Shown piece by piece: positions 1 to 64,000 of a DNA stretch of 64,000 nucleotides; position 1 is the first letter of the stretch; every line of letters begins with the position of its first letter. The stretch lies in sequence record PQ390715.1; one strand, written 5' to 3'. The position numbers were made by a program, and so were the translations under genes. The notes under the pieces are model-generated. The model searched no databases, was not told where the DNA came from, and saw nothing but the letters and a program-made list of their open reading frames with translations.

Positions 1-83
1 TACTCCAAACTATTGACGGGAGAACTATTCCCCCGCTCGATGTAAAACATTATACATTACTGGTTAGTACTGTCAAATAGTTT

Positions 84-341
84 TTATGAAATATCTTCGA
101 TGTAGTCGGCCCATTTCATTTTTTCAGTACTGTCAACGGCGACCGGATTATTTGGATCAAACCATTCACCATTACCGCAGTACATACCGACAGCTACGGT
201 TTTATAGCCATCCTGGGCCGTACTCCACGACATTGCACGATAGATATGGCCTTTAACTGGTTGCAGTACTGGTAACGTTTTATGGTCTTCTACGTAGGCC
301 ATAGCTTGAGGATTTACCCGATATTGTGTGAACTGTTCCAT
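84..341 (-). CDS. Hypothetical early protein
   Basis: 85-aa ORF with RBS; promoter-like element at ~375-396. Confidence 0.7.
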   Translation of the reverse strand: MEQFTQYRVNPQAMAYVEDHKTLPVLQPVKGHIYRAMSWSTAQDGYKTVAVGMYCGNGEWFDPNNPVAVDSTEKMKWADYIEDIS

Positions 342-417
342 TATGTTTCCCCTTGTAGTTAGTAAAGTTATTACATCAGTACTATCAAGCTATGTCAATA
401 GTACTGAAATAAAACTT

Positions 418-642
418 TTAGATTAGATTATTGATGCCGTTGATGGTAGACTCGCTTTCTTCTTTCTCCCATTGGCGGTAGTACTTCCATGCTTCATGAT
501 ATGTGGCGATTAGTTCATCTTTTTGATCCTGAGTACATGCCAGTACTGAATCACGGTAAGAGGTGTTATAGATAGAATCGAATGATTTCTTCTCTTCTGC
601 CAGGGTAGCTACTTCCCGCATCAGTTCATCAAAGTTAGCCAT
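418..642 (-). CDS. Hypothetical early protein
   Basis: Own promoter, leader hairpin and AGGAG RBS. Confidence 0.8.
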   Translation of the reverse strand: MANFDELMREVATLAEEKKSFDSIYNTSYRDSVLACTQDQKDELIATYHEAWKYYRQWEKEESESTINGINNLI

Positions 643-709
643 TTTATTACTCCTTTTAGTGGGGGAGGATATCTCCCCCTATGCAAAACATTATACTTTG
701 TTTTAGTTA

Positions 710-973
710 TTATGCAAGTACTTTTTTCATATAAAGATTATATTCTACACCGCCGTAACCTTCTAAGATGATATGTTTTGCGTTATCACGTTTGCACATA
801 GTGAAACCGTTGTTGATGTGTTCTGCATTTTCCAGGGCTACATCACCGATTGCAGCACATACAGCACTTACAACGGTATTCCGCAAAGTACTGGTATCAT
901 TAGCGGTCATAGTAGTTTGCAGTACTACGTTGTCGTATACGTGTGCATTGATAGTGATTTCGATAGTGTTCAT
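710..973 (-). CDS. Hypothetical early protein
   Basis: Own promoter, leader hairpin and GGAG RBS. Confidence 0.8.
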   Translation of the reverse strand: MNTIEITINAHVYDNVVLQTTMTANDTSTLRNTVVSAVCAAIGDVALENAEHINNGFTMCKRDNAKHIILEGYGGVEYNLYMKKVLA

Positions 974-1059
974 GGTGTATCTCCCGGACTGGCGGGAGAA
1001 CTATTCCCCCGCTCTATGTAAAACATTATACGTTAATCTAACTACAATGCAAGTACTTT

Positions 1060-1251
1060 TTAAATTTTATTTCCGATATAGTCCGGTCTATTCTTTTCGG
1101 TCATACGCTTTGCTAATGTTTGCATATGGCTTATTGCGTTTAATGTGTCTTCCTCCAGGGATGAATCAACATAATCAGGATCATTCTTCACCTTGCAATG
1201 GTTATGATAGCGTAGTACTGCCAGTACTTTTTTAACTTCTTCAACTGTCAT
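1060..1251 (-). CDS. Hypothetical protein
   Basis: ATGA-type overlap with the upstream ORF. Confidence 0.7.
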   Translation of the reverse strand: MTVEEVKKVLAVLRYHNHCKVKNDPDYVDSSLEEDTLNAISHMQTLAKRMTEKNRPDYIGNKI

Positions 1252-1520
1252 AATAAGTATTCCACTTCGTTAGCTTTCAGGTTAGTATCAATCATCAGTG
1301 GATTTTTGTAGTTCACAAAACGATTAGTTTTCTCGATAGCGAATCCCATATAATCCAGCTTACTTACAGTACATTCATTCTTAAAAACTTCTTTCGCTGC
1401 ATTGATGGCTGATTCAATTGATAACCGACCATCTAAGTTAATGTTTCCAAATGATCCACCAGCAGAAGTAGGATTACCGTTCATATCTTTAATGATCATA
1501 GTAGCGGAGTAGCTGGACAT
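1248..1520 (-). CDS. Hypothetical early protein
   Basis: Own promoter, leader hairpin and AAGGA RBS. Confidence 0.8.
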   Translation of the reverse strand: MSSYSATMIIKDMNGNPTSAGGSFGNINLDGRLSIESAINAAKEVFKNECTVSKLDYMGFAIEKTNRFVNYKNPLMIDTNLKANEVEYLL

Positions 1521-1604
1521 AATTTTGTTTCCTTTTAGTATCGGGGAGAACTATTCTCCCCTTGATGTAAACTATTATACAGTACTAAGATACTTTGTCA
1601 ATAC

Positions 1605-1826
1605 TTAATTACGTTTAAAATGATATGTACCGTTATCATCCTGTACGCCCCATACTGATTTACCATCAACACCAGTGAAGCCGGATTGTATTTCAATATG
1701 GAAACCATTATTATCAACTACAAAAACTTTTTTATTTTCATCCCGATAACATTGATATTCTGAATCAACATTAAAGGCCGCATCATTCAGAAGATTGGAA
1801 GCGTAAATGCAAGTCATTGTAGTCAT
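1605..1826 (-). CDS. Hypothetical early protein (start moved to MTTMTC)
   Basis: The ORF-track 5' extension runs through the promoter/leader; AAGGA RBS precedes 1826. Confidence 0.75.
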   Translation of the reverse strand: MTTMTCIYASNLLNDAAFNVDSEYQCYRDENKKVFVVDNNGFHIEIQSGFTGVDGKSVWGVQDDNGTYHFKRN

Positions 1827-1946
1827 GATTTTATTCCTTATTCTTTGAGGGAGAACCGTTCCCCCCCTCTCGATATAAAACATTATACTTGATTCTAAGT
1901 ACAATGCAAGTACTTTTTAAAAATAGTTTTCAGTACTGAATACTTA

Positions 1947-2031
1947 TATAATAGATACATTTATGCACCCTGTGGGTCAGTGAGCTATCTCTCAATGAAT
2001 ATATAATAGCAAAGGGACTGACCGAAATCAA
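1947..2031 (-). ncRNA. Family A small structured RNA/element, copy 1
   Basis: TTGATT-17-TATTAT promoter, hairpin TGAG-AGATAG-CTCA, then CCCACAGGGTGCATAAATGTATCTAT; no ORF. Confidence 0.55.
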
Positions 2032-2049
2032 TCCCTTTTTTAATCTTTT

Positions 2050-2634
2050 TTATCGTGTTACTTTACTTGCTGCCACATCACGCTTTTTATAGTACTGATT
2101 CCAGATATTGCGGGTTAAACCGTAATCAAGTACTTTAATAAGTCCATTACGATCCTGGCCGATATTCTGTTTTCTGATATCTCTTATCGTTAGTGTTGAT
2201 AATGTATCATCGACGTGTTGTAGTGCATCAGCAAAGCGGTGCTGGCGTTCAATGGCATTACGTTTAATATTGTACTTTAATTCGTTGCACGCGTTAACGT
2301 GCTTCACACTGCCTTTACTTGCAGTACTCAACCGATCCATAACGATAAACATATTATCAGGATCGCATAAATGCATATGCACCTTTGCAAAGTACTGTTT
2401 CAATTGAGGGCGGTCATAGTCTAAAAAATTCCATACCTTACATTCAGTTTCATTTTGTTCTACACCCGCATCACAATTGGCGACCTTAATCACTAACCGA
2501 TCATTTAAAGCGAATACAATACGGGAAGAACCCGCACCGATGATCTCCAGACCAGCTAACCGACAAGCTGAAAGGATCTCTTTGTTGGTTTCCATTTCTG
2601 ACAGGGTACGGATGAATTTAGTATAATTACGCAT
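2050..2634 (-). CDS. Ser/Thr protein kinase-like protein
   Basis: IGAGSSRIVF Gly-loop, VIKVA lysine, NETE alphaC glutamate, RDIRKQN catalytic loop, VLDYG (DFG equivalent). Confidence 0.8.
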   Translation of the reverse strand: MRNYTKFIRTLSEMETNKEILSACRLAGLEIIGAGSSRIVFALNDRLVIKVANCDAGVEQNETECKVWNFLDYDRPQLKQYFAKVHMHLCDPDNMFIVMDRLSTASKGSVKHVNACNELKYNIKRNAIERQHRFADALQHVDDTLSTLTIRDIRKQNIGQDRNGLIKVLDYGLTRNIWNQYYKKRDVAASKVTR

Positions 2635-2665
2635 TGCATGTTCTCCTTGAGTTAATGAAACTATC

Positions 2666-2908
2666 TTACAGTACTTTACTATCAATGGCAACCACTTTTT
2701 TCACACTTACAGCGTGAATCACTTCCTTAGTGTTTTTAGTACTGAATACTTTCGCTGTTCCATGTTCTACTGCAATGCGATAACGACCGTTAACATCAAC
2801 CATATTAATAAAGTCCGGTGTACTAAACCGAGTAGTACGGCATTTCAGTACTGTTAACAGTTCCACCAGCGATGTAGTTTCTTTGATACGTTTTTCTAAA
2901 GTAATCAT
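2666..2908 (-). CDS. Hypothetical protein
   Basis: Start MITLEK after a GGGG RBS. Confidence 0.65.
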   Translation of the reverse strand: MITLEKRIKETTSLVELLTVLKCRTTRFSTPDFINMVDVNGRYRIAVEHGTAKVFSTKNTKEVIHAVSVKKVVAIDSKVL

Positions 2909-2961
2909 TTTGTTTTCCCCGTGTTGGTATGTACATATAGTACTAAAACATTTGAGTACTG

Positions 2962-3216
2962 TCAACGTGATATTAGTTTTATTTTCTTATTATATTGTTG
3001 GTGTTCATATAGGTTTATCTTTCCTGTGTTCTCAATTACTATTCTGTTGTTAGTGTCTACATCGATTACACGCAGTTTTCCGTTGCTTAACTTCCTTGGT
3101 AATAGGTTACCATTAATAAACTCATTAGCAAGCTGTACGGCCTTTGTGATGATTCTCTGTGGTGCTTTATAGTGTACCCGCAAGATATTATCTTTAGATA
3201 GTTGTACCTTAATCAT
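2962..3216 (-). CDS. Hypothetical protein, possibly ParE/RelE-like fold
   Basis: Pattern P..I..KA..L.....G...RKL.....DV...RI.....L.EH..YNK recalls ParE-like toxin proteins (by eye only). Confidence 0.4.
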   Translation of the reverse strand: MIKVQLSKDNILRVHYKAPQRIITKAVQLANEFINGNLLPRKLSNGKLRVIDVDTNNRIVIENTGKINLYEHQQYNKKIKLISR

Positions 3217-3278
3217 TTTAGTTTATCCTATAAAAAAGGCGGGAACTGATCCCGCCGTGTTGTTAGTACTGCAAGTTA

Positions 3279-3683
3279 TTAGATAACCTGGCGGCGTTTA
3301 CTGTATACTGTTACACGATTACCCTTACGGTCGTGTCGGATCTCTTTCTGGTTGCGAACCAGTTCACTTGGACGCTTAAGGTTTGCCAGGTGATCCGCGT
3401 GAGTCCAAGCGGTATGGTTTGTCTGTACTTTGATATCAGAATCAGCGATAAATTCATCTTGTGCGTTAAGTACTGCCGCCAGTAAATCCGCTCGTTTTAG
3501 TTCTGATGCTGTTAGTACTGGCTCCGGTGAATTCACAATATCAGAGATTTCTTTGAACTGTACGGCCCAGCGTTGGCCTTTCGGTGCATCTTTGCCCATG
3601 TCTTTAAATGCTGCTCCTTCCTCGCGTGCAACAATACGGGCAGCTTCACGGGTAGCGTAGAATTTAGTAATCATGGTATACAT
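3279..3683 (-). CDS. Hypothetical early protein, paralogue of 15333..15599
   Basis: Shared YATRE.AR..AR..GA.FKDMG...G.RWA and HDRKGNRVTVYS. Confidence 0.85.
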   Translation of the reverse strand: MYTMITKFYATREAARIVAREEGAAFKDMGKDAPKGQRWAVQFKEISDIVNSPEPVLTASELKRADLLAAVLNAQDEFIADSDIKVQTNHTAWTHADHLANLKRPSELVRNQKEIRHDRKGNRVTVYSKRRQVI

Positions 3684-3769
3684 CCTATTAGTTGAGATAG
3701 TACTACAAGTTAGAGTCTATTATAAAGTACTATCTGGGCAATGTCAAATAGTACTTTAAATGGATTCTA

Positions 3770-4093
3770 TTACATGTCTTTCTTACGTTTTACATCGTAG
3801 TATCGAACTGTAATTTCTTTGTTGATCTCTTCCTCGATGCGGTGAATAACTTTTTCTTTCGGGTTGAAACCTATAACGGTTTCTTTAATGATCTCCAAGC
3901 CCGTGTATTCGCCTTGTGTACCGTAACCGTATGTAAAGGTTTCGTGTCCCAGGTCTTCCCAGCGGTCGCCAATTAACGCTGACACGTAGCAAGAGTGGTA
4001 AGTATTGCCGTTCCGATCAGTCCAGCGATTAACTTTAATGTCAAAGGAGGTTACAATTTTCAGTTCTACTTTCTGGGTAAGGATCATAGCCAT
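3770..4093 (-). CDS. Hypothetical early protein, paralogue of 9999..10343
   Basis: Shared RW....GNTY.S, YGY and VKRKKD C-terminus. Confidence 0.85.
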   Translation of the reverse strand: MAMILTQKVELKIVTSFDIKVNRWTDRNGNTYHSCYVSALIGDRWEDLGHETFTYGYGTQGEYTGLEIIKETVIGFNPKEKVIHRIEEEINKEITVRYYDVKRKKDM

Positions 4094-4178
4094 TTTTATT
4101 TCTCTCTCTTTGTTAGGAGGGGAACCATTCCCCCCTTGATGTAAACTATTATACAGTACTAAGATACTTTGTCAATAC

Positions 4179-4454
4179 TTAATTATTATAAATGTCGTGA
4201 ATAGTGATAAAGTTTTTACGACCGTAAACCTGCAAATCAATATCAATGTAGTGCTTATCAAGTACATCCTCGACGCTTAACGCGGTGTCGTGAATATCTT
4301 CGTAGAATTGAGGATCTACAATCTTGCTTAAGTCATCCGGCGTTAACTTATCGTTAAGCAGTTGAACCGCCTGGATATCTGCTTCACGTTTCCAGTCTTC
4401 CAGGTTAGTAGTCAGTACTTGTTCGATTTCGTTAGCTGTCAGTAGAATCCGCAT
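4179..4454 (-). CDS. Hypothetical early protein
   Basis: Own promoter and RBS. Confidence 0.75.
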   Translation of the reverse strand: MRILLTANEIEQVLTTNLEDWKREADIQAVQLLNDKLTPDDLSKIVDPQFYEDIHDTALSVEDVLDKHYIDIDLQVYGRKNFITIHDIYNN

Positions 4455-4523
4455 TTTAATGTTTCCTTATCAGGGGTTGATGTAAGTATTATACTCGTTT
4501 ACTTTCTATTGTCAAACTATTTT

Positions 4524-4631
4524 ATCAGGGGAGTTTTTCGTATGTCTTACTCCTGGACTACTTAACGGGGTTACTTGTTTCGTTCCCCGTCCTGATGTAA
4601 AACATTATACTTGATTCTAAGTACAATGCAA
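4524..4631 (-). ncRNA. Family B structured RNA, copy 1 (three-way junction, ~75 nt, with promoter)
   Basis: TTGCAT-16-TATAAT promoter; P1 ATCAGG/CCTGAT, P2 ACGGGG/CCCCGT, P3 GGAGT/ACTCC; no ORF; next promoter follows immediately. Confidence 0.65.
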
Positions 4632-4671
4632 GTACTTTTTTAAAAATAGTTTTCAGTACTATCCACCAGCA

Positions 4672-4751
4672 TATAATAGATACATTTATGCACCCTGTGG
4701 GCTGATTTGTTTCTATGCGTATATAATAGCAAAGGGACTGACCGGAGTCAA
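4672..4751 (-). ncRNA. Family A element, copy 2
   Basis: Promoter followed by CCCACAGGGTGCATAAATGTATCTAT. Confidence 0.55.
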
Positions 4752-5195
4752 TCCCTTTTTCAAATATTTTTAAACTTGTTTTGGGTTGCGATAGGTGATA
4801 GCGTTCGGGTACATTTGTTTAATGTTATTCCATGCCTGGTTAACATTGTAACCACTTGAGCGAATCAGTTGGTTACTACCGACACCTTGAAACACTACTT
4901 CGAATAAGAATTCTTTCATGCTTTCACCTCGCGATCTGCTTTACCTTTACGCCACGACATTACTAATTGTTCGCGTTGCCATAAGTCGAGTGATACAAAA
5001 AGTTTTGCGGTATCACTTTTAGGATACTCGCCATTAGTACCTAACCGATAAAACAGATCTTTCAGTACTGATAATTCTACTTGAATCATTTTATTACTCC
5101 TGATTGCGTTAATACTTCTACTATTGCATGAATGATCATAAGTACAGCTAAAACAATAATCATCGGATTCATTTGCATAAGCTGTACTCCTTATA

Positions 5196-5408
5196 TTAAT
5201 CTTTCAGCCAATGATCCTGAATGAATTTTTCGCCGGAACCTTGCTGCATTGATTGTAACAGACGTTCACGATGAGCGGCGGCGAATTGCTCAGTACTATG
5301 CGTTACGCCAGGCTGATAACGTGATACCCCATCCGGTCCGATGTATTGTACATCCCACGGTTTTTCGTTAGTATCAGACCATTTACGAACGATTAGTTGA
5401 CCTTGCAT
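5196..5408 (-). CDS. Hypothetical early protein
   Basis: Own promoter, leader hairpin and GAGGA RBS. Confidence 0.75.
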   Translation of the reverse strand: MQGQLIVRKWSDTNEKPWDVQYIGPDGVSRYQPGVTHSTEQFAAAHRERLLQSMQQGSGEKFIQDHWLKD

Positions 5409-5492
5409 TTTTCTTTCCTCTTAGTGGGGAGAATCATTTCTCCCCTTCATGTAACTTATTATACAGTACTATAATCTATTGTCAAATACTTT

Positions 5493-5681
5493 TTAAAGTT
5501 TATGAATCAATTCTTTATCTAAGCGATAGCGTACATTATTAATGGTAACAGCATTATTTTTAATGCTACGCTGTACAGGTCCACCAGCAATAACAAACGT
5601 TGCTTTATTACCCCGAACAATGATAGCACTTCCAGGATTACCGAAATCATCTTGTACTAAAATACTTGATAAGTTTTCCAT
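5493..5681 (-). CDS. Hypothetical early protein
   Basis: Leader hairpin and GAGGA RBS. Confidence 0.7.
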   Translation of the reverse strand: MENLSSILVQDDFGNPGSAIIVRGNKATFVIAGGPVQRSIKNNAVTINNVRYRLDKELIHKL

Positions 5682-5759
5682 TTTTATTTCCTCTTAGTAG
5701 GGGAAGATGTTTCCCCTTGATGTAAGTACTATAACAGTACTGAAAACTAAATGCAAGTA

Positions 5760-6116
5760 CTATGATAAAATCATGATAGGATATTCACTATCGATCAGTA
5801 CCTCGAATCCGAAACCTTCGTACCATTCTTTAAGATTAAAGGCGTTATCTTCTCCCGTATCGCATTCTAAAATGATACAATCTGAATCATCGGCGGCATC
5901 AATAAAGGCATTCATTAATTCGTTACCTTCACCATTGCCCCGACTATCAGGATCAACATAAAGAGAATCAATAAACGCTACACGGTCATAATCAAGATCC
6001 GGTGCAATGATTCCACGTTTAACAAACCAGTACTGCAATTGTGCTACTTTGCCCTGTACTTGATAGCCAGTGATCTCGCCATTGTCAGTAGTACGCGTGA
6101 TATGTTGTATTCCCAT
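5760..6116 (-). CDS. GNAT-family acetyltransferase
   Basis: IDSLYVDPDSRGNGEGNELM (motif A R/Q-x-x-G-x-G) and WYEGFGF (motif B). Confidence 0.85.
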   Translation of the reverse strand: MGIQHITRTTDNGEITGYQVQGKVAQLQYWFVKRGIIAPDLDYDRVAFIDSLYVDPDSRGNGEGNELMNAFIDAADDSDCIILECDTGEDNAFNLKEWYEGFGFEVLIDSEYPIMILS

Positions 6117-6179
6117 GATTTCAATCCTCAGTTAAGATATAAAATATTATAAACTATCTTTCAGTACTGTCAATACTTT

Positions 6180-6437
6180 TTATCTCATAGATCTATGCCA
6201 ACAATTACGCGGGGGACGTTTAAAAGTACTATCATGATCCTCCTGGCAAGTTATGCAGTACTTACATCCCTTAACGGCCTGGCGTCGATTCTCAGGGATT
6301 ATATCGCCGCAGTCGAGGCAATGTATCAGTGATTCTATTTGTGCGTTAATTTGCTTTCTAGCGTGGTTAACGGCGGCCTGAATCACTGCGTTAATCTCGT
6401 CTTGTTCGGCCCCATCTTTCGCGAATCCTACAGCCAT
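6180..6437 (-). CDS. TraR/DksA C4 zinc-finger protein (YbiI/TraR-like)
   Basis: GFAKDGAEQDEI N-terminus; CLDCGDIIPENRRQAVKGCKYCITCQ finger. Confidence 0.9.
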   Translation of the reverse strand: MAVGFAKDGAEQDEINAVIQAAVNHARKQINAQIESLIHCLDCGDIIPENRRQAVKGCKYCITCQEDHDSTFKRPPRNCWHRSMR

Positions 6438-6677
6438 TATTTTAACCTCATTATAAAAATACTATAGTACTGTAATGCGACAATAATATTACTTGTTCTT
6501 ACTTTTTCCAATCCACATGATACCACATATTCATCCCCATATGTGCGAAACGATACACCATGAAAATTTTTATACACTTGCACTACTAATCATAACCTTT
6601 CGTCTAACCAACTGCATAGAATTATACTACTTTACGCAAATTGATCAAGTATTGATCAGATCATTTTTTGATCAATA

Positions 6678-6764
6678 TTATACAGTTACATTTGTGCACC
6701 CTATGGGTTAGTGACGTTCTCGTCTTGATGTAAGTATTATGCCAGTACTTGATGATATTGTCAA
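6678..6764 (-). ncRNA. Family A element, copy 3
   Basis: TTGACA-17-CATAAT; hairpin GACG-AGAA-CGTC; CCCATAGGGTGCACAAATGTAACT. Confidence 0.55.
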
Positions 6765-6768
6765 TAGT

Positions 6769-6966
6769 TTATTTTAATTTTTTTCTGTCATTGATTAATG
6801 CTTTCAGTACTATACTAATGATTTGCAATGATTCATCAATGACTATAAAATTATTCTCTTTCATTAGATGATAGTTACCATTGATTGTATATTCTAAGGA
6901 GTACTGTTTACGTTTAATTTTTGATAATGTTTCTATTTGTTTTTGTACTGATTTCATGCTAATCAT
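6769..6966 (-). CDS. Hypothetical protein
   Basis: 65-aa ORF with RBS. Confidence 0.6.
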   Translation of the reverse strand: MISMKSVQKQIETLSKIKRKQYSLEYTINGNYHLMKENNFIVIDESLQIISIVLKALINDRKKLK

Positions 6967-7577
6967 TGTTAAACGTCCTGTAACGCATTCTAACGAGATA
7001 AACGGTTTAGTACTGGCATTGTATAGGGTAATGAATTAAAGCCCACCAGCGTTAACCAGTGGGCTATAATCTTACATCTTGCGGATAATCTTAACAGTAT
7101 CTTTCACCGATTTACCGTCTTGCTGGCATTGCTCGATCATTGCGTATTGTTCTGCTGTAAGATCCTCGCCAGTTTTTGCCAGTACTGCGTCGATGAATGA
7201 ATCCAGTGCGATCATTTTGTTTCTCTCTTAGGTTAAGTTAACTACTGTTTATAAAACTTATTATACAGTACTATCAAACGTTGTCAATATCTTTAATAGT
7301 ACTGGTAATATATTTTAGCGGTAATCGTCGTATGCTTTATTCACCTGGCGAATGTAACTTTCAAAGGCTTCGTCTACCGTTTCATACTCCCGAACATAAT
7401 CACCATAGGAAACTACATACATACCTTTTTGATCTTCAAACGTCATGATGATAGAATCCAGACCAACGATTTCAGTTTTTGCGATGATAGCCATTTTTTA
7501 ATTCCTTAGTAGTGTAGTTGATAAAACTTATTATGCCAGTACTATCAATCATTGTCAATAGTACTGTGATAATATTT

Positions 7578-7790
7578 TTAGTTAATGATAGTCAGTGTAA
7601 AATTGTAATCCCCTGCCTGGTATAGTACTTTGTCGCCGAACGTACCAACACGTTTCATATTGCAATAGATACCCATAACACTTTTTACATCTTTGATATT
7701 CCGAACGCCTGTGATATCCTTGTTGAAATTTTCATGATCAGAAAATAAAACTTGTTTTGCATTTTTCAGTACAGTGCAGATATTAGCCAT
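7578..7790 (-). CDS. Hypothetical early protein
   Basis: Own promoter and leader hairpin. Confidence 0.75.
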   Translation of the reverse strand: MANICTVLKNAKQVLFSDHENFNKDITGVRNIKDVKSVMGIYCNMKRVGTFGDKVLYQAGDYNFTLTIIN

Positions 7791-7884
7791 TTTGTTTTCT
7801 CTTTGTTAGTGGGGAGAACTATTCTCCCCTTGATGTAACTTATTATACAGTACTATAATCTATTGTCAAACTATTTTTTTTATA

Positions 7885-8226
7885 TTATTCGAAATCTTCT
7901 GGACCGGACTGATAATCATCTTCACCGTATGCACTTTCTAACCGCTCGCCAGTGTGATCATCAGTTAGTGAGTCATCCTCATAGTTCACGTCTACGCCCG
8001 TGATGTAAAACTGGCTATCGTCTGGATCATTGAAATTAATTTTCTGAATGTTTACAATAACGGTATTGATGCCCAGGACACCGCCATCAGCAGTTACAAA
8101 GTACTGATAGTTTTCACAACCGCCTGAATTGAAACCGTAATTAATTTCGGCCCGACCATCATTTAAACGCAGTGCCTGGGCGATGATTTCGTTTTCAAAG
8201 TTAGATTGAGCAATTGAGATAGTCAT
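7885..8226 (-). CDS. Hypothetical acidic early protein (start MTISIA)
   Basis: Own promoter, leader hairpin and AAGGA RBS. Confidence 0.75.
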   Translation of the reverse strand: MTISIAQSNFENEIIAQALRLNDGRAEINYGFNSGGCENYQYFVTADGGVLGINTVIVNIQKINFNDPDDSQFYITGVDVNYEDDSLTDDHTGERLESAYGEDDYQSGPEDFE

Positions 8227-8342
8227 GATTCGTTTCCTTATTACCAGGGGAAACCGTTTCCCCTCTCGATGTAAAACATTATACGCCAATTGAGATAGTT
8301 TGCAAGTACTTTTTAAAAATAGTTTTCAGTACTCAATACTTA

Positions 8343-8427
8343 TATAATAGATACACTTATGCACCCGGTGGGCTAGTGATCTATCTCTCAATGAATATAT
8401 AATAGCAAAATGGCTGACCGAAGTCAA
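8343..8427 (-). ncRNA. Family A element, copy 4
   Basis: Promoter within a UUCG terminator; CCCACCGGGTGCATAAGTGTATCTAT. Confidence 0.55.
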
Positions 8428-8440
8428 CCACTTTTTTCAT

Positions 8441-8575
8441 TTATTTTTTAGCTTTCAGTACTGCCGCCTTTCGCGTCATGCCTTGCTTAATGTACTCCTT
8501 TACTTTCGCTTTACGTGCTTTCGCTTTATCTGCTTTCGTTTTAGGAGTACTGTAAATTAAACCGTTAGGATTCAT
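8441..8575 (-). CDS. Small highly basic protein (44 aa, MNPNGLIYSTPKTKADKAKARKAKVK...)
   Basis: Manual translation; below the ORF-track cutoff; ends just before a terminator. Confidence 0.55.
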   Translation of the reverse strand: MNPNGLIYSTPKTKADKAKARKAKVKEYIKQGMTRKAAVLKAKK

Positions 8576-9112
8576 TTAAATCACCATAAAGAATAGATAG
8601 GTTACTAACAATGCCGCGATCAATGCACCGATCACCGCTGAACTGTAATAAGCTAATGATTTCATTTTTTAGCCTGGAAGTAATGTTTAATTTGTGCGGC
8701 GGTCAGTGCACAATTTCGCAGGAAGTTTTCTGTATAACTGCGGCGAGTACTGAAAGAGAATTGACCTTTGCCGTTGCCGATAGTAACATCAAACCGAGCG
8801 TTGTATTGTTTCATTTTGATTCTCCTTGTATCAGGGGAGAACCATTTCCCCCCTCTATGAAAACCATTATACAGTACTGAAAACTAATTGCAAGTACTAT
8901 TTTTTAGATTTACGCAAACTTTCTACCATCTCAGGAGTAAGGCCCGGCGGGTAGGAAACCACTTCATCAACGAAACGTAAAGGGAATACCCCAGCGAAAG
9001 GTGAACATGCTTTCTTGGTATTACTCTTTTTTGATGCTTTCATTTCATATTCCTTAATTAGTGGGGAGAATCATTTCTCCCCTTCATGTAAAACATTATA
9101 CGCGTTTAAAAA

Positions 9113-9322
9113 CTAATTGCAAGTATTATTTTCTAAAAAATGATTGTATGCTGCATCAACCACTCTTTCGATAACATACGCCAACGGCACGTATCCAACT
9201 ACATGACTACAATAGAAAGGACTGCGATTAGAATCATCGTATGCAAATACTTTACCAGGTACGGCATCAATCACATACATATTAACCTTTAAGATGTCGA
9301 TCTTATCCTGTACAGTAAGCAT
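9113..9322 (-). CDS. Hypothetical protein
   Basis: Co-oriented, tightly packed ORF. Confidence 0.65.
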   Translation of the reverse strand: MLTVQDKIDILKVNMYVIDAVPGKVFAYDDSNRSPFYCSHVVGYVPLAYVIERVVDAAYNHFLENNTCN

Positions 9323-9327
9323 ATTAA

Positions 9328-9597
9328 TTAACCTTTTAAGTACTGACTCAAATAGTCTTTTTGTTCTTCGGTGATTGGCGGCATCTTCCCTAGTACTGGA
9401 TTAATGATATAATCCCCCGTCACGTCCTGTGATGCGTTCTCAGTACTAGCAACCGGACGGATACGGGCCATCGCCTGGGCTTGTTCTACACTGTAACGCT
9501 CATAAAGGCGGCATTCTTCCGGTGTAGGAATTGCATCAATTCGTTTCATTGGTTTAATGATGCTTTCAACTTCATTCAGTACTTGATTAACGTTCAT
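9328..9597 (-). CDS. Hypothetical protein
   Basis: GAGGA RBS. Confidence 0.7.
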   Translation of the reverse strand: MNVNQVLNEVESIIKPMKRIDAIPTPEECRLYERYSVEQAQAMARIRPVASTENASQDVTGDYIINPVLGKMPPITEEQKDYLSQYLKG

Positions 9598-9648
9598 GGT
9601 ATAATCCTCAATATAAGCGGCCTAAATCAACCGCTAACGATGTTTTGA

Positions 9649-9918
9649 TTAATAGGTGTATGGTTGACGCTCAAACAATGATTGCACGTTGTACGCCCCG
9701 CTAATGGGCTTCGCTGGCAAATCAATTTTATATTGTTCACGCTTAAAGATAATAAAACGACAATTGTTCTTAACATCAAAATTGATTGAACGTTCCAGGA
9801 GTTTACCATTGTGCACAAATACAAGATAACCGCTCGCTACTTGTTTTGTAGTACTGGTTGCAACCATTGACCGCCGAACATGTGTACCTGCATCGATTAA
9901 AGTACTGATATTTTTCAT
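9649..9918 (-). CDS. Hypothetical early protein
   Basis: GAGGA RBS and upstream promoter-like element. Confidence 0.7.
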   Translation of the reverse strand: MKNISTLIDAGTHVRRSMVATSTTKQVASGYLVFVHNGKLLERSINFDVKNNCRFIIFKREQYKIDLPAKPISGAYNVQSLFERQPYTY

Positions 9919-9998
9919 TATACTATCCTCTTAATTTGATTTAATTTCTTTCCCCTATGCAGACACTATATCAAAGTATCTGCATAAAGTAAAGCTAA

Positions 9999-10343
9999 TT
10001 AAAGATCTTTTTTGCGTTTAACATCAGTTACCGAACTGTAAACAGTGATATTATTGTCACGACAAAAACGGGAAAGATAAGAACCGTGTAAAAACTCTTT
10101 ATCTTCCATATTAATAACCTTGCTAAATTCTTCCATTGCTACAGTGTCAAAGTGATCCTCGTATCCATATTTGAACGGCACGTTTACTACTTCAATAAAT
10201 TCGCCATTGATTTCTACGTCTACCGTTAAAGAGAAATAAGTGTTACCATATGAAGCCTGGAACCAACGCCGAGCGGCAATATGTACAACTTCAACAGAAG
10301 ACAGGTTGATGTTTTGTGCTGCGATAGTGTTGATGTTAGCCAT
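9999..10343 (-). CDS. Hypothetical early protein, paralogue of 3770..4093
   Basis: Shared motifs; own promoter. Confidence 0.85.
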   Translation of the reverse strand: MANINTIAAQNINLSSVEVVHIAARRWFQASYGNTYFSLTVDVEINGEFIEVVNVPFKYGYEDHFDTVAMEEFSKVINMEDKEFLHGSYLSRFCRDNNITVYSSVTDVKRKKDL

Positions 10344-10655
10344 TTTTTGTTTCCTCTTAGTTGTCTTGATAAAATCTATTATGCCAGTACTATCAATCTA
10401 TGTCAATAGTACTGTGATAATAATTTTACTTACTTTTTGCTTTCTTTACAGCTTCCACCTGGTCGGCCCACTCTTTACCCCATACTTGAGCATTATAGTG
10501 ATACTGACAAAGAGCAACGCCCCGTTTCAAACCAGTAATAGATTTTTTACCACATTGACAAGTTTTCATATTAGTTTCCTCATTATCAGGGAGAACCATT
10601 TCTCCCCTTGATGTAATGTATTATACTTTATCTGATTTACTTTGCAAGTACTTTT

Positions 10656-10883
10656 TTAATTTAATTCATCCAGGCAAAGGATACGATCTACACCCAAATC
10701 AGTTAAGCTAATAGACGGCACTTGATAGGTTTCAATGTATGCTACATCGGCCCACTGACCGAACTCACCTGCCGCCCAGTTATACATTGCAAAATGTAAT
10801 TCCGCACCTTTCTTATTAGTAATTACAGCAACAGTAGAAGAATTGCCAGTAGTACCAGATACGCGAGTGATTACGATAGCCAT
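10656..10883 (-). CDS. Hypothetical early protein (start MAIVIT)
   Basis: Own promoter and leader hairpin. Confidence 0.75.
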   Translation of the reverse strand: MAIVITRVSGTTGNSSTVAVITNKKGAELHFAMYNWAAGEFGQWADVAYIETYQVPSISLTDLGVDRILCLDELN

Positions 10884-11168
10884 TGTTTTGATTCCTTTGA
10901 TTTGGAAGGAGAACCGTTTCCCCCTCTCGATGTAAAACATTATACGCTAATCTCTTAATCGTGCAAGTACTTTTTATTACTTTTTGCAAAATACTTTAAA
11001 CGCACTCAATCGCATTCTAACGACTTTAACGCCACCAGCTAGGGCAATACATCAGATAAACAGTTTAATACGTTAGAATCGATTCTAGGCGGTGCTAGTG
11101 GACTGGAATACTATAGACACAAAAAAGCCCACTGTTTAAGGTGGGCTAGTGATTCAGTACTTTAATTG

Positions 11169-11651
11169 TTATGCTTCAACTTTGCGATGAGCTTCGATCC
11201 ATTCCTCGCGAGTCATACCACTGGAGTTAATCGCATCCAGTACTACCGCAATGCAGTTACCACGCACCGGAATCAGATATTCTTCCCCGTTATCAAGTAC
11301 TACCGCTACACGCTCTTGAATCCATTTTTTAGGCTTAGATTCCGGCTTATCTTCACCGTACTTTTTCGCCAGGGCTTTTTGTGCCATCTCTGTAACTACT
11401 TCCAGATCCAATCCAACTACTGCCGCTTGGATACTTTCAATTGTTGCTTGTAGTTCTGCTTCACGGGCCGCCTTCGCTGCTTCAATCTCTGCCGCTTTAT
11501 TTGCTTGTAGTTCTTTCGCAGTACTGTAAGCGATGTTAAAATTATTGCGTACCGCTTTCATGGTATCGTTATCCAGTTCAGCCAGGATCTCTGCCGCGAC
11601 GTTAGTTTCATTTGCTACCAGTGCTTTGATGAATGATTTTACATTAGCCAT
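11169..11651 (-). CDS. H-NS-like protein with a divergent DNA-binding motif
   Basis: N-terminal Ala/Glu coiled coil; C-terminal VLDNGEEYLIPVRGNCIAVVLDAINSSGMTREEWI aligns by eye with H-NS [35 protein letters not shown]. Confidence 0.6.
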   Translation of the reverse strand: MANVKSFIKALVANETNVAAEILAELDNDTMKAVRNNFNIAYSTAKELQANKAAEIEAAKAAREAELQATIESIQAAVVGLDLEVVTEMAQKALAKKYGEDKPESKPKKWIQERVAVVLDNGEEYLIPVRGNCIAVVLDAINSSGMTREEWIEAHRKVEA

Positions 11652-11713
11652 TTTATAAATCCTCAATTAAAGTTTAGTTTACGTTTATTAGTGTATCAAA
11701 GTTTTCTCGACGT

Positions 11714-11802
11714 GTCCAGTTTTTCGTTCGACTTACTGGCGGTCTACTTAGTGTTCCCCGTCTTGATGTAATACATTCTACGCCTTTTTGCGGTAATGTC
11801 AA
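11714..11802 (-). ncRNA. Family B RNA variant, in the leader of the H-NS-like gene
   Basis: TTGACA-16-TAGAAT; ACGGGGAAC..TAAGTAG..CCAGT-AAGTCGAACGAAAA-ACTGG (compensatory change versus GGAGT/ACTCC). Confidence 0.6.
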
Positions 11803-11884
11803 CTACTTTTTTAAAACTATTTTCAAAGTATCTCAGTACTACTGTACTACAAAAACAAAAAAGCCCACCAGGTGGGCTATGTAC

Positions 11885-12115
11885 TTAATCAGTAATTAAA
11901 ACATTAAACACTTTATCATTTAACGTTATGGGTGTACTGCTACCAGGCTTGAGATCAGTTAGTACACCTGCAATAGCTTTTTCATTGGCGACCTTTCCAG
12001 TGTCCAACAGTACTACAGTACTGATAAGATTAACGCTCGTTTCAATATCATAATGCACGGCGTTAAGTAGTTGTGTAGTACTGCTTTCGTTAAGTAAAAC
12101 AATTCGCTTAGTCAT
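11885..12115 (-). CDS. Hypothetical protein
   Basis: Followed by a terminator (CCCACCAGGTGGG). Confidence 0.7.
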   Translation of the reverse strand: MTKRIVLLNESSTTQLLNAVHYDIETSVNLISTVVLLDTGKVANEKAIAGVLTDLKPGSSTPITLNDKVFNVLITD

Positions 12116-12136
12116 GATGTTACCCCGTAGTATCTA

Positions 12137-12436
12137 TCAACGGCAATTAATAACGCCGGTATGAGTTACTTTCTCAGTATCCATAACAGTGACCGAACCG
12201 CGTTTAGTACTGGCATCATAATAAATTGTTGTGCTACCGTTTTCGTCTTCTTCATGGAACGGGCCGTTTTTAAATGCTTCCGGCTGGATCTCTAAATCCT
12301 TTAATACAATCTCGCCAGTTCTTTCATCGGTCATTGCAACAGTGCACTGAATGAATTTATCACCAGGTACATCTAACGACGCATTAACAGCGAAAGAGGA
12401 AACAGATAAAGCCAGGGCGATGATTGCAATTTTCAT
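12137..12436 (-). CDS. Putative secreted/periplasmic protein
   Basis: Signal-peptide-like MKIAIIALALSVSSFAVNA. Confidence 0.7.
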   Translation of the reverse strand: MKIAIIALALSVSSFAVNASLDVPGDKFIQCTVAMTDERTGEIVLKDLEIQPEAFKNGPFHEEDENGSTTIYYDASTKRGSVTVMDTEKVTHTGVINCR

Positions 12437-12520
12437 TTGATTATCCTTAGTTACCAGGGGGAACCGCTCCCCCTTGCGATGTAAAATATTATACAGTACT
12501 AAAAACTAATTGCAAGTACT

Positions 12521-12757
12521 TTATGATTTTTTATAAAACATTTCAGCAGTGATATTTTTACCCGTTGGTTGTACTTTATCCAGAATTTTTTGATGTCCAG
12601 GCCGTCCAAATGAATAAGATCCGTAAACAGTAAACCAGTAGTTACCCTCAGTGTTTACATGTACAGCACAATAGGGAACGCCCCGCGATTCATCACTAGT
12701 AAAGTGTGATACCGTACCCGTTACATTCGCAGACGTTGATTTGATTTGTTCGACCAT
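12521..12757 (-). CDS. Hypothetical early protein
   Basis: Own promoter and leader hairpin. Confidence 0.75.
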   Translation of the reverse strand: MVEQIKSTSANVTGTVSHFTSDESRGVPYCAVHVNTEGNYWFTVYGSYSFGRPGHQKILDKVQPTGKNITAEMFYKKS

Positions 12758-12865
12758 TTTCTTATTCCTTAGTTACCAGGGGAACCGCTCCCCCTATGCA
12801 AAACATTATACGCGTTTAAAAACTAATAGCAAGTATTTTAATAAAAAGTATTTGGAAAATAATTG

Positions 12866-12950
12866 TTGACAAGTGCATCCAGTACTGGCATAATTACTAC
12901 ATCAAGACGAAACAGTCACTAACCCACCGGGTGCCGAGATCCGTCTATTA
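12866..12950 (+). ncRNA. Family A element, copy 5 (opposite orientation)
   Basis: TTGACA-17-CATAAT; GAC-GAAACA-GTC; CCCACCGGGTGCC. Confidence 0.55.
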
Positions 12951-12999
12951 AATGATTCAGTACTAAAAAAAGAAAGGGGATCAATTGATCCCCTCGTTG

Positions 13000-13221
13000 T
13001 TATTTTGTAAGGTATAAACAGAAGTCACCTTTATTTGCTACGCCGCCAGTGTAACGCGAGGAATAGTTAGAAACGTCCTGGACTTCTGCTATTACCAGGG
13101 TATCATCATTCAATTCGTCGCAGAAGCAAACGGCTGGATCTTGTACGCCGATATTGTCGGCATGTTCCCGCATAGATTTAACCAGTGCTTCAAGTTGGGA
13201 AAGAGTAGTGATATTAGCCAT
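13000..13221 (-). CDS. Hypothetical early protein
   Basis: Own promoter, leader hairpin, terminator at 12975-12994. Confidence 0.75.
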   Translation of the reverse strand: MANITTLSQLEALVKSMREHADNIGVQDPAVCFCDELNDDTLVIAEVQDVSNYSSRYTGGVANKGDFCLYLTK

Positions 13222-13304
13222 TTTATTTTCCTCATTACCAGGGAGAACCATTTCTCCCCTTGATGTAAACTATTATACAGTACTAAAAACTAATTGCAAG
13301 TACT

Positions 13305-13586
13305 TTAACTGTAAGATCCGCAACGGTCGCAGTAGTGCCCCTCGTCATCGTCAACGAATTGACCAACGAAATTATCTACTTTCGCTTTCAGGTTATTATA
13401 ATCGTTTTCTACTTCATTTAAACGCTTCTGGTAGTATTCCAGTGCTTTAAGATATGCCGCATCAGCAGTTTTCTCCTGCATAGCTAAATTCATGCCACGC
13501 GTTTCATCGTACAGCCAAAAACCATCGGTGCACTGGCTAATAGATAATGACTTGCTTAGTACTGTATAGTTAATTACTTTACTCAT
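13305..13586 (-). CDS. Hypothetical early protein (start MSKVIN)
   Basis: Leader hairpin and GAGGG RBS; C-terminal CDRC. Confidence 0.75.
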   Translation of the reverse strand: MSKVINYTVLSKSLSISQCTDGFWLYDETRGMNLAMQEKTADAAYLKALEYYQKRLNEVENDYNNLKAKVDNFVGQFVDDDEGHYCDRCGSYS

Positions 13587-13644
13587 TAGATAAACCCTCA
13601 ATAAAGGCGGGAACCATTCCCCGCCATTGTTACAGTACTGAATA

Positions 13645-13884
13645 TTACATTCCAACCATTGCAGCACGGATCGCAGTAGTGCTATACTTAAAGCCGTCCG
13701 GCGTTGTAGTAGTACCGTTGGCTTTTAATCTGCGGTACATGCATTCCGCTGCAATATCTTTAGTTCTACTTTGTGCGATACAACTTTGTGCAAGCCGATA
13801 CAATGACTCACCGTTATTAATCCATAAGGAAACATTCCAATGAGTTTTGTTTTTGTGCCCGTTGTAAGTTTTAGTACTAGCCAT
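13645..13884 (-). CDS. Conserved phage protein (YNG...W.VSLWINN type), paralogue of 15686..15925
   Basis: Near-identical HKNKTHWNVSLWINN and TPDGFKYSTTAIRAAMVGM. Confidence 0.85.
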   Translation of the reverse strand: MASTKTYNGHKNKTHWNVSLWINNGESLYRLAQSCIAQSRTKDIAAECMYRRLKANGTTTTPDGFKYSTTAIRAAMVGM

Positions 13885-13976
13885 TTTTTTTAATCCTCGT
13901 TTGAGCGGGGAACCACTCCCCGCCTCGATATAAAGTATTATACGCCTTTAAACTTAGTTTGCAAGTACTTTTTAAA

Positions 13977-14588
13977 TTAATATTCGATTGATTCTACTAC
14001 GCCATCAATAACATTGAATTGATATTCGTTACCCTCAATCAGTGCTGTAATGTTTTCAGTAGTGAATTGATCCTCATATGCATTCTCTAAATCACGGTAC
14101 AACTTGCGGGATAATTCACGAATAGTTTCAGTGAGTAGTTCCTCAAGCTCATTAACTAACGTTTCTTGTTTTGCGGTTAAATCAGTGTAAGCCGATTCAA
14201 TGTACCCGCTTACAGTGTTTTCATGCGAGTAGTGGGAGTGAGAACGCTTTACACTCATCGCCAAATCATCTTCATTCAGCAGGTGACGGATTGAGCGATA
14301 CTTAGTTAATGCTCTTACCTTGCGTAAAAACTTCACTGCGTCAACGTGGTCAGTACTGATTGATGCACCGTCACCCTGGGACCAAAAACCACTGAATTGT
14401 ATTTCAGCGTCATTAATGCCATATTCCGGCAATACTGTTTCTTTATAGTGTTCAATTTCACTTTCAGAAAAATAATCGTCGTTTGAGTTTTTTTCACGTT
14501 CCCGAACCAGTTCGATAGCTGACGTTTTTTGTTCTGCGTTCAATTCAGAAAAATCCATAACGAAAGTAGTAGTAGTGATAGTTTTCAT
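13977..14588 (-). CDS. FSGFWSQGDGA-motif protein (family often annotated as TA antitoxin-like)
   Basis: TTT.V..F.EL..EQK..A N-terminus and IQFSGFWSQGDGAS motif; annotation from recall. Confidence 0.55.
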   Translation of the reverse strand: MKTITTTTFVMDFSELNAEQKTSAIELVREREKNSNDDYFSESEIEHYKETVLPEYGINDAEIQFSGFWSQGDGASISTDHVDAVKFLRKVRALTKYRSIRHLLNEDDLAMSVKRSHSHYSHENTVSGYIESAYTDLTAKQETLVNELEELLTETIRELSRKLYRDLENAYEDQFTTENITALIEGNEYQFNVIDGVVESIEY

Positions 14589-14656
14589 TTTGTAACTCTC
14601 ATTCAGTAGTTGATGTAAGTATTATACGCTTTTAAAAACATTTGTCAAACTATTTT

Positions 14657-14766
14657 ATCAGGGGAGTTTTTCGTGTGCCTTACTCCTGGGCTACTTAACG
14701 GGGAGTTACTTATTTCGTTCCCCGTCCTGATGTAAAACATTATACGCCTTTAAACATAGTTTGCAA
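14657..14766 (-). ncRNA. Family B structured RNA, copy 3
   Basis: Near-identical to 4524-4631, with changes confined to loops and linkers. Confidence 0.65.
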
Positions 14767-14811
14767 GTACTTTTTAAAAATAGTTTTCAGTACTGAATAT
14801 TAAAAAAAGTA

Positions 14812-14890
14812 TTGACAGCATTATCAAGTACTGGCATAATATACCCCATGACAACAGCTAACCCACCGGGTGCACAATTGTAACTATACT
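14812..14890 (+). ncRNA. Family A element, copy 6
   Basis: TTGACA-17-CATAAT; CCCACCGGGTGCACAATTGTAACTAT; converges on copy 7. Confidence 0.55.
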
Positions 14891-14899
14891 AAACTACTT

Positions 14900-14984
14900 T
14901 TTCTATAGATACACTCCCGCACCCTATGGGCTACGGCTTATCTGCCAATGAATACATTATGCCAGTACTGACAAAATAAGTCAA
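14900..14984 (-). ncRNA. Family A element, copy 7
   Basis: TTGACT-17-CATAAT; GGC-AGATAA-GCC; CCCATAGGGTGCGGGAGTGTATCTAT. Confidence 0.55.
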
Positions 14985-15014
14985 TACCGGCAATTGTAAA
15001 GATTTGTAAACTGC

Positions 15015-15245
15015 TTATACTGCAATCGCGTCCAGGCTATAATAATAATAAGTGCCGTATTGGTGTACTTTATTACCTTTTATTTCAGTACTGAATGAAT
15101 CCGAACGGTTTGCATATGATGTTAATTTAAAGTACTTTGATTTGCTGATACGTTGCCATACACCGCAGATCCGCTGTAAGTAAGTAGTTTTATTAGTGGT
15201 AGTATCTTTTACGGTTTTAACTTCAGTCATATACATATTAGTCAT
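15015..15245 (-). CDS. Hypothetical early protein
   Basis: Own promoter and GGAG RBS. Confidence 0.75.
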   Translation of the reverse strand: MTNMYMTEVKTVKDTTTNKTTYLQRICGVWQRISKSKYFKLTSYANRSDSFSTEIKGNKVHQYGTYYYYSLDAIAV

Positions 15246-15332
15246 TTTTATTACTCCAGGTTATAGGCGGGAAGTGTTCCCGCTCTCGATGTAAAACATT
15301 ATACTCCATTAAACATAGTTTGCAAGTACTTT

Positions 15333-15599
15333 TTATTCAAGTACTGCAATCTTTTTAGTACTGTACACAGTAACGCGGTTGCCCTTGCGGTCGTGCTTTA
15401 TTTCTACCACTCGACGCGATACACTATCGGGACTTTTTAACGCCGCTAACCAGTACTGTAATGATCTGGCTGTACTACGCTTTACAATGGCCCAACGTTT
15501 ACCACGTTCCGATTGTACGCCCATATCTTTAAACGTTGCCCCGTCCTGGCGTGCGGCGATCCGAGCTTGTTCACGCGTCGCAAAATACTTAATATTCAT
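15333..15599 (-). CDS. Paralogue of 3279..3683 (start MNIKYF)
   Basis: Shared motifs. Confidence 0.8.
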   Translation of the reverse strand: MNIKYFATREQARIAARQDGATFKDMGVQSERGKRWAIVKRSTARSLQYWLAALKSPDSVSRRVVEIKHDRKGNRVTVYSTKKIAVLE

Positions 15600-15685
15600 G
15601 CTGTTGCCCTTATCGTTGGTGTATGAATAAAACACTATTATAAAGTACTATCGCAAAAAAATGATAGTACTTTAAATAAATTCTA

Positions 15686-15925
15686 TTACATTCCAACCAT
15701 TGCCGCACGGATCGCAGTAGTGCTATATTTGAATCCGTCCGGTGTTTTATCTTGTCCAGTCTGTTCTAAAAATAACATCATATGACGGGCCGCATCATTG
15801 CGATTAGTGCTATCGTTAATAAAGTCCTGGGCCAACCGGTATAATGATTCATCGTTATTAATCCAAAGGCTTACATTCCAATGAGTTTTGTTTTTGTGAC
15901 CTAAGAACATTTTTGATTTAGCCAT
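15686..15925 (-). CDS. Paralogue of 13645..13884
   Basis: Shared motifs; own promoter and leader. Confidence 0.85.
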   Translation of the reverse strand: MAKSKMFLGHKNKTHWNVSLWINNDESLYRLAQDFINDSTNRNDAARHMMLFLEQTGQDKTPDGFKYSTTAIRAAMVGM

Positions 15926-16017
15926 TTTTTAATCCTCTTATATAGTGGGGAACTATTCCCCACCTGATAGAAAGTATTATACTTGTTTTAACTTAGTATG
16001 CAAGTACTTTATTAAAC

Positions 16018-16380
16018 TTATTCGTAAATTTTGCCACTGTCAGCCCATACCAGGAAACGAGGCATATTATCCCATGCATCTTGTTTTAAATTTAAACCGT
16101 GTAATACTTCTGTACTTTCCATTCCTGGTACTGGTTTACTATACACCGCGAACAATTCGCCCATGTACTGATAAGCCATCGTTAAATCACTGGCGATCAT
16201 CTTATGGATCATCGCATCAAGCATCACGGTTGCGGCGTATTGTTCACGCTTAAGCGGTAACATTGCAATAAGTTCCCGATAAGCTGAAATGTGAATCTTT
16301 ACCGTTTCAGCCGGAAGACCTTTCATCTCTTCACGGAAGTTAACCAGGTTAGCAATAATTTTAGTGATTTGAGTCGCCAT
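16018..16380 (-). CDS. Hypothetical early protein (start MATQIT)
   Basis: Own promoter and leader. Confidence 0.75.
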   Translation of the reverse strand: MATQITKIIANLVNFREEMKGLPAETVKIHISAYRELIAMLPLKREQYAATVMLDAMIHKMIASDLTMAYQYMGELFAVYSKPVPGMESTEVLHGLNLKQDAWDNMPRFLVWADSGKIYE

Positions 16381-16509
16381 CGTTTTAATCTCTCGTAATG
16401 TGTAGCAGGAAGTGTTCCCGCTCTCGATGTAAAACATTATACGCTTTTTTCAGTACGGTGCAAGTACTTTCTACAAATACTTTTTAAAATAGTTTTCTTT
16501 CTATATAGG

Positions 16510-16601
16510 AGTACTATTATTCAGTACTATTATTCAGTACTATCATTCAGTACTGCAACCATCCAGGGGAACTATCTTTCTATATAGGGGAACTATCTTT
16601 C
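16510..16601. repeat. 4 x 13-bp AGTACTATYATTC tandem repeat plus 2 x GGGGAACTATCTTTC
   Basis: AGTACT at 16510, 16523, 16536, 16549; direct repeats at 16566 and 16587. Confidence 0.9.
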
Positions 16602-16766
16602 AGTACTGAATCAACCAAATCACTACTACACCCCATAAAACGGCCTCAGACGCATTCTAACGCATTAATACACCTAAGCTATACATTTGCACCATTCCAA
16701 TCATTCCAGGGCTTTACGGGCCGTTTAAACGCGTTAAATTATTTTCAATTATTTTGTTTTTAGGTA

Positions 16767-17066
16767 TTGACTTGATCCTGAAAAAGCGTATAATTACTAC
16801 ATAGACGCGAGAAAGCGGAAACCCCAGAGGGTGCGGAATTACGCCCAAAATTCAAGATATAAAAAAAGGATACACTCCCGCACCCTAGCAGGTAAACGCA
16901 CTTTCTCAGTACTGAAATATAGTACCATAGTCCGGCCCAGGATGGCAAGCAAATTAATTAAAACTTTTTTCATCCAGGGTATTGCTTTATTTTTCCAGTA
17001 CTGTATAATAGTTCCATCAAGTCGAGAAAGACTCAAGCCCACCGGGTGCATAGTTACGCCCAAAAT
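16767..17066. ncRNA. Family A elements, copies 8-10 (16767+, ~16869-16948-, 16982+)
   Basis: Promoters with CGC-GAGAAA-GCG and AGTC-GAGAAA-GACT hairpins and a GGGTGC core; the two + copies share TTACGCCCAAAATTCA. Confidence 0.5.
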
Positions 17067-17599
17067 TCAGTACTGAAAAAATTTTTAAAAATATCCGGCC
17101 AGGTCGTTGACATTGCCCCCAGTTTATAAGATAATGATTCCAGATTCAGAAAAATCTAACTACAGATACTGCGGGGAAACTATCCCCACGCGGTAGGGGA
17201 ACTATTGGAAAAACAAAATAAAATTTTGATTTAGCCGTCTATACTTCCAGCCATCCAGAAATCTAGCCGTTTAGCCGTCTAGATGGATAGCCATCTTTAC
17301 TTCCAGACTTCTGGAGGGCTAGACATATCTACGTCCAAAATCCATCCAGGGTAACTACACCCAAAATCCGTCAGTACTATACCATAGATCTATCTTTTGA
17401 AAGGGAGTATTCAGTACTGCCATCATAGCCCTCACTATGTTACCCTAGGAGGATGAAGACTATCATGTAGTACTGAATACTGTTAGAGGGAATCCACCAG
17501 CTTGTGCTGGTGGCATAATGCTTTAGATTAAAATCAGTACTGACACCATTCTGTTAATATCAGTACTGTTATTACAATTTTCATATGAGGTTCAAAAAG

Positions 17600-17725
17600 A
17601 TGTACCACCACAGGAGGAACTATCTTTTCTGTACTGTCTCACGACAGGAGGTAGAGTAAATGAATTGTTCGCAGCAACTCATCTCTCTATGTAGAACATT
17701 ATACAGTACTGAATCATAATGTCAA
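17600..17725 (-). ncRNA. Candidate ORF-less structured RNA with its own promoter
   Basis: TTGACA-16-TATAAT; ATGAGTTG/CAATTCAT stem; CTGTC-GTGA-GACAG GNRA hairpin. Confidence 0.45.
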
Positions 17726-18002
17726 TAACTTTCTTTCACCATTCAGTACTGATATTCTTGAGAACTACCCGTCTACAAACATCATTATATCCCACAAATC
17801 ATAAACGTCCCAACGTAAATTTCAACTTTCGAAGATCCAACTTTTATTTCATAGGTACTCCAAAATTTTTAGGATCGAGATTTAGGATGGAGTACTAACC
17901 AACTTTTTGCTGGAGCCTCAAGGGGTAATTGAATTTTACCCCGAAGGGTAAAAGGGTAATTGTAATTAAGGTGAAAGTAATAATTCAGTACTAATCATTG
18001 CG

Positions 18003-18270
18003 TGATTACTTTTGATTACATTTGATGTAATTTGCAAAATGGAAAAGGAGCTTGGAAACTACAAAGTACGGCAGACTTCCTCTGCCTACTTAGTGGCATA
18101 TCGACACCTTCAGTACTGAATACTTTTGGGGCAGTACTGAATCCTTCCCTAGCATTCTTGAGTAATCTTGTCTATAATAATCAGTACTGAATCATATATA
18201 ATCATTCTGTGATTCTACGGTGCTCATATAAATGTTTATATATGATTACTTATGACTACCTATGATTACG
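18003..18270. repeat. 10-bp-phased TGA(T/C)TAC repeats, two clusters
   Basis: At 18003 and 18013 (18023 degenerate), and at 18243, 18253, 18263. Confidence 0.7.
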
Positions 18271-18281
18271 GGGTTTAGCCT

Positions 18282-18366
18282 GGGGAGAATCCTAGTGATC
18301 GCATTTGTCCAGGCTGAATTTTAACAATTCGCCTGTACATAAAGGTTGTTCACTAGGAGCTTCCCC
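18282..18366. other. 85-nt imperfect rod-like inverted repeat
   Basis: GGGGA/TCCCC, TCCTAGTGA/TCACTAGGA, CAGGC/GCCTG and GAATT/AATTC arms around a central bubble. Confidence 0.7.
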
Positions 18367-18383
18367 TGTCTCTATGTGTTTAA

Positions 18384-20502
18384 TTACTTTCTATATATAA
18401 GCATTAAGATATAGTAGTACTGATTATACTGTACATTCTCTTTAATATTATAAGGGTCTATAGCAATCTCGGTACATCTGTTAAATGCATATCTATTAAA
18501 TGCCAGTGGAATTATAGATCTAATCCATACTTGTTCATTTTCTTTTAGTTTACTTATATAGAAGTTTTTATACATAGTATTCTCTATTAATTAATATGAT
18601 AGTACTAGTGTTAGTACTGAGCACAATTGTTCTTTATAGTTCTTATGGTATATAGAATCTTTTATGCACTCATTGAAGTGCCATAGGTATAATCTTGGGT
18701 CGCATTCTTTATATATTCTTACGGGGACGAATGTTAGTTTTCGTATATAGAATTCTTTATGTTCTTTATTCATATTAGTACCTGAATATAAGTAGGATTA
18801 TGTTATAGTACTGGTTAGTACTGCAATGATTCTCTATACATCGATTAACAGTTATGGAATAGCTATATCTGGCGTAAGCATTATCCAGGGGGATTTTACA
18901 TTGAGCACTTAGAGAAAGTACAGTAGGTAGTGTATTCAAATAGAAGTCTTTGTAATTATTCATACAGGAATAGTATACCTATGATGCCGGAGTACAGGTT
19001 AGTACTGTTACCATCTTCATTTGCGTTTAAAGTCATTTGAATACAATTATTGTAGCATACTCTGCCGAAAAATGTATTAGTACTTAAAGGTGGAGTAGTC
19101 CTTAGAAACATTTGTTCTGAGGGGCTTATGTATTTGGAGTAGAATTCTTTATGTTCTTTATTCATATTAGTTAGTGTCTGTATATAAGTAATAGTAAGAA
19201 TACGTACTGCACATCTTCATCTTTAGTATTGAGTACTGTACGTATTGCGTCATTAAACAAGAATATAGTACTTGGGTCATGAGAATTTAAAGGGGTTCTG
19301 GGTACGGCACATTTGTAGTTCCCTTTAACAAATTGTGTGTAGTATTCTCTATGCATATTAGTACCTATATATTAGGGCGATAATGTAGTACAATTCATAT
19401 GGAATGTAATTTGGGGTGATCGCACACTGTGTATGGTAAATGAATTGTTCGGTATTTTTCTTATCCTTGATATCTATTGGGATTAGTGGTATAAGCATTT
19501 GGGAGTTTAGATCGAGATGGCTTAAGTAGAATTCTTTATGCATATTGTTCTCTTAGAATACGAAAGCTAGGTACAGGGTATGATACAGTACTCGATGGTA
19601 GCTGTCATGATCTAGTATACATGCTTTAGTGCACATAGTAAAGTACACTTTATCGTTTTGTGCATTGATACCGCGAGGTTTATCTAATAGATTAGTACTG
19701 AGGTACATTGGGAAATATTTTGTGTAGTATTCTTTATGCATATTAGTACCTGAATATAAGTAGGATAGTGTTATATAGCTGGTCATAACTACTACTATTT
19801 TCTATACTTCGTTCTATGCAGTTATTGAATCCCAGTACTGCCAAATCGTTATCCATAGGGACTTTATATCTGGCGTAGTGTTCAAAAATGCTGGGGAGAA
19901 ATTGTGTGTAGTATTCTTTGTGCATATTAGTACCTATATATTAGTAAAAGGATGTGATACAGTACTCGATTATAGTCTTCAATATATATCGAGGATTTAG
20001 TGCACTGAATGAAGTAGTCTTTTTCGTAGTTTTTTTCTATACCCAATGGTACTGTTGGTACAAGGTGTTGGAGATACATTGGGAGTTTCTCTATGTAGTA
20101 TTCTATGTAGTATTCTTTGTGGTTATTCATATTATGTGTTATTTCGTGAAAACAAGGGTTAGTACTGCATAGTACAAGTCATACGTATCTTTAGGGTTAA
20201 TAGCACCTTTAATACATTCTTTCATTAATTCATTATAGATAATTTTAGTACTGAATGTATTGGATGTTACTATATCGGAATTAAGGTACGAGAGGTAGAA
20301 TTCTTTATAAGTATTCATATTAGTACCTGAATGTTAGCATTACTACGTAGTACAGCATATATGGATTATCATCGTATATGAGCGTGTACTTAGTACATTG
20401 TTGGAACATTATCTTTGCGTGATCTTTGATACCCAATGCAACGTTTGGTATATGGTGTTGTAGATGCATTGGGATTTTATCTTTGTAGTATTCTTTATAC
20501 AT
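18384..20502 (-). CDS. Eleven tandem ~60-aa paralogues: 18384-18575, 18591-18773, 18775-18963, 18956-19165, 19171-19356, 19358-19543, 19553-19741, 19743-19925, 19927-20130, 20139-20318 (manual), 20320-20502
   Basis: Shared M..(H/Y)K(E/D)(F/Y)Y start, central F..C, and Y...(L/I)L(L/I)(I/F)(Y/F)RY end; 1-2 nt gaps; repeated junction TATTAGTACCT. Confidence 0.85.
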
Positions 20503-21154
20503 AGTTTGAAATATACGTAATGAGGTGATGAAATTTCTTATCAGTACTGATAAGTTCCTGTACATGTTTTGTTAGATTGTACGCGTTTTTATAGAGTTCT
20601 GGATTATCGATTACAGTACTGTACATGAATTCTTCTTCTGGTGTTAATTCTTTGTTTTGTAGTTCTTTTAGGAATTGCAGTACTGTATCAGTTTCGTTAG
20701 TACGTTGCTTTTGGAAGAAGTGCATGTTATCGTGTATTTTTTCTGAACCCATGCAGTACATATCGCCGATTTGGAATTGTGCAGTACTGATATCATGGGT
20801 GCTATTACAATTCCCGAAGAAGTATACATTCCCGAAAGATAGAATTATAGTGCACGGGATATTATCCATGTGTATATAGATAGATGCATTCTTTAGTGCT
20901 TTTGTGCTGGTATTAGTACTCAATACTTTTAAATCAGTATTATAGATATTAATAAAAGCAAGAGCTATATTATTTTTCTTCAAGTACGATTTGAGGTTCT
21001 TAGATACGAGAACATTTCTGGATTTTTTCTTTTTATTTCGTTTCTTTAGTACATTTGGGTGATACGTATATGCTGGTGTAAAAGATTCTGCTTGAATACT
21101 GTTGAGGTATTTAAAGTGCTTAAGGTATTGTTTGCTGTGTGGATTAAGTTTCAT
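20495..21154 (-). CDS. Hypothetical 219-aa protein embedded in the small-paralogue array
   Basis: AAGGA RBS; no recognisable motif. Confidence 0.7.
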   Translation of the reverse strand: MKLNPHSKQYLKHFKYLNSIQAESFTPAYTYHPNVLKKRNKKKKSRNVLVSKNLKSYLKKNNIALAFINIYNTDLKVLSTNTSTKALKNASIYIHMDNIPCTIILSFGNVYFFGNCNSTHDISTAQFQIGDMYCMGSEKIHDNMHFFQKQRTNETDTVLQFLKELQNKELTPEEEFMYSTVIDNPELYKNAYNLTKHVQELISTDKKFHHLITYISNYV

Positions 21155-21164
21155 TTGGTTTCCT

Positions 21165-22309
21165 TTATATAGATGCCAGGGCAATGATTTCCCTGTAGGG
21201 ATTATCTTGTGTTAGTACAGCATAAATGCAGCTATTGAGATTAATATTTTTAGTACTTTTTGTTCCTAGTTTGTAGTACTTCACGAAGGTGTCGTACATG
21301 AAACGGTCTTTAATGCTTATGTGTTCTCTATAGAATTGTTGCATAGTATTCCTTACATAGAGATGAGTTTCAGTACATCAATATACATATAACGTTCAGA
21401 TGACTGTACACGGGTAGTGATAATCTCAATCGATATGTTTTTAATTAGAGGTGAAGATGATTGATGGTTCTGAATAAATGTGTGGTGCATACTTTGTTCT
21501 ATGTGGTTTAGTTTATTGAAGTAGTACTCAAAAGTGTTCATGTCTACCTTAGATTGAGATTAGTTTAAGTACTTCTCTGTACGTGTACTTTTCGTTTTGT
21601 GCTTCTACTGTACACGAGAGTAGATAACGTTTTTTATCTCTTTTGTTCCCGACTGTGTAGTACCTTTGGAATTTATTATAGTTGTATCTATCTTTGTGCT
21701 GGAGGTTATAGATATAGAATTCTTGCATAGAGTACCTTATATTGCTATCAGTTTGAGTACTTCAATATATGTGCGGTACTCTGCTTTAATTAAATTTGTA
21801 CACACTGTAAGGGAATTTCTTTGTATAAGTTTATTGCCGCTTTTATACGCATTTCTCCACACATAGAGATGAGATCTTTCAGGCATAGATAGTTTATTGG
21901 TATAGTACTCAAATGTATTCATATATTACCTCAAATAGAGATTAGTTTAAGTACTTCTCTGTATGTGTACTTTTCGTTTTGTGCATCTCTTGTGCTTGTA
22001 TATAGGTATCCTCGACGATATTTGTTGCTCCCGTTCTTGTAGTTGAATTCGAACTTATTGTAGATGAATCTATCGCCAGGCTGTAATTTACTTAAGTACA
22101 ATTCAATGCTCATAGTATTCTCTTTACATATCAATAAGTTTCAGTACTGCTCGGTACGTGTACTTAGTTGTCAGTGCTTCTTTAATAGAAATACAGAAGT
22201 AATGTTGTTTGTCTCTTATACTGCCGCGTTTGTAGTACCACACATGGGAGTTGTGACTGTACTTGTCTCTGTCGGATAGTTGTTGGTAGTAGTAGCTTAT
22301 ATGATTCAT
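21165..22309 (-). CDS. Six tandem ~60-aa paralogues, subfamily 2: 21165-21344 (manual), 21353-21541, 21549-21728 (manual), 21737-21922, 21931-22113, 22124-22309
   Basis: Shared C-terminal Y(T)YREVLKLISI; M..F.YY..KL start. Confidence 0.85.
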
Positions 22310-22361
22310 TATAATGTAATTAGCCTTACTATATTAAAGTACTCGGTCCCTGGTGTACCTT

Positions 22362-23187
22362 TTAGAACTTAAAGATGAGGTTCAGGATAGAGCGGTACTT
22401 AGTTTCAGGGAACTGATGTTCTATTGCATAACGTGTCACCATCCTGAAATCGTAATTATAATACAGATTATCCTTTCTCATAGGTGGTGCTAAAGAGAAT
22501 GATAGCTGTTCTTGTTTGGGTAGTTTACTACAATAGAAATCTTTATGATTATTCATAGAAATATATTAGTCCTATTAAACCTGAGTACATAATATTTTTG
22601 TTATTGCATTCGATTGCTTCTAGAGTACTACGTATACAATTATTAAAGCAATCTCTACCGAATTGAGTATTGGTACTTACAGGTGATACACTCCTTAGAA
22701 ACAATTGTTCTTCGTTGCTAAGGTATTTGGTGTAGAATTCTTTATGTTCAGTATTCATATTAGTACTCGATTAATAGGGTAAGGATGTAATAGTATTGCA
22801 TACATTCTACCCCTTGTAAAGCATTTCTTATGTTATTATTCCTGTACGAGTTCAGGAGTTTAGGGCTACGTTTGAGGTGTTTGAAATTAGTTTGTGTATG
22901 CAGTAGGCTTTCACGTAGACCTTTTGTTGGTAGTGCATCGATGTAGTACTGTTCGATATTCATATAGATAGCAGTACTAAGATTTTTGATAATTGTTTAT
23001 TGCTATCCCCGCAGATGTTGCTGTGTAAAATACTCACAATGAGGGTATCAATTGCATTGTTCATCATAAGGGTGCATCCTGGACTATTATAATTTTTTAG
23101 CTCAATTAGCCACGAACTATCCGCGAGAAATTCCCCGTACTCTAGTTCATTTAGAGTATTGAGGTAGTACTTAAGAGTATTTGTCAT
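22362..23187 (-). CDS. Four further small paralogues: 22362-22556, 22549-22758, 22760-22963, 22960-23187
   Basis: 22549 is a close paralogue of 18956 (EHKEFY.KY.S..EQ.FLR...P.STNT.FGR.C.NNCI). Confidence 0.8.
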
Positions 23188-23212
23188 GTGTAGTTCTCCT
23201 TATATTCCTTCT

Positions 23213-23241
23213 ATAGTACACCAGTACTGAAAGAATGTCAA
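23213..23241 (-). promoter_or_regulatory. Sigma70-type promoter of the small-paralogue operon
   Basis: TTGACA-17-TACTAT with AGTACT in the spacer. Confidence 0.75.
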
Positions 23242-23290
23242 GGGTTTTCGTTAGGAGGTAAATATGATATAATGAATAAAGGAGAAAATA

Positions 23291-24400
23291 ATGTTACCTT
23301 TTGGAAGAATGTTAAAGTATGGGAATGTAGCACCTGTACCCAAAAAAATAAAGAAAGTTATTGCAGGATATGATAATTTATATGTACTATATGGTGATGG
23401 ATCGCTATATGGTTGTGGAATCAATAACTATCAACAGTTAAATATTACTGGAACTACTACACAAAATAAATGGGTACTGATTACAAATGGCGTTAATAAT
23501 GCATGGGCTGGTGGATATAATATTTTATATTTTAAAGAAGATAAATTTATAATGCACGGAACTAATGTCTCATTAGGTTTAGGAAATAATACAATTCCAC
23601 TAGGTGGAGTAGATGTAACTTCTTCATTTCCAGATATATCTGATATTAAAATGATATCCATTGGTTTTGATTCAATGCACTATGTTAGTGCTGATGGTAA
23701 AATTGTATATGGAAGAGGTATGAACACAAATGGTTCTGTTGGTTCAGGTAGTACTTACTCACAGAGTACTTTTACTTCAGTACTGAATAATGGCACTAAT
23801 CAGGTTATTGATATATTTGGTAACGTTAATAATACAGTGCTTCTAACGTCAAATGGCGAGCTTCGTGCGTGTGGTACAAGTGCTTATGGTTCCATAGGAA
23901 ATGAAACTGGTAAGTGGACATCGTTTGGTTTAAAATTATCTGGCACTAAAATAATGGGTGGTAATGCGTATAGTACGCTTGCATATACAAATGCGGGAAT
24001 GTACCACACAGGGTGGCAGTTAAATGGGGAACTGGGAAATGGTTTAGATACTAACGTACAGGTATATCCATTTCAATTTAACTCTAAAACAATAGATAGC
24101 AAGATAGATAAAATTGCTAAATCATCATCTGGGTCATATGTTAATATGTACTCAACAACAGAAGGAAAGATATATACTACAGGTGCATATGGTAAAAACG
24201 GCTCAACTACTGCATTGAATTTGTTCACCAATACACTAACACTTGAAAATTACAATCCAGATGCCGCAGCGTTGTATACGTGCACAAACTTCAGTGTTGT
24301 ATATGATGGTAATGAAACTATTGCTGTAAGTGGTAGTCCTACATATGTACCAGGTGACGTTGCCGCAAATAGATGGACCACAATTCCATTACCCAAGTAA
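23291..24400 (+). CDS. RCC1/BLIP-II-like beta-propeller, copy 1
   Basis: G.N..GQLG.G-type repeats; MLPFGRM N-terminus. Confidence 0.85.
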   Translation: MLPFGRMLKYGNVAPVPKKIKKVIAGYDNLYVLYGDGSLYGCGINNYQQLNITGTTTQNKWVLITNGVNNAWAGGYNILYFKEDKFIMHGTNVSLGLGNNTIPLGGVDVTSSFPDISDIKMISIGFDSMHYVSADGKIVYGRGMNTNGSVGSGSTYSQSTFTSVLNNGTNQVIDIFGNVNNTVLLTSNGELRACGTSAYGSIGNETGKWTSFGLKLSGTKIMGGNAYSTLAYTNAGMYHTGWQLNGELGNGLDTNVQVYPFQFNSKTIDSKIDKIAKSSSGSYVNMYSTTEGKIYTTGAYGKNGSTTALNLFTNTLTLENYNPDAAALYTCTNFSVVYDGNETIAVSGSPTYVPGDVAANRWTTIPLPK

Positions 24401-24469
24401 TACGATGCCAGTACTTGATACTGGCTTTCTTATTTGTATTAAATATAGTATAATGATAAAGGAGGAACT

Positions 24470-25648
24470 ATGTTACCTTTTGGAAGAATGTTGAATTATG
24501 GAAATGAAGCACCGGGCGTACCAACACCAAAAGATTTCTTTTTGGATGTATCATCCGGCAAACCTACTATGTTGATGCTTTTGGATAACGGCGAAGTATG
24601 GGGTTGTAGTAATGATGGACAACTATTAGGTTTAAACACTACCGCGTCAGCATACGGTAAGCCATACTTTGTTATGGAAAATGTTAAGTTAATGTTCGCG
24701 TCAGTGTGGGGGACATTACTTATCACTAACGATAATAAAGTGAAGTACACTGGTAGACAAACCATGTTTAATGGTTCATCTAATTATTGGAGTACTTTTC
24801 AAGATTTTACAACGAAGTACACGACTGTTGGTATTGACATAAGTACTATAGAAAAAGTTGGATTCAATACTGGTACATTATTCCTACGCACAACTAATGG
24901 TGATTTATGGGGTCATGGAAATAACGCTAATGGTTATTTCGGAAAAGGAAATACCGTGGCGAATTACACACCAACCAAGATCAAGACTAATACATTAGAT
25001 TTTTGGTTAACTAATGGGAATGCAATTGTACAAACTGGCCCTAAAGAATTCTATGCTACTGGTGATAATTATTATTATCAAATGGGTGTTACGACTACTG
25101 GTAATATAACAACATGGACACAGATTTTTAAGGACGCTACTGATGATCCTGAGTTTGAATATAATGCAATGCGAACAAGTCAAGCAACATTAATACTTTA
25201 CGGTAAAGGAACTACATTCTACGCAAGTGGGAGAAACTATATGAGTTCATGGGGTGTATCTGGAGCACCAGTGGATGTTAATACTACACTATATAAAGGT
25301 ACGTTACCATTTGTACCCGGGGATTTAACATATTTTTATGCTGGTCGAGAACAAGCATATTGGACTAACTTAATCATTGATACTAATGGAGTTCTGTACA
25401 TATCTGGAACAAAAGATGGGGGTGGTGGTTCAAATGCACCTATATTTGAAGTATTACCAACCCCAAGTAGTGCAGTTGGATTCAAATGTGGTACAGCAAC
25501 ACGTTCTTATGCTATAATGGATTGTACTGGCAATCAATTTATGTACGCACGTGGTACAGCTTTGTCAGACCCTGCTGGCTTTACACCAATGAGTACACCA
25601 TTAAATCATACATGGACACACATAACAGATTTTAAATTTAACCGATAA
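24470..25648 (+). CDS. RCC1-like beta-propeller, copy 2
   Basis: As copy 1. Confidence 0.85.
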   Translation: MLPFGRMLNYGNEAPGVPTPKDFFLDVSSGKPTMLMLLDNGEVWGCSNDGQLLGLNTTASAYGKPYFVMENVKLMFASVWGTLLITNDNKVKYTGRQTMFNGSSNYWSTFQDFTTKYTTVGIDISTIEKVGFNTGTLFLRTTNGDLWGHGNNANGYFGKGNTVANYTPTKIKTNTLDFWLTNGNAIVQTGPKEFYATGDNYYYQMGVTTTGNITTWTQIFKDATDDPEFEYNAMRTSQATLILYGKGTTFYASGRNYMSSWGVSGAPVDVNTTLYKGTLPFVPGDLTYFYAGREQAYWTNLIIDTNGVLYISGTKDGGGGSNAPIFEVLPTPSSAVGFKCGTATRSYAIMDCTGNQFMYARGTALSDPAGFTPMSTPLNHTWTHITDFKFNR

Positions 25649-25719
25649 TATTATGCCAGTACTTGATACTGGCATTTCTTTTTGTATTAAATATAGTATA
25701 ATGAATAAAGGAGGGAAAT

Positions 25720-26922
25720 ATGTTACCTTTTGGAAGAATGGTTAAGTACGCAAATATTGCACCAGGTCCAGAACCTGTAGAGTTCTCAGATGTTTTACAA
25801 CAACATTATACAAACTGTATGTATCTCCATAACCCAACTAATACTTTATATGGTTATGGTAGTAATAACTTTTATCAATTTGGTCTTGGGAATTCAGCAG
25901 CAGTTTCGTCATTTACAGTACTTGCAAGGAACTGTGCAGCCTTTTGGCTTGGTGTTCAAGGTTCGTTGATGATTGATTTGGATAATAAAATATACTACAC
26001 TGGGTCGGTTGGTGCATTTTCTGATTATGGAGATGCAACACCTGTTAATGGTTATTTGACAACATGGACTGATGTTACTGTTGCATTTAATAAAATAGGT
26101 GTTATGGCTAATATGATCAAGAGTGTATATATAGGTGAAAGTACTAGAATATTATTAACCGATGGTAGAGTAATTGCGTGTGGAAGAAATACCAATGGTG
26201 AATGTGGCTCTGGTAATAAAAATTCCATCCCTACACTCACAGTTATGACTAATATGGGTGAAGTTACACATATGGCATGTTCATTACAAGGAACGCACTA
26301 TATCAAATCAAATAAAGATGCATGGTTTTGTGGTAAGGATAACTTTGGTGAAAGTGGATGTGGTGGTAGTTCTGTTGTATATTTGAACAAATTCGTGATT
26401 AGTAATGTAGAACATATTAGTACTACATACGATGTTACTTGGTGGTTTACTACTGGTGGGTCTGTATATTATAGCGGGGTTAACAGTACTGGACAAGCTG
26501 GTAATGGTACGACTACATCGGTAAATCAGCTAACACCAATTAGGAACACATCGGTCACGGTTGATGTAAGTAAGTACAGTACTTTTATTTGTCCAAGTAA
26601 TATGGGAAATGCATCAATTGGTGCACCTATGGCACAATACGCACCATATGTTAGAAGTAGTGGTGCTAACTCATATGGTCAAGAAGGTAATGGAACTAAT
26701 ACATTAGTTAGAACTTGGAATATTTTTAATCTTAGTGCAATAAGTGGTGGTTATGACAATGTTCTTATGGCATCTAAAGATTGGAGCAGAACCATAATAA
26801 TTACTAAAGATTATAAATTATATGCATGTGGTGGCTGGAATGGAAATGGTGGTAGATTACCTAATGGTACTTATAGTATTACTACACTAACATTAATGCC
26901 AACGCAGTTATGGCAACAATAG
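25720..26922 (+). CDS. RCC1-like beta-propeller, copy 3
   Basis: GRNTNGECGSG and GANSYGQEGNG repeats. Confidence 0.85.
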   Translation: MLPFGRMVKYANIAPGPEPVEFSDVLQQHYTNCMYLHNPTNTLYGYGSNNFYQFGLGNSAAVSSFTVLARNCAAFWLGVQGSLMIDLDNKIYYTGSVGAFSDYGDATPVNGYLTTWTDVTVAFNKIGVMANMIKSVYIGESTRILLTDGRVIACGRNTNGECGSGNKNSIPTLTVMTNMGEVTHMACSLQGTHYIKSNKDAWFCGKDNFGESGCGGSSVVYLNKFVISNVEHISTTYDVTWWFTTGGSVYYSGVNSTGQAGNGTTTSVNQLTPIRNTSVTVDVSKYSTFICPSNMGNASIGAPMAQYAPYVRSSGANSYGQEGNGTNTLVRTWNIFNLSAISGGYDNVLMASKDWSRTIIITKDYKLYACGGWNGNGGRLPNGTYSITTLTLMPTQLWQQ

Positions 26923-26930
26923 GAGGGAAT

Positions 26931-28040
26931 ATGTTACCTTTTGGAAGAATGATTAGGTATGGAAATATTGTCCCTGGTCCTAAAAAAATAATTAAAGTTG
27001 GTGCTTCTACCCAAGGCCAATTCTTATTGACTGATTCACATGATTTATATTACATAGGTAGAAATCAAGGTGGTGAATCTGGAAATGGTAATACCAACAC
27101 GGTGTCTTCGTGGACATTAGTAAGTGCAGATGTTTCTAATTTTTTCGTGGGTGATCGTACACTTGTTATTATTAAAAATGATAATACGATATGGACATCA
27201 GGTCAAACGTACTGGTTCTCATCTTCTACAACTACTTCTTACAGTACTGTATTAGTTGAAAGGACTAGTTGGTTTACCAATGCTATACCAGTCAGTGAAA
27301 TTGCTAATATTGTATGCACAAATGGTTTAATATTTGTACTTAGCACTAATTCAGTACTCTATGGTGCAGGAGATAATGGATATCGTGGTTCTTTGGGTAT
27401 TGGTTCCTCATCAATTTACACATTAACTCAATGTGCTACGAACGTTCGTAAAGTAATGACCAATGCGAATGATAGTATGTATCTTACATTAGATAATAAG
27501 CTATATAGTTCTGGATGGAATAGTAGTGGGCAGCATGGTACGGGGAACCAAACACAAATTAACACTTGGGGATTGCGTAGTTCTGGTGTAATCGATGCAG
27601 CCATTGGTGGTAATGCATTAAATTACTATAATGGTACATCATATTTCGTATGTGGTCAAACTCCAAACTTTCTTAGTTCAGGTACGACTACATTCCGTGC
27701 AGTTCCTGTAAGTACTTTGCCTAATAGTTCTCCGTTGTTTATGACGAATTCACCTGCATTAAATACTGCTACACAAATGGTAATTACTAGTACATATCAA
27801 AAGGGTGTTGGGGCGAACCGTGGTTTGGGATTAAACAATTCTCAAACTGGTGCTATATATAGTGCTACCAATTTACAATTACCCGTTGAAGTTAGTGAGA
27901 TTAGGGATGTTCTTTTTAGTGATGGTTTGACATCGATATTAACCAAAAATGGAGATGTGTATAGTACTGGATCGTATTACGCCATTCCAGGTGCAATCGA
28001 GGATGTTGCAGTCTTTACTAAAATTGATTTACCAAAATAA
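26931..28040 (+). CDS. RCC1-like beta-propeller, copy 4
   Basis: GWNSSGQHGTG repeat; start at MLPFGRM. Confidence 0.85.
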   Translation: MLPFGRMIRYGNIVPGPKKIIKVGASTQGQFLLTDSHDLYYIGRNQGGESGNGNTNTVSSWTLVSADVSNFFVGDRTLVIIKNDNTIWTSGQTYWFSSSTTTSYSTVLVERTSWFTNAIPVSEIANIVCTNGLIFVLSTNSVLYGAGDNGYRGSLGIGSSSIYTLTQCATNVRKVMTNANDSMYLTLDNKLYSSGWNSSGQHGTGNQTQINTWGLRSSGVIDAAIGGNALNYYNGTSYFVCGQTPNFLSSGTTTFRAVPVSTLPNSSPLFMTNSPALNTATQMVITSTYQKGVGANRGLGLNNSQTGAIYSATNLQLPVEVSEIRDVLFSDGLTSILTKNGDVYSTGSYYAIPGAIEDVAVFTKIDLPK

Positions 28041-28110
28041 CATAATGCCAGTACACTGTACTGGCTTTCTTATTTGTATTAAATATAGTATAACAAATAA
28101 AGGAGGGAAT

Positions 28111-29250
28111 ATGTTACCTTTTGCAAGAATGGTTAAGTACGGGAATATCGCACCTGAACTGATTCTACCTAAAAACAGGTTACAATGTTCTGCTGATGCC
28201 AAATTTTATTTACACACAAATGGCAATCTATATTGGTTTGGTTCTTCAGCATATGGACAAAGTGGTAATGGTTCATTGGACTCTTCAACTGAATGGACTC
28301 TTGTCAACTCAAATGTTACACGATATTGGGGTGGGGTACAAGGAACAATTGCTATAAAGAAAGATGGTACTATTTGGTACACTGGTAGACGTACTGTTAT
28401 TCCAATACTATCTTCAAACACTAACGGCGTTTGGGTTGATATAACACAGAACTTTACTGATTTCGGTGTCAGTGCAGATGATATTGATAGTGTTGTGATA
28501 TCTTCGTGTATGCGTGTATTTTTAAAAAATGGAAAGTGGTTCTACTGTGGTGCTGGTACTGGTGGTGTTTTTGGGAATGGATCAACTTCAAGCGTTTCAC
28601 GATTCACCTATAGTACAATAGAAAATGTTATCAGTGCTGGTTGTGCAATATATAGTACTGGATTAGTACTAAATGATGGTTCATATTGGTATGCAGGTAG
28701 AACGTTTGTATCAGGAACGACGACACAAAACTTGCTCACATTTACACAAGATACTTCGATTAGTAATGCAATTAAAGCAGTCAATACAAATGAAACTTCT
28801 TATATATTTCTTAATGATGGTAATGTTAAAGTTGCATCTATTAACGACTATGGACAAGCAGGTACAGGAAATAGGTCAGTAGCCCCAATGAGTACATTAA
28901 TTCCAAATTTATCATTCCAAGGAGAAGTGGAGTTGGTGGGTGAGCTTGGGACAAACCTTACCGGACCATCCTGTATAATTAATAATAATAATAAGTTATT
29001 TTCATGTGGCCTTAATTCAAATGGTCAATGTGGTATTGGTACAACTGATATGTATATAACATCATTCGCTGAAATGGATCTTACTGCATTAGAAGGTAGT
29101 AATCTTAGTAGTTTTTGTAAGAGCTATTCTTATACGATGTTAGTTGACGAATATAATAATTTATACACATGTGGTGTACCCAATCTTACTGGAATGTCTT
29201 CAACTACTGTACCAACAAGGGTTCCTGATTCACTTCTACCGTGGAAATAA
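28111..29250 (+). CDS. RCC1-like beta-propeller, copy 5
   Basis: GLNSNGQCGIG repeat; start at MLPFARM. Confidence 0.85.
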   Translation: MLPFARMVKYGNIAPELILPKNRLQCSADAKFYLHTNGNLYWFGSSAYGQSGNGSLDSSTEWTLVNSNVTRYWGGVQGTIAIKKDGTIWYTGRRTVIPILSSNTNGVWVDITQNFTDFGVSADDIDSVVISSCMRVFLKNGKWFYCGAGTGGVFGNGSTSSVSRFTYSTIENVISAGCAIYSTGLVLNDGSYWYAGRTFVSGTTTQNLLTFTQDTSISNAIKAVNTNETSYIFLNDGNVKVASINDYGQAGTGNRSVAPMSTLIPNLSFQGEVELVGELGTNLTGPSCIINNNNKLFSCGLNSNGQCGIGTTDMYITSFAEMDLTALEGSNLSSFCKSYSYTMLVDEYNNLYTCGVPNLTGMSSTTVPTRVPDSLLPWK

Positions 29251-29321
29251 TATAATGCCAGTACACTGTACTGGCTTTCTTATTTGTATTAAATATAGTA
29301 TAATGAATAAAGGAGGGAAAT

Positions 29322-30470
29322 ATGTTACCTTTTGTAAGAATGATGAATTATGGGAATATTGCCCCTGGTAAGGATAGGCGTTTTAAAATATATTCAAGTG
29401 ATTCTATGTATCTTCATGATACTTATACTAATAAGTTGTATGCATCTTCTGCGACGAATTGGGGTACTGGTACAGGTGTAGCATCGAGTAAATTTATTCT
29501 TTGTGCAGAGAATGTTAAACGAGTTCTATTGGAAGATAACAGTAGTAGTTGTCAATTGTATGAAGAGAAAGGTACTGGAAAAGTTTTTATCACTGGTAAC
29601 ACGAAGGCATTCACTGGTGTAACTGATACAAAAACTTTGTGGACGGACTGTACTACGTGGATAACATCAGGTGGTATTAATGTTTCTGATATAAAATACA
29701 TGAGTAGTTTTAATGATATGAAGGTGAATTTGATAACAAACGATGGTACGTTGTATTGTTGTGGAGTTAACAATAACTCGAACCTATCATCATTTGGTGA
29801 TGGTACAAACATTAATTCTTTTAACACATTCAAAAGGGTAGATACTATAACTTCGGTTAAAAAGGCAGTTGGTAACATATACCTAAAAGAAGATAATACT
29901 TTATGGGGTTGTGGTTTTAACTATTACTATCAGTTAGGTACAGGTAATCAAACTTCTATTACTGGGGTGACGATGATTGCTTCGGATGTTATAGATTTTG
30001 ATGTAAGTTATCAAAGTACATTTTTTATTAAATCGGATAATAATTTGTACGCTTGTGGTAAACAGTTCGGTGCACAATACGGGAACGAATTTGGCACAGG
30101 TGGTACTTCTTCATCTACCGATATACAATACAAAACTCCGACATTATTGAGTTCGGGAGTTTATACTCTATATACGTGTGTTAGTAACATGGCATCACAT
30201 ATAGCTAAAGGTGATGAAGTTCTATACGCATCTGGGTCGAATAGATTTGGTCAATTAGGTGTTGGTAATAATATTAATCAGTACTCATATACTCCTTCGT
30301 ATACTTCGTTTAATAGTTCGTGTAATTTGGTACGCACTCCATCTGGTTCACTTATACTTACGGACACTGAGCAATTATATTATTGTGGGTATGCTATGGT
30401 AGTAATGGGGGGAATTGCTGGACAAAACATTCTTAGTTATACAGAAGTTGATATGTCATTTATACAATGA
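29322..30470 (+). CDS. RCC1-like beta-propeller, copy 6
   Basis: GFNYYYQLGTG and GSNRFGQLGVG repeats. Confidence 0.85.
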   Translation: MLPFVRMMNYGNIAPGKDRRFKIYSSDSMYLHDTYTNKLYASSATNWGTGTGVASSKFILCAENVKRVLLEDNSSSCQLYEEKGTGKVFITGNTKAFTGVTDTKTLWTDCTTWITSGGINVSDIKYMSSFNDMKVNLITNDGTLYCCGVNNNSNLSSFGDGTNINSFNTFKRVDTITSVKKAVGNIYLKEDNTLWGCGFNYYYQLGTGNQTSITGVTMIASDVIDFDVSYQSTFFIKSDNNLYACGKQFGAQYGNEFGTGGTSSSTDIQYKTPTLLSSGVYTLYTCVSNMASHIAKGDEVLYASGSNRFGQLGVGNNINQYSYTPSYTSFNSSCNLVRTPSGSLILTDTEQLYYCGYAMVVMGGIAGQNILSYTEVDMSFIQ

Positions 30471-30541
30471 TTTAATGCCAGTACAGAGTACTGGCTTTCT
30501 TATTTGTATTAAATATAGTATAATGAATAAAGGAGGAATTT

Positions 30542-31732
30542 ATGTTACCTTTTGTAAGAATGATGAATTATGGGAATATTGTCCCAGTACCACTTCAAAT
30601 TAAGAAAATAATCCCAACTGATTTAGATGTTGTTGTTCTGTATACGGATGGTCAACTATATGCACGTGGGAATAATAGTTTTGGGAAATTTGGTAGGGGA
30701 AACAACACTGCATTAAAATCATGGACATTAATTAGAGAAAACGTTAACGATTGCTGGGTTACACAAGGAACTTTATTAGTAAAAGATAATGACTCAAATT
30801 ATTTTTATTGTGGATATGGTGATCATGTTGGTTTACCAACTAGTACTACTACGTTTTTAAGTTATAACCAATATATTGAAAATTTGTACACGCAAAGTTC
30901 AAGTACTTCAATTAAACAGATGTATGGAGGTACTACGTGGTTTACGGTATTAATGGATAATAATACAATATGGAGTACTGGTTGGAGTGGGGCTAGACAA
31001 TTCGCTGATGGTACTGGTAGTACTCAACAAATAACAGATGGATCATTTGTAAAAGCTGTCACGCCTAATGTTGATATTGCACAAATACAGTCAACAAATA
31101 ACTGTGTAATGTTTTTTGATACACAAAATAATTTATATATTGGTGGTGGTACGTCAGGTATAAGTACCAGTACCACATGGACACCATTTAATGAATATAC
31201 TTTATATAAACCAAGTACAACATACACAAAAACGTTACAATACACTGGATGCTCAAGTGGTGCAGTCAGTGCTTTGGTTGAGAATCCAAGTTCTGGTGCA
31301 CGTCAGTTTCTAGTTGGTGGTTTAGCGAGTAATGGTGCATGGGGTAACAATACCACAACCAGTTCGGCACTTGCTGTATTAGGGAGCAATAGTACGACAT
31401 TACCAACTGGAACTTTGTATTCAATTCATACAGGATACCCAACACAATCTAGTATACTAGTTACGAGTACTGGTGTATATGCAACTGGTTTAAATGCCAG
31501 TAGTTATGCTGGTTCATTGGGTATTGGTACTAGTGCAACTGTTGGTAAGTTTACTGCATGTCCAATGCCTACACAAATAACATATTCTATGTATGATAAA
31601 ATAAAAATATATCGCGGTTCGTATCGTACTTTTCTAACTGCTGATATGAAAAATATATATTCAACCGGAACTTATGATGATGGTGGTCCTAGTACAACTA
31701 GATATGTACTAGATACACCCCGACAATTATAA
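30542..31732 (+). CDS. RCC1-like beta-propeller, copy 7
   Basis: GNNSFGKFGRG repeat. Confidence 0.85.
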   Translation: MLPFVRMMNYGNIVPVPLQIKKIIPTDLDVVVLYTDGQLYARGNNSFGKFGRGNNTALKSWTLIRENVNDCWVTQGTLLVKDNDSNYFYCGYGDHVGLPTSTTTFLSYNQYIENLYTQSSSTSIKQMYGGTTWFTVLMDNNTIWSTGWSGARQFADGTGSTQQITDGSFVKAVTPNVDIAQIQSTNNCVMFFDTQNNLYIGGGTSGISTSTTWTPFNEYTLYKPSTTYTKTLQYTGCSSGAVSALVENPSSGARQFLVGGLASNGAWGNNTTTSSALAVLGSNSTTLPTGTLYSIHTGYPTQSSILVTSTGVYATGLNASSYAGSLGIGTSATVGKFTACPMPTQITYSMYDKIKIYRGSYRTFLTADMKNIYSTGTYDDGGPSTTRYVLDTPRQL

Positions 31733-31804
31733 TATAATAGCCAGTACTCAGTACTGGCTTTTCTTTTTGTATTAAATATAGTATAACAAATAAAGGAGGG
31801 AATT

Positions 31805-32984
31805 ATGTTACCTTTTGGAAGAATGATGAATTATGGGAATATTGCCCCTGGCAAAGATACTGTTGTTAAAATTAATAGTGATGAAAATTCAATAAGCGTA
31901 TTATACAGTGATGGGTCATTATATATGCGTGGACGGAAACCAATTATCAAAAATGGGAGTTACTGGTTCATCTTTTTTAGATAGATGGGTTTTATGTCCT
32001 TATAGTGTTGATGATTTCTGGAGTTCTTTATATTGTACTATAATTAGAACAAAACAAGGGGAATTGTACTATAGTGGAACTAACTCAGTTTTTGGTATAT
32101 CATCTTCTGTTTCAACATGGACTCGTTGTGAATCATATTTTGGATCTATTTCTCCGAGTTCAATAAAAGATATAAAAATAACATCATCAACCAGTACTAA
32201 CAATTCCATGTTAATACTAACAAGTGACGGTCAGTTATATGGTATAGGCATGAATGGTGCAAGTGAATTGGGTACAGCAACTACACCAATTACATCTCCA
32301 CTCTTAATAGACACTAGTGTATCTGCAATTGCATCTAGTGAAATGAGCAGAAACTTTCACTATATAAAAGATGGTATATATTATCGTTGTGGTGAGAATA
32401 CTTTTTATCAATTAGGAACCGGTGATAATAATCCTATTACTACTTTTACTGCATTGAATCTTGGTAGTTCTCATGTAATTGCAGTACAAGCTACACGATG
32501 GGTAACACGTTTGATTGTTCAAAGTAGTACATCTGCTTTGTCTTTAATGGCGGCTGGTTGGAACACACAGTTGACTATAGGTGGTTCTGAAAATACTGCT
32601 ATAATAAGGTCATCATTTACTACAAATCCCTATACCGATATAACAGCAAATTCATTCGATAAACTTTCACCAGTATCCTATGTTAATGCAATAAAATCCA
32701 GTACTAACATTATTAATACGAATGGTAAGGGATATAATTCTAATGGTGCTGGATTAGGCCGCAACGCATTCTCTGGGAATTATGGTTCAATATTACCAAT
32801 AGAATTCTTTGATGATAGTGTTGACTTATCACATGTTGAGTGGTTTGGTACGATTGGTAATGGTTCAGTATCGGTAGTTAGTATAGGTGAGGATTTATAC
32901 TGGACTGGAAACCCTGGGTATTTTACTGAACAAGGTGAGACTGGATATATATATAAATTCAAAAAGTGCATTCCTTTTAGATAA
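31805..32984 (+). pseudogene. RCC1-like copy 8, +1 frameshift near 31937-31939
   Basis: MLPFGRM frame stops at 31984; the propeller continues in the next frame; removing one A from CGGAAAC restores it. Confidence 0.8.
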
Positions 32985-33055
32985 ACACAATGCCAGTACT
33001 TGATACTGGCTTTCTTATTTGTATTAAATATAGTATAATGAATAAGGAGGGAATT

Positions 33056-34198
33056 ATGTTACCTTTTGGAAGAATGGTTAAGTACGGGAATATTGCACCA
33101 GTTCCGGTAGTTCCTACAATAAAAGATTTTAAGATTGGCTTTTCACATGAAGTGTTATTGGACAGTGCAGGTGATGCATGGGGTATTGGATACAATACAG
33201 ATGGGCAGTTAGGCTTTTTGGATGCAAATACCAATTCACTAGGTGCGTGGTCGAAGATATATACTGATGTTCGATTAATTGGTGTTACTGCCAGATATAC
33301 AGTTGTAGTTACTAATAATAATAGAATACTATACGCAGGAAATAACTTAATTTCTAGTACTACCACGCTTGGGTGGACCGATATAACTGCCAGTATGGGT
33401 CCAGTTGCAGTGGATAGCATCGATGCATTATATTGCACAGATGGCATGATGCATATTAAAACTGCTGATGGTTCTTTATACGCATATGGACGTAATATGA
33501 ACGCAAACAGTGGTGTTACTGGTGGTGTTATTAGTGTTGCAACTAAGGTTAATTTGCCTTCTGCTGTAAATGACATGCGATATACGTTTAGTTATGGTTC
33601 AGTACTATGTCGATTGGATACGACTTCTATATACGCATGGGGACGAAACACAAATGGTGAATTAGGCCAGGGTAATACAACAGCTATCGTTACACCAAAA
33701 CTATTGTCTGGTGCTTCTATTGCAATGGGTACTTCGTATAATGCTACTGCAATTGTTTCTGGTTCTGCATCGTTAGTTACGTGTGGTGGTCAGAACAGTG
33801 GTCAGTTGGGTAATGGTATTACTACTGATGGTAATGTTTACGTATATGCTGCTAGAACATACCCTGGCGATCTTAATACTATAAGAAGTCCAGTGGATTG
33901 TAGTACAACGTACACCTCTGCATTTATGAGTCCAGATGGTATATATTACACTGGTGCTAACCGAAGCATGTTTGGTGGTATTAGTGGTGCTGCTACCGTT
34001 GGTGTATATACTAAATGTAGTGATTTACCAATAACATATTCTAATATAATTCAGTGGGGTAGTGGTACTATTGGTGGTGCTATATGTAGTAGTACAGAGT
34101 TATACCAATGTGGCATCGGTCGATACATTGCTGGCGATGGTGCGAGCACAACCAGGTATGGATTTAGGAAGACACCATTACCTTGGGATGTTTATTGA
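33056..34198 (+). CDS. RCC1-like beta-propeller, copy 9
   Basis: GRNTNGELGQG repeat. Confidence 0.85.
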   Translation: MLPFGRMVKYGNIAPVPVVPTIKDFKIGFSHEVLLDSAGDAWGIGYNTDGQLGFLDANTNSLGAWSKIYTDVRLIGVTARYTVVVTNNNRILYAGNNLISSTTTLGWTDITASMGPVAVDSIDALYCTDGMMHIKTADGSLYAYGRNMNANSGVTGGVISVATKVNLPSAVNDMRYTFSYGSVLCRLDTTSIYAWGRNTNGELGQGNTTAIVTPKLLSGASIAMGTSYNATAIVSGSASLVTCGGQNSGQLGNGITTDGNVYVYAARTYPGDLNTIRSPVDCSTTYTSAFMSPDGIYYTGANRSMFGGISGAATVGVYTKCSDLPITYSNIIQWGSGTIGGAICSSTELYQCGIGRYIAGDGASTTRYGFRKTPLPWDVY

Positions 34199-34268
34199 AA
34201 TTATGCCAGTACAAAGTACTGGCTTTCTTATTTGTATTAAATATAGTATAATGAATAAGGAGGGAATT

Positions 34269-35448
34269 ATGTTACCTTTTGGAAGAATGGTTAAGTACGG
34301 GAATATTGCACCTATATATGAATCTAGTGTAATTAAAATGCAAGCACCATCGGCTTTTACCAACAACACATTGATGATTCTGTATAAGAACGGTGATTTG
34401 TGGGGTATTGGCGGTAACAATGCTGGTATATTCGGTCTTGGAAATACAACGACACAGACCAAATGGGTTCGCTTAATGCAAAATGTGAAAAATTTTTGGT
34501 GCACAAGGAATGCTTCATATAGCTTAGTTCAGACCAATGATAATAAATTTTATTATGCAGGTTGGAACCTTTGGACTGGTACATCTAGTGCAGTTCAAAG
34601 TACTACATTTGTTGATTGTACGTCTTATTTTTCAGGTTTTAATGTGGATAATATCAAGGAGATATATCCAAATGTTCGTAATATGTTTTTACTAACAAAT
34701 GATAGTGTTCTTTACGCAATAGGTGATAATTCAACCTATGAGTTGGGTAGTAGTTCATCTACACTTACATCATTTACACAGGTTAATATTAATGTTAAAA
34801 AGGTTAGTTCATTTTTCAATAGTCCAACTTGGATAATTAAAAATGATAATTCAGCATGGAGATGTGGTAAAACTAGTACTGGTACATTGTTAACTGGTTC
34901 TGCTACTGATACTTTGACGAGTTGGACAAAGTATAGTTTTCCTACAGGCCAGTACCCCGTTGATATAATTTCATATAACAATATGTTGGGTATAGTTCTT
35001 AATGTAGATAATACTTATCCGCTATATGGTGTAGGGTCACAAAATTCACGGACAATTAGGAAATGGTGTTCTATCTAATACTAATAAGATATCTTTAACT
35101 CCACAAAGTACTTATTTACAATTAACTAATGTTTCCGATTTTGAATTTATACAAACATATTCACAAAATCCTAGGGGATTATTATATAGAAATGGAAGTC
35201 GTATTTTTGGAACAGGGTATAATAATTATGGACAGCTTGGTAACAATTCATCTAATAATGCTTCAATTTTCGTCCAAGCACAATTTCCAAATTCTGTAGT
35301 TTATGATCCGTCAACATCGTTGGTTGCTGCGAATGACAATGCATTATTTGCATATGTGAATGGGAAATTATACTACACTGGTATGTCTCCAGTAGGGACA
35401 GTTGTTGGTACATGGACTTTAACTGAATACCAATTGCCACAAATTTAA
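34269..35448 (+). pseudogene. RCC1-like copy 10, +1 frameshift near 35041-35049
   Basis: GQLGNG...GYNNYGQLGN continues in the shifted frame to TAA at 35446-35448. Confidence 0.8.
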
Positions 35449-35458
35449 GGAGAAAATT

Positions 35459-36628
35459 ATGTTACCTTTTGGAAGAATGTTAAAGTACGGAAATATTAAA
35501 CCAACTCTTCCTGAAATAAAGAAATTGGATGGTAGTCAATTACATGTCGGATTACTTTATAGTACAGGGAATATGTACATGCGTGGTTCTGGTTCGAACT
35601 ATAAATTAGGTACAGGGGATGCTAGTGATGTATTAGGTGGTTGGGTACATGTACCCTATGAAGTTGATGATTTTTGGGCGTGTGTATCCGGTACATTAAT
35701 AAAGACTGTTGATAATAAGTTATATTGTGCCGGACTATACATGGGTGGATATTTTGGGGCTAGTGGTTCATATGTTAACTGGACTGAAGTAACTTCATTA
35801 TTTGTAGGTATTGACGTGTCGCAAATAAAGAATATAGAATTTACGTCAGCGGGTACTTCCGGTAGTACACTAATATTGATGTTAGATGGTCGTTTATATG
35901 GGTTCGGTATGAACAGTAGATCTGAGTTAGGTGTTAATAACAAAGTTGTATCTCCCATTCTTATAGATACTGGGGTAAGTGCAATAGGAGCACATAAGTT
36001 AGGCGGTTCATCGTTCCATTATATAAAAGGCGGTAAGTACTACAGATGTGGAACATCGGTTGGTAGTAATATTGGAAGTTCTTCTTTAACTACTTTTACG
36101 GTATTGAGTATTCCTGATAACGTTATATCTATGCAAATATTATATGACAACGTACAGTTATTATGTTTAGGAAGTTCTGGATATAGTATCTATATGGCTG
36201 GTTCTAATGATTATGGTGGAAGAGGTGTTGGTGGTTCTACTGTTTACACTACATTCAGGAAAATAGATCTTACAGGATTTGGTGTTGTTCCCAGTGAAAT
36301 ACTATTTGAAAATGCCGGAAATGGTTATGTTAATATATCAACTGATAGTACTGGAGTATATACATGTGGTGGTGGGGCTGGTGTTAATGGTTTAGGTAGA
36401 CCAACTGATGTGATACCAAGTTCACAGTTGGGTTCGGTTCAGTTCAGTACTGGAGTAGTACCATCAAATATAAGTCGCGTGTATTCACAGAGTTCGAGTT
36501 CTGTTATATATTGTATAGTCAATAATGAATTGTACTGGGCTGGGAGTAATTCATATTTTACTGATCAAACCACAAATACTGGTACACAATTTTCATTTAT
36601 TAAAATGAAGGATATGCCTTCTGCTTAG
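35459..36628 (+). CDS. RCC1-like beta-propeller, copy 11
   Basis: LYGFGMNSRSELG; close paralogue of copy 8. Confidence 0.85.
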   Translation: MLPFGRMLKYGNIKPTLPEIKKLDGSQLHVGLLYSTGNMYMRGSGSNYKLGTGDASDVLGGWVHVPYEVDDFWACVSGTLIKTVDNKLYCAGLYMGGYFGASGSYVNWTEVTSLFVGIDVSQIKNIEFTSAGTSGSTLILMLDGRLYGFGMNSRSELGVNNKVVSPILIDTGVSAIGAHKLGGSSFHYIKGGKYYRCGTSVGSNIGSSSLTTFTVLSIPDNVISMQILYDNVQLLCLGSSGYSIYMAGSNDYGGRGVGGSTVYTTFRKIDLTGFGVVPSEILFENAGNGYVNISTDSTGVYTCGGGAGVNGLGRPTDVIPSSQLGSVQFSTGVVPSNISRVYSQSSSSVIYCIVNNELYWAGSNSYFTDQTTNTGTQFSFIKMKDMPSA

Positions 36629-36700
36629 ATTTTATGCCAGTGCCTTGTACTGGCATTTTTTTGTCCTAAATATAATAACGATTTACATTTGGAGGATACA

Positions 36701-37853
36701 ATGCTACCCTTTGGAAGAATTATCACATCATCAAAAAAGAACATACAACCTTCTGTTACAAAAATAGCTTCATCTGATACAACAGTTTTTGCCCTTATGT
36801 CAGATGGTACGTTGTACAGTAGAGGCTCTCAAGAGTTTGGGCAAATGGGTATAGGTAATATTATAACACAAACCAAATGGGTTTTGTGCAATACAAACGT
36901 AGAAGATCTATGGGTTCGGGTATGAGTCAACATTAATTAAAAAGAAAGATAATACGATGTGGTATGCTGGAAATGGTGCATCATTCGGTTTATCAACTGA
37001 TAAGTCAACAACGTGGGCTTCTGCAAAGATAGTGTTTGATAGAATAACAGCACTTGGAAAAACAATAAAACAAATTGCAGTTAGTGCAGGTGCATTAAGC
37101 GTATTATGTACAGACAACACGATATGGAATACGGGTTATGGTAGTTATGGACAACTGGGAAATGGTAGAAGTACCGATTCACTTTCATCATTTGTACAAG
37201 GAACATTACCTACTGGAGTAACACCATCCAAAATACTGGCAAATTTTCTTATGCAAGGATTTATTGGAACCGATGGGAGATTGTATTATACTGGTGCAAT
37301 ATCAGGCGTAGGTACAACCGACATGACGTTATATTCAAAGTACACGTTATGTTCTCAAATAACTAATACCTATACAGTAAAAGATTATACAACAAACTCA
37401 AGTTACTTTGCTTTTGCTATAGCAAATAATAATAGTACTAATAAATTATTTGCATATCATGGTGGTGGTCAATACTTTGGTCAGTTAGCAAATGGTTCTA
37501 CATCACAAACATATATTTCGTTAAGACAAACAACACAAGCACCAGGTGATATAATAAGAAGCAGTGTAGGTTATTCATATTTTTCTAATCATATTATAAC
37601 TTCATTGGGTGTTTACGCAACTGGTAATAACACAGGCGATAACGCAGGTCAATTGGGTATAGGTACACAAACAGATGTGTCGGCCTATACCAAATGTGTA
37701 CTACCAATAGAGATGAATATGAATAACGTATATGTTACAGCAACTTTATACAGAACTTACTTAACCGATGGTATACAAATTTACAGTACTGGACAATATA
37801 TTACAGACGGTGGAGTTGCCAGTACTGTATTTGTCAAAGATTCACCATTTTAG
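36701..37853 (+). pseudogene. RCC1-like copy 12, +1 frameshift near 36912-36919
   Basis: ...DLWV(G)YESTLIKKKDNTMWY is restored by deleting one base in GGGTTCGGG. Confidence 0.8.
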
Positions 37854-38496
37854 GAATATTGTACAAAGTGTATGCGGTTATTTTAGAACTCTTTTTAAAT
37901 TCATCGTAAAGATAATTCAAAATTTTGGAACATTCAATATACTTTTCAATATCTTTATGGATTAATGAGTACTGAAACATTAAATCAGATGATATATTGT
38001 AGGTACTACCTTTTAAACTGTTTAAAATATCACAGATTTCAGGGTTTACGGGTACTTCGTCAAAATTATCATCTAAAACATTTATTTCAAAATCAAAGCC
38101 ATCTTTGTTTTTGATTAATTTGATAATAGAATCACCATAAACATTATATTGTTTTAATGGATTTACTACAATGTTAAAAAGATTGGATGTATTACAATCA
38201 ATATCCATAAAGTATGTATTATCATTGTACTTAATATTGAAACATCCGTACTCAATAAAATCACCAGGAGTTATTGATGAGTTTCTTCTCGTTTCAACAT
38301 AAGAAGCTTTAATTTTGTTTTTATTTAAAAGAGTAATAAATTTCTTAGACTGTTTAGCACCAGCTAAGTAAGTATTATAACTTGGTCTTTTAAAAATTAT
38401 AGGACTAGACTTCTCACCAGAGAAATATTTTTTTATAAATTTACGCTGTTTAACGAAATAATTTTTATAAAACAAACCTAATTTTGTTTTCATCAT
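37834..38496 (-). CDS. Hypothetical protein
   Basis: 220-aa ORF with AGGAG RBS. Confidence 0.75.
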   Translation of the reverse strand: MMKTKLGLFYKNYFVKQRKFIKKYFSGEKSSPIIFKRPSYNTYLAGAKQSKKFITLLNKNKIKASYVETRRNSSITPGDFIEYGCFNIKYNDNTYFMDIDCNTSNLFNIVVNPLKQYNVYGDSIIKLIKNKDGFDFEINVLDDNFDEVPVNPEICDILNSLKGSTYNISSDLMFQYSLIHKDIEKYIECSKILNYLYDEFKKSSKITAYTLYNIPKMVNL

Positions 38497-38537
38497 AACT
38501 CCTTATTAATCCAGTACTATCAAGTACTGGAATTTTA

Positions 38538-41318
38538 TTATGACATACGCTTATTATGAATGGAATTATGAATGGATTTTAAATAATTATATAATTTTAT
38601 CAATCCACTACCAGTAGCTACAAACAATAGTGCTGTTGGTATCATACATCCAAACATGGTTATTAATTCATGTATTTCCATACCATCACTATTTGGTCCC
38701 ACATCAAATATAACAACCAAAACAACACCTAAAATGCTTAGACAATAATATCCCATAAAGACCATAAAAGTGATATATCCGGCACTTGATTTAATATTAC
38801 ATAACATATTATACACTGGATTAATACAGAAGAAGTATAATAACCATACCAGTGTTCCAGTACTGAACATAATAATTGAAATAATGGAAAATATCTCACG
38901 GTAACTCATATTATTTCCTCATACCCAAACGTTGGTGGATTTCAGAGATCTTTATATATAATAGTACCACAAGGTGCAGTACTAAACAACATATAATTAC
39001 GGCTAATACCAATGAACATATCATAAGACCGAAGGTTATTGTATTCAAAGAGGATGTGAACAGTCCAATTATTAATACAATAAAACCAAAATTGAATACT
39101 GTACCCAACACAGTATATGCTGGACTATATCTCTTTTGGATTACATCATATATATTTGATAATGGTCGCTTATGGAAGTACTTCCCAATGCACACGAATG
39201 CATTCAGTGAGAAGATAAATGTATACGCCATTACTAGTAATTGACCAACGAAAGATAATTCTATCCCATTCATACTAACCTCGTTTACGTTTTTTAATTG
39301 TACTGTGCATCTTTTCGAAATAGGGAACCAAAACATATTGAACAGTTTGCCAGATAACCATTAGATTATGCACTGCACCACCAAGGATACCAAACACTAG
39401 AACAATAATTGCCATAATAGGATCACCGTCTACCATACCCCATTTAAAGATATGTAAAATCCAAGCAATGACTAGACAAAATAAACTAAGCCAATACGTA
39501 ATGAAAAATCCGGCTTGTAGTTCATAATCATCAGCAATTTCATCGTATACCGTTTCTAAAAATGATACACAAAAGAATTTACCAATTATAACCACAGTAC
39601 TAATAAACAACATAGCAGTTAAGATAATAAGAGCAATTTCCATTACATCCCTCGTTTACGCTTTTGATTGCGTCTAAATTCTGTTAGTCCACGGCTAATC
39701 GGCGGCATCAGACTACATAAAAAAGTAACAGTTGTTGGTAGTAACATCAAGTCAATCATTGCAGTGTTATCTGGTGGATCAAAAACCAAAAAATACACAC
39801 AAGAAACACTAATAATGGTTGAACCGATAAAAGGAATACAAAATTCTTTTATCTGTTTTTCAACATAATCAAACATCTTGAGTACAAATAAAAATCCAAC
39901 CCAACACATAATGAAATAGAATGAATACAACGTGTAAATCAATGTTACTATATCCATTAGTACCTCGCATCAGGAACTTTAGCACGTAACTTATGAACGA
40001 CTGGGAACAACAACAAACTTACATATGCAATAGTTGAACCCCAATAGAATACTAATACAATTGGTTCACCATTAGAACGGAAACCTCTACTAATCATTGA
40101 GTAGTGAATAATAGGCATAATCATCGCCAGACCAAACCATGCGTGTAATTTTAATTGCAGCATGTTATCAGCGATGAATACTGAAATTGGTCGTTTAAAG
40201 AACCACATCAGAAAGTAGAATCCAGCACTAATAATATAGTACATGGTACTAACTTTCATATACCACGGCAGTAAGTGTAAAAAATATTCCATCATTCCTC
40301 CGGTATCTTGTTTCGAAGGTCAATCATAACACAACAAAGTTTAATGATCAAGTGAAAAACTACACATATCATACCAATTGTTCCATAAACGACTGAAAAA
40401 GCAGGTAGTGCTTTTCCGGCTAGAACAGCCACAATACATGCAATCAATGTTGATGCAAACAACGATTGATTAATGAAAGAATTCATAAAATCTTCACCAT
40501 TACGCTTATAGAATTGTCGTTTAAAATACCATCCTAGAAACATAACTACCCAAAATGTTACATAACCTGTTAGAATAATCCCTGCAATTGAATGTGCAAC
40601 TGGACTACTCCTTAAAAACTCAAGATAAGCTTCAAACATTAGAAGTCTCCGCGAATTTTATCTCTACCATGAATAATGAGATGGATTAAGTATACAACTA
40701 ACCAAATGAACAACCCAAAGAATACAATATATTGTGAGATTGAGTTCAAGTGAGGATTAGCACAATAAATTAAGTGTGCCATAAGACCAACAATTGCAAA
40801 CAAACCTTGAACAAGTGTGTAAAGAACTAGTGATGAATTCCTCACTGGATACAGTTTAAAAACAATTTTCTTTTTAAAATACCATAGTACTACAACTAGT
40901 GCATGATAAAAGAAAAAACCAAACAGATAAATCAAAGTAATACTAAGCATTGTATCTGACTTAAAGAATGTTAACATTAGAAATCCCCTTTAATTCTATC
41001 ACGAGCTTTAATAATAAAGTACATGCTACACACCAACAACCACACGATTAGACCTGAAAACACAAGATATTGTGTAATGTGTGGTGTATTATCAATTTGT
41101 AACATGTAAATCGCATATGTCATCACACCAAATAAAATAAACCCACCTTGGATAATACTATATAAAACTAAGACTACATTATCATCCGAATACAATTTAA
41201 AAACAATTTTCCTTTTAAAATACCACAGACTAATTACAATTGAATGATAACACAAAAATACAAACATGTAAATTAGCGTGATACCAAGCATTGTATCTGA
41301 ATTAAAAAACTCAAGCAT
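38538..41318 (-). CDS. Eight tandem ~105-125-aa multi-pass membrane proteins: 38538-38909, 38911-39273, 39275-39643, 39643-39957, 39957-40295, 40292-40639, 40639-40977, 40977-41318
   Basis: About three hydrophobic segments each, basic C-tail, overlapping stop/start codons; the last two are clear paralogues. Confidence 0.8.
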
Positions 41319-41385
41319 ATCGTATCTCCGGTGGTGAATATTAAGTTATAGTACTACACGATGGTAGTACTGTCAACATATGTAA

Positions 41386-42156
41386 TTAGATTTTCTCAAG
41401 GAACAAGTTTTCACATTGTTCTTCCCAATCATACGGATTGTTGTTATATACTGCTGAAATCAACAAAGGCATACGCAGGGATGGTGCACGAAGATTATCT
41501 TCATGTTTTAACATCCAGTTCAGAATTGCTTTACTGCCGTTACTGTTAACACCTTTAGATGCAAGAATATTAGTCTTAGTCATTACATTTTCAATATGAA
41601 TCATGATATCACTTTTAGTCTGAATCTGTAAATCCACGTACACAGAACGAGACATAAGAGCAGCATAATGAGCAGACATTTTAGTTTTAGCTTTAGCATC
41701 TAACGCTAAATCTTTGTTAGTAATGAATACGATGCGACCATTAAAATCAAAGCTATTAGGAATGCCGTTAGTGCTCAAGTACTTAGAGCTAGTCATATAA
41801 GATACAGTACGCTTACCACTATCCAAAACAGCTTTAAGTAGGTTCATACCATCTTCTGATTCAAAGATGCTATCCATATCATCAAGTACTAATACATTAG
41901 TGCTGTGACGATTCTTGTACAGAACTTCATACAGAGCAAGAGTAGTCATCTTACCACTGATAGTGGCTACGTTCCATTCTGCTGCGTCATGAGCTTTCTG
42001 GAGGCGTTGTGACAGGGTGTAAGTCTTACCAACACCAGGTGCACCGCTGACAACCATACTTTTTACAGTACTGCTATCGTCGAGCAAACACTCAAGAGCA
42101 ACCATCATGGAGTTGAAGTTTTTCTGGATTTGAATGCTACGTGCTTCTCTGGTCAT
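41386..42156 (-). CDS. AAA+/P-loop ATPase
   Basis: Walker A SGAPGVGKT, Walker B VLVLDDMD, sensor-1 IVFITN, ALMSR arginine finger. Confidence 0.85.
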   Translation of the reverse strand: MTREARSIQIQKNFNSMMVALECLLDDSSTVKSMVVSGAPGVGKTYTLSQRLQKAHDAAEWNVATISGKMTTLALYEVLYKNRHSTNVLVLDDMDSIFESEDGMNLLKAVLDSGKRTVSYMTSSKYLSTNGIPNSFDFNGRIVFITNKDLALDAKAKTKMSAHYAALMSRSVYVDLQIQTKSDIMIHIENVMTKTNILASKGVNSNGSKAILNWMLKHEDNLRAPSLRMPLLISAVYNNNPYDWEEQCENLFLEKI

Positions 42157-42224
42157 TTCGTTATCCTCATCAGTTGATGAAATAATTATAGCAAAAAGGG
42201 CCGACCGAAGTCAACCCTTTTGTT

Positions 42225-43649
42225 TTAGATAATTTGTACTTCACCATAGATCTGCACAATTTGCTTTCCTGGATTCTCTTCAATGAGTTTAAGGAAAGAT
42301 TTCAATATTTTTTCATGATCTTCATAATCTGCTATTCGCATGAAATTATAACCATTTGATATGGCATATTTGTTTTTAAATTCATCTCTCTCTCTCAATT
42401 TCAAATATGATTCATATGTTTTATTAAAATATGCTGTTGGATTGTAATGTTGCACTCCATCTTTTTCTAATAATAAATTAAATTCTGGAACATACAAATC
42501 ATATGGCAACAAGTATCCAGTTTCAGGATTTCTACAATTTTCAAAACGTTTTTGTGTGATATAATTGTCGAACAAAGGATAAATTATTTCTGTTAAAATC
42601 TTACCATCAGTGGATGTATTAAAGTCAGAACCTCCTTTTAATTGTATAAATTTTGGATATATAAACATACCATTTTCAAGTTCTAATTCAATGATAGTAT
42701 TAATTCCTTTAACATTACCAATTATTTTATTAAATTGAAATTTTTTACCCTTGCAATATTTTTTCGACAATTTTATTATTCTTTCTTTTGTATATCTTGG
42801 ATTACCTTTCCAAGTTGGATGCATAATCTTATCGTAACTAGTTGTATATGAAATATCATCAACTGTATATTCAACCATGCTCCTAGTACTGTTATATTCT
42901 ACAATTTCATATTCATTGATATTTAGTTTTTTCATTTTTTCTGAAATTCGATTATTCACCTCTTCATTAGTTATATTCGGTAGATTACCTTTCCATTCAT
43001 TATAGATTAATATATTAAAATCAACATATTTTTTTCCTTTCTGAGTTGGTTGTTCATATTCAATACAACTAAACACACCATTAAATTTACTAATTGAGAT
43101 AAATCTCAAATTATGTTCATTTAATTTTTTTATAGATATATTTTCTACTTCTTCATATGAATAACATGGGCTTCCCCCTTTAAAATCTTTTATTAATGAA
43201 TTGAATGATATAGAAAATATTCTTTCACGTCCTTCAATTGTATAATTGATTATAGTTCGTGCTCCATTAAATGATGCAATGCTATGAAAATTAAATTTAT
43301 CATATTTTTTAAATATATAAATGGACTCATTTATAATTTGTTCCAAGGTTCTACATATTCTACCTGGTTTATATCTATGATCAGCGAATTTTGTTTTGAT
43401 ATTTGATATTGAATGTTCATATACCATATTATCATATTCAAAATACACATGCGTATGTGAACTTTTCCATGTTGGATCTTTAAAACCAATAAATTTAATA
43501 GAATTTACATTTTTAGAGAATAGTTCCATTAAATCTTCATAATGCAAATAAGGTGACATTTGGTTATGATTTTTTTGTATATATGAATTATAATGTGTAT
43601 AATCATAATATTCATAAGTCGTTCCAAATTTATCAATATAAATTTTCAT
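42225..43649 (-). CDS. Free-standing putative homing endonuclease (C-terminal PD-(D/E)xK/Vsr-like domain)
   Basis: QKRFENCRNPETGYLLPYDLYVPEFNLLLEKDGVQHY...D..KN.YA...G...MRI; repetitive N-terminus; very AT-rich. Confidence 0.7.
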   Translation of the reverse strand: MKIYIDKFGTTYEYYDYTHYNSYIQKNHNQMSPYLHYEDLMELFSKNVNSIKFIGFKDPTWKSSHTHVYFEYDNMVYEHSISNIKTKFADHRYKPGRICRTLEQIINESIYIFKKYDKFNFHSIASFNGARTIINYTIEGRERIFSISFNSLIKDFKGGSPCYSYEEVENISIKKLNEHNLRFISISKFNGVFSCIEYEQPTQKGKKYVDFNILIYNEWKGNLPNITNEEVNNRISEKMKKLNINEYEIVEYNSTRSMVEYTVDDISYTTSYDKIMHPTWKGNPRYTKERIIKLSKKYCKGKKFQFNKIIGNVKGINTIIELELENGMFIYPKFIQLKGGSDFNTSTDGKILTEIIYPLFDNYITQKRFENCRNPETGYLLPYDLYVPEFNLLLEKDGVQHYNPTAYFNKTYESYLKLRERDEFKNKYAISNGYNFMRIADYEDHEKILKSFLKLIEENPGKQIVQIYGEVQII

Positions 43650-43879
43650 TTACTTAAAACTCCTTTCCAGTACTGAACCCGTCCAGCACCATTAATCTTA
43701 GCTTGAATCTTATCTTTTTCGACAAGACCTTCTTTGTAATCGATGGAAGTATTATCACACTTAATTACATCCAAGTCAAGTACTTCTTGTGTACTTAATG
43801 AAGTATTGTCTGCAATTTGTTGTAATGTAATTATATCAGTACCGAAGAATTCTGCTAAACGTATAAAAGATAGTTTCAT
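43646..43879 (-). CDS. Hypothetical protein
   Basis: Promoter within terminator; GAGG RBS. Confidence 0.7.
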   Translation of the reverse strand: MKLSFIRLAEFFGTDIITLQQIADNTSLSTQEVLDLDVIKCDNTSIDYKEGLVEKDKIQAKINGAGRVQYWKGVLSK

Positions 43880-43944
43880 GTATTACCTCTCGTTTCGATA
43901 AAATAATTATAGCAAAAAGGGCTGACCGAAGTCAACCCTTTATG

Positions 43945-44304
43945 TTATTCTAACTCACTCATTGTGGTGATAGTTAATCCAATTTCTTCTGCAATGTTGC
44001 ATAGCAAACCAACTGCATTACGAAGAATATCAGTGTTGTCCACCGAGAATGATGAGTTTTCATTTACAGTTGAAGACTCAATGTAGTACTCAAAATAACG
44101 AGAAGTTGAACGCACAACTTTAACACCTTCATACTTCTGTAGTTCAGAGTTGATACGCTCGATGAGCGAATCTTCCAGTACTCGATAGTCACCATTCATT
44201 CCACGTTTCCATCCATCAGCAGGACGGAAATAAAAAGTTTTTGTACGTTGAATTGTTGAGATTGTTAGTGGGTTGTATTCTGCGATTTCACTTAAAGATG
44301 CCAT
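43945..44304 (-). CDS. Hypothetical protein
   Basis: Own promoter and GAGGA RBS. Confidence 0.75.
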   Translation of the reverse strand: MASLSEIAEYNPLTISTIQRTKTFYFRPADGWKRGMNGDYRVLEDSLIERINSELQKYEGVKVVRSTSRYFEYYIESSTVNENSSFSVDNTDILRNAVGLLCNIAEEIGLTITTMSELE

Positions 44305-44367
44305 GTTGTATTCCTCATTTTCTTTGTTACATGATACTGAAAGATAAAACTGGTGTCAATGTTTTTT

Positions 44368-44802
44368 TTAGATCATAGAACGATAATACTCAGGTAACTC
44401 AACATCAGTAAACTTATACCACGTAGGCTTCATCTGGAGCTTCTCAATCAAACGTTCACGAGACATTTTAATCTCTGACTCCGTTGGTACGTAGTCATTA
44501 CAAAACTCAGCAGGGAAGCCGCTAATGTCGTTTACTTCAGTGTTTTGAATCTTCATACCACGACGCAGACATTCGTTGACAATATCAATATGACGCTTCT
44601 GTAAGTACAGTAACTTGTCGTAGAAAAATGTTACATGACCTGAACCTAACAGATAAGTACTGTTAATTTTGAAATCACGTACACGCTTACGTGCTTGAAC
44701 GTGTTTTTGTACAGCACCAAATACACGTGGGAGTTCACGATATTCAGCCATCAGATGTTGGTCAGCAAGTTCTTTAACGTGTACTAAGTTAATGCGTGTC
44801 AT
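44368..44802 (-). CDS. denV: Pyrimidine-dimer DNA glycosylase / endonuclease V
   Basis: [25 protein letters not shown] and [16 protein letters not shown] match T4 DenV. Confidence 0.95.
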
Positions 44803-44957
44803 GTATTCATCCTCTCGTTTCGATGAAATGATTATAGCAAAAAGGGCCGACTGAAGTCAACCCTTTTTTTTCTTTCAATCAAACATAGTCTACCAGAATG
44901 TACCATGCGATGGTGATTAGAACAAAGAATCATACACTTCTTCATTGTTTAATCCAT

Positions 44958-45227
44958 TTATTCAACAATCCCCAACTTCACAATCTCATACCCGTCCAGA
45001 TAGCCGTAGGAACACTCAGGTGTTTCATAAGATGAACCATCATGGATGCCCTGGCATTGACTTTTGGAATTCTCAAGCAATCGTTGTAGTACTGATACGT
45101 CATCAAGAACGTAATACAAGTTAGCATATAGGTCAGTTACAATACAGTACTCCAACATATCAAATGTATCAATCGAAATTTCAACCTTAGCAAATCGTTT
45201 CTTTTCTTTATTATACAGTGCGTACAT
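44958..45227 (-). CDS. Hypothetical protein, paralogue of 47100..47354
   Basis: M(Y/F)AL.NK..K...YEI..L shared. Confidence 0.7.
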   Translation of the reverse strand: MYALYNKEKKRFAKVEISIDTFDMLEYCIVTDLYANLYYVLDDVSVLQRLLENSKSQCQGIHDGSSYETPECSYGYLDGYEIVKLGIVE

Positions 45228-45228
45228 A

Positions 45229-45600
45229 TTAATCTCCATAATCAAGTTTAACTAACTTACCATTCAGATAACCAAAGTTTTCTGGCTTCGCATCTGAATA
45301 AAAGAAGTCAGTACTTAACTCTGAATTCAATGCTAAAGCACACAACTCCACCCAAAATAAACCCCTATGTTGAACTGGCTTACAACGTTTCTGTACAGTT
45401 ACTAGTCCAGTACATGATGACCACAAAGTAGGACAGATACCAGTATCACTACGATTGGAGTACTGCATCCACGAACGTTCATTGAGGTTAGCTATCATCC
45501 CTGTTAAGAATAGCTTCCAACTTTTAAAGGTTGGAATCTTGATAGCATATTCCCCAATGAGGATAACAGTTCGTGTTGCACCTTTAAAATCTATATTCAT
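45229..45600 (-). CDS. Minimal protein-kinase-like protein (123 aa)
   Basis: KGATRTV, YAIKIP, NER, DAKPENFG, LVKLDYG. Confidence 0.7.
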   Translation of the reverse strand: MNIDFKGATRTVILIGEYAIKIPTFKSWKLFLTGMIANLNERSWMQYSNRSDTGICPTLWSSCTGLVTVQKRCKPVQHRGLFWVELCALALNSELSTDFFYSDAKPENFGYLNGKLVKLDYGD

Positions 45601-45608
45601 ATTTTTAA

Positions 45609-45860
45609 TTAGAAGAACACAAACCAAGTCCAGAACAAATTCCACATTACAAATAAAGACATAGTGGTTTTATGTACGATATCAGCAGTACTGGTCCATC
45701 CTCCACCGTGTCCTATTCCATTTATGAATAGAACTAAGAACAAGATACCATTTACTACAATAGTACATACTAAGTACACAAATACATTCCATGCAAGTCC
45801 AGGGGATACTAAAGTAAATGGTAAAACTATTAGTAGTATTAGAACTAATAATATTTTCAT
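45609..45860 (-). CDS. Small membrane protein
   Basis: Hydrophobic segments. Confidence 0.65.
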   Translation of the reverse strand: MKILLVLILLIVLPFTLVSPGLAWNVFVYLVCTIVVNGILFLVLFINGIGHGGGWTSTADIVHKTTMSLFVMWNLFWTWFVFF

Positions 45861-46087
45861 TTATCGCCTCACTTAATTAACGTGACATATCACGTAATAT
45901 TAGTACGAATCAGATTCCCAGTACTCGATTGCTTCTTTCAGCAATTCTTTAGCACGTTGTTTTGCAATGCGAGCGGGAAACTGATATGTGTACATTAACT
46001 GACGCTTCACTTCATTCAGTGAAAGCTGTTCATGGTACAGTGCATCCATCAGTCGATTACGAGTACGTAGTTTCATATAAGTTATCC

Positions 46088-46642
46088 TTATTTCAAAGAA
46101 TCATAGTAAGCAGTGTCAAAGATTGGAGTCATAATAACATAGTCAATACGGTCAATGTAAGTTGAACTCCACATTTCTGGTTTGTCATATAACTGACGCT
46201 CGCGTTCATTCATACGAGTCAGTACTTCTTCCAATTTACTACGTGAATCCATCAATGTATTACTCGAACCATAAGTGAAGTACTCAGTCCAATGATATTC
46301 ATATTCAGTACTGATAGATTGAATAGTACCATCTTTGAAATGAGCTAAGGCATAACCTTTCTCTACAAAGTTATCAGGTGGAAGAACACCATCTGGATTA
46401 GTTTTCAAGGCTTGTGCTAACTTTTCTTTAATTTCAGTTAACGTGCATACTGAACGAATGTTCTTCAGGTTTGATACTTGAAAATCACTGTACTTTCCAA
46501 AGAAAAAGACACGCCAATCTTTAGGTTCATTATCAGATACGGTAGCATTAGGATGATGGGCGAGTAAACGAAGAAGGCCAGCTTTATGACCGTTAATGTA
46601 GATTTCATGGATGTGGTTAGCAGTTTTCTTAAAAGTAATCAT
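46088..46642 (-). CDS. Hypothetical protein
   Basis: Early-type promoter with leader hairpin at 46663-46717. Confidence 0.75.
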   Translation of the reverse strand: MITFKKTANHIHEIYINGHKAGLLRLLAHHPNATVSDNEPKDWRVFFFGKYSDFQVSNLKNIRSVCTLTEIKEKLAQALKTNPDGVLPPDNFVEKGYALAHFKDGTIQSISTEYEYHWTEYFTYGSSNTLMDSRSKLEEVLTRMNERERQLYDKPEMWSSTYIDRIDYVIMTPIFDTAYYDSLK

Positions 46643-46719
46643 GGTAGTTCCTCGATTGTAGGGATGAGAAGTTCATCCCCCTTGATAAGCATTATACAGT
46701 ACTGAATGTGTTTGTCAAC

Positions 46720-47100
46720 TCAAAATAAATTCATTTCATGTGCGTATTGTGGTTCAAGATAAGATAAGTTTTTGAAACTGTCTTTCAATTCCGCAGCATC
46801 TACGTACACAGTACCAGGTACATTCCCCATAGTGAAGCCAACCCAAACAGTCATGTTTCCAGTTCCTAAGCGGGGCATTGATAGCGTCCCATCAGGTGAA
46901 ACATCAAACGCTACACTAAAGTCATCCGTTACAACTTCCGAACCATTTTCCAGAATAATACAACCACGTTCTTTAAGCTTCTGAATGTGGATAGCAGCCT
47001 CTACTGCACGTTTAAAGTTATAATAAGACTCTTTATCCTCGAACATTGATTGTTTAACCAGACGCTTGTTTAGCTCGGTTACTTTGTGCATTTGACGCAT
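46720..47100 (-). CDS. Hypothetical protein
   Basis: GGAG RBS before MRQMHK. Confidence 0.7.
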   Translation of the reverse strand: MRQMHKVTELNKRLVKQSMFEDKESYYNFKRAVEAAIHIQKLKERGCIILENGSEVVTDDFSVAFDVSPDGTLSMPRLGTGNMTVWVGFTMGNVPGTVYVDAAELKDSFKNLSYLEPQYAHEMNLF

Positions 47101-47354
47101 TACTTCAACTCCCACAGTTGTAGAATTTCATAAGAGCCTGGTGGTGCTGGATTGATAATCTCAGGGTATTCAGTACTGTTAGGATTACCACCAGCATTGA
47201 ACTCAGCAAGTAATAATTCGAGTTCATTCCTATCATGTACAACAAACACGCAATATCCAGTTCCTTCTTCAAGAACTGTAGTTGATCCCGCACAATCCCA
47301 TACGGTATCAATACATAATAATTCTTTAGTGTTTTTATTACGCAACGCAAACAT
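47100..47354 (-). CDS. Hypothetical protein
   Basis: Paralogue of 44958..45227. Confidence 0.7.
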   Translation of the reverse strand: MFALRNKNTKELLCIDTVWDCAGSTTVLEEGTGYCVFVVHDRNELELLLAEFNAGGNPNSTEYPEIINPAPPGSYEILQLWELK

Positions 47355-47363
47355 ATATGTCTC

Positions 47364-48399
47364 CTATCGATTCGGCATATTCTTTCGTAGTCGCAAGAGA
47401 AATTCAACCACTGACCATGTTGTAATGAAGGCTATATAAGTTGCAAGGAATCCAGTAAGAATAAATGCAACCAGCGTACTACCATTTGGGGAATCAGTTT
47501 TAATGCCGATGACACCATCGGCTACAGTGAAACATGTAGCCATTAATGTGTAACCTACGTACAACACAAAGAAAAACTCATTCTCCATTGAAGGATAGAA
47601 ACGGTTAAACACTTTATAAAATTTAAAGTACAGTAGGATTATACCAACAAAGGCATAGAATGTAAACAGTGTTGTTATAATATATGAGATTAGGTTCAAA
47701 TTATACATATCAACGCTCCGGTAGATTATCACGTAATGTTTTAATTCGATGATACATTTTCATACCAATATTACCAAAGATACCATATCCAAGTACTAAA
47801 ATGTATGCAATAAGCATAGTAATAATTACTATAGTACCAAAACTATAATGTACACTACTGATACCCATTGTAGTTTCAACGATTATTTGAGAAACTGAAA
47901 GAATCAAAAGTACAACTACAATTGGATGATTTGGGTACATTCGGTTGAACAACGTTTTGTACTTAAAGAAGCACAGTACTCCACCGAATAAGAAGTAAAC
48001 AATGTAAATGCAAGCAACAGCATAGGCAAACATGTTAGTGTAATAAATCATTACAAATCCTTACTTTTCAGGGATATTAGAACGCCATATATCAATGCGA
48101 TGAACTAGTCCAAAGAACAACCATACTGGAACGGCAGCTATCATAACAACAAATGAAAACCCAGTCAAGACCGATACCAGATTTAATTCATCAGTACTAT
48201 ACCCACATATCAGTACTTCTAATATTCCCCACGTACATGCACAAAACATCAAGAATGAAATTGGGGCATCATAGTAGATACGTTCATATAAAGTAGTGTA
48301 TCGGAAGAATGCAATAATGTAGCAAAACATATAATACACCCAAACCAAAGATACTACATAAAATGATACTTTGTTTATTAATTCAAAATATTGTTCCAT
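47364..48399 (-). CDS. Three more ~113-aa membrane paralogues: 47364-47708, 47710-48051, 48061-48399
   Basis: Y..LF.R.YP motif, three TM segments, R.N(M/L/I)PE(R/K) C-terminus. Confidence 0.8.
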
Positions 48400-48401
48400 T
48401 T

Positions 48402-48683
48402 TTACCCCAATATATATTCAGAGAGTAATGTATTAGCTTCATCTTTGTTCTTAAGGTAATACATGTAATATAGATTCGGTTCACCATCTTTAGCACTCAA
48501 ATCGAAGTACTTTAAACTATGTACTTTCATAGTAAAAACAAATAATGACTTAAAACCAATCTCACCGTACTTAACAAATAGTTCATCCAAATGAATGTAA
48601 CTTTTTGATTTGGATAATTCTTTAACGTCTGCATCAATTTCAGATAAAAGATGCTTACCTATTAAGTTTTCAAATGAACGCAT
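48402..48683 (-). CDS. Hypothetical protein
   Basis: Co-oriented ORF. Confidence 0.65.
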   Translation of the reverse strand: MRSFENLIGKHLLSEIDADVKELSKSKSYIHLDELFVKYGEIGFKSLFVFTMKVHSLKYFDLSAKDGEPNLYYMYYLKNKDEANTLLSEYILG

Positions 48684-48687
48684 GATT

Positions 48688-49101
48688 TTATCCTTTTACA
48701 CAATTTGACATAATGTAAACACGTTTAATAAAAGAACTTTCATACACGTACTTCAACTTACCATTCTCACGTAAGCGGTGGAAAACATCACCTTTGTTAG
48801 TACTCCATGTGGAACCAGTACTGACATCTACATTAGCCATTGACCCACTGGTTACATTAATACCATACTTAAAACTAAAAGTTTCTCCGTCTTCAACTAA
48901 TGTCACAGGCGTGCTACGTTCATATTCAAATACAAGTTTAGAACCAATCATCTCATATGATTTCAATTTACACTTCATTACACCCATTTCATCTTGAGTG
49001 GGTAGATTTCTTTCAAATATATCAGAAACTTCGTTTGCAGAAGCAAATGAACTCATGGTCATTAATACAATACCAGTTACAATTAAAATAATATTTTTCA
49101 T
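48688..49101 (-). CDS. Secreted protein, paralogue of 49870..50289
   Basis: Signal peptide; shared PT..E.GV..C, FSF.Y and G.LKYVYES. Confidence 0.8.
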   Translation of the reverse strand: MKNIILIVTGIVLMTMSSFASANEVSDIFERNLPTQDEMGVMKCKLKSYEMIGSKLVFEYERSTPVTLVEDGETFSFKYGINVTSGSMANVDVSTGSTWSTNKGDVFHRLRENGKLKYVYESSFIKRVYIMSNCVKG

Positions 49102-49158
49102 GATAGGTTTATCTCTTTGTTTACGGTTTATTAAGAATACACCAGAACATCAGTTCTG

Positions 49159-49800
49159 TCAATAAAAAACTGGGTCTTCTTCAGTAATTGGTATTTCTCT
49201 ACGCACATCACACGAAAGAGGATCAGTAATGAATACATTCCCATCTTTATCCATCATCACATTACTTGAATGAATGTCTGGTACAAAACGCCCGTGAAAC
49301 TCTTTCATGATGTTAGCAGCGACCGTCGCAATAGCAATCTCTTCAGAATTTCCACGCATATCATTCACTGAAGTAGCGTACTGACCAGCATGTGCATAAG
49401 AATATAAATCTCCAATTTTAGTACTAACAAAGTCATCATAATTATTTTTTTGTTTAATTATAGGATAGTACTTGTCCATCTCATACCATCCAAAGTTTCC
49501 TTGTTCGTTGGCACTGTAGATCACTGGAAGAAACTTGGTTCCTGCGTTTTCAATGCAGTACTTTGCATAAGCACGAAAACCATCCCAGCGTGAAGTGGTT
49601 ACTTTAAATGCACGCCCAGGATAGTTTTTATGTTCAACTACTACAGAGTACATCCCCATACCAAGCAAAGTAAGTCCAGCAGCTTTAACTTGTGGAAAGA
49701 TTACGCGTTCAGCATAAGGAATATCAAACTCCATCGCACAACGAGTTTTTGATGGACGCAAAATGTCAATTAAAGTTTTGAATATTTCTTGCTTAGTCAT
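49159..49800 (-). CDS. T7 gp0.7-like Ser/Thr protein kinase
   Basis: GLTLLGMGMYS...H...PGRAFKV...DG..AY..YC and PDIHSSNVM...ITDP match the T7 0.7 kinase pattern. Confidence 0.85.
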   Translation of the reverse strand: MTKQEIFKTLIDILRPSKTRCAMEFDIPYAERVIFPQVKAAGLTLLGMGMYSVVVEHKNYPGRAFKVTTSRWDGFRAYAKYCIENAGTKFLPVIYSANEQGNFGWYEMDKYYPIIKQKNNYDDFVSTKIGDLYSYAHAGQYATSVNDMRGNSEEIAIATVAANIMKEFHGRFVPDIHSSNVMMDKDGNVFITDPLSCDVRREIPITEEDPVFY

Positions 49801-49869
49801 TACTTTATCCTCTGTAGTTAATACCAACATCATAACAAAAAAGGCTGACCGAAGTCAACCCTTTTATTA

Positions 49870-50289
49870 TCATTTACAGTTTTCTATAACTATTGCACGT
49901 TTTAGTATTTTACTTTCATAAACATACTTAAGATGACCTTCTTCACGAATACGATTGAACACATATCCTAGTTTATCTTTTAGTACTGAAGCGGTATCAA
50001 TGTCAAGATTAACTTCAACCCCTCCTGTTAATTTAACTTTATATGTAAAGCTAAAAGCATCACCAGATTCAACCAATGGGACTACTTGTTCATACGTATT
50101 CAACATAACTCGTTCATCATTAACTAAATTATATATTACTATATCACAAGTTTTTACCCCAATTTCCTCTAATGTAGGAGCATTATCTACTATAACATCT
50201 TTTACTGTATTTGCAACCTGTTTAGCATCTGCTGCATATACATTAAAACTAAAAAGTACTAAAATAATACTTAAAAAAATCTTTTTCAT
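49870..50289 (-). CDS. Secreted protein, paralogue of 48688..49101
   Basis: Signal peptide MKKIFLSIILVLFSFNVYA. Confidence 0.8.
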   Translation of the reverse strand: MKKIFLSIILVLFSFNVYAADAKQVANTVKDVIVDNAPTLEEIGVKTCDIVIYNLVNDERVMLNTYEQVVPLVESGDAFSFTYKVKLTGGVEVNLDIDTASVLKDKLGYVFNRIREEGHLKYVYESKILKRAIVIENCK

Positions 50290-50298
50290 TATATATCC

Positions 50299-50884
50299 TT
50301 ATTTTATTTTACACGTCATATCGGGTTGTGCTTGTTTATTATTTTTAAACGGATTAGGTTTTTTATCTTTCTTTTTATCTTTTAAAGGTTTTTTGTCTTC
50401 TTTTTTATCTTTATCTTTGTCTTTTTTATTTTTATCAGGTTCAGAGGGAGTATTACATTGTGCTGGGGGTTGATTAGTTGGAGTACAGCTATTGTCTGAT
50501 GGGAGTATTACTTCTTTACAATTGTAAAATAGTAAACTTTTATTTGTGGTTAAATTATGAAAACGATAGTTACGTTCATTATTATAATAAATTGTTTTAG
50601 TACTTTCAATGTCATTACACATTGCTACTGAATCACCGGAACTCTTTTTCTATTCCCATTACATCAGTCTTACGCTCAGATAGTATACCTGAAGTATATG
50701 AATCTTTGTTGTCAAACGCATTAAATCCAATAGTTCTGTCGGTGTCGTGTATTATTCCTTTTGTGTATGAGGTAGTATAGAACTCCCCATTTCTGAAATC
50801 CTGCCTTGCTACGGAGCAATGATAATCTGCACCATAAGCAGTACTGGAAAATAATACAATTCCAAATATAATATATTTTTTCAT
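50299..50884 (-). pseudogene. Secreted protein with K/D-rich tail, split by a +1 frameshift at ~50640-50650
   Basis: MKKYIIFGIVLFSSTAYG signal; removing one A from GAAAAAGAG joins the two ORFs (EKSSGDSVAMCND). Confidence 0.6.
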
Positions 50885-50955
50885 TGTAATCCCTCTTCTT
50901 AATTCCTCTTTTGTATTTACAAAAAAAGGCTGACCGAAGTCAACCTTTTGTTTTA

Positions 50956-52509
50956 TCATTTACCGTATTTGCTCATGATGTCCTTTTCCCAATGAGTTAC
51001 GTTACCGTTATCGTAATCTTTAAAGGAATTATCAAGAGTAGTTAATGCATATTCGTATGCTTCAGGTGATTCAATGTCAACATCATCAGCACCATTTACT
51101 AAATCAGTCCATGCTTTTTGTAGTTTACGAGCATTTTTACCAACATTACTTTTAATCCAACTAATGTTTTTGTTGATACTCTTATTATCAGCACCAGCTT
51201 TTTTACCAATATCGGATATCCACATCATTAGCTTTTGGAGTTCATGAATGGAGTTGTCGTTCATTTCACGATCTTTAGCCAATTCTGCTTCCATGCCATC
51301 AGTATCAGTACCATCTTTAGAACCTACATCAATTCCATGTTTAGCTAATAGTTTACCAAGTTCAAAGAATGCTGCCTCAGCAGGGAAGTCATAACCTTTG
51401 TCTTTGTAGTTGTTCCATGCACTATCAAACTCATCTACAAATCGGTTGGCATAATCTGGATTGTCCACGAGAGCTTTGTACACTGCCATTGCATGTTCAA
51501 ATCCTTCTTTGTCAGAACCAAACTCTCCCATTTCTGGACGATGAATGTAACCATCCATATCAACAGTATCAGGTAAATCATCATGAGATGTTTCAGCATC
51601 TTTCTGGTCAACTGCACCTTCTTCATCATCACGCATCAGATAACCATCTCGTGTAACCTTCTCACCATGATCAGCTTCATACTTTTTCATAGTATTGAAT
51701 GCAGCATCCATTGCAGTTACAAAACGACTCTTTTCACCTTGTACATAAGATTTAAGTGCATCGTTAACTGCATCAGATACTAATTTAATCTTATCGTCTT
51801 TGCCTTCCAGACGGTTTTCTAACTTAGCTAGTACATTCTTAACTTGTTGAGCATTAGCACGGTCTTCTTTACCAATACTATCAAATGTTTTAAGTACGCT
51901 TTCAAGACTTACTTCCTCTTGTGCAGGCACATCACCTTGTTGCGTACCTTCAAGTGCACGCATTATAGTACTGAATACTTCAGTTGGTTCAGTACTGGTA
52001 TTTCCACTCATTGCATCAAGTACAGCTTGTGCTTTGACTTTTAATTCTTCTTTAGGTACAGATTGCAATTCTTTCACAATACCTTGGATAAGTTGTGGTT
52101 TATTAGCAAAAATCTTACCTAACTTATCAGACAGTTCTTTGACAGGGTTAACCGCCTTTGGTGCTTCTTGTTTTGGTTCTTCTTTCGCAGGAGCAGACTT
52201 TTCTTTTTCTTCACGTTCCATATCAGCTAGACGTTGTTTTTGTGTAGCATTAAGAAGTCCCAATGAATTAACATAACGTAGCTTTTCTAGCTCAGTCATG
52301 TTCTCAGTACTCTTAACTTCACCTGCTTCTGCGTTTGCTTTACCAGCTAGACCAGTTCCTTGATTACGTGACCCACGTGAACCTTGACCTGCTTGATAAC
52401 TATTTGGACGGCGGTTGCGTTCACTCCATTTATCAGAGTGACCAGCCATGTTACCACCATTTTTATCAGTAAAATTACTTGGCATTTGATTTCTCTCCAT
52501 AGATTTCAT
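50956..52509 (-). CDS. Large acidic late protein, probable virion/internal protein
   Basis: TATAAATA immediately upstream; N-terminal part paralogous to 52755..53138. Confidence 0.7.
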   Translation of the reverse strand: MKSMERNQMPSNFTDKNGGNMAGHSDKWSERNRRPNSYQAGQGSRGSRNQGTGLAGKANAEAGEVKSTENMTELEKLRYVNSLGLLNATQKQRLADMEREEKEKSAPAKEEPKQEAPKAVNPVKELSDKLGKIFANKPQLIQGIVKELQSVPKEELKVKAQAVLDAMSGNTSTEPTEVFSTIMRALEGTQQGDVPAQEEVSLESVLKTFDSIGKEDRANAQQVKNVLAKLENRLEGKDDKIKLVSDAVNDALKSYVQGEKSRFVTAMDAAFNTMKKYEADHGEKVTRDGYLMRDDEEGAVDQKDAETSHDDLPDTVDMDGYIHRPEMGEFGSDKEGFEHAMAVYKALVDNPDYANRFVDEFDSAWNNYKDKGYDFPAEAAFFELGKLLAKHGIDVGSKDGTDTDGMEAELAKDREMNDNSIHELQKLMMWISDIGKKAGADNKSINKNISWIKSNVGKNARKLQKAWTDLVNGADDVDIESPEAYEYALTTLDNSFKDYDNGNVTHWEKDIMSKYGK

Positions 52510-52526
52510 TTTTTTCTCTATGTCTA

Positions 52527-52534
52527 TATTTATA
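52527..52534 (-). promoter_or_regulatory. T4-type late promoter
   Basis: Perfect TATAAATA 18 nt upstream of the start. Confidence 0.75.
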
Positions 52535-52754
52535 GTATAAAGAAAAGGCTGACCGAAGTCAACCTTATTTTGTTACTTAGATTGTTCTTGTGCAGGTGGA
52601 TTTACTTTTTGATCCACTACATAGAATACACCACCAACCAGTACTGCGGCGATGAGTGCAGCAACTACAAATTTTAAACCTTGCATATATGATACCTCAG
52701 TTATATTGAGAAGTTATGATACAACAAAGGGCTGACCTTAGTCAACCCTTTTTA

Positions 52755-53138
52755 TTACTTCTTGAACTTATGTTTTTCACTTTCGATTGCATTCACGATT
52801 TCATCATGAATTTTACGAAGATTGTGAGTTTTCTTTAGAGATTCATGTAATGCACGGAATGCAGAGTGTACAGTTGCTTTAAAGTGCTCTTTAGGAGTTA
52901 CTTTAAGTTTCTCGATAATATCACGTACATAGATTGGGTGATCCTCAAACACACGATTAAGCTCATGACCTAGTGATTCTAGGCTAAATGCTTTTTCACG
53001 GGATGGACGATCATGTGCAAGACTTTGGTCTGGTTTTAGAAGACCTAGTGAATCTAGATACTTGTGCTTATGTGCATTGTCTAGACCAGAAATATCAACA
53101 TCATGTGATGGATCTTTCTTATTCCATTTATCAACCAT
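52755..53138 (-). CDS. Late protein, short paralogue of the 517-aa protein
   Basis: DKW, (K/R)Y..SLGLL and (V/T)PKE..K motifs shared. Confidence 0.7.
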   Translation of the reverse strand: MVDKWNKKDPSHDVDISGLDNAHKHKYLDSLGLLKPDQSLAHDRPSREKAFSLESLGHELNRVFEDHPIYVRDIIEKLKVTPKEHFKATVHSAFRALHESLKKTHNLRKIHDEIVNAIESEKHKFKK

Positions 53139-53174
53139 TTTTATAACTCCTATAAGAGATAAATTTTACTATAA

Positions 53175-53182
53175 TATTTATA
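53175..53182 (-). promoter_or_regulatory. T4-type late promoter
   Basis: Perfect TATAAATA. Confidence 0.75.
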
Positions 53183-53253
53183 GTTCCGTTGTCATTTATA
53201 TCGAATGACATAAAACATTATATCATAATAAGAATGGTTGTCCCAAAGTTAAA

Positions 53254-56175
53254 TTAGTACTGATCAAGTTCAGATGTAAAAATGAATGCATCCATGTCTT
53301 CCAACGTAAGTTTTAAGTCTGGTACATACTTAAGAATAACGCACTCTGGCTTCTTAATAGCAGCTTGATAAGCAGCAATGGCAAGGGATTCCAATTGCTG
53401 TGCTGTATAATTTTTACGTTCTGCATTAAAAACTTTGTTTTTGATATCACCACCTGGGAGTTTTTCAAACTCACGCATAACTGCGGTAAGAACATCGTCA
53501 GCAGTGTTACTATATACCCATTGGGGTAATTGCATTACATTATAAATCACACCACTATCATCCATCAAAGAGATCCATTTGTACCCATCACTAGCACTGA
53601 ACAAACGCCCTTTTAGTACTGTGTTATTAGTTAAATTTACAAATGCAAAAATATCTTGTTCGTTAAGTTCAATACTATTAACATTTACCCAACTCATTAC
53701 GATTCCCCATTCATAAATCACGAACAATATTCATTAAACACAATTTAGGTTTTATAGCATTCAACACCCATATGCATTCTTTGTAAGTAGCTATTATATC
53801 ATCTAAATGCTCAGTTACAATGCTTTCTTGAAAATATTCTTCATCATTGAGCTTTGCTAATTTAGTAACATCACACGTAGGCACTATAGGTCTGGATTGT
53901 ACACCCATTCCATTATTGATATTAGTGAAATGTACAAAATGGTACTTCACAACACCTTTATCTAGATTTATTATACATGACAAATTTTCCAACTCAGTTA
54001 GTTTTTTATTACAAGTAACATTAATGAAACCAGCATTATAGGCTCTATAATCATCTACTGATATCTCAAAATCATTACGTTCAAATATAAGTGAAATGAG
54101 TTGGTCCAGTGGTTTGACATTCATATATTTTAATGAATTTACGTATGATACTTCAATCTTAGATGAAATTATCTTTTTACTAAGTGCAGTTAAATCTTTG
54201 TTAGATTTAACTGTTAAAACAATAGGTTTAAACCTAGAACTTTTGTTCTTTTTTGATACTTTAAAACGACCTTTACGATTCATAATTTCCTCAATTAATA
54301 ATTTCACATTTAACGTGTGGTTTATATAGCATAATTAACCCATTTTTAAGTACAATGATTGTTGCTCTGTTAGTAATCGAAACGTTTTTAATTATACTTT
54401 TTTTATATGTTTCAACATATTTCTCTTCATAATTTATACATTTAACATATTCTTTTTGTTTAGCACTTACAACAGTACTGAATAATATCAGTACAAGTAC
54501 TATATATTTCATTACTATACCTTATAAACAAAAAGGAATTCATTTAAGAATTCCTATTTTACAATCATTTATCTAACATACCATTGTGCAAACGTTCATA
54601 TACTTCAGTTCGACGCAAATTAACAATATCTTCTGCGTATTTTAATGTAAATGCCCATGCTTTTGGATGTACGTTAAGCTTCATACGAATTCGATTTTTC
54701 ATCAACTCTCCACTTAAACGAATAAATTCGTGTACACCACGACTACCGTATTCAGTAATTAAATCATTAATGTACATATCACGAAGAGTTTCATCTGCAC
54801 ATTCTTTAACCATTTCTACGTCAGCGACGATGCTTTCATTAACTGAAGTACTGATCATTTTTAATTTACCTTATTTAAATTCGACTGTAATTTTATCACC
54901 TTCAACTACGAACTTACAGTTGTAGCGACGTGCCATATCCATGTACATATGCTCAGAGTACCAAGGAACATCAATAATCGGATGCTCTGCATATTGTAGA
55001 ACTTCACGGTCGCCCACTGTAGTAATGATGAAAGGAATGTTCATCTCTCGTAAAAACAGTTCAGCACCAGGAGAACGATTAATAAATTCAGTATCATTAC
55101 GTAAAGTAAATCCATTATATTGTAATTTAAGCTTCATATGTTATCCTCTATTCAATACCATTCTTTAAAACCATTAAGTTCGGCTACGTGAGTGATTATA
55201 ACACATATAACATTCAGGTCAAGTATAATTTGATCATAATTTAATTTTATACGATCATCATTATATGCTCTAAAAACTACATCGTAATCAAAGAAATTTG
55301 CGTTTTCATCATTCATTGAAACGATTCGGTATCTACGTCTTCCATCTGTATTGAATATAGTTAAACACTGTTGAAACTTTCTCATTAACTGTTTAGATAG
55401 GATATTATAATATTCAATATCTTTTTGTGAATTACGTGGGTCATCAGGAAGATAGAATGAAACAAATTTCTTTAATTCTATTTGAGTTTTATCCATATAT
55501 TACCTCATGTGTTTCTCTTTTACTTTGTCGGAACTCATCCTTTGCTTCCTTAACTGACATGATACGAACTAATTTAGCACTACCGCAATAGTACTGAACC
55601 TGATTACGACCAATGTCTACATGGTGGTCTGGAACTTCATATACAGATATAGCAAACCCAGCACGATGCAATTTACCCAAGTCCATAGTGAAGAATCTGA
55701 ACAAATCTTTCAAACTTTGACAGCCAAATACCCATCCACTTTTGATTGAATAGATCCCATCCTCAGTTGGTTCAGGTTGGAATTGAGAAGGTGTAGTCAT
55801 AAGCAAACGGTCAAATCCATTTTTAGTACTGTATCTGGTTGAATACCGTGCAAACGGACCTACAGTTCGTGCAGGATCTAAGTTAGGTTCAATGTAACTA
55901 AATTTAAGTTCAAAACGATATACATACATAATTAAAATCCTCTAATTTATTAAGAGAATTATAACAAAAAAGGCTGACCGAAGTCAACCTTTGTTTTGAA
56001 GTTCTTGAACTAATTGTCGTACTTCGTTAATATTTTTACACTGCTTTACAGTGAAGTAATCATACTTACGACCATAGGTTCTTGGGTCATCACCTTCCAT
56101 ATACTGCTGCACATCAAAGATTTGTAAGTAGGGATGCTGCATAACACGAATATTATCACTTTGATAAATCAACAT
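53254..56175 (-). CDS. Run of hypothetical genes: 53254-53697, 53711-54283, 54291-54512, 54565-54858, 54871-55137, 55152-55496, 55489-55929, 55984-56175
   Basis: Co-oriented, tightly packed, RBS present; no function recognised. Confidence 0.7.
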
Positions 56176-56179
56176 AATA

Positions 56180-57986
56180 TCAATCCTTATATTTACACAA
56201 GCCACCAAAACTAGTTTCTTTAGCACCACGACGCATCATAACTAATTTAGCATATTGTGTGCCATTACTATCTTCATATACATCTACTTCAATAAACGCT
56301 AAGAAGTTAGGGTCTGTGTCGTTAGAAAACTCAGTGAAGCTAATGTCGCCTACTGTATGCTCTTTAACAAACGTATATGATTGTCCATCAATATATACAA
56401 TATCTCGATCGTCACTATCACCTTGATAGATATGTTTAATATTACCATCGGTACAAACTAAACCTTCCAATGGTTCAGCATATGACAATCCACACATTAA
56501 CATACATACAAAAAATAAAATAATTTTCATGATTATTTTCCTCCAACGTTAAGTGATTTCTTGTACTGATATTCTTTATAAGTACTATACCATATATCAC
56601 CAACGTAAATCAAGTACCACGTAGCAGGATAAAGAGCCAATCCAGTACTGATGTATACGAACTTTTGGTCAAGGACATCAAATACATACAGAAGGAAAGT
56701 TACTCCCATAATGCAAGAACAAATTAACCACAAGTTATAAGCAATCGAATCGCAAGCAAAAATAGAATCAAGCTTAGAAATTAGGACATATTTGTTTGTT
56801 AAAATGAAATGAATTACTGCAACTAAACAATATCCTGCCATAAAAATAGAAATTAAAAAAGACAGAATAATTGGAATATTCAACAACAAAAGTAAAATAG
56901 TGTTTACCATTTTTTTAAGTCCTATATTTCACAGTGTAAGTTCAATTTATCTATATCTAGGTCACGGCGTACCGATGAGTCCAAGTAAATTACTATATAG
57001 ATATCACCATTACCAGTTCTTGGGTCTACAATTAATATTACGTTTGCTAATGTACCAGAATCATCTCTATAAGTCGAGATTTTTTTATTACCGATAATAC
57101 TTTCTACTTTAAAACGATAAATCACACCATCAACAACTATATTTTTACCATTTCTAGGGTCGTTAGTCAATACATGCCACGTTCCCTTAGTACTACGACA
57201 ATATGTTTCTGCTGCTGCACCATAACTAAAACATGAAAATAATGCACACACAAGTGCTATTAATTTTATATAACTCTTCATAACAAACCTCTAACGAGAA
57301 ATACTTCTGTACTATATATATGTACAGAAGTATTTAATACTATAGAGATATTTTCACTGTTACATCTTATTCGTGAACTTGAATTTGATAATATCAATCC
57401 AAATTTTAACATTTCCTGCAAATAGTGCTTTGATTAGCCACATAATTGCAACAAAGTTCTCAACTAAATCCAAAGTTTTAACTACTGCACCGAGTGGGAA
57501 GATAAAACTCAAAACCCATACAATTACTGAAACCACAACGACTGTATAGAAAATACGCACAATCGGCGAATCAAGCATAAACAACTCAGAGAACTCTTTT
57601 TTATCATTATCATCAGTAATAAAGCATTCGTAAACCAGAAGCCAAATCAGAATTAAAGACGGAATTGAAATTAGTACTGATAGCATATTTTTTACCTCAA
57701 GTTTAAGTGTTAAGTTTCAGACTACAGGAACCATTATACAGTACTACGAACGTTTGTCAACATTTGTTTCTTCAATAAGCATAAGATAACTTAACACGAA
57801 GAGTAATACCGAAATAATATCAATAACTGTAAAGCTCACTGGAATGATAATAGACACCAGTACTAATGCCACGTTTAGCAAGAATACAGTAGTGAGATCT
57901 ACCATCGTTCGTCTAGTGGCTAATGCCACTAGTGTAGGATAGAACATAAACAATAGTGCAACAACAAAACTTAGTACTAGATACAT
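56180..57986 (-). CDS. Envelope-protein cluster: secreted 56180-56530 and 56922-57281; membrane 56533-56910, 57360-57686, 57744-57986
   Basis: Signal peptides or TM segments; the two secreted proteins share C......H......IV.(I/V)DG..Y.F. Confidence 0.7.
57299..57335. terminator. 14-bp-stem bidirectional hairpin
   Basis: AAATACTTCTGTAC-N9-GTACAGAAGTATTT. Confidence 0.75.
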
Positions 57987-60407
57987 TTCTTTTTCACCTT
58001 AATAAAATTATAACACAAAACCACATCAACATCTGGCTCATCACACAAGTACTCAAAACGTTCTTTACTTCGTTTAGTACCGATATACTCACCATTCTTA
58101 TGCCAACGCCATCCACCATCCTTTGGTTGTTCAGACTTCAGTACTGGGTGATAGCACAAGACAATTTCTTCTGGACCTTCAATTAGGTTCTTGTACTTCT
58201 TCATAATCTGTTCAAGCGTATCTGCTACACCATAAGATGAATGCATAAGATAAGACTCAGGACGTGGACGTCCACTTGGTAGAATATCATCAGTACTATT
58301 AAAGATAGCACGGAAGTCTTCAGATGTGTATAGACTTCCATCTTCATGGATCATTGGGTATTCATCCACGACATCGTAATCAGTGAAGTGTTCAATTGCA
58401 TGTGCAGGTCGATAACCTGCAAGGATACCTGCATGTTTAGTCTGGACAATAGTCATAACAGATGTATTGTTGTTTACATTTGGATCATGAATTTCAGCCC
58501 AAAACGGATGATTTGGATCAAAAGTTGCATTTACCAATGTACACTCACCAATGTAGTCAAACATAGTTTCCTTGAAGTTTAAAGAAACTCCACGTAATGC
58601 CCAGTCAGGTGAAGTGATGAAATTAAGATTAACTAACATAAGTATCCTCAGATGCAATTTTTTTGATGTGGTTATTGTATCAAAGATGTATCGATTTGTA
58701 CAACATTTATTGTAACTATTTCGTACATATAGTCAGGTGCATTGAACTCAGCATACCACTCAATGATCTCACAAGCAGCATCAACTTGGTTGTTCGCATT
58801 AACACGTCTTGCATAGGTACTAGACATTTTATATCTACCATTTACATACACGTTATATACACCATGACACCACCACATCTTAGTCATTTATACTAGGCCA
58901 TACTTTGTATTGTAAGTTCTGGTATTGAAATTTACCAATTTCATTTTTCTTACGGAATGATTCATCTACTTGAATTTCCGCATCGTACTGACCATCAGCC
59001 TGTACAACGTACTTAAATTCTTCTACGTGTGAAAAACGTAGACCTTCACCTTCTGGTTTATAGACTTGTACTAAACCTTCAACTAGATATAAATTCATTT
59101 ATCATTCCTCATCACTTTCAGTTAGTATAATGCTATGTACAGTTTCCACATAGCGGTGTGTTTTGGGTGTGTTATACTTTGTAATTTCATCAAACAATTT
59201 AAACAGTGCATCTACTTCACTAAGAGCACGAATGAATACATCCATCTTGGTGACTACTCTGGAAAACCCGCGTATGTTATTAAATTCAGAGACGTGTTCA
59301 TACACAACATAGTATCTATTCATATATTAAAAAGTTCCATGAATTCATTGAATAAAGAAGTTCTAATGCACATAACAAATTCAAAATCAACATCTATGGT
59401 GTCAAGTAGTTTGAACAACTTTGGTACTAATGGATCATTCACCTCAAAGTTATGAATCAAACTTTGTTGAAACACATTTTCTTCAGTACTATAATCAATA
59501 ACAAAATATTCAGCAATACCAGGTGGTGTGTAAACATCATATAAAATATGGCGGTGATGATTTGTTTTAGAACTAGGGGAATATATAAGTTCTATTTCAT
59601 AAGATTTATCAGCACTGCGTGCGTAACAAACAATATCAGTACTCGTTATTTCTGAACCATCACTTCTCTCTGAAAAACAAACATCAGCATAGCGTTTTCC
59701 AGAGAGATTCAAAAGGTCATGAGTTGTTTTACCATAACAGAAATCAGTTTCAATGCGTATCACATCTTGATATTCAATTGGTCTTGTATCGCGGCGTTCA
59801 CGATTAAACACTAATTTCAACAACTCATTAATATCCATTATTTCGCCTCGATAACCTTAAGGTTAACAAAATCACCTTTTACTTTCATGCATTTGAATTC
59901 AGTGCGAGTTTCATCCCCACTATCGCGAGGCCAATGAGTGGCAGAGTAGCACTGGTCTGGTGTTTTATATACACCTTCACCAATAGTACGAGTGATTTCA
60001 CCATTGGTGAGAACTACTGCGAGATATAAAGTAAACATGATATTCGCCTTAGAATAATTTATTAATAATAATAGCACCCAACGCAAGAACTGCAATAATT
60101 ACAGATACCCACATTACTGCATTCACTGTACCAGTAAGTTCTTTATCAAACTCCCTGCACTTCTTGCGGTAATCTTCCCACTCTTTGTTATTCACACTGC
60201 CACTCCTAATAGGTCGGTAGCTTTCTTGAGTACTACGTCAATGGTTTCCAGTACTGCACCTTTGTGTTCAATTGATACAATATTATTATAAGTATCAAGG
60301 TCCAAGTACTCCATATATTCAGTTTTGAATACACGAACATCAGTACTAGTGATTTTAATATCACAACCTTTATCCCAAATAACCTGCATCATTTCATTGG
60401 TAGTCAT
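57977..60407 (-). CDS. Run of hypothetical genes: 57977-58564, 58672-58887, 58880-59098, 59102-59323, 59320-59838, 59838-60038, 60192-60407
   Basis: Co-oriented ORFs with RBS. Confidence 0.7.
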
Positions 60408-60682
60408 TATTCAACCTTATCATAAACAAGTTTGTGTGTGCTTAGTACTTTGTTGTGATGTCCAGGGCATTCATATACATACAATCGCTCCTGTCGTTTT
60501 TCCCAACCACCACAGATACGACCTGATTGTGTACATACCTCATACTCGTTAATAAAAGACTTACCTGTGAATGTACAATCCTGACGAACTAAGTCTTTTG
60601 CACTAAACCTGCCGTCATCATTACATGCTGTAAGAAACATTGTACAGAATACAACAAACACAGTCAATAGTTTTTTAATCAT
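60407..60682 (-). CDS. Lipoprotein
   Basis: Signal with LTAC lipobox; four further Cys. Confidence 0.75.
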   Translation of the reverse strand: MIKKLLTVFVVFCTMFLTACNDDGRFSAKDLVRQDCTFTGKSFINEYEVCTQSGRICGGWEKRQERLYVYECPGHHNKVLSTHKLVYDKVE

Positions 60683-61047
60683 TTAAGATCTCCCCAACGG
60701 CAACCCTTCATATGATTCAAATTCACCTCAACTATTTCATGTGTGTCAGTGCACAATATCGACAGTTTTTTTGTAAAATCACCTGGTGAACTTTCATATT
60801 TCACACAATAGCCCTCGATACGGAGAACCGAATGGGTCCATGATTCCCACTCAATCCAAATTTCATTTGGGTGATATACAATATTTTCGTTTAGCTTGTG
60901 ATATTCATCTAGTGGAAGCTGTGTAGTGATATCAACATATTTTACATTTCGAATGAGTTTTTCAAGCTGATATTTTGCATTAGCAAGATATTCTTCATCA
61001 TTCAAACGTTCTAAGATATTTGCTGCACGAGTTGTATCAAGACTCAT
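60679..61047 (-). CDS. Hypothetical protein
   Basis: Coupled ORF. Confidence 0.65.
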   Translation of the reverse strand: MSLDTTRAANILERLNDEEYLANAKYQLEKLIRNVKYVDITTQLPLDEYHKLNENIVYHPNEIWIEWESWTHSVLRIEGYCVKYESSPGDFTKKLSILCTDTHEIVEVNLNHMKGCRWGDLK

Positions 61048-61049
61048 TG

Positions 61050-61295
61050 TTATTCTCCATGAACCACTGATGTATTCATACGAATTTTCCCACTCGTATG
61101 CGACGTAGAAGTGTTTGCATTAGGACAGTACACAGTGTATAAAGTCGCACCAGCACCATCTTGTTGCATACGATAAATCTTACACCCTGCTTCTTTTAAT
61201 TCAGCAGGTAGAACAAAATCACTTGTACGTTCTTTGGTAGAAGCATCACATGCAGTGAGTAGAAATGCGACGAGTACTGCTACAATGTATTTCAT
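61050..61295 (-). CDS. Lipoprotein
   Basis: MKYIVAVLVAFLLTAC lipobox. Confidence 0.8.
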   Translation of the reverse strand: MKYIVAVLVAFLLTACDASTKERTSDFVLPAELKEAGCKIYRMQQDGAGATLYTVYCPNANTSTSHTSGKIRMNTSVVHGE

Positions 61296-61603
61296 TAACG
61301 AACCTCCACTTCTTGAGAAAGAGCATGAGTCAGTGCATTTGAATTCGAACCATTCATTTCACGCTGACATACAAACATAATGGCATCTTGTACTGAACCT
61401 GCGATTTCATACTCACGACCTTCTGGATCAGTTACCAGATGTTCAACGATACAACCACCTCTCAGTACAGAAGCACCAGTACTTACACTAATTTTGTAAC
61501 CTAAGAAATCAAACTGCATACATGCGTCAGTAGGTTTCATCCAATGACCGCTGTTTTGATTCAAATCGATGATTACAAAACCTTGAGTGTTAGTTTGAAA
61601 CAT
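61295..61603 (-). CDS. Hypothetical protein with a long structured 5' leader
   Basis: GAGGA RBS; promoter at 61698-61726. Confidence 0.7.
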   Translation of the reverse strand: MFQTNTQGFVIIDLNQNSGHWMKPTDACMQFDFLGYKISVSTGASVLRGGCIVEHLVTDPEGREYEIAGSVQDAIMFVCQREMNGSNSNALTHALSQEVEVR

Positions 61604-61722
61604 AGTTAATTCCTCATTTAATTTAAAAGGGCGGGAACGCAGTGACGAGTACGATTATGCTGTCTTTCCTTTCACTGCATTCCCTTTTATATAAAACATA
61701 ATACTGCTATTATTCAGTACTG

Positions 61723-62564
61723 TCAATCGATATAAGTACCTTTTTTAACATCACAGACTTCTTCCATCCAATGTGGATTTTCGTTTTTATCAGTGAAGAT
61801 TTGTTCTGCTTCTTCTTTTGTTTCAGCTAGGACAATACGATCCCCTTCATCCAAATCACGGATACGATACACTTTCAGTTCTTGTTTCTTCTCAAGGATA
61901 TTACACAGTTCACGTGCTTTTTCTTCATCGCACTTCCCTTCATTAGCATAAAACCAAATTGCTTTTTTAATAAGGTCACGTTCTTCTTTAGAAAAAGACA
62001 TAATATTTCCTATCATTTGTTAAAGTGGATTTCGTTTGATATAAACATTATACAGTACTGATATCTTATGTCAAGTATTAATCACTAAAAATCATCAGAT
62101 ACCCAAACCAACCCACACAGACGACTAAGCTAACAATACCAAAGACAATCTCTAAAGTCATGTTGTATCCTTAATCAACGATTTTATATTCACGATGACC
62201 ATAGAATCCAGCCTCAAGGATGCGATTACCATCAGCATCTTCCAAATCCCACCCACGGGATGTTTCGGCAATAATAGTCATGATGTGACCTCTTGGGAAA
62301 ATTCCACTCATGGTGGATACATCTTCAAGTAATTGAACTTTCTTACCAACATTGGAATTCGGTTTAAACATTTTATGGCCCTTATTCATTGATCACATCA
62401 AGTACTTTATCCAGCTTTTTACCAATGCTTTCCTTTGGTTTCTCACCATTCTGGAATACATTAGTACTGCAATACTCAGGACGCGTATTAGGAAACTTCT
62501 CGTTCATCCAGGAGTGACCGTAAACACCCAGCATGATGCCAACGATAAGAATGATAATTTGCAT
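61723..62564 (-). CDS. Hypothetical genes 61723-62001, 62171-62371, 62382-62564
   Basis: Co-oriented ORFs. Confidence 0.65.
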
Positions 62565-62579
62565 GATAATTTCCTCTGA

Positions 62580-63368
62580 TTAAATGTTAGTAGTATAGTA
62601 CTTGATTTCGTTTTGAATTGCAAGTTCTATTTGTTTATTGAAAAGAATTCCAAACTCTTTGATTGATTCACAATCGAATTCAATAGAAAAAGTATACTCT
62701 GGTATACGTACATTGTCAATACCCAAATACTCTTTTATGTAAATTTTAATGAGTTCACATAGTGCAGTACTAAGACATTGAATTTCAAAATGTTTTGCAC
62801 CTTTGTCAAAATACTTGAATGCATCAATATCACCTACAATAAAACTATTCTTTAATGTAGTGAATAGGTTCTCAGGAAACACGGTAATAGGTGACATTGA
62901 TTTAAGAATGTATGTATCTTTGGCATTCTTAATGTACTCAATGAAGCAGTAGTTAACGTCAGGCTCGATTGAACGATCCGCGTTATGATACCAGTGTTTA
63001 AACTCACTGTATTCAGCAAACTTATGCTGGCGTAATGCGTTACAATCTTCACACAGTGCAGTCATGTTCTCTTTATCATTACCGCCCTGAAGACAGTCAA
63101 GTACATTATGGTCTAACGTCATGCGTACAAGGCGTTTCCCTTTAAGTACATAAGGTCTGAATTTATAACGTTCTTTAGTACTGTGCTTATGTAAAGTGAA
63201 TACCACATTGGATTCACCACAACAATCACATTTAAAGCCATCACGTGACATTACATGAATGAGTTTTCGAGTATTTGGACCAAACTCTGATTTGGTAATG
63301 TTACCTACAATTTCTGATGGTTGGTAATATTTTGAATTCCGTCGAATCAGTTCATCTATAGTGCTCAT
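62580..63368 (-). CDS. HNH endonuclease-domain protein
   Basis: CDCCG...MTLDHNV....GGND.ENMTALCEDCN (zinc-binding HNH). Confidence 0.8.
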   Translation of the reverse strand: MSTIDELIRRNSKYYQPSEIVGNITKSEFGPNTRKLIHVMSRDGFKCDCCGESNVVFTLHKHSTKERYKFRPYVLKGKRLVRMTLDHNVLDCLQGGNDKENMTALCEDCNALRQHKFAEYSEFKHWYHNADRSIEPDVNYCFIEYIKNAKDTYILKSMSPITVFPENLFTTLKNSFIVGDIDAFKYFDKGAKHFEIQCLSTALCELIKIYIKEYLGIDNVRIPEYTFSIEFDCESIKEFGILFNKQIELAIQNEIKYYTTNI

Positions 63369-63369
63369 T

Positions 63370-63806
63370 TTACATTAATCCTTCTATGCTACAACCAATA
63401 AGTACTTTTTTCACTTCAATAACTCGTACCAAATAGAATCCATTTGAAAAGTTAAAACTATACATTTGTACTAAGGCATCTGCTTCAGATTTCGCACGGA
63501 TACATGATAGATAAATTTCACGTATATCACCATCCAACGATACTTGTTTCTCTGCACTGATGACAATAGAACGAATCTCAAAACGAACGCCATAACTCAT
63601 TGAGTTTGTCCTACAATAAGCTTTGTGTTAGTATTACTATTGTAACACCACATTTGTTCTTTATTAACTGTAATCCAAATATCTTTGTTTACTTGTTCGT
63701 ATGTACTATCACGTACTGCTATACATTGATTCATGGAATTCATTGGGGTTATTTGTACACCGGAATTAACAGAAAAAGCTATTACTAAAAAGATTACTGA
63801 ATTCAT
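63370..63806 (-). CDS. Hypothetical genes 63370-63600 and 63597-63806
   Basis: Downstream of a TTGACA-17-TAGAAT promoter at ~63875-63903. Confidence 0.65.
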
Positions 63807-64000
63807 TGGATATTCCTTAATGGTTAATCATCCATCTCTTCGAGATGTCTGTTCGCTTCTAATACTACGTATTCTACGCGAATGATTAATAACTGTCAAG
63901 GACTTTTAATATTGACGGGATTTGAGGAAGGGATTTTTCTTCCCCCCCACAAGGAGGGAAATTTGACGCTGATGGTATCAGAGCTATTGCATTGAAGATT

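Follow-up and report, generated by a model that had tools for sequence, protein, structure and literature searches.

A tandem family of 21 small, predicted four-helix proteins in the jumbo coliphage SHEFM2K, a candidate repertoire for host takeover or counter-defence

What purpose is served by 21 small genes that stand in tandem in a giant phage? The locus lies in the window, the whole 64,000-nt stretch of DNA that was analysed (bases 62001-126000 of Escherichia phage SHEFM2K), which matches PQ390715.1 at 100%. SHEFM2K is a giant Escherichia coli phage of 348 kb, a 121Q/PBECO4-type Asteriusvirus. The original prediction described one early operon of hypervariable paralogues on a small scaffold, and took their N-termini to resemble the capsid-targeting signal of the T4 internal proteins. 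The features of the locus are as follows.

23213..23241, minus strand: sigma70-type promoter, TTGACA, 17-nt spacer with TCAGTACTG, TACTAT (scan, 10/12 matches)
23191..23200, minus strand: strong ribosome-binding region with AAGGAG before m01, conserved in relatives
22960..23187, minus strand: m01, 75 aa, first operon gene, borderline family member, present in all relatives
22760..22963, minus strand: m02, 67 aa, divergent member, 4-nt overlap with m01
22549..22758, minus strand: m03, 69 aa, subfamily A, phrog_11711, paralogue of m18 (59% identity)
22362..22556, minus strand: m04, 64 aa, subfamily A, paralogue of m19, 8-nt overlap with m03
22308..22337, minus strand: weak promoter-like site TTAATA-18-TATAAT in the 52-nt gap (scan)
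22124..22309, minus strand: m05, 61 aa, subfamily B, basic (pI 9.4)
21931..22113, minus strand: m06, 60 aa, subfamily B, start as annotated
21737..21922, minus strand: m07, 61 aa, subfamily B, missing in 121Q, slurp01, CRJP21 and phAPEC6
21549..21728, minus strand: m08, 59 aa, subfamily B
21353..21541, minus strand: m09, 62 aa, subfamily B
21165..21344, minus strand: m10, 59 aa, subfamily B
20495..21154, minus strand: 219-aa gene, phrog_29152, embedded in the array, unrelated to the small proteins
20320..20502, minus strand: m11, 60 aa, subfamily A, 8-nt overlap with the 219-aa gene
20139..20318, minus strand: m12, 59 aa, subfamily A, divergent (A-profile E 5e-17)
19927..20130, minus strand: m13, 67 aa, subfamily A
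19743..19925, minus strand: m14, 60 aa, subfamily A, member modelled by AlphaFold2
19553..19741, minus strand: m15, 62 aa, subfamily A
19358..19543, minus strand: m16, 61 aa, subfamily A
19171..19356, minus strand: m17, 61 aa, subfamily A
18956..19165, minus strand: m18, 69 aa, subfamily A, duplicate of m03, missing in SP27 and 121Q
18775..18963, minus strand: m19, 62 aa, subfamily A, duplicate of m04, 8-nt overlap with m18
18591..18773, minus strand: m20, 60 aa, subfamily A
18384..18575, minus strand: m21, 63 aa, subfamily A, last array gene
18070..18086, minus strand: weak terminator-like hairpin ~300 nt past m21 (6-bp stem, poor T run), a possible operon end

The 21 genes are real, and together they make up a tandem multigene family of this jumbo coliphage. 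All 21 predicted ORFs (59-75 aa each) are present on the minus strand between 18384 and 23187, filling 4026 of the 4804 nt, and the three that had escaped a 60-aa cutoff (20139-20318, 21165-21344 and 21549-21728) are real, each of 59 aa and all annotated in GenBank. Every one of the 21 frames is intact here, and in 11 other genomes their homologues are intact as well. Junctions between the ORFs measure −8 to +15 nt, with the sole exception of the 52 nt between m04 and m05. Shine-Dalgarno-like AGG, GGA or GAG is found at −16 to −5 in 15 of the 21 members, and at six A-type junctions, those feeding m12, m14, m15, m17, m19 and m20, the AGG of the next gene doubles as an Arg codon in the C-terminus of the upstream one. 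The claim of a single operon of paralogues holds for the tight packing of the ORFs, but not for their continuity, which the 219-aa gene interrupts. This gene occupies a mid-array position in every relative and occurs in the same phages only; it has no Pfam or PDB match and no relationship to the small array proteins, and its AlphaFold2 model (pLDDT 37.7) is unusable.

The promoter lies 25 nt upstream of the m01 ATG, and across 11 related genomes its −35 hexamer is invariant and its −10 reads TAC(T/A)AT. It belongs to a class (TTGACA, a spacer ending in TCAGTACTG, TATAAT) that recurs on the small-gene strand; TCAGTACTG is found between −35 and −10 in the array promoter and at least five others. 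Early timing is suggested because a host-type sigma70 promoter is what is expected of early genes, which lends support to the early reading of the original prediction; in the related phage CBB, RpoD-like promoters likewise cluster before short ORFs taken as early genes (PMC5259590). The array and the 219-aa gene would thus be transcribed early in infection as one tightly packed operon, successive genes being translated in a coupled manner through overlaps or 1-15-nt spacers. Translational coupling under one sigma70 promoter had been predicted as well; the promoter itself is conserved, whereas coupling and the singleness of the promoter are read from spacing only.

The relationships among the genes are not equally close. 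Searching the 21 ORFs against each other with phmmer gave 75 directed matches, compared with 0-1 in ten shuffled sets, and sequence comparison demonstrably groups 19 of the 21 as homologous, 13 in subfamily A and six in subfamily B. The two subfamilies align profile to profile over their full length (E 1.2e-4, 53 columns). Against the family HMM, m02 scores 16.0 bits, a value reached by 0 of 1000 shuffles (maximum 11.1; p<0.001), and is by this measure a significant outlier within the family. By contrast, m01 scores 9.2 bits, equalled by 2 of 1000 shuffles, and hhalign (E 0.029) aligns its N-terminus alone, so that its link to the other members would be weak and borderline. The profile of PHROG 11711, a family without a named function, matches the 13 members of subfamily A (best E 1.2e-27) and none of the other eight; the GenBank record cites it for nine of the 13.

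"Hypervariable" proves apt for the paralogues within the array, which share 9-59% identity (median 21%), but not for orthologues of different phages, which share 60-100%. Variation is unevenly spread along the protein, as had been noticed: the commonest residue of a column has on average a share of 0.52 in the first 12 columns, 0.28 in the middle and 0.47 in the last 12; one Tyr is invariant among array members, and the frequent central Cys is found in 12 of 21. Pooled over orthologues, pN/pS is 0.48 (ends 0.36, middles 0.60), which is relaxed for phage genes. The ratio stays below 1 even in the variable middles and therefore gives no blanket sign of an arms race.

In the predicted fold, the conserved ends belong to the hydrophobic core. 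The AlphaFold2 model of m14 (pLDDT 94.1, pTM 0.78) is a four-helix domain with helices at 3-7, 12-18, 27-42 and 46-58, in keeping with the single small scaffold that had been proposed, and hydrophobic residues make up 91-100% of the conserved columns, which are spaced as in a helix. In the model, the hydrophobic core is shown to be built from an N-terminal aromatic pair, a central Phe/Cys helix and a Leu/Ile-rich C-terminal helix; the helix 1 motif comprises the invariant Tyr and a neighbour that is 99% aromatic or hydrophobic. Free variation is seen in helix 2, in the long loop and on those faces of helices 3 and 4 that are exposed. Each gene product is a soluble protein of ~7 kDa, predicted to form a single four-helix domain. 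Foldseek found no structural neighbour of the m14 model in the PDB (best E 3.5, with no immunity protein listed) or in BFVD, so the structure offers no functional hint and no assignment to a known unrelated family was made. No member matches Pfam or NCBIfam, the 219-aa gene likewise lacks any domain in these databases, the PDB sequence search of the members gave no named match, and PADLOC returned only one match, at chance level. The marks of an anti-CRISPR-like locus, kinship to a known inhibitor family or a helix-turn-helix regulator gene next door, were thus not seen in these searches. The four-helix small protein of the array is previously undescribed.

The family is confined to 121Q/PBECO4-type phages, with 36 clusters among 1.84 billion proteins, and is absent from bacterial genomes save as phage contigs. 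Across 12 genomes the array holds 14-21 copies, with 46 sequence types in all, and cassette maps show near-identical phages differing by gain or loss of cassettes, a behaviour shared with accessory host-interaction loci. Traces of duplication include the two-gene pair m03-m04/m18-m19 (m03 against m18, 88 bits by phmmer), a 246-nt DNA repeat, D2, at m03, and an extra m02 paralogue in slurp01, phAPEC6, WPEC5 and fEgEco12. Repeats of 60-70 nt lie at the junctions, where the DNA is the best-conserved stretch, and unequal recombination at these repeats could make the array grow and shrink. As a separate observation on its composition, the word AGTACT is 13 times commoner in the window than expected, and in the array, where 1.5 copies would be expected, there are 34, spread over all three codon frames.

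The explanation that best fits these observations, to which a probability of roughly 45% is given, is that the array encodes diversified small binders, made early, not packaged and acting in the cytoplasm for host takeover or counter-defence. The proteins would work in the infected cell as a repertoire of binders, each presenting a different surface aimed at host targets, and would stay out of the virion; function and timing are here inferred from sequence. A more specific form, in which a new four-helix scaffold is present 14-21 times, every copy has a host target of its own, and unequal recombination at the conserved junctions reshuffles the set from isolate to isolate, is put forward tentatively.

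Among the alternatives, a partnership with the neighbouring RCC1-like proteins is unlikely. The array always adjoins an array of RCC1-like genes, and in all genomes examined, that of a divergent species and a metagenome contig among them, the two stand head to head, separated by an intergenic region of 103 nt. RCC1-like neighbours are present among the phAPEC6 virion proteins and both families vary in copy number. In this view the small proteins could assist the 12 divergently encoded RCC1-like virion proteins in folding or assembly, or serve them as adaptors or regulators, and the paralogues of the two families may be roughly matched. The copy numbers differ here, however (21 small genes against 12 adjacent RCC1-like genes), and a host-type promoter precedes the small genes, while late expression would be expected of structural genes. 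Moreover, a helper of a fibre-like protein usually has its gene directly downstream of that of its client.

That the proteins bind nucleic acid or modulate transcription, acting on phage or host DNA or on RNA polymerase, is improbable to a similar degree. A basic pI (9.2-9.6) and central loops rich in Lys and Arg mark subfamily B and several members of A, and there is a possible link to the AGTACT/CAGTACTG words that saturate the region and sit in promoter spacers; the excess of AGTACT in window and array and the recurrence of TCAGTACTG in the spacers would fit. Yet neither sequence nor fold indicates a helix-turn-helix, ribbon-helix-helix or other DNA-binding family, the pI spans 4.7 to 9.6 across members, and a monomeric four-helix bundle of 60 aa, as modelled, would have no obvious DNA-reading element. 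The motif link is one of co-location only.

Quite unlikely, too, is a bank of immunity-like or exclusion proteins for competition with other phages or bacteriocins, directed against incoming toxins or nucleases or against superinfecting relatives, comparable to the orphan immunity arrays of bacteria. Small all-helical proteins, a multi-copy array and cassette turnover between close relatives are what it would lead one to expect, and its logic is close to that of the cytoplasmic binders, the target alone differing. Nevertheless, the fold matches neither four-helix immunity proteins nor any other PDB entry, there is no cognate toxin gene in the locus, and the restriction of the family to phages, phage contigs in bacterial genomes included, also counts against it.

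The reading raised at the outset, T4-style internal proteins that are targeted to the capsid, cut at the N-terminus and injected to block restriction, has become very unlikely. It draws on the small, diverse and clustered proteins, with an N-terminal motif that includes Glu, and on the T-even internal proteins, likewise a diverse set of anti-restriction, defence-countering proteins (PMC3012670); in addition, phAPEC6 heads hold an inner body of unassigned composition (PMC7247149). Published virion proteomes nevertheless speak against packaging and injection. Array products gp540c-548c are absent from the 62 virion proteins of phAPEC6, for which the search database covered only eight of the 18 array ORFs; nor does any of six strings derived from members occur among the 49 of JP4, whose array is 98.5% identical in DNA and whose gel bands span 18-385 kDa. 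The neighbouring RCC1-like proteins, by contrast, are present. Proteins of 7 kDa could have been missed, though detection extended to proteins of 4.7 kDa and of 86-89 aa. The MNTYKEFY-like motif, for its part, does not fare well as a targeting signal: it is helix 1 of the predicted fold and carries the invariant core Tyr, and hence would not be a removable leader, its loss being expected to break the domain. The targeting peptide is the only element shared by T-even internal proteins, and IPI* is of alpha/beta type, with helices flanking its two beta sheets (PMC3012670), whereas the array members are homologous end to end and modelled as all-alpha. Kinship with T4 internal proteins was rejected on searches of Pfam, PHROGs, NCBIfam and PDB sequences and folds, none of which gave a named match, and the pattern of an internal-protein locus was set aside on the end-to-end homology. 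A sigma70-type promoter alone was seen at the array; the T4-type late octamer (as in PMC5259590), the consensus of which may not be that of this genus, occurs twice in the window and nowhere in or near the array.

Scarcely tenable is the view that runaway tandem duplication left the ORFs as by-products without function, their frames open by chance or through DNA-level constraints (AGTACT, junction repeats): AGTACT in all frames, the conserved junction DNA and the relaxed pN/pS are compatible with it, but the frames are intact throughout, pN/pS lies under 1 and falls further at core positions, the hydrophobic pattern of the core persists at paralogue identities of 9-59%, the m14 model is very confident, and the strong promoter and ribosome site are conserved.

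The repertoire of early cytoplasmic binders can be set beside several known systems. PHROG 11711 covers subfamily A; it does not capture subfamily B, m01 or m02, and carries no function, structure or remark on tandem organisation. In the suspected early regions of Rak2-like jumbo phages (for example CBB_390-546 of phage CBB), RpoD-like promoters also precede short hypothetical ORFs, read as serving early host takeover (PMC5259590). Those of CBB, however, are a mixture of unrelated short ORFs, whereas here one promoter precedes 21 copies of a single predicted fold, and the family is found in 121Q/PBECO4-type phages only. The T-even internal-protein locus, with IPI, IPII, IPIII and their variants, similarly encodes small, clustered and diverse phage proteins with an N-terminal motif in common; they are otherwise unrelated and abundant in the virion, unlike the array members, which share a whole 60-aa domain, are absent from two virion proteomes, are modelled with four helices instead of helix-flanked beta sheets, and match them in neither sequence nor fold. 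Small four-helix inhibitor and immunity proteins are of similar size, all-alpha, with a conserved core and a variable binding surface, although Foldseek retrieved none from the PDB. Finally, the multigene families of large DNA viruses and the takeover modules of large phages expand by tandem paralogy and change in copy number between close isolates, in accessory genome regions generally linked to host interaction; their proteins, hosts and sizes are unrelated, and the analogy concerns the evolutionary mode only. If the more specific form is true, in which each copy has its own host target, the array would be a hitherto unrecognised phage repertoire for counter-defence or host takeover, and would correspond in phages to the multigene families that large DNA viruses of eukaryotes carry.

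The 64-kb window is a 100% match to bases 62001-126000 of Escherichia phage SHEFM2K (PQ390715.1, 348,006 bp), a 121Q/PBECO4-type jumbo myovirus that falls within the genus Asteriusvirus according to related records. The 21 small ORFs put forward in the original prediction are all present, with the bounds given there, on the minus strand at 59-75 aa, and the three 59-aa ORFs that it had added are real. In GenBank they correspond to M2K_0226 to M2K_0247, labelled 'hypothetical protein' throughout, with PHROG 11711 cited for nine. The features that frame the locus are as follows.

18384-23187, minus strand, array of 21 small ORFs, numbered m01 (promoter-proximal) to m21
20495-21154, minus strand, unrelated 219-aa gene between m10 and m11
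23291-37853, plus strand, twelve tandem RCC1-like genes of 298-433 aa, all phrog_4219

All 21 ORFs start with ATG and 19 end with TAA. Gene junctions measure -8, -4, +1 (six times) or +5 to +15 nt, the sole exception being a 52-nt gap between m04 and m05, and an AGG/GGA/GAG element lies at -16 to -5 for 15 of the 21 members. At six junctions of one subfamily (subfamily A, feeding m12, m14, m15, m17, m19, and m20), this element doubles as the AGG codon for the penultimate Arg of the upstream gene, so that the terminal Arg-Tyr-stop is used both by the protein and for starting the following gene. From this arrangement, we infer translational coupling of successive array genes. The 219-aa gene, which the original prediction does not mention, is packed as tightly as the array itself: 10 nt separate it from one neighbor, and it overlaps the other by 8 nt. 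That its product is made of fused small units was considered and rejected; the protein has no relation to the array proteins. It belongs to phrog_29152, has a run rich in Lys around residue 40, and is confined to the phages that carry the array; an IMG/VR query with it returned the 121Q genome only. It has no match in Pfam or, by sequence profile search, in the PDB, and its AlphaFold2 model (pLDDT 37.7) is unusable. No tRNA was found in the window by ARAGORN, and no match to it was found in Rfam.

That the small proteins are related is evident from all-against-all phmmer comparison, which gave 75 directed hits among the 21 ORFs versus 0-1 in ten shuffled sets. The hits fall into two blocks, subfamily A (m03, m04, and m11-m21; 13 genes) and subfamily B (m05-m10; 6 genes), which join end to end in a profile-profile comparison (E 1.2e-4 over 53 columns), and single members from relatives also cross-match the profile of the other subfamily. 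Against a profile built leaving out m01, m02, and their relatives, m02 scored 16.0 bits, reached by none of 1000 shuffles (maximum 11.1), and m01 scored 9.2 bits, reached by 2 of 1000. By these sequence comparisons, 19 members are thus certain, with m02 a significant outlier and m01 a plausible but weak member. The median identity between paralogues is 21% (range 9-59%); the most similar pair, m03/m18, marks together with m04/m19 a two-gene duplication that is also visible in the DNA, where a 246-nt repeat has 74% identity. The described pattern of conserved ends, variable middle, and frequent central Cys holds: the commonest residue has a mean share of 0.52 in the first 12, 0.28 in the middle 40, and 0.47 in the last 12 well-occupied columns; one Tyr never varies among the 21 members, one Leu is present in 20, and the central Cys column holds Cys in 12 of the 21 members and 55 of the 93 sequences of the wider family. 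The profile searches called for at the outset gave no function-bearing relative. The only family matched was phrog_11711, by 13 of the 21 ORFs, subfamily B having no PHROG, and scans of all 21 members against Pfam, NCBIfam, and PADLOC yielded chance-level matches only.

The expectation of one small scaffold is borne out at the level of structure prediction. AlphaFold2, run on m14 of subfamily A with a 93-sequence alignment, gave a model with mean pLDDT 94.1 and pTM 0.78, with helices at residues 3-7, 12-18, 27-42, and 46-58. The conserved columns are 91-100% hydrophobic, are spaced as helix faces, and comprise the aromatic pair of helix 1, the following Leu, two positions in helix 3 (a Phe and an Ile/Leu), and five in helix 4, while entropy reaches 2.8-3.6 bits in helix 2, the 19-26 loop, and the start and exposed positions of helix 3. 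In the model, the 'conserved ends' are thus the first and last helices, which belong to a single hydrophobic core, and the ~7-kDa protein of the family is confidently predicted to be a four-helix domain with a conserved core and a variable surface. Foldseek found no neighbor of the m14 model in the PDB (best E 3.5) and only the family's own members in BFVD; PDB sequence searches with the family and subfamily B profiles were empty.

The array was compared in 11 further genomes (121Q, SP27, slurp01, CRJP21, phAPEC6, JP4, WPEC5, fEgEco12, TH47, the divergent OR670491.1, and one metagenome contig), in which orthologues are 60-100% identical. Pooled orthologues show pS 0.079 and pN 0.038, a ratio of 0.48, with 0.36 in the conserved ends, 0.60 in the middles, and no overall excess of replacements, which indicates purifying selection on the members, relaxed in the variable part. 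Copy number ranges from 14 to 21 among the 12 genomes, with 46 sequence types at 72% identity. The outermost genes, m01 and m02 on the promoter side and m21 on the other, are stable among the ten 121Q/PBECO4-type genomes, and the 219-aa gene sits mid-array in all 12, but inner cassettes are gained or lost even between genomes ~99% identical overall. The best-conserved DNA is a 60-70-nt stretch spanning each gene junction (62-80% identity, spaced 184-200 nt), which would be the natural substrate for unequal recombination. The 21-member profile matched only 36 clusters, all of 57-69 aa, among 1.84 billion representative proteins, and a word-indexed search of 5.8 billion clusters returned 53 proteins, on contigs of ~340-385 kb or short metagenome fragments. 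The two most divergent members traced share the same synteny, with RCC1-like genes facing a small-gene array that holds a 224-aa gene in its middle. In the databases searched, the family is therefore found only in the 121Q/PBECO4-type phage lineage.

The array was said to be headed by a sigma70 promoter, and such a promoter is indeed there: across the 11 genomes aligned, its -35 hexamer never varies and its -10 hexamer reads TAC(T/A)AT. Its spacer carries TCAGTACTG, and the recurrence of this word directly abutting TATAAT marks out a class of promoters on the strand of the small genes, with sigma70-type hexamers, in which TTGACA (or TTGCA) is followed by ~7 nt, TCAGTACTG, and TATAAT. The array promoter departs from this pattern in having 3 additional bases in front of TACTAT.

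23241-23213, minus strand, array promoter TTGACA-17-TACTAT, followed by AAGGAG and then the m01 ATG
17698-17725, minus strand, class site at 17712, perfect TTGACA-16-TATAAT
46680-46710, minus strand, class site at 46705, behind TTGACA/TTGCA
62035-62065, minus strand, class site at 62061, behind TTGACA/TTGCA
8855-8885, minus strand, class site at 8880, behind TTGACA/TTGCA
18086-18070, minus strand, weak terminator-like site downstream of the array

Variant forms of the class lie at 5743 and 14971. Many further TCAGTACTGA palindromes occur outside the promoter context and may be binding sites. No terminator-like site was seen inside the array on the coding strand, and in the related phage CBB, RpoD-like promoters before short ORFs have been read as marking an early region (PMC5259590). 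Together with the conserved promoter, these points make early transcription of the array by the host polymerase, as one operon, a reasonable inference; a literature search found no Asteriusvirus transcriptome.

The array is a lineage-specific tandem family of real genes, tightly packed, headed by a conserved sigma70-type promoter, and subject to cassette turnover between close relatives. Its genes are probably expressed early and translated in a coupled manner, and their products probably act in the cytoplasm. Most tentatively of all, the members may be diversified binders of host targets, serving takeover or counter-defence.

Several other readings have been weighed. The array proteins could be partners of the RCC1-like proteins, whose gene run starts 103 nt from the first array ORF and is transcribed divergently. 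This synteny is conserved, the pairing of the two families being kept in every relative examined, and the RCC1-like homologues of phAPEC6 (gp003-010, gp549, and gp551) are virion-associated by mass spectrometry. A partnership is nevertheless considered unlikely. Around the two families, plus-strand GC skew flips from negative to positive at ~18 kb and back at ~38 kb; the array and the RCC1-like genes, on opposite strands, both lie in positive skew, which is thus not a simple reflection of transcription direction in this region. Downstream of the array, ~1.9 kb (16438-18383) has few short predicted ORFs, higher G+C, many TCAGTACTG copies, and a 13-nt tandem repeat at 16496-16554; in relatives, the equivalent ~2 kb is annotated with no or only few very short genes.

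Equally unlikely is a role as nucleic-acid or transcription factors, for which the basic members and the AGTACT-rich setting speak. AGTACT occurs 288 times in the window versus 22 expected from base composition (13-fold), most densely in 1-24000, and is the sole strongly enriched palindromic hexamer (runner-up 2.8-fold); CAGTACTG occurs 65 times versus 1 expected. The excess is kept in relatives (103 versus 5.4 expected at the divergent OR670491.1 locus), and no mention of it was found in the literature. The conserved ends are not only a protein motif that spells AGTACT, because the word occurs in all three codon frames of the array ORFs (8/8/12), and that explanation was rejected. Tyr codons TAC:TAT stand at 92:56 in the small genes (18384-23187) and 37:104 in six RCC1-like genes (23291-31732), a reversed choice between neighboring families that fits the GTAC/AGTACT excess of the small-gene region. 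Over the whole window, GATC is low (131 versus 208 expected), and the T4-type late-promoter octamer (PMC5259590) is rarer than expected (2 versus 14 from shuffles, near 52.5-53.2 kb on the minus strand).

A function in immunity or exclusion appears slightly less probable again.

The analogy with T4 internal proteins, that is, injected proteins with an N-terminal capsid-targeting signal, was tempting but is unsupported. According to a review of the T4 head, the head holds about 1000 internal-protein molecules, the targeting sequence is all that T-even internal proteins have in common, and mature IPI* consists of two beta sheets flanked by helices (PMC3012670). By contrast, the array proteins are homologous throughout, are predicted to be all-alpha, and have an N-terminal motif that would form part of the hydrophobic core. 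No named relative was found in PHROGs, Pfam, NCBIfam, or PDB sequences, nor did the fold comparison with the PDB match one. The virion proteomics that had been suggested as a check is available for two close relatives. The 62-protein phAPEC6 list, which includes a 4.66-kDa protein and eight RCC1-like proteins, lacks gp540c-548c, the annotated array genes, although that annotation is incomplete and small proteins are easily missed. The JP4 array matches that of SHEFM2K at 98.5% DNA identity, with orthologues 94-100% identical in protein, and the JP4 list of 49 proteins, with ones of 86 and 89 aa among them, contains none of six member-derived strings, small proteins being hard to detect. The late-promoter octamer, which may not be that of this genus, lies far from the array at both of its sites. 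Gappy as each line is, together they make the injected-protein reading distinctly unlikely. Least probable of all is that the ORFs are functionless duplicates, given their signature of purifying selection.

The papers searched on Sharanji, JP4, fEgEco12, phAPEC6, and CBB contain no description of the array, its subfamilies, fold, or dynamics, and the family and fold are new. Jumbo phages consist mostly of genes without an assigned role, and here 21 of them come down to a single fold, promoter, and evolutionary mechanism, making the locus a small and clearly bounded object for structural and expression studies. Should the members bind host proteins, they would constitute a natural library on a 60-residue scaffold and a marker of phage adaptation to different E. 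coli strains. Two genome-wide signals have also been exposed that may govern early transcription in the genus, namely the AGTACT excess and the promoter class with a fixed spacer word. Among known systems, PHROG 11711 is the sole membership, for 13 members only; in the way it works, the array most resembles early accessory gene clusters in large phages, and its mode of evolution is nearest to that of multigene families in large DNA viruses.

What the first reader, a model, noticed from the sequence alone, without database searches (positions are those of the whole stretch)
23291..37853. Array of 12 RCC1-like beta-propeller cassettes joined by a ~95-bp repeat that packages terminator, promoter box, RBS and N-terminal codons
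Seen: 12 paralogues of ~370-400 aa with highly divergent bodies. Nine junctions carry a near-identical repeat (GCCAGTAC-N3-GTACTGGC-T-tract, TATTAAATATAGTATAA, AAGGAGG, ATGTTACCTTTTG); two junctions lack it. Established: RCC1/BLIP-II propellers are protein-binding scaffolds. Inference: each gene is a self-contained module, and recombination between repeats could delete, duplicate or swap modules (a gene accordion), giving a variable repertoire of binders such as receptor-binding accessories or inhibitors of host proteins. Similar genes are, from recall, annotated in related phages without a function; the cassette architecture is the point of interest here.
Basis: partly seen in the sequence, partly recalled or inferred. 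Interest (0 to 1): 0.8.

Follow-up and report, generated by a model that had tools for sequence, protein, structure and literature searches.

The report
Shuffled array of tagged virion binders
A giant E. coli phage carries twelve very different propeller-shaped binding proteins in a row. Each starts with the same 12-residue tag, and most are separated by one regulatory repeat. Related phages have swapped, lost or gained these cassettes exactly at that shared stretch, so the array looks like a plug-in set of virion-borne binding heads.

Summary
**Observation: confirmed.** The window is Escherichia phage SHEFM2K, a 348-kb jumbo phage of the PBECO4/121Q group.
- Positions 23291-37853 (+) hold 12 RCC1-like cassettes: 9 intact and 3 broken.
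- Eight junctions carry a near-identical hairpin/T-tract, box and Shine-Dalgarno (SD) repeat. One junction has a degenerate copy and two have none.
- All cassettes start with a shared tag.

**Interpretation: partly supported.**
- In 9 relatives the arrays hold 9-13 cassettes from at least 23 body families, in differing order.
- 33 of 39 ends of shared blocks fall within -78 to +50 of a cassette ATG.
- No genome holds recent duplicates, so this is cassette shuffling of the PeSL type known from T4-like phages, not an accordion.

**New here.**
- The 12-residue N-terminal tag (M-L/I-P-F-x-x-h-x-x-Y-G-N, h = hydrophobic) is kept at the protein level across Rak2-like jumbo phages.
- It heads unrelated bodies: RCC1 and Kelch propellers, ConA-like lectin domains, and a glycine-rich protein resembling a cyanophage fibre.
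- Published virion proteomics of phAPEC6, CBB and GAP32 detect tagged proteins.
- The junction box shares a 9-mer with the late-type promoter of a virion gene.

**Best reading (about 0.6):** late-expressed, virion-associated binding heads docked through the tag. Their location on or in the virion and their targets are inferred, not shown.

The parts
23188..23290 (.). Divergent leader between the minus-strand small-gene array and cassette 1. It holds a box related to the junction box (G-TAAATA-..-TATAAT) and an SD, but no hairpin.
   Evidence: The same G-TAAATA leader motif lies upstream of tagged genes of GAP32 and CBB.
23291..24400 (+). Cassette 1: intact, 369 aa, tag plus RCC1-like propeller.
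24401..24469 (+). Junction repeat 1>2: hairpin 24407-24425 with T-tract, box 24437-24453, SD.
24470..25648 (+). Cassette 2: intact, 392 aa.
25649..25719 (+). Junction repeat 2>3: hairpin 25653-25675, box 25685-25701, SD.
25720..26922 (+). Cassette 3: intact, 400 aa. Modelled as a seven-bladed RCC1-like propeller, with residues 1-29 predicted at low confidence.
26923..26930 (+). Short junction 3>4 with no hairpin or box. The SD overlaps the end of cassette 3.
26931..28040 (+). Cassette 4: intact, 369 aa.
28041..28110 (+). Junction repeat 4>5: hairpin 28047-28065, box 28077-28093, SD.
28111..29250 (+). Cassette 5: intact, 379 aa.
29251..29321 (+). Junction repeat 5>6: hairpin 29257-29275, box 29287-29303, SD.
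29322..30470 (+). Cassette 6: intact, 382 aa.
30471..30541 (+). Junction repeat 6>7: hairpin 30477-30495, box 30507-30523, SD.
30542..31732 (+). Cassette 7: intact, 396 aa.
31733..31804 (+). Junction repeat 7>8: hairpin 31739-31759, box 31770-31786, SD.
31805..32984 (+). Cassette 8: broken by one change of reading frame. RCC1 homology continues in a second frame. The cassette is split the same way in the annotations of slurp01 and PBECO4.
32985..33055 (+). Junction repeat 8>9: hairpin 32992-33010, box 33022-33038, SD.
33056..34198 (+). Cassette 9: intact, 380 aa.
34199..34268 (+). Junction repeat 9>10: hairpin 34205-34223, box 34235-34251, SD.
34269..35448 (+). Cassette 10: broken. It is cut short, and the remainder holds only short ORFs in other frames. 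The same short gene is annotated in 121Q, G17 and phAPEC6. In phAPEC6 its product, gp007, was detected in virions.
35449..35458 (+). Short junction 10>11 with no hairpin or box.
35459..36628 (+). Cassette 11: intact, 389 aa.
36629..36700 (+). Degenerate junction repeat 11>12: hairpin 36634-36656, diverged box, weak SD.
36701..37853 (+). Cassette 12: broken by one change of reading frame. The tag has diverged after residue 6. It is split the same way in slurp01, E9.1, 121Q and PBECO4. Its end overlaps the convergent minus-strand gene 37834-38496.

Best explanation
The array is a repertoire of stand-alone binding heads that become part of the phage particle. Each cassette encodes a 12-residue N-terminal tag (M-L/I-P-F-x-x-h-x-x-Y-G-N, h = hydrophobic) followed by a divergent seven-bladed RCC1-like propeller.

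**Shown**
- The tag is a lineage-wide signal of Rak2-like jumbo phages. It sits on unrelated folds.
- Tagged proteins are found in purified virions of three relatives.

**Inferred**
- The tag docks the head to a common site of the virion. The most likely site is external fibres or hairs. Packaging inside the head is the alternative.
- The propeller faces bind different host-surface or environmental ligands.
- Most cassettes are insulated by an upstream intrinsic-terminator hairpin. They are driven by their own box, which resembles the T4-type late promoter used by virion genes of this phage, so expression would be late.

**Shown by comparison**
- The roughly 120-nt conserved stretch (hairpin, box, SD and tag codons) is the homology at which related phages have exchanged, lost, gained and re-ordered whole cassettes. 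Each phage therefore carries a different subset of a large shared pool.
- This works like the PeSL-mediated modular shuffling of T4-like phages, with a protein-level tag added.
For: **Architecture.**

**Shuffling.**
- Nine phages carry 9-13 cassettes each. There are 104 cassettes in all, and at least 23 body families (80% aa identity or more) among the 81 intact ones. Order differs between phages; for example, 121Q starts with cassette 6.
- 33 of 39 ends of blocks of at least 93% identity lie at -78 to +50 of a cassette ATG. That zone is about 11% of a cassette.
- The SD-plus-tag sequence occurs 5-15 times per genome in 37 Asteriusvirus records.
- The non-coding repeat occurs 3-12 times per genome, and only inside the array in SHEFM2K.

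**Genes are functional.** dN/dS of orthologous bodies is 0.06-0.30, with one at 0.66.

**The tag is a protein-level signal.**
- Outside Asteriusvirus, 51 tags keep P3, F4, Y10 and N12 while their codons vary synonymously.
- The tag heads RCC1, Kelch and Laminin_G_3/ConA-like bodies, a glycine-rich body and small unknown bodies.
- In the cassette 3 model, residues 1-29 have pLDDT below 50 and lie outside the propeller.

**Virion association (literature).**
- phAPEC6: gp003, 005, 006, 007, 009, 010, 549 and 551 (PMC7247149).
- CBB: CBB_548, 549, 551, 552 and 553, at 9-51% coverage (PMC5259590).
- GAP32: gp1.
- All CBB and GAP32 array products start with the tag.

**Binding-head character.**
- RCC1-like propellers form distal parts of phage tail-fibre proteins in BFVD.
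- The ConA-like tagged bodies match C-terminal parts of baseplate and large virion proteins in PHROGs.
- The glycine-rich cassette that replaces cassette 8 in E9.1 best matches the cyanophage Pam3 fibre (7ypx_A, probability 0.99).

**Late-type box.** TAAATATAG occurs 9 times in the window. Eight are the junction boxes. The ninth is the promoter of a virion structural gene. Exact TATAAATA occurs only upstream of the two annotated virion genes.
Against: - No proteomic, transcript or structural data exist for SHEFM2K itself.
- The virion lists of phAPEC6 and fENko-Kae01 also contain obvious non-structural proteins. phAPEC6 coverage of the RCC1 proteins is low (3-17%), so co-purification is not excluded.
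- No docking partner is identified.
- The location, outside or inside the particle, is not determined.
- The box has a perfect sigma-70 -10 hexamer in six of eight junctions and differs from the exact late motif by one extra base. Timing is therefore open.
- The match of the glycine-rich model to the Pam3 fibre has a low TM-score (0.32).
- Three of twelve cassettes are broken, and they have stayed broken in several relatives. That fits weak selection on individual members.
- Junction repeats are as alike between genomes as within them (0.86-0.93). There is thus no sign of ongoing within-genome homogenisation, and selection on regulatory function alone could keep them alike.
Confidence: 0.6

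Rival explanations
1. Internal (head-packaged, possibly ejected) proteins. The tag would be a capsid-targeting peptide like that of the T4 internal proteins. The propellers would be packed with the DNA, perhaps forming the inner body seen in phAPEC6. They would act inside the host after ejection, for instance by binding host defence proteins.
For: - A short N-terminal peptide shared by otherwise unrelated virion proteins is the hallmark of the T4 internal proteins, described as a diverse set of defence proteins sharing only a capsid targeting sequence (PMC3012670).
- phAPEC6 has an inner body, and its authors suggested the RCC1-like proteins as candidates.
- Tagged proteins are detected in virions in three phages.
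Against: - The other folds carrying the tag are typical of external fibres and adhesins: a ConA-like lectin domain matching C-termini of baseplate and large virion proteins, Kelch, and a glycine-rich fibre-like protein.
- The products are near neutral (pI 5.1-8.2, net charge -4 to +2).
- No conserved acidic residue follows the hydrophobic positions of the tag in SHEFM2K, so a T4-type maturation cleavage site is not evident.
Confidence: 0.2
2. Non-virion cytoplasmic binders. The propellers would act in the infected cell as inhibitors or adaptors of host proteins. Their detection in virion preparations would be carry-over. The tag would serve some other common need, such as a shared partner, turnover or translation start.
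For: - RCC1-like and Kelch propellers are protein-binding scaffolds in cellular proteins.
- Virion preparations of phAPEC6 and fENko-Kae01 contain many non-structural proteins.
- The array lies in a region of small early-type genes.
- The box contains a sigma-70 type -10 hexamer.
Against: - Three independent proteomes detect tagged proteins. Five of seven were found in CBB, with up to 51% coverage.
- The box shares a 9-mer with a virion-gene promoter.
- The bodies resemble fibre and baseplate domains.
Confidence: 0.12
3. The repeats are only regulatory punctuation. The terminator, promoter and SD would be kept alike by selection for expression. Differences between arrays would arise by other routes, and the exchange points would coincide with the repeats only because alignments extend through them.
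For: - Junction repeats are no more alike within a genome than between genomes.
- BLAST blocks necessarily extend through any shared sequence.
Against: - If exchanges happened within bodies, block ends would lie in bodies. Only 6 of 39 do, all within cassette 12.
- Whole cassettes, including a non-RCC1 one, replace each other cleanly between two shared stretches.
- Junctions lacking hairpin and box still serve as exchange points through the SD and tag codons.
Confidence: 0.05
4. DNA condensation proteins, as many records annotate them.
For: Only the name of the Pfam/PHROG family and a suggestion in PMC7247149.
Against: - The name comes from eukaryotic RCC1, a Ran exchange factor.
- The products are near neutral, not basic.
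- Twelve copies only 21-32% identical argue for diversified binding rather than one DNA-packing role.
- The same tag sits on lectin-like and fibre-like bodies.
Confidence: 0.03

Closest known systems
PeSL (promoter-early stem-loop) cassettes of T4-like phages (Arbiol et al. 2010, PMC2839356; Comeau et al. 2014, PMC4122927)
   Same: - A short composite intergenic motif repeated many times in a plastic region.
- It runs from the stop of the upstream gene through a stem-loop terminator and a promoter to the SD and start codon.
- Insertions, deletions and replacements between close relatives map to the motifs.
- Each gene is transcriptionally insulated.
   Different: - Here the motif flanks members of one tagged protein set, not unrelated ORFans.
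- The homology extends 45 nt into the coding region and encodes a conserved peptide.
- The promoter part resembles the late-type motif rather than a strong sigma-70 early promoter with a -35 box.
- The stem is GCCAGTAC-type, not G/C runs.
- The host phage is a Rak2-like jumbo phage.
- Mini-circles have not been looked for.
T4 internal proteins with their capsid targeting sequence (reviewed in PMC3012670)
   Same: A short conserved N-terminal peptide on otherwise unrelated, fast-evolving proteins that end up in the virion, encoded in a variable locus.
   Different: - No sequence likeness was tested or found.
- No evident maturation cleavage site.
- The bodies here are large binding folds typical of external fibres.
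- A location inside the head is not shown.
Modular phage receptor-binding proteins: lineage-specific N-terminal anchor plus exchangeable distal head, for example tail fibres with a T7-type N-terminal domain and an RCC1-like distal propeller (BFVD hits)
   Same: - An anchor conserved within the phage lineage.
- Distal binding domains (RCC1-like, ConA-like, glycine-rich) shared across lineages and swapped by recombination at the boundary.
   Different: - The anchor here is only about 12 residues.
- The heads are separate small proteins present as 5-15 paralogues side by side, not alternative ends of one fibre gene.
Gene accordions of poxviruses (recalled from my own knowledge, not from a paper read here)
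   Same: Tandem arrays of paralogues in a large DNA virus whose copy number varies between isolates.
   Different: Accordions are recent, near-identical amplifications that expand and contract under selection. Here no two copies in a genome are close (37% identity or less, one pair at 68%).
RCC1-like paralogues already noted in Rak2-like phages (PMC7247149; PMC5259590)
   Same: The same genes. The papers note eleven copies in phAPEC6 and multiple copies in 121Q and PBECO4, and report virion detection.
   Different: In the passages I retrieved from those two papers with term searches, nothing describes the junction repeat, the shared tag, its presence on non-RCC1 bodies, or exchange at the repeats. 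A full-text search for five spellings of the tag found nothing.

Membership tests
RCC1-like domain (seven-bladed beta-propeller) | RCC1 repeat signatures in the sequence | tested here: met
   Pfam RCC1 and/or RCC1_2 at or above the gathering score in 8 of 9 intact products. WD40_RLD at E 1e-12 to 1e-30, below its 150-bit cut-off. PDB profile hits at E 1e-33.
RCC1-like domain (seven-bladed beta-propeller) | Seven four-stranded blades closing into a propeller | tested here: met
   AlphaFold model of cassette 3: pLDDT 85.6, 27 strands. Foldseek matches UVR8, HERC2, RPGR and RCC1 at TM 0.74-0.80.
RCC1-like domain (seven-bladed beta-propeller) | Guanine-nucleotide exchange or chromatin binding, as in RCC1 proper | not testable with these tools
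   No Ran-type partner exists in bacteria. The products are near neutral.
PeSL regulatory cassettes | Conserved composite intergenic motif repeated in a plastic region, ending in the SD and start codon | tested here: met
   8 near-identical copies plus 1 degenerate copy. Array-specific within the genome.
PeSL regulatory cassettes | Stem-loop able to terminate or attenuate transcription | tested here: met
   Stems of 7-10 bp followed by T-tracts, -10.4 to -14.6 kcal/mol, z about -4 to -6. Activity was not measured.
PeSL regulatory cassettes | Strong sigma-70-like early promoter with -35 and -10 boxes and an AT-rich upstream region | tested here: inconclusive
   A -10-like hexamer is present, but the -35 is weak (3-4 of 6) and lies in the hairpin arm. 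The box instead shares a 9-mer with a late-type promoter.
PeSL regulatory cassettes | Indels and replacements between close relatives map to the motifs | tested here: met
   33 of 39 block ends lie at -78 to +50 of a cassette start. Cassette maps.
PeSL regulatory cassettes | Formation of mini-circles by recombination between neighbouring motifs | not testable with these tools
   Needs sequencing reads of lysate DNA.
PeSL regulatory cassettes | Occurrence in T4-like (Tevenvirinae-type) genomes, flanking unrelated ORFans | tested here: not met
   The host is an Asteriusvirus jumbo phage. The flanked genes share a tag, and most share a fold.
T4-type internal proteins / capsid targeting sequence | Short N-terminal peptide shared by otherwise unrelated proteins | tested here: met
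T4-type internal proteins / capsid targeting sequence | Proteins present in the virion | tested here: inconclusive
   Literature covers relatives only. There is nothing for SHEFM2K.
T4-type internal proteins / capsid targeting sequence | Peptide removed by the prohead protease at a conserved site | tested here: inconclusive
   No conserved acidic residue in the SHEFM2K tags. Some tags in other genera have one at position 9. No N-terminal peptide data.
T4-type internal proteins / capsid targeting sequence | Location inside the head and ejection with the DNA | not testable with these tools
   Needs structural or localisation data.
Gene accordion | Recent tandem duplicates, near identical | tested here: not met
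   The highest identity between two bodies of one genome is 29-37% in eight phages and 68% in 121Q. No body family occurs twice in a genome.

The most novel reading that the evidence does not exclude
The 12-residue N-terminal tag would be a universal plug of Rak2-like jumbo phages. Any protein that carries it, whether an RCC1 or Kelch propeller, a lectin-like domain or a glycine-rich fibre head, would be docked non-covalently to a common and abundant site of the particle, such as the tail or capsid hairs. Each virion would then display a mixed, multi-specific coat of binding heads. The composite repeat (terminator, late-type box, SD and tag codons) would make those heads freely exchangeable between co-infecting relatives. 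That would be a combinatorial adhesin system, different in kind from single-fibre switching or diversity-generating retroelements.
Probability: 0.35. Interest if true: 0.8.

Novelty: new variant of a known kind. Interest (0 to 1): 0.62.

Why it matters
**The gap.** Jumbo phages of the Rak2 group carry hundreds of genes of unknown function. Their striking RCC1 paralogue arrays have so far been labelled 'DNA condensation' by name alone.

**What this analysis adds.**
- A concrete, testable model: a short conserved tag marks virion-destined binding modules of several folds.
- The arrays are the most variable part of otherwise 97-99% identical genomes.
- Variation arises at a defined composite repeat.

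**If right.**
- It explains the function of about 4% of the genome.
- It gives a sequence rule (the tag) for finding accessory virion proteins in this whole clade.
- It extends PeSL-type modular shuffling beyond T4-like phages.
- It points to the part of the genome most likely to underlie differences in what these phages bind.

**If wrong.** The comparative map still documents a clear natural case of cassette exchange at regulatory repeats.

Tried and rejected
- **Genome-specific concerted evolution of the repeats.** Rejected. Within-genome and between-genome identities are the same, 0.86-0.93.
- **Accordion (recent duplication).** Rejected.
- **Tag as a structural strand of the propeller.** Not supported. 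Residues 1-29 are low-confidence and lie outside the fold.
- **Known RNA family in the junctions.** None found in Rfam at gathering thresholds.
- **The sigma-70 promoter scan as evidence.** Uninformative: 82 sites against 84 expected.
- **Word-indexed homologue search with cassette 3.** It gave only 10 hits, so it was of little use for distribution. DNA searches of the phage collection and IMG/VR were used instead.
- **Sequence search of the glycine-rich cassette against PDB.** Nothing useful came back. Only the fold comparison gave a lead.
- **fENko-Kae01 proteomics.** Too unspecific to count, with 220 proteins from an ultrafiltered lysate.

1. The output listed the lengths of the first open reading frames of broken cassettes. 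That amounts to the places of their first breaks.

Full report
**Identity of the window.** Positions 23000-38000 are 100% identical to Escherichia phage SHEFM2K (PQ390715.1, 348 kb; window coordinate = record coordinate minus 62000). They are 97-99% identical, over only part of their length, to slurp01, E9.1, PBECO4, SP27, 121Q, G17 and four Salmonella phages, all Asteriusvirus-type jumbo phages. The record annotates the genes as 'regulator of chromosome condensation', PHROG 4219. The array is the only plus-strand block in a long run of small minus-strand genes.

- Eleven cassettes start with the same 13-mer, and a twelfth has a variant start.
- Nine are intact (369-400 aa). All nine hit Pfam RCC1-type models, and their profile finds solved RCC1-like domains at E down to 1e-33.
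- An AlphaFold model of cassette 3 is a confident propeller (pLDDT 85.6, pTM 0.86). It matches UVR8, HERC2, RPGR and RCC1 at TM 0.74-0.80.
- The bodies are only 21-32% identical.
- Eight junctions carry the same hairpin with T-tract, the same 17-mer box and an SD. One junction, before cassette 12, has a degenerate copy. Cassettes 4 and 11 abut the gene before them.
- The box is absent from the rest of the window.
- The hairpins are stable, at -10 to -15 kcal/mol and z about -4 to -6.
- Anchored on the ATG, the conserved block runs from about -73 to +45.
- Three cassettes are broken. Cassettes 8 and 12 each have one change of frame, and cassette 10 is cut short. The same splits are annotated in relatives, so they are inherited rather than errors of this assembly.

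**Comparative test of the shuffling idea.** I cut the arrays of eight phages at the tag and clustered the bodies at 85% or more DNA identity.
- Copy number was 10-13 in those eight. UE-S1, added, has 9.
- Content and order differ:
  - SHEFM2K is 1-12.
  - slurp01 has an extra first cassette and another body in place of 10.
  - PBECO4 and SD-15_S21 lack 1 and 2 and carry two other bodies near the end.
  - E9.1 replaces 8 and 10.
  - 121Q, G17 and phAPEC6 carry many other bodies and a different order.
- With UE-S1 included, nine phages hold 104 cassettes. The 81 intact RCC1-size ones fall into 23 families at 80% or more amino-acid identity. Two families occur in all nine phages and six occur in only one.
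- The ends of blocks at least 93% identical to SHEFM2K fall at -78 to +50 of a cassette start in 33 of 39 cases. The other six lie inside cassette 12. That zone is about 11% of a cassette. If the events were independent, which they are not, the excess would be of order 1e-26.
- Junctions without hairpin and box also act as exchange points. The minimal shared stretch is therefore the SD plus tag codons, and the unit of exchange runs from tag to tag.
- The SD-plus-tag sequence occurs 5-15 times per genome in 37 Asteriusvirus records.
- The non-coding repeat occurs 3-12 times per genome and is confined to this genus.
- No genome holds two close copies, so the word 'accordion' does not fit.
- Repeats are no more alike within a genome than between genomes.

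**The cassettes are working genes.** Orthologous bodies show dN/dS of 0.06-0.30, with one at 0.66.

**The tag.**
- In SHEFM2K the first seven codons are invariant even at synonymous sites. Codons 8-15 vary synonymously while keeping the residues.
- In 121Q, E9.1, G17, phAPEC6 and UE-S1, a 245-aa glycine-rich protein occupies one array slot. It shares only residues 1-16 with the RCC1 set and belongs to PHROG 4474.
- Arrays in other genera contain RCC1 and non-RCC1 genes that all begin with the same motif: Erwinia phage Kaldavass, Klebsiella phage fENko-Kae01, Pectobacterium phage CBB and Cronobacter phage GAP32.
- A pattern scan of IMG/VR found clusters of the tag only in contigs of about 350-380 kb and in one of 109 kb. 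Tagged bodies range from 169 to 435 aa.
- In one such contig the tagged bodies are RCC1, Kelch and ConA-like (Laminin_G_3).
- Fifty-one tags outside Asteriusvirus keep P3, F4, Y10 and N12 through synonymous codon changes. This is protein-level selection, not DNA homogenisation.
- In the cassette 3 model, residues 1-29 are of low confidence and lie outside the propeller.
- Outside the jumbo phages, relatives of the glycine-rich protein (Pfam Gly_rich_2) carry a different short N-terminus. That is expected if the N-terminus is a lineage-specific adaptor and the body an exchangeable module.
- A full-text search for five spellings of the tag found no paper.

**Where the proteins go.**
- Virion mass spectrometry of phAPEC6 lists eight array products (PMC7247149).
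- That of CBB lists five of the seven tagged products, with 9-51% coverage (PMC5259590).
- GAP32 gp1 was also found in virions.
- These lists are not perfectly clean, since phAPEC6 also lists replication proteins. The fENko-Kae01 list is too broad to use.
- The SHEFM2K products are near neutral, which argues against the 'DNA condensation' label.

**What kind of virion protein.**
- RCC1-like propellers occur as distal parts of phage tail-fibre proteins, one of them with a T7-type fibre N-terminus.
- The ConA-like tagged bodies match C-terminal parts of baseplate and very large virion proteins.
- The glycine-rich cassette, modelled at pLDDT 92, has the cyanophage Pam3 fibre as its only significant PDB match (E 5.5e-4, probability 0.99, but TM 0.32).
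- CBB and phAPEC6 are the two phages reported to have hair-like appendages.
- I therefore favour external binding heads over internal proteins, though the short-tag precedent of the T4 internal proteins (PMC3012670) keeps that rival alive.

**Regulation.**
- The exact T4-type late motif quoted in PMC5259590 occurs only twice in the window, against 14 expected. Both copies lie directly upstream of the two annotated virion structural genes.
- The 9-mer TAAATATAG occurs nine times: the eight junction boxes plus one of those two late promoters.
- The box thus looks like a late-type promoter with one extra base, overlapping a sigma-70 type -10 hexamer. Its weak -35-like element lies in the hairpin arm.
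- Leaders of tagged genes in GAP32, CBB and cassette 1 share a G-TAAATA motif.
- Timing is inferred, not shown.

**Comparison with what is known.**
- The closest mechanism is the PeSL of T4-like phages. It is the same composite motif from stop codon to start codon, with the same mapping of indels to the motifs.
- The differences are the clade, the late-type rather than early promoter, and the extension into a coding tag.
- The paralogue arrays themselves and their virion detection were already in the literature.
- In the passages I retrieved from those papers by term search, I found no description of the repeat, the tag, its multi-fold cargo or the exchange map.
- I therefore rate this a new variant of a known kind.

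**Limits.**
- All functional statements rest on sequence, predicted structure and proteomics of relatives.

Noticed in passing
window 18384-23187, minus strand: About 22 abutting small paralogous genes (59-81 aa, several in PHROG 11711) are transcribed away from the RCC1 array. They share a loose pattern: M-N/H-..-E-F/Y-Y near the start and a hydrophobic L-L-I-F/Y-R-Y-like end. Their number differs between relatives. This is a second variable paralogue array next to the first.
   Followed up: partly
window 52527-52534 (-) and 53175-53182 (-): The exact T4-type late promoter octamer occurs only twice in 64 kb, against 14 expected by chance. Both copies lie just upstream of the two genes annotated as virion structural proteins (50956-52485 and 52755-53138, minus strand). 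The motif seems to be avoided wherever it is not used.
   Followed up: yes
window 18001-24000: GC skew turns positive at about 18 kb and stays positive to 38 kb. The strand switch of the genes is at 23.2 kb, so the minus-strand small-gene array shares the skew sign of the plus-strand RCC1 array.
   Followed up: no
window 32977-33576, minus strand: A 199-aa ATG-started antisense ORF lies inside cassette 9. It is not annotated in the record and is probably spurious, but it is long for this AT-rich DNA.
   Followed up: no
L043 (Pectobacterium phage CBB) about 9180-9240, minus strand: The leader of the CBB tagged array contains a short ORF. It joins the tag directly to the last roughly 20 residues typical of the glycine-rich family. 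It looks like the scar of a cassette deletion.
   Followed up: partly
L015, L018, L021, L026, L029, L036 (IMG/VR contigs of 10-51 kb): Six smaller viral contigs share an identical 185-aa ORF with a tag-like start (M-V-P-F-..-Y-Y-G-N). The tag or a look-alike may exist outside jumbo phages.
   Followed up: no
alignment A3 (relatives of the glycine-rich cassette): Outside the jumbo phages this roughly 250-aa glycine-rich family has its own conserved short N-terminus (M-L/I-E-L/M-hydrophobic). That suggests short N-terminal adaptors on small fibre-like proteins may be a wider habit of phages.
   Followed up: partly
window 42225-43649 (-) and 62580-63368 (-): Genes annotated as homing endonuclease and HNH endonuclease lie among the small minus-strand genes downstream of the array.
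   Followed up: no
L010 (Escherichia phage UE-S1) 2376-2480 and 8035-8138: The depositors of UE-S1 annotated two of the junctions as 'repeat_region' of about 104 bp. An annotation pipeline has therefore flagged the repeat before. My term search of the accompanying paper for the repeat, promoter and RCC1 terms found no mention.
   Followed up: yes
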